Shown here: piece after piece, positions 1 to 41,544 of the stretch
Layout of the letters: each line of letters starts with the position of its first letter
Position numbering within the stretch: the stretch's first letter is position 1
Origin: Parvularia atlantis
Taxonomy: Eukaryota
Direction: 5' to 3'
Assembly (NCBI GenBank): GCA_943704415.1
Contig: CALSCO010000429.1
Span: 1-41,544 of the forward strand
DNA: 41,544 bases
The notes under the pieces: model-generated
Databases searched by the model: none
Seen by the model: the letters and a program-made list of their open reading frames with translations, nothing else
What the model was told of the DNA's origin: nothing
Program-made: the position numbers and the translations under genes

Positions 1-614
1 CGCGCTCGCCGGCGTGAGCGGGGGGGCGCAGGAGGACACGGAGAAGATGCGCGTCGAAATCGAGGAGATCAAGACGCAGCCCAAAATCTTCCAGCTGATG
101 AAGTGCACCGCGTGCAGCAACCCGCTTGACCTGCCCGCCGGTGCGGCCGCCGCACTCGTTGTTCGGCAAGCGTGCTCACGCGCGGGCGCAGTGCACTTCC
201 TATGCATGCACTCGTTCCACCAGCGCTGCCTGGGCGAGAACGAGAAGGAGTGCCCCATCTGCGCGCCGAGCAACCGCACCATCCTCGAGATCAAGCGGTC
301 GCAGGCGCGTGCAGCGGCCGCTGAGCGCGACGTCGACGCTGACCGCTGCAACGTGCGCGCACACAGGAGCAGAACGCGAACCGCCACGACCAGTTTTCCA
401 AGCAGCTCGAGTCGAGCGAGGACGGCTTCTCGGTCGTGGCCGACTACTTTGGGCGCAACGTGTTCAACAAGGTGCGCCGCGATGGGGCGCGACGTGGCGG
501 CGCAGGCCAAACCGCGTCCTCGCGCAGGTCGTGCTGATGGACACGATGCCGCCGCTCGTGCCGCTCGGCCCGCCGCCGGGCGCGTCGTCCGCGTCGTCCG
601 CGACGAGGCGATGA
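1..614 (+). CDS. VPS11: Vacuolar protein sorting 11 (HOPS/CORVET subunit), 3' part, spliced
   Basis: Removing introns 141-191, 305-366 (GC-AG) and 472-527 gives ...KIFQLMKCTACSNPLDLPAVHFLCMHSFHQRCLGENEKECPIC...HDQFFQQLESSEDGFSVVADYFGRNVF, the Vps11 RING-H2 plus Vps11_C signature. 5' part is outside the window. Confidence 0.93.
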
Positions 615-658
615 GCGGAACAACCGCTGTGATGTACACATTCGCGTACTGCTGACCG

Positions 659-1296
659 ATGTGGCGAGTGGCCTGGTCACGTGCCGGCGTCCTCTCGATC
701 GCCGCGGCGGCGCGCCGTGCGCCCGTGCGCCAGCTGGCGGCGTCTCCGGCACCGGGCGCCGCGGCAGCAGCAGCAGCGGGTGGGATGCCGACGACGCCGC
801 AGGCGACCGGCCGGCCCAAGGCCGCGCCCGCGCCGCCGCCGCCCGCATTGCCGCCGTCGCAGTGGGTCGTGGACGTGACGGACGCGGCCGCGCGGGTGCG
901 TCGTCGTCGTCGTCGTGTGCCGGTGCGCCTGACGCCGCGGTGCAGCAAATCAAGGCCATCCGCGAGCGCGACGGGCAGCCCGACCTGAAGCTGCGCGTGT
1001 TTGTGCAGAGCGGCGGCTGCTCCGGCTTCGAGTACAAGCTCGAGCTGACGCGCGATGTCGAGCCCGAGGACCGGTGCGCGCCATCCGTCGTCGTGGTCGC
1101 TGCTTCTCACACGGCGCGCAGCGTCTTTGAGCGCGACGGCGCGCAGGTCGTGATTGACATCGAGTCGCTGGCGCATCTGTACGGCGCGACCGTGCACTAC
1201 TCGCGCGAGCTCATGCGCCAGAACTTTGTCGTCGTCAACAACCCACACGCCGAGCAGTCGTGCGGCTGCGGCACGTCGTTCAACCTGCGCGGGTGA
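659..1296 (+). CDS. ISCA2: Iron-sulfur cluster assembly protein IscA2/Isa2 (HesB family), probable mitochondrial presequence; 2 introns
   Basis: LRVFVQSGGCSGFEY and SCGCGTSF motifs; Arg/Ala-rich N-terminus MWRVAWSRAG; introns at about 896-945 and 1074-1121 join the frames. Confidence 0.92.
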
Positions 1297-1406
1297 CGGA
1301 TGTGTGCAGCCCAGCAAAGGCAGACGCAAAGTGACAGGACACAGGACAGGAGAAGGGAAGCAGGTGAAAATCAACGACGGGAACGGGGTCAAATTTGGCG
1401 GCACGG

Positions 1407-1652
1407 TCAGCTGCTCTCGCTCGGCGGCGTGTCCCCTGTCCCTGGACTTGCCGCGTCCGACATGTCGGCCGTCGACGGCGTCGGCTCGTGCTCGTGTTCG
1501 GTTGGCTCGTGTTCGGTCGGCTCGGGTTCGGTCGGCTCGTGCTCATGGGCTGGCTCGTGCTCGTGCTCGTGCTCGTGCTCGTCCGCGTGCGCGTGCGTGT
1601 GCTCGTGCTCGTGCTCGTGCTCGTGCTCATGGTCATGCTGCGCTTGCCCTTC

Positions 1653-1685
<33 letters not shown>

Positions 1686-4394
1686 ATGAGCGTGGTGGCC
1701 CTCGCCGTGCGCGGCATGCTCGCCTGCTGTGTGTCAGCGGGCCCACGCACAGCAGTCGGATCGCACCGTCGTTGTACTGCTCCAGGTTGTCGTACTGGAA
1801 GTCGCCCTCGGCCGCCCCTGGGAGCGCTGCGTCGGCGTCGACGGGCGGCGAAAACATCCATTGCTGCGCAGCGAAAGCGGCGTCAGCCACGCACAGCGCG
1901 CACGTTGGCGTGCGCAGCGCACTGGCTGCTGGATGAGCGCCTCAATGACCGTGCACTTGTACGGCATGTCGTGCATCATCGTCTGGATGCTCTCGACGCG
2001 CGGGCGCAGCAGGTTGGGCCCAAAAACGATTGCGAGGTTGGACGGGGCCATCTTGTTGACCTTGCTGTTGGCCGCGATGCTGCCGCGGGACGCACGAGCG
2101 GGTCACCACGCCGCGTCGGTGCCCGCACGCAAGGGGGTACGCACCGCGCCAGGTGGCCCGACAGGTACTCGAGTGTGTTGAAGTTGGGCTCGGGCAAGGA
2201 GTGCACGAGCTGCTGGATGGTGAGCATGCGCGTGTCGTAGTCCATGTTGCCTGCCGCGGCGGCGTCAGCGGGCCGCGTGGTGCACGCCGGGCAGCGCAGA
2301 CGCACGGCCTGCGTTGACAAAGTCGTCGTACAGCTCGTACGTCAGCAGCGGCTCGGGCAGCTCGCGGAAGTACGTCTTCAGGCAGTCGGCGATCACGTTC
2401 ATGTCGTCGTCGTACAGGCTCGGGTCGCTCAGGTCGACCTTCTCGGGCGCTGGCGCGGTGTGGCGAGCGTGCGCGTGAGCGAGACGATTGAGAGGACGCG
2501 CTTCGCGCCGCACTCGTGTTGAACAGGTTGCGCAGGTTCTGGTTCGTCGTGTTGTTGCCGGCCAGGCGGTACAAGCCGACCGACGTGAGGCTGTGACAGC
2601 ACACCAGCGTGAGCCAGCCAGCAGCACGGTACATGGGCGCCGCCAGCGCACCCCGCCTCGTCAATCTTCTCGATGCACATGCTCACGACGATGGGCACGC
2701 GCGGGTGCTCGGCAAACATCTGCTCCGCGATCGGTACCCCAAAGAAGGCCTCTGCGCTCGCACGGGCCGAGGGTAAGCGTGGCGCGCAGGGTTGCGCAGC
2801 CAGCGGCGCACTCTTCGGCTCTTTTGGCAGCGTGCCAGACTTGGTCGCCTCCTGCGGCTTGCGCAGTCCGAGGAATCCGCGCTTCTTCGTGTCCTCCTTC
2901 TTGCTGCGCGGCACACGCAGGGTGTGAGCGCGGCAAAGGACGCGCGTTGAGCAGCGCGGACGCACGCGCTGGCGTCGAGCGCCTCCTCGCGCGACTGGCT
3001 CTTGTGCAGCGTCTTGCGCTCCTTCTCGGCCAGCTTCTCGGCCCTCTCGCGCTCCTTCTTGTCCTTCTCCTCCCGTTCCTTCCGCTCCTTGTCGTCCTTC
3101 TCGCGCTGCTTGCGCTCCTTCTCCTCGCGTTCCTTGCGCTCCTTCTCCTCCTTCTCCTTCTTCTCCTTCTCCTCCTTCTCGCGCTTCTTCTCGGCCTTGG
3201 CATCCTGCGTCGTGCGTCAGCCAGCACGTCGCGGGCATCGGCACGGCGGGGCCTGTGCCTTTTCAGTGACGGGCGTCGGCGGCGCGCCTGCAGCCGCGTT
3301 CCCTGCCTTGTCGATCGCGAGCATGTTGAGCCCCTCGGGCTTGGAGCCCTTGGTGCTGTGCTGCCGCGCCTCCTTGTCGTCTGCGGCCGGGGCGCCTTCG
3401 CTGGGCGGCGCCGCGCCCGCAGACGCGACAATCTCGGGTGCCTGCAAAGGCGAAGATGTGTGAGATGCGCGTGCATGACACGCCGACGATATTGACGGCG
3501 GCGCACCCGCTCGCCCGCCGCGGCACGGATGTGGATGATCCACTCCTGCATGGACTTGTCGTCCTTGACCTCGAAGAGGTACTCGGCCAGCTTCTTAGTG
3601 GTCTGACCGCGGCACACGCGCGTCAGAGTGCGCGGCGGGCGAGGGGCGGCGGCGCACGAGTCGCAGCACGTGGCGCTTCTCCTTGACGTAGTCGTCGTCC
3701 ACGGCGATGTCGCCGTGCAGCACCGAGATTGCGCCGACGCAGAGCCACTCCTGCAGCTTGTGCTCCATGTCCTTGTCGGCGATCTCGTCAAAGTCGCCGG
3801 CCTTGACCTCGGAGCGCGCGCGCTTGTGCGACTGTCTCCTCTTGGTGTCGCGCTCGGTCTTGGCCTTCTCCTCGCGCGAGCCTGATGCGCGCCATCGGCA
3901 CAAGCAGCACGAGCAGCACACGCGACGCACTCTTGCGAACGTCCTTCAGATCCTTCGCCGTCTTCGACAGCTTGCGCACCCCGGCCGTGCCGTGCGCGTC
4001 GCCGACCTCGCCCTCGGGCTCCGTCTCTCCCGCGTCGTCCTCTGCCGCGGGGACGCTGTTGAGCGCGGCACAACGACGACGGCGCTCACGACGGCGACGC
4101 CACCGTCCGGCTCGTCCGCGTAGAACAGCAGCGTGCTGCCGCGCAGCTCGGCGAAGAACGCCTTCCAATCGCGGTGCTTGGCTGCGACGGGGACGGCGCC
4201 GTGAGCGTGGCGCCGTGAGCGTGGCGCCAACGGCAACGCGCCACGTTACCGCGCTTGGCGCCCTCGAGCTTGTCGTTCTTCTTGCTGAGCGGCCCGGCGT
4301 GCACCGGCGCCGGCAGCAGGTGCTCGAGCTGCGCCGCGCGCAGCCCCAGCGGCGAGCCGGAGCCCTCGGGCGCGGCGCCTGCGTCGTCGGCCAT
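1407..4394 (-). CDS. PH-domain RhoGAP with Lys/Glu-rich helix and C-terminal His-Glu repeat; about 14 introns
   Basis: Interrupted PH domain (RDWKAFFAELRGSTLLFY ... EYLFEVKDDKSMQEWIIHIR). RhoGAP motifs FGVP, GLYRLAG (arginine finger), LKTYFRELPEPLL, NKMAPSNLAIVFGPNLL. Stop TGA at 1409-1407. Confidence 0.9.
1485..1690 (-). repeat. Coding hexanucleotide repeat (GAGCAC)n encoding (HE)n
   Basis: (GCTCGT)n runs on the + strand, in frame in the last RhoGAP exon. Confidence 0.85.
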
Positions 4395-4505
4395 CGCGCG
4401 GCTTCTGCGGAAGGCGCGGCGTCAACAACGGGGCGACGGGCGCGGCGCGACGGACGCGACGCAGTAGAAGGAGCAGCACCGACCAGTGAGGGAAGAGAGT
4501 GAGGG

Positions 4506-4507
<2 letters not shown>

Positions 4508-4579
<72 letters not shown>
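4508..4579. repeat. (GA)n microsatellite
   Basis: About 35 uninterrupted GA units between the divergent RhoGAP and Gga genes; a poly-C run follows at 4641-4660. Confidence 0.97.
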
Positions 4580-4582
<3 letters not shown>

Positions 4583-4782
4583 CCGAGAACGACGACTGAA
4601 CGGTGGTTGAACAGCGCCGTCGCAGCTCATGTTTTCCCTACCCCCCCCCCCCCCCCCCCCGCTACATAGCCTACTTGCAGTTTGCAGTGCAACTTGAGAC
4701 GCCGATCCTATGTACGTAGCGCGCCGTCTCTCATTCGTCGCGGCTGACGCGCCGCCGCGCCGCAGACGCCGCGCGGGACGCG

Positions 4783-6577
4783 ATGGCCGGGCTCGTGCGC
4801 GGCGCGCTGCAGCTCAACGTGGCCGCGAGCAACCCGGTGTCGACCGCGCGTCTCGAGGACCTGCTGAGTGCGCCGCCGTCCGCGTTTCTCCTTCGTTCTG
4901 GCGCCACGCTCAACGACGGCGCCGGCGCGCGCGCGCCACAGACCTCGCCACGGACGCCGCGCGCAAGGCGCCGAACCTGGAGCTGACGCTGGAGATCTGC
5001 GACTGGATCAAGAACAAGCACAACGGGTGCGCGGCGCGAGTGTCACGACGGCGGCGGCTGACGTGGCTTTCGGGGGGGGGGGGGGGGNNNNNNNNNNTCG
5101 CCGACATGTTCATGAGCCAGGCGCGTGGCTCGCACGTGGAGCTGCAGCTCGTCGCCCGGCCTACGCCGCCGAGGCGCTGTTCAAGCGCATCCACGGGCGC
5201 AACCAGCAGACGTCGCTACTCGCGCTCAACGTGCGCGTGGCGCCATGGACGAACGTGCGGGGAGGGGCTCACGGCGCACGCGGCGCGGAAAGGTGCTCGA
5301 CGCCGCCGTCAAGAACTGCGGCATCCCGTTCCACCTGCACGTCGCCTCGAAGCGCTTCCTGAACGAGCTCGTGCGGTTCTTCCCCGAGAAGATGCCCGTG
5401 CGCTGCTCCTCCCACCGTGCGCGCGCGCGCACGCGACCGACCAGTCGCACGGCGCGCGCGCAGACGCCCAAGCCGCCCGTGATGGAGCGCATCCTCGAGC
5501 TGATTCAGCTCTGGAACTTTGGCCTCGTGCCCAAGTCGCGGCACAAGAGCGACCTAACCAACATCAGCAACATGTACCGCCTGCTCAAGAACAAGGGGTA
5601 CATCTTCCCCAAGTACAAGGAGAGCGAGGCCGCGCTCATCATCAGCGACCCCGCGCTCCTGACCGAGCAGGAGCTCGAGAAGGAGGACCAGGCGGCGCAG
5701 GCGGCAGTGAGCGCGCGCGCGCGCGCGTCGGGCGGCCACGCGCAGCTGTGCTGAACACGGCGCGCGACGCAGAAACTGGACGAGCTGCTGCGCCGCGGCA
5801 CGCCCGAGGACCTGCTAGCGGCCAACGAGCTCATGAAAGTGCTCGCTGGCTACGTGCGTGCCGCGCGCCCAGTGGGGCTGTGTCGATCGCCGCCTGAGGA
5901 TGCACGCACGCGGCGCACGCACAGGACCCGGAGACGAAGCCCGACTACAAGAAGCAGGTGGACGAGCAGCTGAAGAAGATTGAGCAGTCGTGCCAGGAGC
6001 TGCTGGACGTGCTCGGCGGCATCGTGCCGGGCGAGCCGCTTGACTCGTTCAAGTTGCTTGACGTGCGCCGCCGCGCACTGTGCGGGTGGGTCGCTGAGGC
6101 AGCGCGACCGACGCAGGAGCTCGCGTCGACCTGCCGCAGCTCGCAGCCCAAGATCCAGGGCTTTATCGCCGACGAGGAGGACGAGAAGCGGACGGGTGCG
6201 TAGGTCGCTTCCCTGTGCGTGCGCGGCGAGGCTCACGCGCACACGCAGAGGTGCTGCTGCAGCTCAACGACCGGATAAACTCGGCGCTGCAGGGCTACGA
6301 GTGCGTGCGCGCGGCCCGGCCGATGCCGCCAGAGGTCATCGCCGTGATCCACTCGACCTTTGCGCCGATCTCGTCCAGGTCTGTGGCGCGCGCGCGCGCG
6401 TGTGCAGCCACACCGACCGTCTGATGTGCCTGTGCTTGCGCCACTCAGGTCAGCCGCGCCCTCGCCCGTAAGGCAGCCGCAGAACGGGAGCGGCTCGCTC
6501 GGCCCGGCGGCGCAGCACTACCAGCAGCAGCTGCAGCAGGCGTCGCCGCACACCTCGCAGCCGACGCCGCCACAGCA

Positions 6578-6615
<38 letters not shown>

Positions 6616-7694
6616 GCGCCGTGTCGCTGATTGACCTCGACCTGGACTTTGGGGCGCCGGCAGCTCCCGCGGCCGCGTCGAGCGTGTCCGGCAGCCTCGC
6701 GAGCGACCTGGCAGGCCTGTCGCTGCAGCCGGCAGCCTTTGCGGCGTCGGGCGGCTACAGCGCGGCTCCGCCACCCTACACGGCCGCGTTTACACAGCCG
6801 ATGCCGACCGCACAGCCGTTCGCGGCGTTTGCCCCGCTGACCGGGGCGCCCATGGGCTTCAGCCAAGCACCGGCACCCGCACCGGCACCGGCACCCGTAC
6901 CTGCGCCTGTGCCTGCACCGGCCGCCTTTGCACCCGCCTTTCCGCCCGCGCCCGCGTCTGCGCCCGCACCCGCACCGATGACCGCACCCGCCGCCGTCGC
7001 TCCGGCGCTGCAGCCGTTTGCCTCGTTTCCGCCGCCTCCCTCGGCCGCCGTTGCCGCGCCGCCGTCGCCCGTGCACGCCGCAAGCCCGCCGACCGTCGTT
7101 GCATCGCCGCCCGCTGCGCTGCTTGTGAACCTCACGGGGTCGGTTTCGCCGCCGCCCGCTGCCACGCCCGCCGCGTTGACGCTCGTGCACGAGGGTGCGC
7201 ACGCCTGTGACGTTGCGCTCGCCTGTGGCTGACGCGCGCTCGCAGTGGTCGCGCACGAGTCAGACGCGCTCAAGATTGTGCTCGAGCTCGAGAAGGTCGA
7301 TGACCGCGTCAACTGCAAGGCGAGCGTGCTCAACAAGCTGCTGACGGGCATCACCAACTTCAACCTGCAGCTGGCCGTGCCCAAGGTGCGTGCCGCGCTG
7401 GCATCCGAGCCATCTGACCGACCGCCGCGCAGACGCAAAAGCTGCGCCTCGAGCCCCTGTCCTCGCCAAACATCGCGCCGTCAAGCATGGGCGGGCGCCC
7501 GGCCACGCAAGTCATCGTGATCGAGAACCCGACGCGGGTGCGGTGCCGCGCAGGGCACGCGGGGGCGCTGACACGGCCGGGCCGCGCAGGCGCCCGTGCG
7601 CATCCGCTTCAAGCTGTCGTATGACATCCCCGGCAAGCAGGCCAACGTGTCGGAGCAAGGCGAGTTCCTCAACCTCCCCGCCTTTTTCGGCTAG
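4783..7694 (+). CDS. GGA: GGA clathrin adaptor (VHS, GAT, Pro/Gln-rich hinge, GAE ear); about 13 introns; spans an assembly gap
   Basis: VHS: LDAAVKNCGIPFHLHVASKRFLNEL. GAT: KLDELLRRGTPEDLLAANELMKVLAGY (like yeast Gga). Hinge clathrin-box-like SLIDLD. GAE: FNLQLAVPK/TQKLRLEPLS and IRFKLSY. Stop TAG 7692-7694. Confidence 0.93.
5088..5097. other. Assembly gap (10 N) after a poly-G run inside a Gga intron
   Basis: Ns in the sequence; the local exon junction cannot be resolved. Confidence 0.98.
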
Positions 7695-7767
7695 AGCCAC
7701 ACCATGGCCAGTGTGGTTTCTTCCCTCTCTTTATCGCGCGCGCGCGCGTGCGGGGGCGTTTGTGCTC

Positions 7768-9258
7768 TCAGTTGGTCGGGAGCTTCTCGAGCACGGCGCG
7801 CATCTGCGCGACGACCGTGTCGACTTGCTCGGCGCTGACCTGGTGGTGCATGACGAAGCGGACCTGCGTCGGTGCGGCCGCGGGGTGCGTCAGGCAGGCA
7901 CAAGCTCACCGGCGGGCGACGCACGCGGTCGCCGTAGCCGCCGCAGCCCGTGCCGAGCTCGCGCAGCTGCGCGATCAGCGTCTCGGCCGTGAGGTCCTTG
8001 CGCGTGATGTTGACGAAGACGATGTTGGTCTCGACCGTGTCCACGTCGACCGCCACGCCGAGCGGCGCCAGGCCCGCGATGCCCTCGGCGAGGCTGCGGC
8101 CGTGCGTCGTGAGCACGGCGTCGCGGCTGAGTGCGCAGGCCGCACCGCTTGGCGTTCGCGTGGTCCTTGGCCAGCACGCTCGGCATCTGCTCGAGCGCGA
8201 TCAGGCCGGGCGCGGCGAGGACGCCGGCCTGGCGCATGCCGCCGCCGAGCGCTGCGTCCACGGTCAGCCGCGCGACGTGCGGCACGGGCAGCGAGCGCGC
8301 ACCCTTACGCAGACGGCGTGCGTGGTAGATGAACGACTTGCTGCCGACGATGACCGAGCCGACGGGCGCACCGAGCGCCTTTGAGAGGCAGATCGAGACC
8401 GAGTCGGCGGCGCGGACCATGCTGCGCGCGGCCGTGAGCACATCCACGCAGCACGCGGCACCCGCGACGCACCGCGCCGGGTCCTCGTTGAGCTTGATCG
8501 CGGCGTTCATGATGCGCGCGCCGTCGATGTGCAGCTTGAGGCCGTGCTGCATGCAGCACGCGGGCGTGAGAAGAGTGGGCGCGGGCGCGCGACACGTGCC
8601 TTCTGCGCCAGCGCGCCCACGGCGTCGACGTACGCCGTCGGCAGCACGCGCCCGCCGCGGCGGTTGTGCGTGTTCTCGAGGCAGATGACCTTGGTCACGG
8701 GGTAGTGCGGCTGCGGTGCCGCGCGATCAGGACCAGCAGAGCACGGCAGCAGCAGACGGCGCACGTCGTCGCTGCGGATCGCGTGCTCGATCGCGTCCAG
8801 CGCCAGCGTGCCGTCCAACGCCGTCGGCAGCACGCGCGGGTGCGCGCCGCCCAGCTGCGCCGCGCCGCCCTGCTCGTAGTAGTAGATGTGCGCCTCGTCG
8901 CCGACGATGTACTGCGCGCCTTTCCCCCTTCAGACCGCGCCCCGCACGTGCAGCACGCGCCGCGCGCACCTCACTGCCGCGCTCGCGGCAGTGCGTGAGC
9001 ACGCTGATCAGGTTGCCCATCGTGCCCGTCGGCACCAGCAGCGCCGCCTCCTTGCCAAACAGCGCCGCCGCGCGCGCCTGCAGCGCGTTCACGGTCGGGT
9101 CGTCGCCGTAGACGTCGTCGCCGACCTCGGCCGCCATCATCGCCTGCAGCAACGCACGTCAGGCCACCGCCGCGCGCCAGGGTGGCAGCGCGCCGTGCCT
9201 CGCGCATCGCCGCCGTCGGGCGCGTGACCGTGTCGGAGCGGAGGTCGACCGAGAGCAT
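7768..9258 (-). CDS. GLY1: Low-specificity L-threonine aldolase (PLP-dependent); 7 introns, 2 with GC donors
   Basis: [44 protein letters not shown]-lysine motif [21 protein letters not shown]. Confidence 0.95.
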
Positions 9259-9394
9259 CGCAGCCACGTGGCGATCCGTGAGTTCAAGTTGGCGTCGAGA
9301 AGACAAGATCACAGCGGGTGGGGGAGGGGCTCACGGCCGTGGCGGCGTCCGTGTGGAGGCAAACCCGCGAGGTTGCGCCGACACAACGAACGGC

Positions 9395-10977
9395 TTAATG
9401 TTGACCGGGAAAGGCAGACGCGGCAGGTGAGTCGAAACGCCCACCTTGAACTCGACTCAAATCGGCGGCCCGGGCCAGAAAACTGCCACTGGCAGGTCGA
9501 GCGTCAGCGGTACCGCCAAAGGGCGACGACTGAGAAAATACGAAGGGCGCCGAGAAAGCGAAGCCGCCTGAGCCACTGGGGAAGTTCATCGGCCGCGGCG
9601 GTGCCGGCGTCGCTGCAACGCCGAACGGAGATACCGACGTCGTTGTAATGTTGCCCAGCTTGCTGGCGTCTGCGTTCAAGATATCGGCCAGGCGAGGCTG
9701 CCACCCAAACGAGACGGCCGTCGTCGTCTGCACCAGCGGCTTGTCGTCGATGCGTTCGAGCTGAAGCGCGTCCACGCGCGTCAGCAGCTGCTCGCGCGAC
9801 TTGGCCGACCGGAGAGACACATCGTCCGTCAGTGCGGCCGCCACCGCCCGCGCCCGCTCGATGTGGTCCAGCGTCAGCAGCAGCGCGTCCTTCTGCTCCA
9901 GTAGCGCCTTGATGTCGGCCGTGAGGGCCATGTGCACCTCGTTCTCGAGCTCGCGCTTGCGGTTGCGCAGTTCGGCCACCTTCTGCTCAAGCGGCTCGAT
10001 AAGGGGCAGAAAGCAGTCGGTGATGCTCTTGAAGACCTTGCCCTTGTGCTCCTCAAGCTGCCGCAGCGCAGCTTCAACCGCGTCGATGGCAGCCTGGACC
10101 TTCCACTGCTGCGGCTCGAGCGCGCTGCTGAGCGAGGCGATGGCCGCGCGCTGCTTCTCGAGGCCGTCGGCCAGGGCGATGAACGGATGCGCGGCGTGCG
10201 GCGCAGTGGCACAGTCGGCACAGGCCAGGTGGTCGCATCGATCGCAGTACAGGGTCGCACGGTTGGCCGGGTGCGCGCGGCACATCAGGCCCATCGGTGC
10301 CGCGCCGGGCTTGGCCGTCACGACGTGGTCCCGCGTTGCCTTGGCGCGCTGGTGCGCCCGGGCATCCTCGTCGCACAGGTCCATGGCGCACGTCTCGCAG
10401 CAGTGCGTCGCAGGCGCCTCCTCGCAGGTCGCACAGACAACCGTCACGCTCGCCGCGCTGGCCACCACGGGCTCAAGCAGGTCGGCGCGGGAGAACTCGG
10501 CGTGGCAGTACGTCAGGCCGAGCAGGTACAGGCACTTGCGCGGCTTCTCCTTCGTCTTGTGCACGCACACCGCGCAGATCGGGTGCAGGCATGGCGTGCG
10601 GCCCGCATCCGCGCCGAGCACCTCCAGGCAAAACGGACACGCTGCGCCATGCACGCAGTGAGCGAGCGCGTGCATCGGCCGCGAGACGCGCGCGCACCCG
10701 GTGGCTCGTCGCTCTCGACCTCGGGCGCAGGCGCAGGCAAGGGCACGGGCGCCGCGATGCCCGGCAGGAGCGACGTGACGAGCGCGGCCACGGGCGGCGT
10801 GACCATCGGCGGCGGCGTGACCATCGGTGGGCCGGACGACGTGCCGACGATGCGCGACGGCAGCGGCGGCTGCGGCGACGTGGCCGTGCGTGCGGGGCCG
10901 CTGGTGGGCGTCCCTATGCGCGGCATCGGCGCGCGCGCGCTCGTGTCGCCCACGTCGACGGACGCGAAGCGGCGCAT
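9395..10977 (-). CDS. TRIM/RBCC-like protein: Pro-rich N-terminus, RING-like, B-box1, B-box2, coiled coil; one intron 10642-10697
   Basis: CPFC...TPCLHPICAVC (RING-like); CATCEEAPATHCCETCAMDLCDEDARAHQRAKATRDH (B-box1); CRAHPANRATLYCDRCDHLACADC...HAAH (B-box2); heptad-rich region follows. The GTGCGC...CTCAC...GCAG intron joins ORF 10513-10977 in frame. Start codon uncertain. Confidence 0.8.
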
Positions 10978-11892
10978 GGACTGCGCAAAGTGACTCTTCG
11001 TTCAGCATTTGCTCTGAGAGGCATGCATCCCCTTCGACTGCAGCTGTCGCCAGTGCCCGCGCGCCTTTGACACCGAGCGCGGCCTCGCCGTGCACGTCGG
11101 CCACAAGCACCCGATGTTCTCGCGGTCGCCGGGCGCCGGTCGAGCGGACGCGACGCGCGGGACCGGTGCTGCGCAACGCACTGCACCGAGCGCGTCGGGC
11201 GTGCGCGGCGACGGCGTAAGTGGCGACGGCGCGGGCGCGGACGTGGGCGAGAGTATCGGCGTGGCGTGCTCGTTGTGCGGGCAGATGCTTGTCAACAGGC
11301 ACGTCGTGGTCATTCACGAGGCCCGTATCCACCGTCGACCCGGGGCGTCGTCGTGGTCAACGCCCACAGCGACTACCACCGCGAAACCTATGCGCTTCAC
11401 CTGCGCTGCTCAGCGCCGCCGTCGAGCGCATCCGCTTCGCCGTCAAGGGCGCGCTGCTGTGCTTCGCCAAGCATGTGCGTGCGCGCGCATTGTTGGTGCT
11501 CGATCTGCACTGCGCGCTCTTTGTTGCGCTACCTCAGCTGCGGTTTTTCGAGGCGGCTCTGCGGCAGCGTCGCGATGCGTCGCTTCAAGCTGACGGACAT
11601 CTTGGACGTGCTGGACCCGATCCTGGGAGCGGACTGGTGGACCGCGGACGCAGACGACCAGCGGCTGATGCACTACATGCGCACGGTCAACCGCCTGTAC
11701 GACTGGCACTTCTCGCTCAACCTCAAGTTTGCCATCTCCGACCGCGTCTTCCACGAGCAACAGACCGACGGAGCCGCGCTAGCGCCACGCCGCTACGCCC
11801 GCGGTGAGTTCATCATGTCGTTCTGTGCAACGGCATGCGCCCGTCGCACCAACCGTGATCCTGTGCCGCAGCCGACTGCACCGGAAGGTTGA
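10976..11892 (+). pseudogene. Degenerate gene with two C2H2 zinc fingers and an unknown C-terminal domain
   Basis: CRQCPRAFDTERGLAVHVGHKH (about 11045-11110) and CSLCGQMLVNRHVVVIHEARIH (about 11267-11332). Coding-like blocks continue in three frames (GVVVVNAHSDYHRETY; LLSAAVERIRFAVKGALLCFAKH; MRRFKLTDILDVLDPILGADWW...), which needs at least 3 frameshifts. Probable introns 10990-11043 and 11475-11537. Confidence 0.6.
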
Positions 11893-11900
11893 AAGTAACT

Positions 11901-13123
11901 TCAGACACGAATAGAAACATGGTGGGTGGTGAGAGTAGGGCGGGGAGGGGGCCTGTACAGCAGCCTGTTCTCCTTCTCCATCGTCTTGAGCACGGCCGAC
12001 GCCCCGCTGCCGCCGCCCCGTGTGGTGTGATGGAAGTAAAACTGGACGTGTTGGCGTGCCGCTCACCAACCTGTCAACAGAGCCGGTCGAGAAGAAGAAC
12101 CACCGAGCCGCGCGCAGGTGCGGAGGTGGTCGGGCAGATGCGCAGCGAGGGCGTGGCGCCCGGGTAGCCGCCCTCCGCTGCGCTGCCCGTGCGCTCGGTC
12201 GACGCAGGCGCGGCCGTGTATGCATGTAAGGAACTTGCGCACGTTGACCTGGCCGCAGCGACGTCGGCAAAAGCAAGCAGCCGCGCACCAGCATGAGTGC
12301 GCACCTCCGCCTACGTGGTCGCGTCGAGGATAGGCACGACGTGCGCGAGGTGGGCGCGCGACTCCTCGGTCTGTGGCATTCGTCAGTGTTCATGCATCGC
12401 ACAACACGACCGGCGCTCACGCACGGGCATATCCTTGGCGCCCAGCGTGCTGTCGTCCTCGAAGTCGAGGCGCACGCGCTCGCCGGCAAAGTTGGCGTCG
12501 ATGCCCAGCAGCGTGGTGTCGTCCACGGCATTGCGCTCGCAGGACTCGTTGAACGCGCGCATGCGCTTCAGGCGGCTCTTCGGCGACTTGAGGGCCGAAA
12601 AGGGCTTCGACTTGCGCCTGGTGGCCTGCTTGCCGGCCGGGGCCGGCGTCCTGGCGGCGACGGGCGGGGGCGCGGGCGCGACCGGCACGGCGGGCATCCT
12701 CGCGACGCTCGCGGCGAGCAGCGGCAGGAGGAAGGCAGCCATCGCGGCGCCGGTGAGAGGCTGCTCAGCAGCGGCGAGCGTGACGGCGGGTGGAGGAAGC
12801 CGAGCCACGTGGCGCTCCAGCTGCTGGTCGTTGGGCAGCGGGAGCGGCGCGAGCGGCTGGCGCGGCTGCTTGGGCGGGCGGCCGCGCGGGCGACCGGTCG
12901 GCTTGTAGAGGCCCCACGCCAAGCAGGCGGTACAGATCGGCTTGTCACGCACGCGCTCCAGCACGTCGTCGGGCAGGTCGCGGCGGGTGAGCACGGCCGC
13001 GGTCGCCTTGTAATACTTGCCGTGACCGCGGCAGGTCGCCGCACCGGCGCACGTTGGTGCCGGCACGCCGGCCGACGCAAACGCGCACAGCACAGCTTCG
13101 TCGCAGTGCGCAGCGTTCTCCAT
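11901..13123 (-). mobile_element. Internally deleted, decayed RAG1/Transib-like transposase gene
   Basis: N-terminal Cys-rich region ending ICTAC; AT-hook GRPRGRPPK; basic helix KPFSALKSPKSRLKRMR; introns 12371-12424 and 12249-12304; in-frame TAG 12313-12311. C-terminal remnants ATPSLRI..DHL.HL, inverted GVPLTNLSTEPVEKKNH, then HVQFYFHHTTRGGG...AVLKTMEKENRLLY. No terminal inverted repeats identified. Confidence 0.62.
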
Positions 13124-13289
13124 CTATGCGCGCCCGATCAGTGCAGATCCTGTTCAGGGTTTCCGCGAGGCAACACACCAGGTTCGTTCGACGCGGCGCG
13201 CAACGGCGAACACGACCAGCGCAACGGAAAGCGCGGCCGAAAATTCCTAACAAGTCATTGCCAATGTGGAAGCGACTGAAACACGCCTC

Positions 13290-13355
13290 CAGCCAATCAG
13301 GGCCGAGCGGGCTGATGACGTCACGGCGCATGACGTGATGCTCACTGATTGGCTG
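13290..13355. promoter_or_regulatory. Probable bidirectional promoter: inverted CCAAT boxes flanking CRE-like sites
   Basis: CAGCCAATCAG (13290-13300) and its exact reverse complement CTGATTGGCTG (13345-13355) enclose TGACGTCA (13316-13323) and TGACGTGA (13331-13338); lies between divergent ATGs at 13123 and 13501. Confidence 0.6.
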
Positions 13356-13427
13356 CTTCCGAAAAAGGCTATTTGCCGGAAAACGCGGCGCCGCACGCCA
13401 CCGTGACGGACGGCGCCACACAGACGG

Positions 13428-13499
13428 CAGCAGCAAGCAGCAAGCAGCGAGCAGCAAGCAGCAAGCAGCAAGCAGCAAGCAGCAAGCAGCAAGCAGCAG
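13428..13499. repeat. Heptamer tandem repeat (CAGCAAG)n immediately 5' of the ZNF598 ATG
   Basis: About 10 units, one variant CAGCGAG. Confidence 0.92.
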
Positions 13500-13500
13500 G

Positions 13501-16500
13501 ATGTCGACGGCCACGTGCCTCGTGTGCACCGAGCCCGTGCGCTTCTTCTCGGTCGGCCCGTGCAACCACCGCGAGGTCTGCCACCGCTGCTCGCTCCGGT
13601 TGCGCGGGCTGTACGGCAACGCGGCCTGCTCCTACTGCAAGGCGCGGCGCGCGCGCGTGGTCGTTCGCGACGATGATAGTGCTGACGAGGCGACGGCGCC
13701 GCACAGACAAAGCAGCCGCAGGTCGTGTTCACGAGCGACCCGGCCGCGCCGTTCGACGAACTGCTGACGCGGCGGTACGCGACGTGGCGCAAGCTCAACG
13801 TGCTGTGCGAGACGAGCGAGCTGCTGCAGGCGCGCTGCCGGCGCTCGGATCGGCCGTGATCGGGACGCTGACGGATGCGGCGATGCAGGAGGTCACCGAC
13901 CTGCTACGCTTCAAGTGCCCGCTCGACACCTGCGGCAGCATCTTCGACGCGCGCGGCGAGGCCGAGCGGCACATCCGCAAGGACCATCCCGGGCTGGCGC
14001 TGTGGTGCGGCGCCGCGTGCGGCTGGCGCGATGCCGTGGCCGACAAGAGTGCGCAGCAACGTCTGCGTCGACAACCGCAAAGTCTTCTTCAACGAGCACA
14101 AGCTGTACACGCGCGCGCAGCTCGACAAGCACTACCGCCAAGGCGACGACGACGACCCCGCATTCCGCGGGCATGAGCGCTGCAGCTTCTGCCGCCTGAC
14201 GTTCTACGGCAAGGATGAGCTGTACAACCACCTCGAGAAGGAGCACTTCTACTGCTTCCTCTGCCACGGCAACGGCGTGCACAACCAGTACTACGCCGAC
14301 TACGCCAACCTCGTGCGTCGTGCGGCCCCCGTCGCTGTGTGTGCACGCAAATGCAAGCAACGCACTAACGCATAGCGTCGAGCAGGAGCAGCACTTTGAC
14401 GAGGACCACTTTCTGTGCCCGTACGCCGAGTGCCGCGAGAAGGCGTTCATCGCGTTTGCCACGGAGATCGGCCTGAAGAACCACCTGGTGCGCGCTGTCG
14501 CACGGCGTGCCTTTGCTGGTGGCCTCATGCGAGCGCGCCGCGCAGGCATCCGAGCACCTGAAGGACCGCAAACTCTCGCGCTCGCAGCAGAAGCAGTACC
14601 GCACGATCCAGCTCGACTTCAACTACGGCGGGCAGGGTGGGCAGCCCGCCGCGGCAACGAGTGGCAGCGGCAGTCGCGTGCGTGTCTGCGCGGTGTGGTC
14701 AACCGGCACGCAGCTGCTTAAAAACACGCGCAAATGGCAGCAACAGCGCGAGGAGCGGCCGCACCGGGAGCGGCAGCCGCGCGAGCCTCGCCCGCAGCCG
14801 GCTCAGCCCACCCAGCCTGCGCAGCCTGCGCCGTCGGCCCGGCCGCCGCCGCCCCAGCCTGCCGCAGGCGCGTCCAGCAGCCGGCCGACGTCGGCGAGCA
14901 AGAACCCGTACGTTTACCAGCGCGCGGCACCCGCCGCGGCCACGCCCGATGCAGGAAGCAGTGGCAGCAGTCCGAGCGGCTACCGGGCCTCGGCGCGCCC
15001 GGAGACGCAGGCGGCGCTCGAAGAGATCGACGGGCTCGATGTCGGCGACGACGACGACGAGGACGAGGACGACAGCGGCGTTGTGCTCGTTGCCGAGGGG
15101 CAGGACGTCGACGCGGCGCTGGCCGAGCAGGCGCGCGTGGAGCAGGCGCAGCGCGAGCAGCGTGAGCGTGAGCAGCGGCGCGTCGCCTCCCGCAAGTCGT
15201 CCGAACATCGCGGCATTGTCAGCGACGTCGATCAGCGCCTCTCGTTCGCCGACGGCAGTTCTGCCGCGACCGCGTCGTCCGCCCGCCCGCCGCCAGGGTT
15301 CGAGGGCCGCTGCACGCCCAGCACCGACGGGTCTGGCCGGCCACCACCGGGCTTCGGCGGTGCTCAGCAGGCCGCGCCGCGCCCCGTGTCTGCAGCGGCG
15401 GCGCGCATGGACGACCTCAAGCGCCGCGCGCCGTCGTCGTTCACGCAGCTTTCGTCGCGACCGGCCAACGGCGCCAGCGCTGCCGCAGGTGCGGGCGGCC
15501 TCCTGCATGCGCACCGCGCCTGACCGGGCGTCGACGCAGTAGACGACTTTTCGCCGTGGGAGCAGCTCGGCCGCGTGCCGTCGCCGCCCGACCGCGTGCG
15601 CTCGCCACCGGGCGTCGACGACATGCAGCCTACGCAGGGCGCGAACGGCCCCTCGCCGAGCAAGCTACAGGTGCGCTGCGTCGCTCAATGCGCGTGCGTG
15701 CTGCTTGCTAACGCGACAAGTGCCAGATCGACCTCAAGTCCGGCAGCCACGTTTCGGCGTTTGCCTCGATGAACGAGCTCGACCCGCTCGCGCAGCGGTG
15801 CGGCCGCCGCGACGCACATGCTGGTGGCACTCACGCGCCGGGCACAGGCGTCAGCGCGACTTTTTGCTGCAGCTGCAAAGCGTCTTCGGCGAGGACCGCG
15901 ACAAGTTTGACAACTTCCGCGCCATGACGCGCGCCTTCCGCGCCGGGTCGATCTCGGCACCCGCGTTCTACGAGTGCGCCGAGCCGCTGCAGTGCCGAGC
16001 AATGTGCTGCTGACATGCTGGCGCAGGCAGTGGCTGCAGTACGTCGGCCCGCAGGCTGAGGCGCTCTTCCAGCAGCTGGTTGATCTCGTGCCCGACGAGG
16101 CCTTGCGGCAGCAACTCGTGACCGCGCACCGAAACTACAGCCGGCCGGCGCCGCCGACGCAGACGCAGACACAGAAGCAGGCGGGCGGGTCACGCGCATC
16201 GTCGTCGTCGTCGTCGTCGTCGTCGTCCGGACCGTGGGCGACAGCGCCGCGCACCGCTGGCAGCAGTTTCGCCGCGGCCGCTGCCAAGGACAAGTGCGCG
16301 CGCCCCGGGCGTGTGCGCTACGCCGGGCTTACCTGCCCGGCCCGCACGCAGGGGCAAGGCGCGCGTGCTCGTGATCAAGGCCAAGGCGCCCAGCGGCAAC
16401 CCGAGCTTCGCTGGTGCGTGCAAAAATAGACGCGCGTGCGAGGTGTGCTCGCTGATCTGCACGCGCACTGTTGCAGCGTCGCACATGAGCGTGTGGGACG

Positions 16501-17168
16501 CCGGGGCGCTCGCGCGGCCGTTTATCTGCCCTTACTGCAAGAAGATCGTGCCCGCACCCGACAAGGTGCGGCGATCGCTCTCGCGCGTGCGCCGTCGCTG
16601 CTCACTTGCGCGGCAGGAGTGGCACCTTGCAACGCACCCGATAGAGACGCCGAGCAACGAGGCAGACTCGCTCTACGGCGCGCCCGCGGAGCCCGAGCTC
16701 GCGCCGGCACCGCAGCAGCCCCGCAAGCAGCCACAGCAGCCACAGCCGCGCCCGCAGGCGTCCAGCGCCAGCGCACGGCAGGCGCTGTCGTCGAGCTCGT
16801 CCGGGTACGCAACCGCGTGGGCCTCGGGCTCGAGCGGGCCGTCCGTGACCGCGCCGTCGCTCTCGTCCACGGCATTCCCGACGCTGCAGCAGAGCAGCGG
16901 TGCGCGCACGCCCAGGCCGCTGCACTTGGCCGCACCGCTGACGGCCGCTGCATGGCAGGCAAGGCGGCGCCCGCTCCTGCGCCCGTGGCCGCGCCCGTGG
17001 AAGCACGCCAGCAGTCGGACGACGGTGCGTGCTGCCCACGTCTCGGCAGGCGGCGCACCGCTCATCCGTCTCGCGCACACCGCAGGCTTCCCTGCTTTAC
17101 CTGCGAGCGGCGGCGGTGGCGGCGGCAAGAAGAAGTCAAAGAAGACGACGCTACTCTACATCGGTTGA
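13501..17168 (+). CDS. ZNF598: E3 ubiquitin ligase ZNF598/Hel2 (ribosome quality control); about 15 introns
   Basis: RING CLVC...GPCNHREVCHRCSLRLRGLY...CSYCK; C2H2 array including FRGHERCSFC, EHFYCFLC, QYYADYANL, DHFLCPYAEC; late helical domain FDNFRAMTRAFRAGSISAPAFY; terminal FPALP...KKKSKK. Confidence 0.92.
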
Positions 17169-17208
17169 GGTTGGGCGTCGTCTTTTCTTTCTTTGACTGT
17201 ACACATGG

Positions 17209-20200
17209 CTAGCGCGTGCCCATGGCGAGCGGGTACGGCAGTGCGGCAGGCATCCTGTGCACGGCACAGCAGTGAGCAGACAAAGTCGCAAACGGCGTGG
17301 TGGCCGCACCGCATCGCCGCCGCCGCCGCCGTCGCCGTTGCGGCCACGGGCGTGTTGAAGTTGCGGTAGTTTTGCTTGAACCAGTCAAAAAGGTCGTTGA
17401 GGTCGGAAAAGTAGCGCCTGTTGACCGAGTGGCGGAAGCGGAAGCCGTTGGGCGTGACCGTGATGACCTGCGCAGCTTGATCAGCAGCACCGCAAGCGAC
17501 GGCACCGACCAAACCCGCACCTCCTGCCGCACGCGATCGCCGGGCCGGTACACGAGCGTGAGCTGGTCCGGTTGTTGCGGGTTCTGGCAGATGTAGTACG
17601 GGATGGCGTTTGCGTTCGCCTCCTTCTCTTTGTTGACAAGGTACGCTGGCCGCAACGCGTCGCCTCAGTCACAGCAGGCACACACGCACGCCCTTGGCAC
17701 GCACCGAGCTCCTCCGGCGTCGTGTTGCGGTACTTGCGGTGCTGCAGCGCGTCGTTCATAAACATACCCATGGGCTGCACGTAGCGCGCGAGTACTGGCG
17801 GTTGCCGCGAGTGCATCAGCGTCGCGAGTTCGCCGGCGAGAAGGAGCGCACCTTCGTCCACGTCGTTGAATCGCTCCGAGCCGATGTACAGCGCGCGCCC
17901 GAAAATGTCGTACGTGTTGGCGCTCTCCTCGGACCGCACGTGGATGTGAAGGAACAGGCCCGGGCCCATCTTGACCGTGACGGCGAGGAAGTTGTTGCCC
18001 TCGGACGACGGCCTGCGCCACGACCCACATCAGACGACCCGCACACGCACAGGCCGACAAGCCACCGCAGCAGGTACTGCCCAACCGGCGCGTCGGCCAG
18101 GTGCTGCTCGGCCTCGAGGTAGCTGTAGTCGCGGAAGGCCTCGTGGTTGATCATGCGCGCGCGCGCCTTGCGGGCCTTGCGCCGCTCGTTGACTGCGCGA
18201 ACAGGCGCGTGAGCGGGCGCACAGTGAACGATCTGGCAGCCTGGGCACGCACGCGCGTCGTTCTCCATGTCCTGCTCGTGCGCGCGCTCGTCGTAGTACG
18301 CGTCCAGCCGACGGCCCATGAGCGCCGAGCGGCGCGTGTCGAGCACGTCGCGCGGCTTCATCGTCAGCTCGACCGTGAAGCGCTGTTTGTCCACCTGCGC
18401 CCGGCGCGCGGCGTCAAGCGGCCATGGCGAAATTGAGGCGACCGCACGTTGAGCACGCGGCCCTGGAGCAGGTCGCCCGGCGCGACGAGCGTCGTCAGCA
18501 CGGGCGTGCCCTCGTCCAGGACGTTGTTGGCAAACACCTCGCCTGCGCACGGCCGCGTTCAGTCATCGGCTTTGCTCGCTCTGCGTCTCCCGCATGCACG
18601 CACCAAACAGGCCCGAGTCGAGGCGCACGTCGATGCGCACGTCCGACACGCGTGTCACCACGGCGCTCACGAGCAGGCCCACCCGCAGCGTGTCGTCGCT
18701 CTCGCCCGTCAGCAGCTCAAACAGATCGGCCGGCCTGCGGTCGCGGCTGCGGCTCAGCGCTCGCTGTTGCACGAGCGCGCGCGTGGCAACGCACTGCATG
18801 TACGACTGGCGCAGTTCCTTGAACGGCTCGCCCAGCTCACGTTGCAGCATCCGCAGCGTGTGCACGCGCCGCCAGTCGCCCATCTCGGCGAGCTTGTTGG
18901 CGTACTCGCGCAGTTGCTCGTCCGAGAACATGTGCAGGCGCTGCACGCCGTCCGGCAGCAGTTGGAGCTGCTCAACGATGGCCGAGTCGCTCTCGAGCTC
19001 GTCCTCCGGCAGCTCCTGCGCATCGGCGCGGCTGTGAGTGGGCGCGCACACACGCATGCACGGCTGCACATGTGCACCTTCTCGAGCGCGTCCGCCGCCA
19101 TGCGCCGCGCAAAGACGTAGCTCTCGCGGTGGATGCGCGTCCGGTCGAGCACGTCGATCGGGTACTCGCTGTCGTCGTCGGCCCCTCGCCGCCGCTTGCC
19201 GCGCTTGGACCGCACATTCGGGTCGATCTTGAGGAACGCCGAGCAGTTGTCAAACACGGTGGCGAGCATCTCGAGCTGCTCAAGCAGCTGGATGCGCGAG
19301 CGGAGCGTGATGATGCGCTTGTGCGACTGCGTGTGCGCGCACATCGTGAGCACACGCGCGCGCGCGCGCGCGACGCAGCGTGGCGGCGCGCACCGCCGTC
19401 TCGATGAGCTCGAACGCTCGCCGGAAGCCAAGCCCGGGCACGAACGGCAGCACGCCGTGCATGTGTGAATGCGGCAGCACCCGGTTGAGGTCGACGCCTG
19501 CAGCCGCGACAGAGTTGAGCAGCGCGCGCTCGAGGTGCGCCTTGAGCTCCTCACGCGGTACCTGCGCCGCGCACCGGTGAGCGACAGCCCACCAAGCCCA
19601 GCGGCCGCACGCACGCACCATGCCTTGCTGCGGGTGCAGCCGCAGGTACACAAGGTCGTTGTTCGCGCGCGAGACGAGGCCGGCAAACTCGCTGAGCGGG
19701 TCGAGCATGCAGCGGCCGAGCGAGATGCAGTAGTGCAGCAGCGGCGGGAAGTCTGGGAACTCCTTCGTGGACCTGCGGCGAGCGTGCGCAATGCGTGTCA
19801 GCACGCAGCGGCGTCGAGGGGCTACCGAGGGCGCACCGCGGCGACTTGCCGTACAGCACCGCGACCTCATCGTCGACGTACAGTACCGGCGGGCTGTATT
19901 CCTGCATCTGCAGGGCATCACACGTCAAACCAGCCGCGACACAGCAGCCGTACGACGCGCACCCGCTGCGTCAGACGCGTCAGATCCTCGTACAGCCGCC
20001 GCGCGTCAAGGCCAAGGGTGCCCACGATGAGCACGGCGGGCCGGTGCCGCACGATGAAGTCCTGCAGCGCGTTCAGGTCATCCTGCTTCTCTGCGGGCAT
20101 GGCGCAGCGAGGTCAGCACCGGGCGAGCAGCAGGCGTGCGAGCGCACCCTTCGAGACAATCAGGTCCATGCCGCGCTCGCCCGCACGCGTGTTGCGCTGG

Positions 20201-23200
20201 CGCAGGTTCTCGAGGCGGATCGTGTCGCGCACGTCGCCGAAGCGCGTCAGCATCGCACCCATTGTCGCGCTCAGCATCACGTCCTTGGATCCGTCGTCCT
20301 GCGTGCGCGCAAGCGGGTGAGCGGCGCACGCAAGGGCGGCACACAGCGCCGAACCTTGAGCCAGCTGATCGCGAGCACGCCCTGCGGCACCTCGCGCACG
20401 CTGCGCGCGTAGTCGTCGTCATCGCCCTCGTCGTCCTCGTCACTGTCAGACGCCTCCGACTCGTCCGACGAGCTACCGCTGCGGCGCCGCGACGACCGTT
20501 GCTTCTTCTTTGTGGGCTTCGGCCGCGAGGACCGCAGCGGCAGCACCGGGTTGGCCGCGGGCGCGTACGGCGCGACCTGGCCGGCAAACGTCAGCCGCCA
20601 ATAGGGGCGCGCGCACGGCCACAAGCACCATCAGGTGCCGCTCGAGCCGCTCCTGGCACTGCCGCGCAACGTACTTGCTCGACTCGCTCTCGAGGCGCGT
20701 GCGCAGCTCGCTCTCGAGCATCGGCGCGAGGTGGCGGTCGAGCGCAGCCTACGAGCGACGCTCAGCAAAGCGCGGGCATGAGCGCAACAAAAGATGCGGC
20801 CGGCAGACGTGCCTTGACGGCCAGCGTGCGCTCGGCGTTCCACGCCGTCGAGATGTCGCTCGTGCCGCTGCTGGTGACGCACTCGCGCAGCTCGCTGAAG
20901 ATGCTCGCGTTGCTGGACGAGATCGACGTCAGGCTGATCGTCAGCAGGCCGTCGCGCTCGGCCTGCGCTCGCTTCCATCAGGCACCGCCAGCAATTTCGC
21001 GCGCGTGCGCGCTGCACCTTGAGCAGGCGCAGGAAGAACGCGCCCTCAACTTTGCTCACAGGCTTGGACGTGATGTACTTGACGTCCTGGGGTCGGTGGT
21101 CAATTAGGACACGTCGTGCAGCATGCAACAAGGAGGCACGCACCGCGTACTCGTGGAACCGGTCGATCTCCTTGCGCCCCTTGGCCGTCGGCCGCACGGT
21201 CACCGCCGCGGTCAGCCGCAGGCGGTCGCGCAGCCACTTGCGGACTTGCGGGTCGTTGGCGATCTCGACCGTGAGCAGCTCACGGGCGGCTGCGCACAAC
21301 CACGTCAGCGCACCGCGGGTGCCGCGAGCCGGCCCGGCGCGCGCGCACCAATGACGACGTGGCTCGGCTTGCGGAACTTGGTCGTCACGTACGACTCGGC
21401 CAGCACCTCGGGCAGCAACTCCGGGTCCTCCGGGTCGTGGTAGCGGTACCCCTGCTTGAGGCTCTCGCCAAACTGCTGGGCCGTGACACCGAATTTCTGC
21501 AGGCACATTTCAGCGTACGGGCACGCACGCTCGCGCACGCACCTTGGCAAAGGCGACGACGTCGGGCTCCTCGCGCGCGATGCTGTACACCGTGTTCTTC
21601 TTCAGCGTCGCGCGCCCTTTGGCCGCGGCGATGTGAATGGCGTAGTAGTCGCACGCGTCTTTGGTCTCGGCATCCGTCTCGGCGCTCTCGAGCTGCTCCT
21701 CAAAGTACGCGTCGTGCGGCTGGGCATGCGCCGGTTGGGCCATGCCGCGAACTCTGTGAGCTTCGCACGCACCACGGCCTGCGATGCGGTGAGCTCGCTG
21801 TACTCGTTCGCGACCTTGCGCTTGCGCGCGGCGATCATGCGCCACTCGGTGTCGAGCTCAAACACCTTCCACAGCTCGTCTAGCGACAGCACGTCTACAA
21901 ACATGTCGCTGAATCGCAGGTGTCAGCCAGGGCACCGTGCAGCGTGCGCTTTGCGTGCACACCGCCGGTAGTGGTAGATGAACGAGACCTCGTGCAGCTC
22001 GCGGCGCAGCTGCACGAGCACGCTGTTGATTGCTTGCTGCAGGTCAATCTGCGCAAGCGTGCGTCAGCTGCCACACGACGACGCGGCGGGCGCTGAACAC
22101 AGACCTTGTCGGCGCGCTCGCTGAACGGCGCCTGCCGCATAATCCACGCCGCCTCCGTCTCGAGCTGCGCCGTTGTGGGCTTGTCGATGGAGCCGCGCAC
22201 GGCGTAGTGCGGCTGCGCGGCGGCGTCAGCGTACGCAACTGGCGCCGCACTGCTCCCGCACCTGCAGCCGCTCGGGCATGTCGCAGGCCAATACCTCGAG
22301 GTCCTGCTGCGTCTGCATGCGCTCGGCCAGCACGCTCGGCTCGACGAGCTGTGCGCTGCCCTTCAGCACCAGCCGCACACGGGCGCCGCACGACGCACGT
22401 CAGAGAGCAGCGGCGCGGCCTTTGGCGCCGCCTCCTGCGTGAACGCCTGGTCGTCCTCGACGAGGCCAAAGTACTGGTCGCCAAACAGGTCCTGCAGCTC
22501 GCGCAGCGCCGAGTCCTGCTCGACCATGGCCCGCTTGCCAGCCACGGCCGCGCGGATGCGCTCCTGCTCGACGCAGTGCACGTCAGCGGCTGAACCGCGC
22601 GGCGCAAACGAGGCGCACCCGCTGTATCTCCTCTGTCTCCTCGATAAAGTCGTCCTCGTCGCTCTCACGCGCGTCGTCGTCGTCGTCGTCGTCGGCACGG
22701 ACGTCATCGTCGGCCGCAAGCGCGTGCAGGCTCTCGCCACGCTTCTGCAGGCGCGACTGCACGCACGCGGCGGCGGCTGAGCCGTGCTGCCCTCACGCTG
22801 GCGCACACGCACGCAGGCGCACCTTCTTGCTGCTCATCTGACTCTCGCGCACGAGCTCGAGGTCCTCCTCGTCCAGCTCGTCGTCCATCTCTGCGGGCGA
22901 TGGCGTGGTCACACGCGTTTCACATCGCCCGCGTGCATCTCGCGCACCGTCGTCGTCACGGCGCCTGCGCGGCTCGGCGCTCTCGCCCTCGCCCGCGCCC
23001 TCGCCCTCGTCCACGTTGTCGTCGGCCACGATGAAGCGCTTGTCCTCCTCGGTCAGCGCGCCGTCGTCGTCCTCCTCCTCCTCGCTGCTGTCGTCCTCGC
23101 CGGCGCCGCCCGTCTGCCGCCCGCCGCCGCTCAGCACACACAACGGGCGCCGCAGCCCACGGCACGCACCGACACGCGCCGCAGCTTCTTCTTGCGCGCG

Positions 23201-23469
23201 CCGCCCGCGCCGTCCCCGCCGTCCTCCTCGTCCTCGTCCTCGCCGGCCTCGGCCTCCACGAAGCGCGAGCGGCGCTTGTGCCGGCGCCTCTGCGTCACGT
23301 CCTCGTCCTCGTCCCCGTCCCCGTCCGCGTCCTCGTCACGTGCGGCGGCCGGCGGAGAAGACGCGGCTGCCGCTGGCGCAGCGGGCGGAGGAGGCGGAGG
23401 AGGCGAAGAAGCAGCGGCGGGCGGCGCCGCGTCCGTCGACGGCGCCGGCGCCACGCTCTCCGCGTCCAT
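17209..23469 (-). CDS. SPT6: Transcription elongation factor / histone chaperone Spt6; about 30 introns
   Basis: Acidic N-terminus with RSRFVEAEA; DIGLRDMPERLQ; TAKGRKEIDRFHEY; YqgF region DDEVAVLY...EFPDFPPLLHYCISLGR; HhH motif FVPGLGFRRA; LDRTRIHRESY; S1 domain; tandem SH2 (RPSSEGNNFLAVTVK). Confidence 0.96.
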
Positions 23470-23529
23470 GCTGGCGCTCTCGAAGGCTCGAGAAGGCGTC
23501 TAGAATTGTGACAGCCGTTACACGAGAGA

Positions 23530-23538
23530 ATGGACGGC

Positions 23539-23588
<50 letters not shown>

Positions 23589-26500
23589 GATGCGCCTCGC
23601 GGCCGTCGTCGGCACGACCGCCGACCGCGCCACGCTCTGCCGCGCCAGCCCTGCGCCGCACGGCCCGCTCGCGTACGCCGCGGGGGCGGTAGTCGTGCTG
23701 CACGATCTCGCGCACGACAAGCAGCTCGCGTTCCTGCACCACGGGAGCAACAACGCCGTCGCAGCGCTCGCGTTCTCGGCCGACGGCGCATACCTGGCAG
23801 TGGGCGAGGTCGGCCACGACCCGCGCGTGCTCGTGTGGGACACGGCCTCGTTCGCGCTTGTGTGCGAGGTCGCCGGTGCGCACCGCTTCGGCATCGCCTG
23901 CGTCGCCTTCGCCCCGCGCCAGCCCGACCTCATCGTCTCGGTTGGCGTGCCGCACGACGGCGCGCTCATGTTGCACAACTGGCGCACGGGCAAGAAGGTC
24001 GCATCCAACAAGATCTCGAGCAAGGCGCGCGCGGACGACGCTGCGGCTGCTTCTCCGTGTGCTGACCGCAGCGCGCCGCACCGACAGGTCCACGCCGCCG
24101 CGTTCCTTGCCGACGGCCTCACGTTCGTCACGGCGGGCCACCGCCACCTCAAGTACTGGAGCCTGCATGGCATCGACGAGTTCGCGGGCCGGGTGCGCTG
24201 TGCGCACTGGCGCCGTTCTTGCTAACGAGCGCGCACACAGGGCCGTGCGGTCGCGCCGCAGCTCGTCGAGGGCCGCTCAGCCGTGCTCGGTGCGAGCCGC
24301 CGCTCGCCAAGTGGTCCCCTCACACGCTGCCACACGGCGCAGGCGACTACCGCGAGGCGACCTTTGTCGACGTGCTGGCAGACGAGGTCGACAACCGCCT
24401 CTTCGCGTTCACGAGCGCCGGTGTGCTCTGCAGCCTCGGCCCGAACCGCACGATCGAGCGCTGGGTCGGCCTCAAGGTGCCAGCGCACAGCCGTCGAGTG
24501 CAGGGCTGACCACGGCTCGCAGGCGCCGACGTCGTTCTGCCTCACGCGCATCGGCCAATATCTCGCGTGCGGCTGCAACGACGGCGTCGTGCGGTGCGGG
24601 CAGACGTGCTGCAGCGACGTGTGCACTGACGCGCAAGAACGACAGGCTTTTCCGCGCGACGGACTTCAAGTACGTGACGACGCTGCCGCGTGCGCACTCG
24701 CTGCCGCGCGCGGACGACGAGGACGAGAGGTGCGACAGTTCTGCTCTGCGCTGGCCGTGCATGCTCACGCGCGCGCATGACGCAGTACCAAGCGCGTGTG
24801 GCCCGACTGCGTCGCCGTGAGCGGCCAGGGCGCGCACCTCGTGACGTGCCTGTACTCGGACCGGTCGCTGGTGCAGTGGAACATCGCCGGTGTGTGTTGC
24901 TCGTGCGTGTGGTGCGTTGCCGACGCTGTGCAGGGCTGGACGAGGCTGGCGAGGCGACACCCGCGGCGCTGTCGCGCAAGATCGAGCCCCAGCGGGGCCT
25001 GCGGTTCCCGAGCAGCGCCGTGTGGGACCTGGCCGTGCGTGTGCCTGCGTGCGCCTGCGTGCAGCCGCGTCTCGGTCGCCTAACCGCCGCGTGTGCCAGA
25101 TCGTTGAGACCGAGCACGGCCCACGCGTCGTCACGGCCGCGTCGGACGGCTGCCTGCACGTCGCGGACGTGACCGTGTCGACCATGCCGTCGTCGGGCAC
25201 CGCGGCGCGCGTCGTGCCCGTGCAGCCCAACATCGGTGTGCTGCAGCGGCGGCACTCGGGTGCGCACCTGGCTGCACACGACGCTGCTGGCATCGCTCAC
25301 CGCACGTGCACCAGGCATCGTCGACACGGCCGGCAGCATGGTCAGCACGACCGACGCGCGCGGGCTGCGCTGCCTGCGCCAGAGCAAGGTGCGGCTGTCC
25401 CGTTGACCTCGCGAGTGCTGATCGCACGGCAACACAGGACGGCAAACTGGCCGTGACGGGCGACCGCGGTGGCAACCTGATCGTGCTCGACACGGCCGGC
25501 TGGACGCGGCTGGGTGCCGTGGCGGCGCACGACAGCGAGGTCGTCGCGCTGGACGTGTGCGTGGTCAAACCTGGCGGTGCGTGTGCGGGGCACCTCGCAC
25601 CGTGTTTGCTGACTGCGCCTGTGGCCAGAGCGCTGGCTCATCGCGTCCGGCAGCCGCGACCGGCTGATCCACCTGTTCGAGGCGAGCTTTGCAGACGCGT
25701 CGCGCGAGCAGCTCGAGCTGGTGCCGACGCAGACCTTTGACGAGCACACGAGCGCGATCACGGCGTTGTGCTTCGGCGCGCAGGGCACGTCGCTCGCATC
25801 GAGCGGTGCCGACAAGTCGGTCATCTTCCGCACGCGCGCGTCGTCGGCGAGCGGTGCACGGGTGTGTGCGCCGCGGCCGTGGCTGCACTGCGCTTGCTGA
25901 CGGCGCTGTGCAGTTTGTCCTGCAGCACCACCACGCGATGCGCCAGACCGTCTTGGACATGGCAGTGTCTCAGGTGCGCCGCCAGTGGCACTGTGGCGAC
26001 AGAAGCGCTGACGCAGGTGCAGGACGGCGCATCGCTCGTCGTCGTCGGGCAGGACAAGCGCATTGCGCTGTACGACGTGCCGAGCGGCCAGCCCAAGCGC
26101 AGCTTCAAGGTCGACGGCATGGACCAGGCGACGGTCGCCGTCGCGCTCGACTCGAGCGGCACGGTCGCATTCCTCACGACCGCGGGCAAGAACATGCACG
26201 TGGTCGACCTCGCGACCGAGACGCTCCTCGTGGACGGTACGCCTCTCGCCACCAATTGCCGGCACGCCTGCTCACACGTGCGGCAGTGCGCGGGCCCGGT
26301 GAGCTCGTGACGGCCGTGCAGTACATGCCGAAGCGACAGCGGCTTGTTTGCGCGTCGGCGGACGGCTGTGTGTTCCACTGGCAGGTGCCTGAGCCGTTCG
26401 CCCGCACGCCGTGTGCTCACCGCAGCCGCTCGCAGCTGTCGCCGTCGCTGTGCCGCCTCCTGGCCGAGCGCGCGGGCAGCGCTGCGCAGCCGACTGAGAA

Positions 26501-27821
26501 AGAGAACCAGGGTGCGTTTTGCAGCGGTCGCGGCAGTGCATGGTCTCACCCGCGCGAGCCCACGCAGGCACGGTCGTGCTCAGCGCCAACCTGCCGTCGT
26601 GGCTGCGAAACAAGCTCGATGGCAGCGCGCCGTCGCCCGCTCAGCCGTCGCAGCCGCCGTTCGCTTTCCAGCAGGGCCGCTGGGCGGCGCCGCGCGAGCT
26701 GCAGGTGCACTCGGAGGCCAAGGGCGCGAGTGTCGTCGTCAATCTGAGCAAGCCGCTCAACGCCGACCGCCGCCTGACGATCGAGCCGGAGCATAACGGG
26801 GCCGTGGTGCGCACTGCCGCGCTCGGGAAGGGCGAGCTGACGGCTGCGCGCAGGCGAGCGTGTACGACACGTTCTCGCAGCGGCTCGAGGAAGACGAAGA
26901 GGCGTTTGCGCGCGACGCAGCGCTTGCGGTGGGCGATGCGCCCGTGTACGTCTCTGTGCCGCCGACGCCGAGCCGCGCCGAGGCGCTGCCGGTCGACAGC
27001 GACGTCGACGCGCCTGCGTCGCTCACGGCCAAGCTGCTGTCGAGCATGGTCGAGCCGAGCAAGGAGCCGACGGACGAGGACCTGCAGACGGCGCGCCCAA
27101 GCCTGTCGTCGCGCTTCCTGATCGGGTCGCGGTCGGCCAAGGTGCGCGGCCCGCGAAGGTGCTCTCGTCGACGGCTCACACAGGACGGCAGGCCAACCGC
27201 GTGCCGGAGCTGATCTTTGCCGACCGCATGACGACCGAGCCGCCTGCGCCAGCAGTTGCGACAACAACAGCGCCGGCGCCGCTGGCCGGCAAGAAGCGCG
27301 ACCGCTCGGGCAAGAGCATGGCTGAGGAGGTCGAGCGGACGCGCATGCTGCTGGCCAAGATGGGCATGGCGCCCGGTGCTGCTGCTGACCCAGCGGACAA
27401 GCCTCTCGCGACCACGCCCGCCAAGCCCGAGCCCGCGCCCGTGAAGGCCGAAACCACGCCCGCGCCAGTGCGCTCCGCGACGCCCCCCAAGGCCGAGACC
27501 GCGCCTGTTCAGCCAAGCCCCGAGACCGAGCCCGCGCCGCCAAAGCCAACGTCGCTGCTGGACGAGATCGCGGCCACCAAGGGCCGCCTCGAGCAGCTCT
27601 TTGCGCGCCTCGACGCGGCCGAGGTGCGTCTGAGTGCACGCTCACGACGCTCATGTCAAACTCAAAACGGGCAGACCGCGGCCGAGCGCGAGGGCGCGGA
27701 CGAGTTCCGGCGCTGGCTGCACCTGCGCACAGCGCCGGCGCCGTCCTCGGCCGAGCGGCGCCTGCTCGAGACGTACTCGGAGCGGCTGGTGGCGCTGGTC
27801 TCGTCGCGCCTCATAACCTAA
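23530..27821 (+). CDS. WD40 repeat protein, WDR62/MAPKBP1-like; about 20 introns
   Basis: LAYAAGAVVVL, LAFSADGAYLAVGEVGHDPRVLVWD, HRFGIACVAF, VSVGVPHD, FVTAGHRHLKYW, LAVTGDRGGNL, AHDSEV, ASGSRDRLIHLF, SADGCVFHW and C-terminal LLETYSERLVALV match the family pattern. Confidence 0.88.
23538..23586 (+). repeat. (GCA)n trinucleotide repeat (poly-Ala if ATG 23530 is used, otherwise 5' UTR)
   Basis: About 16 GCA units between ATG 23530 and ATG 23590. Confidence 0.9.
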
Positions 27822-27919
27822 TGTGTACATAGAGAGCGGCGTGACACTTGGTGGACGAAGATTGGTAGCGTGACGTGCGGGAGCGACCCAGGCCGATCAG
27901 GCGTTTTGGCGCGCGCGCG

Positions 27920-29657
27920 ATGGACGTGGACGACCCGTCCGACTGGCCCGACCGCGACCTGGCGCAGCTGGAGCAGCTGCTGCGCTGCACCATCTGCCGC
28001 GACTGGTTCGCGACGCCGATGCTGCTGCTGGGCTGCGCGCACACGTGTACGACGATGCATCCTGCTTGCGATGGGCGGGTGGCGCTCACAGATTGCGCGC
28101 GCGCAGTCTGTTCGCTGTGCATCCGCCGCTCGCTCGAGTACGAGCGCACGTGCCCGCAGTGCCGCCAGGTGTGTCGGCGATGCTGTGCGCGTGCGGATCA
28201 AGCCGCTGATGCCGCTCGCACGTCGCAGCCGTCCGAGCCGGCGCAGCTGCGCAACAACCGCCTGGTCGAGAGCATCGTCAACCACTTTGTGGCGATGCGC
28301 CCGGGGCTGCTGCGGCGCGTGCGGGCCGCGCCGGGTGTTGCCGCGCACAAGACGTGTAACGGCGCCGCATCGCCCGCACCCGAACCGCCGGCAACCGCTG
28401 CAATCGCACCAGCAGCCGAGCCGCAGCCGCAGCTGCAGGCCGACAAAGTGCACTGCCCGATCTGCCAGGGCGTGGTCAAGCTCACGGGTATCAACGAGCA
28501 CATCGACAGCGGGTGTCAGCGCCTGCTGCTGCGCACGGCCTGCGAGTCCGCCTTGCCCGCTACTCTCGCGCCTCCACGGTCCGTCGTCGCTCACCCCGCG
28601 TCTGCGCCAGCACGTAACCGTTGCACGCAGCACGTCGCCGGTGCCGCAGCGCAGCCTGAGCGCGGCCGGCGCCGCAAATGGTGTGCAGCCGGCCGAGAAC
28701 GGTGCCGAGAGGCGACGGCCACTCGCCAAGCTGCCCTTCGACATGCTCAAGGACCAGCAGATCCGCAAGCACCTGCGCGACCACAACCTGCGCGCGACGG
28801 GGGACCGCGTGGTGTGTGGCGCGGGGGCGTGCGACGCGCTGCGGTGCTGACCTGCGCGCTCCAGGCGATGGTCTGGCGTCTGAAGGAGTTTGTGCTACGC
28901 TACAACGCGTCGTGCGACAGCGACAACCCGCCGCCCGAGGCGGAGATCGTGCGCTCGATCGACGAGGACGAGAAGCGGCGCGCGCGGCCGCCGTCAGGCT
29001 CAGCGGCAACAGCGGCATCATCAGTGCGCGCACAGCCCCAGCGCGCCAGCAGCAGCAGCAGCGACCCGGCAGACCCCGACGACCCCAACAACGCCTACGG
29101 TGCGCGCTTGTGTGCCGTGTGCGTGCGCGTGCCAGCTCATGTCGCCGCATCACCACAGTGCGCTCGCACAAGGACCAGTTTGAGGCGCTGGTGGCGCAGG
29201 CGCGCGCACGGGCGGCCAAGCGCACGCACGACGAGACCGAGGCGGCACCGGCCGCGCCGTCGCCCGCGCCCCACTCGGCCTGCGCGAGCGCAGACACCGA
29301 CGACGACGCCATCTTTCGCGCGATCGTCCTGCCCGAGCCCGAGCCGGCGCCCGCTGCGTCACCAAGGAAGCGGTCTGTCCCGTGCAGCGCGCGACGCAGG
29401 CGTGCTGACCGCGCGCGCACAGGACGCGCCAGAGTGCTGCTGCCCCGCCGCAGGCACTGCTGGTCGACTCGCCTCCGGGCACGCCGATCCTGCTGCTCGA
29501 GGGCAACGGCGCAGATGACGACGCGTACGTGCCGCCGGCAGCAGCGACGGTGCGAGCACGCGTGTGTGCGTGCGTCGCGTGCTCACGTCGCGTCCAGGGG
29601 TCGCCGAACGCGTCGCCGTCGATCACGCGCCGCCAGACACGACGCCGCGCCGGGTAG
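27920..29657 (+). CDS. RAD18: Postreplication repair E3 ligase Rad18 (RING, UBZ4, SAP); about 9 introns
   Basis: LRCTICRDWF...GCAHT/FCSLCIRRSL...CPQCR; UBZ CPIC...INEHIDSGC; SAP LAKLPFDMLKDQQIRKHL...EFVLRYNASCDS. Confidence 0.92.
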
Positions 29658-29719
29658 TGCGGCTCCCTCTCATTGTGTACGTATCAAGTTTTACACGTGG
29701 CGAGCGGGCGGGCGGCTCG

Positions 29720-31130
29720 TCAGAAGAAGAACTGGCGGTGGTTGTGCGTGATGATGCTCTGGTACGCGCCGCGGTAGACGTCGCAGTGCGCCTCCTGCAG
29801 TCGTGGCCGGCTCGTCTCAGCGTGGGCATAACGGGCGCGGGTGCGCACCGTCACGAGCGCACGCACACGCGGCTCGTCCAGCGCGCCGTCGTTGCTGGCG
29901 CCGCACGTGATCAGCACAGGCACCTGCCGCTGCAGCGCGGCCTGGTACACGAGCAGGTTGCGCTCCTGCAGCCCTCGCCTGCGCGATCGCACGTGTCATG
30001 CCTCGGCGCAGGCGTGCACACAGCGGGCGCCACCCCCGCACCGCGTCAGCTGCAGCTCGCCGCGCACGAGGTGGCTCACGCCGGCCTGGTAGATGATGAG
30101 CTGCGGCATCGCCGAGTCGAGTAGCCGCCCGAGGAACGATTTGAGCAGGTCGAGGTACGCCGCATCGGGCGTGTTTTCCTGCACGGCGCGTACATGTGTC
30201 AGCGCGGTGCGGGCCGTACACGTCGGGGGCGGCCCGCACGCGCCTCGTAGTCGACGTCGTAGTCGCTGTGGTTGCGCGTCGCGTGCGCGTGCGCGGCGTG
30301 CATCGAGAACGTGATCACGCGCTCGTCGTCCTTGAAGATCGACGCCGTGCCCTGCGTGCGCGCGCAATCAGTGCTCGTGCGCCCACCAACGCCCCGGCGC
30401 GGCACACACGTCGCCCTGCTGCATGTCGAGGTCGCAAATGAGCACGCGCTGCACACTGTATTGCTGCACCGCGACGACTGCCGGCCGCACTCAGCCGGAC
30501 GCGCGGCTGCGTCAGGCGGGACGCGCGACGCACCCGCCGCCACAGCCAGGTCGTTGAAAACGCACCCAGGCCCCTCGCAATCGCGCGCGGCGTGGTGGTA
30601 GCCGCCCGTGAGCGTGCCCGCGATCATGTGTTGCCCTGCGAAGCGCATCAGCTGGAGCATCGTGCGCGTCGCACGGTCGCGGCGCACCCTGCTTGATCGA
30701 GTCCAGCGCCTGCAGCGCTGCGCCGACCGCGCGCCGCGACAGCTCGACCTGCTCGTCCGTCGCGGCCTACGTCGGCCGCCCGCCGTGAGCGAGCCGCACG
30801 CGATCGAAAGCGCGCGCGGCGCACGAGGACGCGGTCGACGTAGGCCGCCGAGTGCACCGTCAGCAGCTCGTCGCGCGTGCATCGCCGCGCCGGCTCGAAG
30901 ACAAAGCCGGGGAAGTCGCGCAGCGTCGCGTGGACGCTCCCGAGCACGCCCGCGCCCGGCGCCGCCTCGCCCAGCGCCGACGCCGCATGGAAGAGCGGCT
31001 GTGCGCGGCACCGCCGTCAGACGTGCAATCATGCCTGTGCACGATCACGCGCACGCACCACGCGCTGCGGATGCACGTTGAGCGAGCGCAGCGCCGCCAC
31101 GCCCGCGAGCGACGACAGGCGCCGCCTCAT
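29720..31130 (-). CDS. Histone deacetylase-fold protein (class IV/bacterial-like), apparently catalytically degenerate
   Basis: ELLTVHSAAYV, GGYHHA, CVFNDLAVAA, DLDMQQGDGTASIF, VITFSMH, IIYQAG; ATG 31130 begins MRRRLSSLAGVAALRSL. Confidence 0.85.
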
Positions 31131-31320
31131 CGAGGCCGATGTTGTTGAGGCGCCGGCGCTGTTTTGCGAAGTGTCATTCTTTCGAGCCTCGACACGCCGA
31201 TCGCCGCGCCAACTGATCGTCTCGACCCTGGACCGGTTCGACGAGCTCGACGACGCGCCGCTGACCGAGCGCGACGTGGAGGCGAACCGGACGACCGCTG
31301 CGACGACGACGACGACGACG

Positions 31321-31803
31321 ATGGGCGCGAGCTCGATGCGGTGCGGTGGCCGCGTCGGGCTGCCCGCGATGGGCTGACGGATGTTGAACAGGACGAACGG
31401 CATCGTGCGGCTCGCGCTGATGGCCGTGACGGCCGGCCTGGCCGTGTTCTTTGGCGTGCTGGCCGTGGTCACGTTCAACAAGAGCAACTTCCTCGTGCGA
31501 TGCCGCGTGCCGCCGCCGCCTTCGATGCGCTGACTGCTGCGGCGGCCGCAGGACCCCGACGAGTGGGCGCGCCTGTCGGAGAACCCGTGGCTCGGCCCGA
31601 CCATCATCGACTTCTACTGCCTCGCGTTCGTGTTCCTGTGCTGGGTCTTCTTCCGCGAGACGAGCTGGGTCGCGCGCGTCGCTTGGGCCCTCGGCGTGTG
31701 CCTCCTCGGCTCGCCCGTCGCCAACGTCTACGTCTTCCTGCAGCTGTGGCGGCTGCGCGCGGGCGAGCCGGTCGAAAACGCGTTCCTGCGCAAGAAGTGC
31801 TGA
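31321..31803 (+). CDS. Small multi-pass membrane protein, DUF1475-like; introns 31341-31391 and 31495-31551
   Basis: Spliced product MGASSMRTNGIVRLALMAVTAGLAVFFGVLAVV...NPWLGPTIIDFYCLAFVFLCWVFFRETSW...WALGVCLLGSPVANVYVF; not visible as one ORF in the track. Confidence 0.72.
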
Positions 31804-31844
31804 GCGGCTGCCTCCCCTTTGGTCTGGATGTGCTGCGCCCGGCC

Positions 31845-34489
31845 TCAGTGCGACAGCGTCGACTGGTGTGCCGCCGAGCTCTCGCTCTTCATGATCTCGC
31901 GCAGCACCATCGTCGCGTAGGCCGACGGCGGCAGCGTGAAGGCGATCTGCAGCGCCTTGTAGCGGCCCTCGGGCAAGGGCGCGGGCAGCGTGCGGCCGAG
32001 CAGCACGTCGAGGTCCGTCTGCGCGAGCGGCTGCGTCGGGTCGTCGTATCGCAGGATGGACCTGAGCCCGCGCATCGCCCTGGTCAGCAACGCACGCGCG
32101 AGCGTGCTGAGCACGGCACGAACCACTGCAGGTCGCTCGGGCGCCCGACCAGGCGCCGGTAGCCGCCCACGAGCGAGTACTCGCTGCGGCGCACGCTCAG
32201 CCTAGAGAGCAGAGTGGCGCGTGTCACACGACGCACGCACCGCACACGGTGCCGCAGGTGCTCGGGCTGCACGCCGAGCTCGGCCATCGCCGCCTCATAC
32301 TGGCGACCGCACGCGGCCATAAGCAGCCGCAGCGTGTGTATGCGCAAACAGCACCTCCTGGCGCAGCCCCTTGCCCGGGTACTCGACGGCAAAGCCCGGC
32401 AGCGGCAGCACGACGTCTTCGATCGTGTACCGCGGCGCGGTCTCGTCCGTCAGCAGCACAACGGCCGGCAGCGGGCGCGGCTCGTCCGTGGGAGGCGCAG
32501 TCGGCTCGGCGCCCGAGCTCGCCGACGACGCAGTCGGCGCCTCGTCGTCGGCCACCGTGCCTGCCGCGGCGGCTTCGTCCGTGACAGCCGCGTCCGCCTC
32601 AGCCATCCCTGCGAGCGTGCGGTCAGAGAGCCGCCTGCGGCGTGGCAGCAATGGCGCACAGGAGCCGTCCGAGCCAGCAAAGACGAGGTCGCCGGCGACA
32701 GGCGCGGGGCCGAGCCGCTCGAGCCGCAGCGTGGCCATGCGGTTCCAGACGAGCGACTGAAACGAGTGCACGTACATGAGGCGCATGCTGCGCGGCAGCT
32801 GTGGGCGTAGGTGAGCACGGGAGCGCAGCGCATCGCGCACGCACCTGGCCAAGCGCCGTCGAGTACTCTGACGAGCCGCGCTGCACGAGCGCCTGCAGCA
32901 CCGTGCGCTCGATGTACGACCTGCGCGGCCCACGCGGTCAACGAGCGGCGTGCGGCGAGCGGCGCACTTTTCAGGCATCAGCTCGAGCGCCTTCTTCAGG
33001 TCGCCGGCCGCGTAAGCCGCCCGCGCCGCCTCCGTGTAGACGTCTGCGGGGCACCCGTGAGCGGCCTGTCACCTCTGCGCTCGTATGCGCACCGCCCTCG
33101 CGCGGCTTGAGCAGCAGGTGCACGGCCTCCTTCCAGTCGGACCGCAGCAGCGCGCAGCCGATCTCGTACCTGCGCCGACGGTCGGTTGGCCGAGCGCGAC
33201 GCTGACTGCGCGCGCGCACACGCACGTCGAGACGGTGGTTGTGCCGAAGCGCTGCTGGCCAAAGTAGTTGACGTAGCCGTGCGTCTGCAGCTCGCCGACC
33301 GCGCGCGCGACCTCGTCGTCCGCCGCCGTGACGTTGCTGTGTGTGTGCGCCACGACTGAGCCTGGGCGGTTGGTGTGCAGGACAAGCGCACCGCAGCGTG
33401 ATCGTGAAGCGGTTGCCGCGCAGCTGGCCGAGGTACAGCTGGTCGGCGCGGCACCTGGCGCGGCCGTGAACCAGCTGCGTGTTTTGCGCCACTGAGACGC
33501 ACGAGAAGTTGCCGACCTGCATGCCGCGCAGCCGCGGGTTGAGCGCCTCGAGCCGCTGCGGCGGCACGCCTTTGAGGGACACTGCGCGTCGTGCACGCGT
33601 CAGGCGGGTGCACAGAGCAGGGGCTCACGCGCCCTGCTGCACGGTCACCGCGCGGCGGTCCTTGGTGCCTGCGTACGCAAACTGCTTCTTGGAGACGCTG
33701 CCGGCCGCGGGCGTGAGCGGAACGTGCGCAGGCGGCGTCGCGGCCAGGCTGCCTGCACCGCAACAGCTTGGCGAGCAGCTGCACGGCCTCGAGCGTGTCG
33801 CGGTTCTCCTTGAGCAGGAGGAAGTGCGCAAAGGGCCGCGCACGGTCGATTTGCGGCTCGCGGCTGACGCCTGCGCCGCGCCACAATCAGGCAGCAAGCC
33901 GGGCAGCAAGCGGCAAGGCAAGGCGCGCACGTTGCCGGCGCTTGGACAGCGACGCGTGCATCACGCTCACGACGCCGTGCGACGTCTCAGACGCCAGCCG
34001 CGGGCACAGCGCGCGGATCGCCGCGTGGAAGCGCGCACGCGCGTCGCCCGCGTCGTCCGTCAGCGTCACGTCGAGCTGCGGCGCGCCGGCCGCGTCGTCG
34101 GCCGCGTCCATCTCGACGATGCGCTGCGCCACGGCCGCGCCGACGAGCACGTCAAGCGCGGCACGCGCGGCGGCCGGGTCCGCGGCGGGCGCGGACGCCG
34201 GCGCATCCGCCACGAGCGTCGTGAGGCGGCAGACGCGGCCGGCCAGGTCGACCTCGTTCACGAGAAAGTCGACGTAGCTGCGCGCGGGCGCGCCTCGTGA
34301 GCCCAGGAACGACGCACGAGCGCGTCAAGAGCTCGCGCACCGCTCCTTGACAATGCCGCCCACGCCCACCGCCCCGCCCGTGCGGTACGTGGCGATGCCG
34401 AAGCGCGCGTCGCGCAGCAGCTCGGCGCGGGCGCGCTTGGGGTCGGCGGCGGCACTGGCCGTGGCGGCGGTCTCGAGCGCGCGCTTCAT
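31845..34489 (-). CDS. PUS7: Pseudouridine synthase Pus7 (TruD family); about 12 introns
   Basis: GIVKER/YVDFLVNE, catalytic AGTKDRRAVTVQ, LGQLRGNRFTITLR, NYFGQQRFG, YVHSFQSLVWN, DVVLPLPG, FTLPPSAYATMVLRE. Alternative start at 34504. Confidence 0.95.
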
Positions 34490-34525
34490 CAGGATTCGGC
34501 GCATGCGAAACCGATTCGCGACACG

Positions 34526-36871
34526 ATGCGCCAGGTGCGTGTCATCGCGGCCGTCGCGGGCGTCCTGCTCGTGGCGCAGCTCGCGGCGTTGTGGCTGCTG
34601 CTGCCGCGTGCCGACGACGCGGCCGTGCTGCCAATGGCGACGCCGGCGACGTCGCTGCGGCGGACGGGCGCGTGGGCGGCGCTGACCTGGGCCGATGCGG
34701 ACGACGACGACGACGACAACGACGCGCACGAGCTGATCGCCTGGTGGTTCGCGCGCCACGCCCAGCCCGACGCGCGCGCGACCGGCTGCAACGAGGACGA
34801 CGCGTGCGCCGTGCGCGGCGCGTGGCGCGACGGCCGCGGCGTGTGGCGCGTGGCACGCGGCGCGGCGGTCGCGTCGATCGGCGTTGCGGACGACGTGGCA
34901 AGGACGCGGTGCCGCGCGTGGACCGTGCTCGACGGCGCGCCCGTCGTGCTGCTGCGGTCCGACGACGACAGCGGCGGGAATGGCGACGCCTGGTCGATCG
35001 GGGTGATGGCGCTGCTGCACGTCGTCGCGGCGCAGCGCCGCCTTGACGCGCCCGTCGTGAACGTGCTCTGCGACGACTGCGCGCGTGCCGCGCCGCGCGT
35101 GCTGCACCGCCTTCAGACGCTGCTGCGCCGTGCCGTGCCGCGCACCGCGATCTTCGCCCCCGATGCGAGCGGCGCGTGCGTCGCCGTGGACGTCGCCGTC
35201 GTCGGCACGCCGCGCGGGCTGGTCGAGGCGCGATCGCGCGAGCACGCGCCCAATTTCGCGCGGCACCAGCGGGCGCTCGCAGCGCTGCGCACGCTGCTCG
35301 AGCGGCTTCGCGGCCTGCTGCTGCCGCCGCGTGGGGGCGGCGTGGATGGCAGCGGCAGCGGCGTCGTTGCGCACCTCGTCGATCAGCCCGACGTGGACGA
35401 CGACGTGCTGCGCGCCGTGGCGGCCGCCATGAACCCGCGCGATGCGCCGCACGTGCTGACTGCGCTCGACCTCATGGACGACCGCGACGTGGTGCGGCGC
35501 ATCGAGACGCTCAACACCGCCGACCTGCTCGTGCTGCGCCGAGACGAACGGCTGCTCGCGCTCGTACCGTGGCTACGCCCCGGCTGCGTCGTCGTCGAGC
35601 TGATCGCGGCCGACGAGCGCCTTGCCCTGCCCTTCCAGACGGTCCTCGGTGCGCTCGGCGTGCGCCACCTCGCCCTCGTCCTGCCGCACGCGCCCGGGCT
35701 GCCGCCGCACGCGATCGACCGAACGTGGCTCACCGCGGCTCTGCGCTCGCCCGCCGCGCACGACACGGCCGCGCTCGTCGCCGCGCGCTTCCTGCTCTTC
35801 CAGCCGTGGGAACAGCTCAACAACCAGGTGCGCGTGCACGCATGCGCGTATGTGCTGCTGATCATGCGTCGCGCGCAGCTTGTCGCGTTCCGCAGCGCGT
35901 GCGCCGTCGCCATCTTCACCAACCGCACACTCGTCCTGCCCTACCTTGGCTTCCGGCGCGACGCGGCGCAGCGCTGGAACTTTGACTTTGCGATCGAGGC
36001 GTTTGAGTGGCGACCGATGGAGCGGTACTTTGACAACGCGGCGCTGCTGGACCTGCCGTGCCGCACGGTCTCGTACGCGCTCTTCCGCGCGGCGACGGGC
36101 AACCGCGGGGCCGAGCGGCTGCTGTTCAACCCGCTGCTCAACCACACGACGGCCGGGCAGATGCAGGCGTATTACGAGGGCGTGCTGCAGCTGCCGTTCC
36201 GCTCGATCAGCGCGACGCAGCGGCTGGACCAGCTGAGCGAGGGCAAGATCCGCGCCTACTACGGCAGCCTCGCCGCCGAGCAGGTCCTGCCCATCGGCGT
36301 CGCGTTCTGGCTTCACGACTTTGGCCGCAAGCTGCACTACCCCTACCGCGAGTACCACGACGTGATGGGCAACGCGCTCTACGCCGCGATCAACCGCGGC
36401 ATGCGGCCGCGCCCCGACCTCGCACGCGCCGCGCAGCAGATCGCTGAGCGCGTCCGTCCGTTTGTGGCGTTGCACGCGCGCGTTGGGCAGGACTACGAGC
36501 TCAAGTGCACCACGGTCAAGGACGATGTCGCGCGCGCACGCTGCCTGCCCGCGCCGGGCGCGATGGTCGCGCGGACCCTCGCCGCGATCAGCAACGCCAC
36601 CGCGGGGGACTGGAGCGTCTACGTCATGTCGGACCAGCCCACGCTCGAGCTGCCCTTCCCGGCCGCGCCCGACCCGGTCGCACCCCGCCGCGTCTTCTCG
36701 CGCGTGGACGTCGTCGGGGCGTTTGACGCGCTCGACCCAATCGAGACGTCGCTGCAAGAGCAGGCCATCAGCACCGCGGCCGACGTCTTCATCGGCAACA
36801 TCTTCTCATCCTTCAGCCGCACGGTCTTTGAGCAGCGCCAGCTGGCCGGGCGGCCCTCGCTCTCGTGGTGA
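34526..36871 (+). CDS. Type II membrane glycosyltransferase: degenerate GT61-like domain plus O-fucosyltransferase-family domain; probable in-frame intron 35828-35878
   Basis: N-terminal TM anchor; ADLLVL...WLRPGCVVVELI (GT61-like); EQLNNQ/LVAF...TNRTLVLP, FVALHARVGQDY, VYVMSD, EQAISTAADVFIGNIFSSFS (O-FucT). Confidence 0.8.
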   Translation: MRQVRVIAAVAGVLLVAQLAALWLLLPRADDAAVLPMATPATSLRRTGAWAALTWADADDDDDDNDAHELIAWWFARHAQPDARATGCNEDDACAVRGAWRDGRGVWRVARGAAVASIGVADDVARTRCRAWTVLDGAPVVLLRSDDDSGGNGDAWSIGVMALLHVVAAQRRLDAPVVNVLCDDCARAAPRVLHRLQTLLRRAVPRTAIFAPDASGACVAVDVAVVGTPRGLVEARSREHAPNFARHQRALAALRTLLERLRGLLLPPRGGGVDGSGSGVVAHLVDQPDVDDDVLRAVAAAMNPRDAPHVLTALDLMDDRDVVRRIETLNTADLLVLRRDERLLALVPWLRPGCVVVELIAADERLALPFQTVLGALGVRHLALVLPHAPGLPPHAIDRTWLTAALRSPAAHDTAALVAARFLLFQPWEQLNNQVRVHACAYVLLIMRRAQLVAFRSACAVAIFTNRTLVLPYLGFRRDAAQRWNFDFAIEAFEWRPMERYFDNAALLDLPCRTVSYALFRAATGNRGAERLLFNPLLNHTTAGQMQAYYEGVLQLPFRSISATQRLDQLSEGKIRAYYGSLAAEQVLPIGVAFWLHDFGRKLHYPYREYHDVMGNALYAAINRGMRPRPDLARAAQQIAERVRPFVALHARVGQDYELKCTTVKDDVARARCLPAPGAMVARTLAAISNATAGDWSVYVMSDQPTLELPFPAAPDPVAPRRVFSRVDVVGAFDALDPIETSLQEQAISTAADVFIGNIFSSFSRTVFEQRQLAGRPSLSW

Positions 36872-36947
36872 CCCGCCCCTCTCTCGGCGTGCGCACGCGC
36901 TCCTTGCAATGTTGTACACTCACACTCACGCACACGCTCACACCGGA

Positions 36948-39900
36948 TCACTTCTTCTTGAACTGGCGCACGGCCTGCTCCAGCTCGCGCACCTTGGCGT
37001 GGCCCTTGCCGTACGCCTTGGTCATCAGTTCGAGCGCGCGCACGAGGTGCGTCTGCGCCGCGGCGCGGTCGTTGACCTTCTGGTGCATCACCGCTGCGGC
37101 GTAGTGGCTCTCGCCGAGCGCCGCGGGCGCATTGTCAATCTTGCTGGCCTCGCGCATGGCCAGCTCGGCCTGCGCACGTGCGCGTGAGCAGCGCCACGTC
37201 GCACAAAAGACAGCAGCGCACCTCAAGCAGCGGCAGGGCGCGCGACAGGTCGCCCATGCTGCGGTACACCTGCCACATGGCGTTGTACGTCGCGATGGTC
37301 TCCGGGTGGCTCTGGCCCAGCAGCGTGTGCCGGATCGCTAGCGCGGCCTCGAGGCACTCGAGAGCGCTCGGGAAGAACTTCATCGTGTTGTAGACGGCCG
37401 CGAGGGACGCGTGCGCCGCGGCCGTGCCTGGGCTCTGCTCGCCGTAGGTCGCGCGCTGCACGGCCAGGCCCTTCTGGTGCAGCTCGAGCGCGCGCGGGTG
37501 GTCGCCCAGGTGGCTCAGCGTGTCGGCCACGGCAGCGTAGGCCGCGACGAGCTCGGGGTGGTTGTCGCTCAGGATCAGCCGCTTGATCTCGAGCGCGCGC
37601 TCGTACAGCTCCAGCGCCCGGTCGGCCCGGTCCATGCGGTCGTAGACGGTCGCAAGCGTGTGGTACGACGACGCCGTCACCCGGTGGTTCTCGCCCAGTT
37701 GTGCGCGCCGGATCGACAGGCACCGCTCGTACGCCGCGGCCGCGGCCTCGAGCCTGCCGGCCTCAAACAGCTGGCTGCCCTTGCGCACGAGCAGGAACGA
37801 CTCGGTCAGGAGCACACGGGCGTCCTCCTTGTCGAACGAGGTCGCGGTCATGATCTGCGCACAAGGCGGTCAGCGGGCAGCGCGGTGAAAGGGGCAGCGG
37901 CACACGCAAACGCACCGCCTGCGCGCGATCCGCGTCCTGCACCGCCGTCGCCCAGGCCTGCACAAGCACGTGGTCGGCAAGCGACAGCGTCGCGTCCTTC
38001 TGCACCGTCGACGCCACGCGCCCGTACAGGTCCGCCAGCTGCGCCTCGCTCCAGCGTGCGCGCAGCAGGCCCCAGCCCTGACCCACGCCCAGCGCCTCAA
38101 ACAGCGCCATGAGCACCGTCGGCGCGAACGGCAGCTCAAACAGCGCGCGGTTGATGTGCGCCCGCGCCGCGTCCACAAACGCCAGGCCCGATGCGACGTT
38201 GCCCGTGTTGTACAGCCAGACAGCCTGGGCAAGGCGGTTGATGTAGTACAGCTGGAACCGCTCAATCGCGACGCTGTCGCACACCAGGTCGTCGCACCCC
38301 GGCACGCTCGTCACGCGCACGTGCTGCCCGTCGCGCCGCACCACGCCGTCCGCCAGCAGCAGCTTGAGCGCGGCGCGTGTGCTCCCGTTTGGCAGCTGCT
38401 TGCCGATCACGTGTGTCCCAATCACCGCCATCGCCGCGTCGACCTCAAACGGCGCGCGGAACACCGACAGCGCGCGCCACATCTGCAGCTGCGGCGGCGG
38501 CGTCACCTCGGCCAGGTACCGCTTCAAGCGCGCCCCGTTGATCACGGCCTCGAGCCGGCCGGGGATGCCCGACTTGGCAGTAGCCGCCGCAGATGTCAGA
38601 ACGCGCAGCACCTTGGCCAGCTCGGCCGCAGGCTCCGCACCGAGCGCGTCCACCGCCACGGCAAACACGCGCTGGCCCGACACGGACGCGGCCGCGCGGC
38701 TCGTCACAAGCACGGTGAGCAGCGCCTTGCGCGACGCCGCCGTCGCCTTGAGAAGCCACTGCGACGCCGACGCCGACGACACGCCCGTGTCCATGTTGTC
38801 GACGACGATGAGCGTGCGGTGCGCCAGCGCGGCGCTCCAGCTGACCAGGGCGAACGCGTCGCCGTGGTAACCCGCCGCGTCGGCGCGCTCGAGCACGGTG
38901 TACGGCACGTCCTCGGCCGGGATGCCGGCCGCCTGCACAAAGTAGACGCGCTGGAACTCCGCCATCTCTAGCGCGCGCCGCGCCACCGCCGCGGCCACCG
39001 CCGATTTGCCCGCGCCCGCCTCGCCGTGGAGCCAGATGACGGACGCTAGCCGCAGCGCACGTCAGCACAGTCGCACGCACAATGCTCGCGCCACGAGCGC
39101 CGCACCGGTGAGCAGGCTCTTGCTGACCGCGGCAACGGTCGCGTCGCGCCCGACAAAGCTGGCCGGCACGACGGGAATGTCGCGCAGGGCCATGACATGG
39201 TGCGGCGCGGTCAGGCCCGTGCGCTTGCCGAAGACGCTCTCAAACAGCTCCGAGACGCGCCCGGTCGGCGGCGGGTGGAACACGCGCGCGACCGTCGGCG
39301 CCGAGACGGTCCGTCCGTCGCTCGTGAGCAGGTCACGCAGCGTCATGCGGTTCTCGGGCGTGAGCAGCTTGGACGCCGAGATGCCTGTGCGCGCGCGCTG
39401 AGCATAGAGCGCCTACCAGCGCCGCGGCCGCGCACCCTCGTCCACGTCGATGAAGCGCATAACGTGCGCCAGGAACGAGTCCCACTCGGGCCGCTCGTTC
39501 TGGAAGTGCCGCCGCCAGAGCACGCGCACCCACGTCTGCGCCATGATCAGGTGAGGCCCAAAGTCAAGCTTGGACTGCATGCCCTCGACTTGCACGCGCG
39601 CCGCCGCGTTGGCGTCCTGCAGCTCGTCGCGCAGCTCGTCGACGTCCATGTGCAGCTCCGCCGCCAGCTCGGCCAGCTCGCCCGCCTTGGCCGCCGAGAG
39701 CACGTCGTCCACGCCGCCGCGCGCAAAGAGGCCCTCGGTCACCAGCACCGCGGCGTCCTCAAACGTGCTCACGCGTTTCTGGGCGGGCGCGGTCGTGAGA
39801 CATCGCGCCACGCAAAGCGCCAGCAACCACGCACCAGCTTGAGCGCTGGCAGCAGAGGCTCTAGGGTTGACTGCAGCTCGGCCGGCAGCCGCAACCACAC

Positions 39901-41544
39901 CGCCTGTGCGTCGCAAGATGAGTAAGCGCACGAGTGGCCAGCTCGGTGCAGCGCACATCGACGTCCTCGGCCAGGTTGCGGTTGGCTTTGTCAAACGCCT
40001 GGTCGACCTTGGCAAACCTGCGCGGCCCCAACGAGTGAGCTTGACTGGACGCTGCCGGCGCCATGCAGCTGCACCGCTCCGAGTCGGGCTTGCCCGTGAG
40101 GATCTTGCGCAGGTAGCCCTTGCCGGTGTACAGCGCGAGGAACTCGTGCGCTTGCACGCAGATCTGCGTCAGGGTCTGCACAGCGCGCGCCGGGTCAGAG
40201 GTCGCACTCGGTGCGAGCTGCAGCCGCTGTGCACCTCCACGGTCGTCTCGAAGAAGTGCTCGAGCGTCGGCGGCTCGGCCCCGTCCTCCTCGGCATCCTC
40301 GTCAGGCTCGTCCTCGGCGGGCAGCAGCAGCGTGACGTCGGCCGCAAACAGCGCGTCCAGCACGGCGCGCGACGCGTCGAGCCGCTCGAGGATCTTGCTG
40401 CAGTTGCTGTGCACGATCTTGACCCCCGCGATGCGCGCACGCAGCGCGTTCAGCTTGCTCAGCGCCTCGCTGACCTTGGCCGGCACCTGCTGCTCGACCG
40501 GCGGCTGTTCTGTTGAGGGCTGATCGGCCTGCTGTTCGGCTGACGGCCAGCGAGGCTCCGCTGGCGAGAAAAGCTCGGCTGGCATCTGGTTGGCGGGCTG
40601 CTCAGTCTCGGCCGGCGTGAGCTGTTGTTCGCTGGTCTGCTGCGCCGTCTCCTCGACGGGCTCCTCACTCACCAGCACGGCTTGCTCAGTCGCAGCGGGC
40701 TGCTCGGTCAGGGCCTGCTGAGCGGGCTGCTCGTCCAGGGGCGACACGGGCTCAGGAGTCTCCTCGTCTTGCTCAACAAAAAGCTCCTCTGCATGCTTGC
40801 CAGAGCCATTTACAATCACCAGCAGCGGTGCGATCGCAGGCCGCGGCGAGAACGGGACATCGTTGTTGCCGTCGTCAAAGAGCGATTGCGCGGCCGACTT
40901 GCCGGGCGGCGTGCTCGCCTGGGCTTGGTGCTGCTCTGCCCCGGATGGCTCTGCGGGCTCGTCGTCGCCAAAGAGCGATCGCGCAGCATGCTCTGCACTC
41001 GGCTCTGCGAGTTCGGCCGTTGCTGCGGGCTCAGCCGCTGCGGCGGGCTCGCTCGGCTCAGCGGGCTCGCTCGCGCGCGGTGCAAACTGCTCGTGATCAA
41101 AGAGGGCGTCCACAGCGCTCGTCCGCATCTCGTCTCTTTCGTCGTTCAAGAGCGGCTGCGATGCCTTGACCTCCGGCTCGACATGCTCGGCGCGCTCGTC
41201 CATGTACGGCGCGGGCTGCTCGTCTTCAAAAAGGGCGCCCGCAGCGCTGGGCCGCATCTCGTCGCTCTTGGCGGGCTCGTCGCTGAAGATCGGCTGTACA
41301 GCCTGCACAACATGCTCGGCGCGCTCGTAAAGATCGTGCTCGCCATCGTCAAACAGTGGCTGCACCACGTCTTCGGCAGGCTTACTCGGCTCGGTCAGCT
41401 GCTCAGTCGTCTCCTTGGTCAGCTGCTCGCTCGGCTGCTTGCTCGGCAGCTCGCCCGGCTCGCTCGGCTGCGTGGCGAGCGGCTCGCTTGGCTGCGTGGC
41501 GAGCGGCTCGATTGGCACGGTCGGCTCGCTCGGCAGCTCGCTCG
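36948..41544 (-). CDS. NLR-like STAND NTPase: acidic disordered N-terminus, MLKL-like helical domain, NB-ARC-like NTPase, TPR repeats; 5' end beyond the window
   Basis: FVGR pre-motif; Walker A GEAGAGKS (39025-39002); Walker B TLIVVDN; sensor VLVTSR; winged-helix-type LSVFRAPF; kinesin-light-chain-type TPRs (RALELYERALEIKRLILSDNHPE). Canonical introns join the exons in frame. Confidence 0.85.
41455..41520 (-). repeat. Coding 24-bp tandem repeat (EPLATQPS) in the acidic N-terminal region
   Basis: GGCTGCGTGGCGAGCGGCTC occurs twice with 24-bp period, with related PSEP units around it. Confidence 0.75.

What the first reader, a model, noticed from the sequence alone, without database searches (positions are those of the whole stretch)
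11901..13123. Relic of a RAG1/Transib-like transposase in a protist genome
Seen: after splicing two host-type introns, the minus-strand gene reads Cys-rich domain (..ICTAC), AT-hook GRPRGRPPK, KPFSALKSPKSRLKRMR, HLAHVVPILDAT, a stop, then (with single-base indels) RKFLHAYTAAP...GGYPGATPSLRI..DHL.HLRA, GVPLTNLSTEPVEKKNH, HVQFYFHHTTRGGG..SAVLKTMEKENRLLY. Known: RAG1 has a GGRPR AT-hook followed by a basic helix in its nonamer-binding domain, and ends its core with ITNYFHKTLAHVPE...GAWASEGNESGNK (Zn ligands H937/H942, catalytic E962 in mouse numbering). TPxLxI..xHxP and LSTEPVEKKNH fit that spacing. Inference: a non-autonomous derivative in which the central region carrying the two catalytic Asp residues was deleted near 12315. 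The introns imply long residence in this lineage.
Basis: partly seen in the sequence, partly recalled or inferred. Interest (0 to 1): 0.85.

Follow-up and report, generated by a model that had tools for sequence, protein, structure and literature searches.

The report
Broken RAG1/Transib-type transposase gene relic
A gene in a GC-rich eukaryote is likely the dead remnant of a cut-and-paste enzyme related to the antibody-gene recombinase RAG1: its front end is an intact reading frame shared with a few environmental relatives, its catalytic middle is missing and its tail is scrambled; such relatives are already known from a protist.

Summary
The minus-strand gene has an open 233-codon exon 1 (four conserved Cys, AT-hook, basic helix), two ~55-nt GT-AG introns, a stop at 12313, and a tail broken by two single-base shifts and a ~50-bp inversion. 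Exon 1 has five environmental homologs among 1.84 billion representatives (best E 3e-45); three end their similarity at the same intron. After re-inversion the tail gives His-x19-Glu, the spacing of mouse RAG1 H942/E962 and of four RAG1L/Transib proteins printed by Tao et al. 2022, with 6-10 identical residues in 33 columns (hand count). The two diagnostic motifs occur once each in the window, about 100 bp apart; 0 of 300 simulated windows showed this. About 370 residues holding both catalytic Asp appear deleted. Limits: no Pfam, PDB or fold hit to RAG1/Transib, no full-length paralog (no genome held), no TIR pair or TSD; the first Zn-ligand His is Arg, the AT-hook lies 87 residues from the helix, and the His/Glu pattern is shared by the wider CMCT clade. 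Verdict: likely an inactive relic of an uncatalogued RAG1/Transib-type family, not filed as Transib proper. RAG1-like elements in a protist are already published.

The parts
12425..13123 (-). Exon 1, 233 open codons: Cys-rich domain (C13, C25, C64, C67 kept in homologs), AT-hook, Pro/Ala linker, basic helix and beta-hairpin
12869..12895 (-). AT-hook-like GRPRGRPPK
   Evidence: sequence; Pfam AT_hook E 0.94, below its cut-off
12557..12607 (-). Basic helix resembling the first nonamer-binding-domain helix of Transib proteins
   Evidence: model helix 181-197; by-eye likeness to proteins
12371..12424 (-). Predicted intron 1, 54 nt, position shared with homologs
12305..12370 (-). Predicted exon 2 with in-frame TAG at 12313-12311; likely junction of the large internal deletion
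   Evidence: deletion inferred from CthTransib_0091
12249..12304 (-). Predicted intron 2, 56 nt
   Evidence: signals only
12105..12248 (-). Decayed exon 3, first part: single-base shifts near 12230 and 12132; TPSLR at 12154 (Arg in place of the first Zn His); second His at about 12128
12053..12104 (+). Inverted ~50-bp segment carrying S-T-E-x2-E-K-K-N-H, with the likely E962-equivalent Glu at 12089
11901..12053 (-). Decayed exon 3, tail, with the LK-x2-EK-x-NR motif; stop at 11903-11901
13262..13268 (-). Unpaired heptamer-like CACATTG, 145 nt upstream of the ATG; possibly an eroded 5' end, possibly chance (1 of 10 CACA-N-TG sites in the window)

Best explanation
This is likely an inactive, internally deleted copy of a DDE transposase gene of the RAG1/Transib type, from a small uncatalogued family of intron-bearing elements. 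Shown: exon 1 is open and homologous to five environmental proteins; a stop follows; the tail is frameshifted and partly inverted. Inferred: the parent enzyme bound element ends through the Cys domain, AT-hook and basic helix and cut DNA with a D-D-E site braced by a C2H2 zinc site, as RAG1 and Transib do; a deletion of roughly 370 codons removed both Asp and the CxxC pair and left a stop at the junction; the orphaned tail then gathered two single-base shifts, a His-to-Arg change and an inversion, and the element ends eroded. The locus would now neither cut DNA nor move; at most it makes a 252-residue DNA-binding fragment.
For: Homologs: 5 of 1.84 billion representatives at E<=0.001, 40-58% identity; three (P0001, P0005, P0006) end their similarity at the intron-1 donor and two (P0002, P0004) lose similarity part-way as broken copies would. 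His-x19-Glu equals mouse H942-E962 (PMC4914335) and FcoRAG1L, RroRAG1L, CthTransib_0091 and _0066; canonical Transibs have 20 and AanRAG1L 15 (hand count). Identities in the 33 columns from TP to the Asn after the Glu: 8 (Cth0091), 9 (Cth0066), 7 (Rro), 6 (Fco), 10 with one gap (ApsTransib); a second block gives 5 of 11 with Cth0091, three residues further out (hand counts). Motifs come in the family's order: basic helix, strand, helix, then TP..H, Glu motif, EK-x-NR. Co-occurrence null 0 of 300. GC3 0.85-0.90 in every piece read in its proposed frame, as in a host gene (0.84). Host ORFs of 509 (spliced) and 856 codons are unbroken, so the lesions are unlikely to be assembly noise.
Against: No RAG1 (or any transposase) Pfam hit for the pieces, no PDB sequence hit. 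The right-frame tail found no relative (0 of 6 candidates). No full-length relative was obtained, so the link between the two halves rests on their adjacency here. First Zn His is Arg; hook and helix are 87 residues apart; no TIR pair or TSD. The 19-residue spacer is one of several that the inversion allows. The H(3-4)H plus Glu pattern is shared by all CMCT lineages (PMC12730594). Exon 1 is free of frame breaks, which pure decay explains poorly (P 0.006-0.08).
Confidence: 0.6

Rival explanations
1. Same origin, but the truncated 252-residue product is kept by selection as a DNA-binding protein (a repressor of the element family or a host-recruited regulator), while the catalytic tail decays in its 3' UTR.
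For: Homologs align to exon 1 in a single frame over its length, with only in-frame length changes, and the four conserved Cys are intact, whereas 2-4 lesions fall in the 296 nt after exon 2: chance that all fall there 0.079 (2), 0.022 (3), 0.006 (4). CCAAT and TGACGTCA motifs lie upstream.
Against: The region was picked because it has an ORF; lesion counts are small; exon 1 lacks eight residues present in P0001, P0002 and P0006 inside the helix region; the upstream motifs may serve the divergent ZNF598 gene; no transcript or dN/dS data; the exact ORF is not in the protein collection.
Confidence: 0.22
2. The relic comes from another CMCT lineage (EnSpm, Mirage, Chapaev, Plavaka, ESTA, Lanisha or an unnamed sister group), not from the RAG1/Transib branch.
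For: All these lineages share H(3-4)H before the last Glu. A Cys-rich N-terminal finger is described for Chapaev, TransibSU and RAG1 but not for canonical Transib (PMC4411706). I compared the tail only with RAG1L/Transib sequences.
Against: S-x-E-x2-E-x2-N is present in every RAG1L and canonical Transib protein whose end I read, and EK-x-N plus EK-x-NR match CthTransib_0091.
Confidence: 0.12
3. Exon 1 is an ordinary host DNA-binding gene family, and the tail motifs are chance, an unrelated inserted fragment or an assembly chimera.
For: No database search links either half to a transposase; reads could not be examined.
Against: Motif order, spacing, coding-like GC3 and the 0 of 300 null; same-strand continuity through host-type splice signals; broken homologs suggest a repeat family.
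Confidence: 0.06

Closest known systems
CthTransib_0091 / _0066 (root 'bacterial Transib' clade of Tao et al. 2022, PMC9435367)
   Same: TP-x7-H, His-x19-Glu, EK-x-N, a downstream EK-x-NR block, and a basic RKS-(x)-KP-[FW]-S start of the DNA-binding helix with no GRP directly before it (hand comparison, 8-9 of 33 identical).
   Different: The window copy lacks about 370 residues of core, has Arg for the first His, no C-terminal Cys/His tail, and carries its own Cys domain, AT-hook and introns.
Canonical (subgroup II) Transib transposases, e.g. ApsTransib_1266, EpuTransib_3173
   Same: YP-x(1-2)-TP-x-L before the His pair and P-x3-L-S-x-E-x2-E-x2-N around the Glu (10 of 33 with one gap); K-x-FS-x-rich basic helix.
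   Different: Spacer 20 rather than 19; GRP sits a few residues before the helix, not 87; TIRs and 5-bp TSD (PMC1131882) not found here.
RAG1 and RAG1-like proteins (mouse RAG1; FcoRAG1L, RroRAG1L, AanRAG1L)
   Same: His-to-Glu spacer of 19 (mouse, Fco, Rro) and S-x-E-x2-E-x2-N; AanRAG1L has S-T-E as here.
   Different: Only 6-7 of 33 identical; no RING, no RAG2-like kelch partner (the convergent neighbour is a broken C2H2 gene); no Pfam RAG1 hit.

Membership tests
Transib / RAG1-like | Catalytic Glu in an S-x-E-x2-E-x2-N context, 19-20 residues after the last Zn His | tested here: met
   Present on the inverted piece; spacer 19 for 5 of 117 workable inversion boundaries, including the shortest that keep the whole piece
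Transib / RAG1-like | Two catalytic Asp and the CxxC zinc pair | tested here: not met
   No room for them between exon 2 and exon 3; read as deleted
Transib / RAG1-like | H-x4-H zinc ligands | tested here: not met
   Second His present, first position is Arg
Transib / RAG1-like | Profile or fold similarity to the RAG1 core | tested here: inconclusive
   Pieces of 17-41 residues gave no hit; exon-1 model pLDDT 51.7; the read-through tail could not be searched
Transib / RAG1-like | GRP AT-hook directly before the nonamer-binding helix | tested here: not met
   87 residues apart; CthTransib_0091 and AanRAG1L as printed also lack an adjacent GRP
Transib / RAG1-like | CAC-starting terminal inverted repeats and 5-bp TSD | tested here: not met
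   Scans of 10600-11960 against 13125-13520: no pair above background; one unpaired CACATTG
RAGL (ProtoRAG-type) | Linked RAG2-like kelch gene | tested here: not met
   Convergent neighbour scores C2H2 fingers only; no kelch family among 132 window ORFs
CMCT clade of DDE transposons | H(3-4)H followed by the last catalytic Glu | tested here: inconclusive
   One His and the Glu at the right spacing; the other His is Arg (definition: PMC12730594)
Transib / RAG1-like | Phylogenetic placement of a full-length transposase | not testable with these tools
   No genome held; no full-length relative recovered

The most novel reading that the evidence does not exclude
An intron-bearing branch of RAG1/Transib-type transposons, close to the root clade so far reported only from bacterial bins, lives in a unicellular eukaryote, and this copy has been domesticated: the host keeps its 252-residue zinc-finger, AT-hook and nonamer-binding-like front end as a DNA-binding regulator inside a bidirectional promoter while the catalytic half has been deleted and scrambled.
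Probability: 0.15. Interest if true: 0.6.

Novelty: new variant of a known kind. Interest (0 to 1): 0.33.

Why it matters
The relic itself does nothing catalytic. Its use is as a pointer: the exon-1 family has no Pfam match and only environmental members, and its tail resembles the root 'bacterial Transib' sequences on which a bacterial origin of RAG was argued (PMC9435367). An intact, intron-containing member from a eukaryote would test whether that root clade is really eukaryotic, and a selected truncated product would be a case of RAG1-type domestication outside animals.

Tried and rejected
Void results: the tail reference (protein 2), 9, 13, 18 and 26 was in the wrong frame (found); repeated in the right frame for Pfam, PDB and the protein search (61-63), not for the Atlas. 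Atlas on exon-1 residues 160-234: no usable hit. Profile A2 against the 5.8-billion set returned only 3 of its own members among 7,996 candidates of 110-522 residues; longer proteins were not searched with it. Metagenome scan with A2: 1 locus from 598 pattern matches in 45 of 64 parts, L001, a 21-residue Cys/AT-hook likeness only. Viral contigs: nothing for A2 (28), three motif patterns or the neighbour exon (83); one non-coding match. GTDB motif scan: 3 of 3 hits non-coding. AlphaFold model of exon 1 is low-confidence; Foldseek best E 1.9 (82) and VIA best Z 3.8 (102) are uninformative, and neither listed RAG1 or Transib. No second copy in the window. Idea that intron 2 is a duplicate of the exon-1 start (weak tblastn): rejected, the homolog profile does not score it. 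Idea that the plus-strand neighbour is the displaced catalytic core: rejected, its Cys/His spacing is that of two C2H2 fingers and the SGDG lies in a Gly-rich linker. A paper search for the VEKKNH motif found nothing. Earlier-finding look-ups by sequence and place were empty.

Full report
Setting. The window is about 70% GC and holds ordinary eukaryotic genes (SPT6, WDR62-like, ZNF598, threonine-aldolase-like, B-box, TruD and others; 132 ORFs scanned, seven) with short introns. 'Protist' is an inference from this; no genome is held and reads could not be examined. The locus lies between two head-to-head host genes, a B-box gene starting near 10977 (minus) and ZNF598 starting at 13501 (plus).

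Observation. The quoted peptides are all present. Exon 1 runs 13123-12425 without a stop. Two predicted introns of 54 and 56 nt have GTGCG...CAG ends like a 56-nt host intron. Exon 2 carries TAG at 12313-12311, so the spliced product is 252 residues. Downstream, one extra base near 12230 and one missing near 12132 shift the TPSLR segment, and a segment of about 50 bp is inverted. A clean inversion at 12053-12104 restores one frame from the second His to the stop at 11903; its ends are not unique (117 boundary pairs, spacers 8-21, five giving 19).

Family. phmmer of exon 1 against 1.84 billion representatives gave 5 hits (E 3e-45 to 2e-6); one more came from a cluster (P0006). All are unnamed or 'hypothetical' calls on contigs of 0.5-4 kb. 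Four Cys columns are kept (window C13, C25, C64, C67). P0001, P0005 and P0006 stop resembling the window at the intron-1 donor, so that intron is a family trait. P0002 and P0004 lose similarity part-way, as broken copies would. Their DNA could not be fetched, so whether any continues into a catalytic core is open. There is no second copy in the window.

Kinship of the tail. No search linked a piece to a transposase: Pfam, PDB sequences, the 5.8-billion set with the 41-residue tail (0 of 6 candidates). My first tail searches (6 protein 2, 9, 13, 18, 26) used the wrong frame and are void. The assignment therefore rests on comparison by eye with proteins printed in the supplement of PMC9435367. 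His-x19-Glu matches mouse H942-E962 (PMC4914335), FcoRAG1L, RroRAG1L and both CthTransibs; the canonical Transibs shown have 20, AanRAG1L 15. In the 33 columns from TP to the Asn after the Glu I count 8 and 9 identities with the two CthTransibs, 7 and 6 with Rro and Fco RAG1L, and 10 (one gap) with ApsTransib. A further block gives 5 of 11 with CthTransib_0091. The basic helix of exon 1 and the short exon 2 line up loosely with the region before that protein's core; on that register about 370 residues, with both Asp, the CxxC and the D-x-L-H motif, are missing at the stop. The two motifs occur once each in the window and together in 0 of 300 simulated windows (patterns chosen post hoc). Each piece has GC3 of 0.85-0.90 in its proposed frame. 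The sub-clade cannot be fixed: the piece around the Glu is most like canonical Transib, the piece after it most like the Cth clade.

Against a strict filing. The first Zn His is Arg. The AT-hook is 87 residues from the helix. Scans for inverted ends and duplications found nothing above background; a lone CACATTG at 13268 is one of 10 such sites in the window. No RAG2-like gene is near. [quoted passage not shown] The exon-1 model is too poor to use (pLDDT 51.7). I therefore call it a relic of a RAG1/Transib-type enzyme, not a member of Transib or RAGL.

Mechanism. Inferred order: insertion of an intron-bearing element into a bidirectional promoter; internal deletion of the core with a stop at the junction; decay of the tail; loss of the ends. 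It cannot cut DNA. One oddity remains: exon 1 aligns to its homologs in one frame throughout while all lesions fall in the last 296 nt (P 0.079, 0.022 or 0.006 for 2, 3 or 4 lesions). This leaves room for a retained DNA-binding product, but ascertainment and small counts weaken it.

Literature. PMC9435367 (whole main text; supplement parts 1, 4, 13, 14 of 25 and two passage searches; 5 of 21 pages of its second PDF hold no readable text, so alignments there may bear on the clade assignment) reports an active RAGL element in the alga Aureococcus, RAG1L fragments in other early-branching eukaryotes, and Transibs in bacteria, fungi and plants. PMC10462144, PMC1131882, PMC12730594, PMC4914335 and PMC4411706 were seen as passages only. 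Eight searches (listings) showed no description of this exon-1 family, but the library is partial and Repbase Reports are not in it. Earlier AI notes list 31 similar findings in at least 11 genomes, including another deleted copy (unchecked), which suggests such elements are common in protists.

Verdict. Real feature, likely a dead RAG1/Transib-type transposase copy from an uncatalogued family; kinship supported by motifs, not by a profile or fold; modest interest (0.33), higher if an intact relative or selection on exon 1 is shown.

Noticed in passing
window 11022-11892 (+): A broken gene lies tail-to-tail with the relic: two C2H2-type fingers (Pfam zf-C2H2_4 E 0.0027), several frame breaks, predicted introns 11475-11537 and 11804-11871, and a 77-codon exon with no relative found. 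It may be a second gene of the same element.
   Followed up: partly
window 13270-13400: CCAAT-like boxes and a TGACGTCA palindrome sit between the relic and ZNF598, probably a shared promoter.
   Followed up: no
window 13429-13498: About ten tandem copies of a 7-nt unit just upstream of the ZNF598 start.
   Followed up: no
L001 2206-2316: A C-x2-C followed by an AT-hook as in exon 1, in an AT-richer contig with no other match to the family.
   Followed up: partly
window 37138-39061 (-): NACHT/AAA-like domain followed by TPR repeats, an NLR-like architecture.
   Followed up: no
PMC9435367 supplement: The 'bacterial' CthTransib contigs are short (3.2 and 4.6 kb), from uncultured bins, and were annotated with a eukaryotic gene finder that predicted introns; a eukaryotic source seems possible (my inference).
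   Followed up: no

Follow-up and report, generated by a model that had tools for sequence, protein, structure and literature searches.

At the end of the analysed window (the whole stretch of DNA, 41,544 nucleotides long), pieces of open reading frame on the minus strand raise the question of whether they form one receptor joining a helical region, an EF-hand-like segment, a STAND-type NTPase and tetratricopeptide repeats (TPRs), and what the N-terminal part of such a receptor may do. The initial annotation had proposed an NLR-like protein with an MLKL-like helical domain and a Cbl-type segment. The window has a GC content of about 70%, carries other eukaryote-type genes and contains 277 ORFs of at least 100 amino acids, with many long shadow ORFs. 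The gene pieces occupy different frames; eight GT..AG introns of 51-61 nt connect them into a spliced frame of 1381 aa that has no internal stop, closes with a single stop codon at 36948-36950 and is open on its 5' side, where the window ends. The features are as follows:

36948..41542, minus strand: whole gene, 9 exons, at least 1381 aa, 5' end beyond the window
41542-40235, 40175-40075, 40017-39957, 39903-39835, 39778-39436, minus strand: exons 1-5
39384-39106, 39045-37916, 37854-37222, 37169-36948, minus strand: exons 6-9
40487..41542, minus strand: acidic Pro/Glu/Ala/Gln-rich low-complexity extension, aa 1-352, 5' open
39957..40486, minus strand: helical region, candidate four-helix bundle, aa 353-490, split by introns 1 and 2
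39560..39903, minus strand: helical linker, aa 491-586
39275..39559, minus strand: W..F segment, aa 587-664, predicted EF-hand pair whose loops are non-canonical, interrupted by intron 5
38657..39187, minus strand: STAND-type P-loop NTPase, aa 694-850
39025-39002, minus strand: Walker A, aa 728-735
38812-38789, minus strand: Walker B, aa 799-806
38710-38696, minus strand: sensor-1, aa 833-837
37916..38656, minus strand: short helical domain, winged-helix-like part and helical arm, aa 851-1097, names inferred from alignment
36951..37854, minus strand: C-terminal TPR array, aa 1098-1381, period of about 42 residues, 5-6 units

The gene is real and expressed. In run X2, one contig of 4971 nt, spanning 36121 to 41543 and covering the acidic extension, skips all eight introns at the predicted sites. 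The helical, NTPase and TPR parts therefore belong to one gene, and the possibility raised in the initial annotation, that the helical and NTPase parts are separate genes, is excluded. Run X1 covers 36900-40400 unspliced in a single piece and may be where the window sequence comes from. The lake metatranscriptome of run X3 holds short matching pieces only (0.14 of words). From these lake pieces and the compact, small-intron gene, we infer a unicellular, protist host. The peptides quoted previously are encoded by the minus strand, with 40423-40376 for the first helical motif and the later helices reaching down to 39957. A gene does occupy the extent given to it, 36948..40500, but it runs on to the window end, and at least 352 acidic low-complexity residues had been missed.

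It could be argued that the combination is an artefact in which adjacent genes or chance frames are read as a single protein, a view favoured by the GC-rich window, its shadow ORFs and the different frames of the parts. This reading is refuted by the stop-free spliced frame, by the X2 contig with its eight skipped introns, and by the homologue P0001, in which a single frame free of introns encodes the EF-hand segment, the NTPase and the TPRs; we regard it as extremely improbable, and the domain combination, described earlier as unusual, is supported. A tblastn search of the protein model against the window gave no match besides the gene itself.

The core of the protein is readily recognized. 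The Walker A and B motifs noted earlier are intact and are joined by sensor-1, and the several TPRs are confirmed by Pfam (TPR_12, E 9.1e-43, four stretches; TPR_10, E 2e-29), with repeat marks at aa 1151, 1193, 1235 and 1277. P-loop motifs and C-terminal repeats lie in the same chain, in one transcript, which supports an NLR-type STAND-TPR architecture. In Pfam, the NTPase exon matched NPHP3_N (E 3.8e-6), AAA_16 (6.2e-6), NACHT (7.9e-5) and NB-ARC (0.052). NPHP3_N alone exceeded its cut-off, in a match that falls on the Walker A stretch and spans about 35 of 164 model positions; NACHT (23 vs 26.7) and NB-ARC (13.2 vs 23.5) stayed below theirs in this exon, from which the domain's first 27 residues are missing, and the relatives P0002 and P0011 exceeded the NACHT cut-off (30.2 and 28.7). 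A single-sequence fold of the exon had a pLDDT of 43, too low for use, and no Foldseek match at E 0.001. Downstream, aa 905-1097 share about 33-37% identity with P0001 and P0002, and aa 905-970 align with bacterial STAND rows, as do a GxP-like motif (aa 880-883) and the winged-helix motifs. Sensor-1 and the winged-helix motif are 82 aa apart in the window protein; after removal of two truncated rows, this distance amounts to 80-132 aa in six relatives and to 113-147 aa in six bacterial rows. The alignment of family rows shows no MHD-like motif.

When the NTPase exon was used for a full HMMER search of 1.84 billion representatives, 23 matches had an E of 0.001 or lower. Thirteen of them (P0001-P0011, P0013 and P0014) form a close group, with no named protein among the members examined; the other ten comprise seven with HTH, Trans_reg_C or BTAD heads, one multi-NACHT protein and two short NTPase pieces. 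The nearest NTPase relatives outside the family are bacterial-type HTH/BTAD-STAND-TPR regulators (E 1e-5 to 6e-4). In a tree of 15 rows, eight family rows were separated from seven HTH-type rows with support of 93/94, which is below the tool's starred level; P0003, P0004, P0006, P0008, P0013 and P0014 (little or no NTPase) as well as P0017, P0018 and P0021 were left out, and P0044 stood for the cluster of P0005. Walker A (GxxGxGKS) is intact in seven of the eight family rows, the first Walker B Asp is present in all eight and its second acid in four, and the sensor-1 Arg is found in six. The Walker and sensor-1 motifs are conserved across the family and the bacterial HTH-STAND rows. Nucleotide binding looks maintained, given the state of Walker A, the Walker B Asp and the sensor-1 Arg.

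Word-index protein searches gave no match among 2693 candidates for exon 5 and 7994 for exon 7, and a profile search returned P0001, P0011 and P0068 alone among 7992. Locus scans detected no relative of exon 5 in metagenomes and none of P0010 in viral and prokaryote contigs; in the ESM Atlas, all matches of exon 5 were under 0.9, and residues 1-232 of P0001 had no usable match. The locus of P0001 (L001), which adjoins an eIF2B-epsilon gene, was modelled as four predicted exons with a frame of 1745 aa. Its predicted order is a start which we take to be SAM-like, 581 low-complexity residues, a helical region, the EF-hand segment, the NTPase and TPRs. The modelled start resembles that of P0008 (0/2000 shuffles reach the score); the tool hint for a SAM-like fold was SLA1 3idw only, at E 0.61, and Pfam gave no confirmation. 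The low-complexity stretch (net charge -49) is similar in composition to aa 1-352 of the window protein, which contain 14% Pro and 16% Glu with a net charge of -60.

In front of the NTPase, linker residues 514-584 align to P0010 (0/1000 shuffles) and are also present in P0011. For the W..F segment, no shuffle out of 1000 reached the score against P0010 and one out of 1000 did against P0001. The segment is kept in all three distinct relatives that have an NTPase and a long N-terminus (P0001, P0010 and P0011/P0068), and on sequence comparison the gene belongs to a STAND-TPR family with a conserved EF-hand-like module. A paired helix-loop-helix fold is seen in the model of P0001, and an EF-hand fold is predicted for the window protein. 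The CBL EF-hand (PDB 6xar_A) was among the tied top structure matches. Of the Cbl-type EF-hand-like segment proposed initially, the EF-hand-like pair before the NTPase therefore stands, but tied scores do not separate a Cbl-specific from a generic EF-hand.

The canonical 12-residue calcium loop pattern of PROSITE is matched by none of the four sequences, and position 12 is Thr in three of three. A calcium-sensor reading was rejected on the absence of canonical calcium ligands from the loops; judging from the sequence, the predicted pair likely binds no calcium, and with those ligands missing a structural or protein-binding role would fit the segment. The tyrosine-kinase-binding domain of CBL consists of a four-helix bundle, an EF-hand and an SH2 domain. 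Here, about 30 residues separate the end of the EF-hand segment (aa 664) from the start of the NTPase (aa 694), so no SH2 domain follows, and a true-Cbl reading was rejected for lack of space.

The helical region is harder to place. It occupies the effector position ahead of the NTPase and holds four helix-length segments and an acidic loop of 17 residues (40318-40268); the hydrophobic moment reaches 0.40 and 0.53 in the last two helices and is low in the first two. The MLKL-like label given to it initially found no tool match, in searches made with intron-split exon pieces and with a homologue model that omits the first helix. The pieces (82, 33 and 20 aa) matched no MLKL, Cbl, HeLo or RPW8 entry of either Pfam or PDB with an E of 10 or less, which is a weak test of a domain split by introns. 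No MLKL, Cbl or STAND structure came up when the N-terminal pieces, P0010 and alignments A1 and A3 were searched against PDB sequences; PADLOC gave no match to the N-terminal pieces, NCBIfam gave weak ones only (E 0.05 or worse), and MCAfunc of Pfam matched no exon piece. The homologue model has a pLDDT of about 50 over the helical region, and its residues 1-74 match generic helical bundles; Foldseek on this N-terminal model had no match at E 0.001, and MLKL is absent among the 50 structural matches listed, with a place further down possible. A two-chain fold of the two halves scored 0.00, which is evidence neither way. In the comparison with L001, the one comparable homologue, 180 of 1000 shuffles reach the local score and 69 of 2000 the semi-global score; the region is thus weakly conserved, in contrast to the conserved linker, EF-hand and NTPase. 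It is also internal, with at least 352 residues before it here and about 670 in the L001 model. Whether it is a four-helix bundle of the MLKL/Cbl-N group appears to us about evenly balanced.

Three functional readings were ranked, in each of which the functional steps are inferred. The foremost, which we hold tentatively and at a little below an even chance, is an NLR-type switch whose N-terminal module, with its predicted calcium-independent EF-hand pair, would recruit partners and not itself pierce the membrane. Following the way STAND proteins work, the TPR array would bind a ligand, upon which the NTPase would open, swap ADP for ATP and oligomerise, in line with the switch cycle described in the accessible part of PMC4381067. 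The output would be the clustering of the helical region, linker, EF-hand pair and acidic tail, a module that would probably recruit partner proteins. This output is favoured because the EF-hand is degenerate, the acidic tail is long and relatives have a SAM-like start; its adaptor-type nature, like any role in defence, is deduced from anatomy. Ranked second is an all-in-one cell-death receptor, in which aa 353-490 would be an MLKL/HeLo/CC(Cbl-N) bundle. Clustering by the NTPase, perhaps preceded by cleavage or displacement of the acidic tail, would let this bundle insert into a membrane and kill the cell. The four segments in effector position agree with it, as does a motif pattern which we take to resemble MLKL N-terminal domains, and the acidic tail could serve as an inhibitor. 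Such fusions are described as common in fungal NLRs (10.1101/2022.03.16.484565, PMC12881547) and occur in plant CC(Cbl-N)-NLRs (PMC11218826), and the accessible part of PMC10586772 treats MLKL, Cbl, HeLo and CC bundles as one structural group. However, the bundle is internal, whereas in the cases studied in the consulted sections of 10.1101/2022.03.16.484565 and PMC12881547 it is the first helix that targets the membrane, and the part of the former available (Wojciechowski et al.) indicates that N-terminally extended bundles cannot be presumed to kill. The lack of an MLKL, Cbl, HeLo or RPW8 match also counts against it, weakly, the pieces being intron-split. Internal position and weak conservation in the one comparable homologue lower the prospects of direct membrane killing; we consider this receptor unlikely, and direct pore formation by the helical region doubtful.

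In the third reading, also unlikely, the protein would act outside immunity as a STAND-TPR scaffold similar to nephrocystin-3: its TPRs would bind cargo or a partner, its NTPase would be a modified or slow switch, and its EF-hand pair and tail would anchor it to, for example, cilia or the cytoskeleton. Against this stand the confinement of the NPHP3_N match to the Walker A stretch, a TPR_NPHP3 score of 63.8 against a cut-off of 100, closest outside relatives that are bacterial-type HTH-STAND regulators and not NPHP3-like, and the divergence of family members to 25-43% identity. Partner recruitment remains our preferred reading. A bolder proposal, which we also judge improbable, is a protist NLR family in which a Cbl-like head without SH2 (four-helix bundle plus EF-hand) sits on a STAND-TPR switch, behind a SAM-like start and an acidic tail. 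If true, MLKL/HeLo/CC death bundles and the Cbl adaptor head would share an ancestral bundle-plus-EF-hand module used in single-cell defence. If the helical region is an MLKL/Cbl-type bundle, the family would offer a direct test of NLR-triggered membrane rupture in single-celled eukaryotes and a clue to the origin of the Cbl head; if not, it adds one more receptor architecture.

The STAND-TPR core itself is not new, as it is known in fungi, algae, amoebae and bacteria. In literature searched by main text and by titles and abstract openings, no EF-hand pair fixed before the NTPase across a family was found. The fungal all-in-one NLRs with HeLo-like, Goodbye-like or basidiomycete MLKL-like (BaMLKL) N-termini, as presented in the accessible parts of 10.1101/2022.03.16.484565 and PMC12881547, likewise combine a helical region, a STAND NTPase and repeats in one chain, with TPR_10/TPR_12-type repeats common to both. 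Here, in contrast, an EF-hand-like pair and a linker lie between the candidate bundle and the NTPase, and at least 352 acidic residues precede the helical region; the accessible main text of 10.1101/2022.03.16.484565 contains neither "Cbl" nor "EF-hand". The plant CC(Cbl-N)-NB-ARC-LRR proteins of non-flowering plants also place a Cbl-related piece before the STAND domain (Chia et al., PMC11218826). As the available portion of that paper describes it, their Cbl-like segment forms a four-helix bundle at the extreme N-terminus with an MAEPL motif, and the repeats are LRRs; in the window protein it is the EF-hand that gives the Cbl-like match, the region has an internal position, and TPRs form the repeat array. 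Relative to CBL (6xar_A), whose match is tied with other EF-hands, the window protein carries an additional helical linker, about 95 residues long, and has no SH2, no RING and no Pfam Cbl match.

The bacterial HTH/BTAD-STAND-TPR proteins (P0012, P0015, P0016, P0019, P0020, P0022 and P0023), presumably of the AfsR/SARP type, share the sensor-1 and winged-helix motifs, but have a DNA-binding N-terminus in place of the helical/EF-hand module and a longer helical domain. NB-ARC-TPR proteins of Acanthamoeba and Ectocarpus (PMC4053784, PMC3341825), proposed as pattern receptors from their architecture, are examples of a STAND-TPR core in eukaryotes other than animals, land plants and fungi; compared by description, as given in the accessible part of PMC4053784, they are without a helical plus EF-hand module. 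A precedent for the order of a domain followed by an EF-hand is found in plant MCA channels, where the N-terminal MCAfunc domain overlaps an EF-hand-like region, although MCAfunc is there at the true N-terminus and, in the consulted part of PMC8049495, no NTPase or TPR accompanies it. In amoebozoan STAT linkers, an EF-hand motif is described before the SH2 domain (PMC4206453, in part).

The STAND NTPase-TPR receptor gene faces a neighbour in convergent orientation:
34301-36871, + strand, gene for a protein whose domain of the O-fucosyltransferase family matches Pfam O-FucT at E 2e-10
In X2, the run whose contig skips the receptor introns, this receptor-side contig extends to 36121, about 750 bases inside the O-fucosyltransferase-family gene, so that the 3' ends of the two genes may overlap in antisense.

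Within the receptor gene, the X2 contig lacks 3 bases of the window at 40268, where the acidic loop ends, a deletion that keeps the frame, and it carries one substitution at 40946, in the acidic tail. X1, the run that covers 36900-40400 unspliced, differs from the window at 40059, 40118 and 40437. The differences of both runs are likely to be strain or allele differences.

Elsewhere in the window, between 7893 and 33624, gene labels were assigned by Pfam on single ORFs:
7893-8726, beta-eliminating lyase
9398-11356, B-box protein
17819-18562, SH2_2
25668-26744, WD40 protein, MABP1/WDR62-like
30202-31044, histone deacetylase
32298-33621, TruD
No immune-type cluster is evident among the genes labelled in this way. 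Ten consecutive N at 5088-5097 mark an assembly gap, distant from the receptor gene.

Among the family relatives, P0008 (767 aa) comprises a SAM-like start, a low-complexity tail, a winged-helix/arm part and TPRs, with neither an NTPase match nor an EF-hand match; it is possibly an NTPase-less variant, or else an effect of gene calling.

At L001, the locus of the homologue P0001, ORFs resembling GH25 lysozymes lie in the vicinity of the homologue gene without adjoining it (11832-15050, + strand); one matches Glyco_hydro_25 (E 0.0012), and the longer has units that recur along it, with a membrane-like segment at its C-terminus. The acidic tail of the homologue (2880-3480, + strand) holds short tandem peptide repeats, whose copy number, judged by eye, is unequal between L001 and L002.
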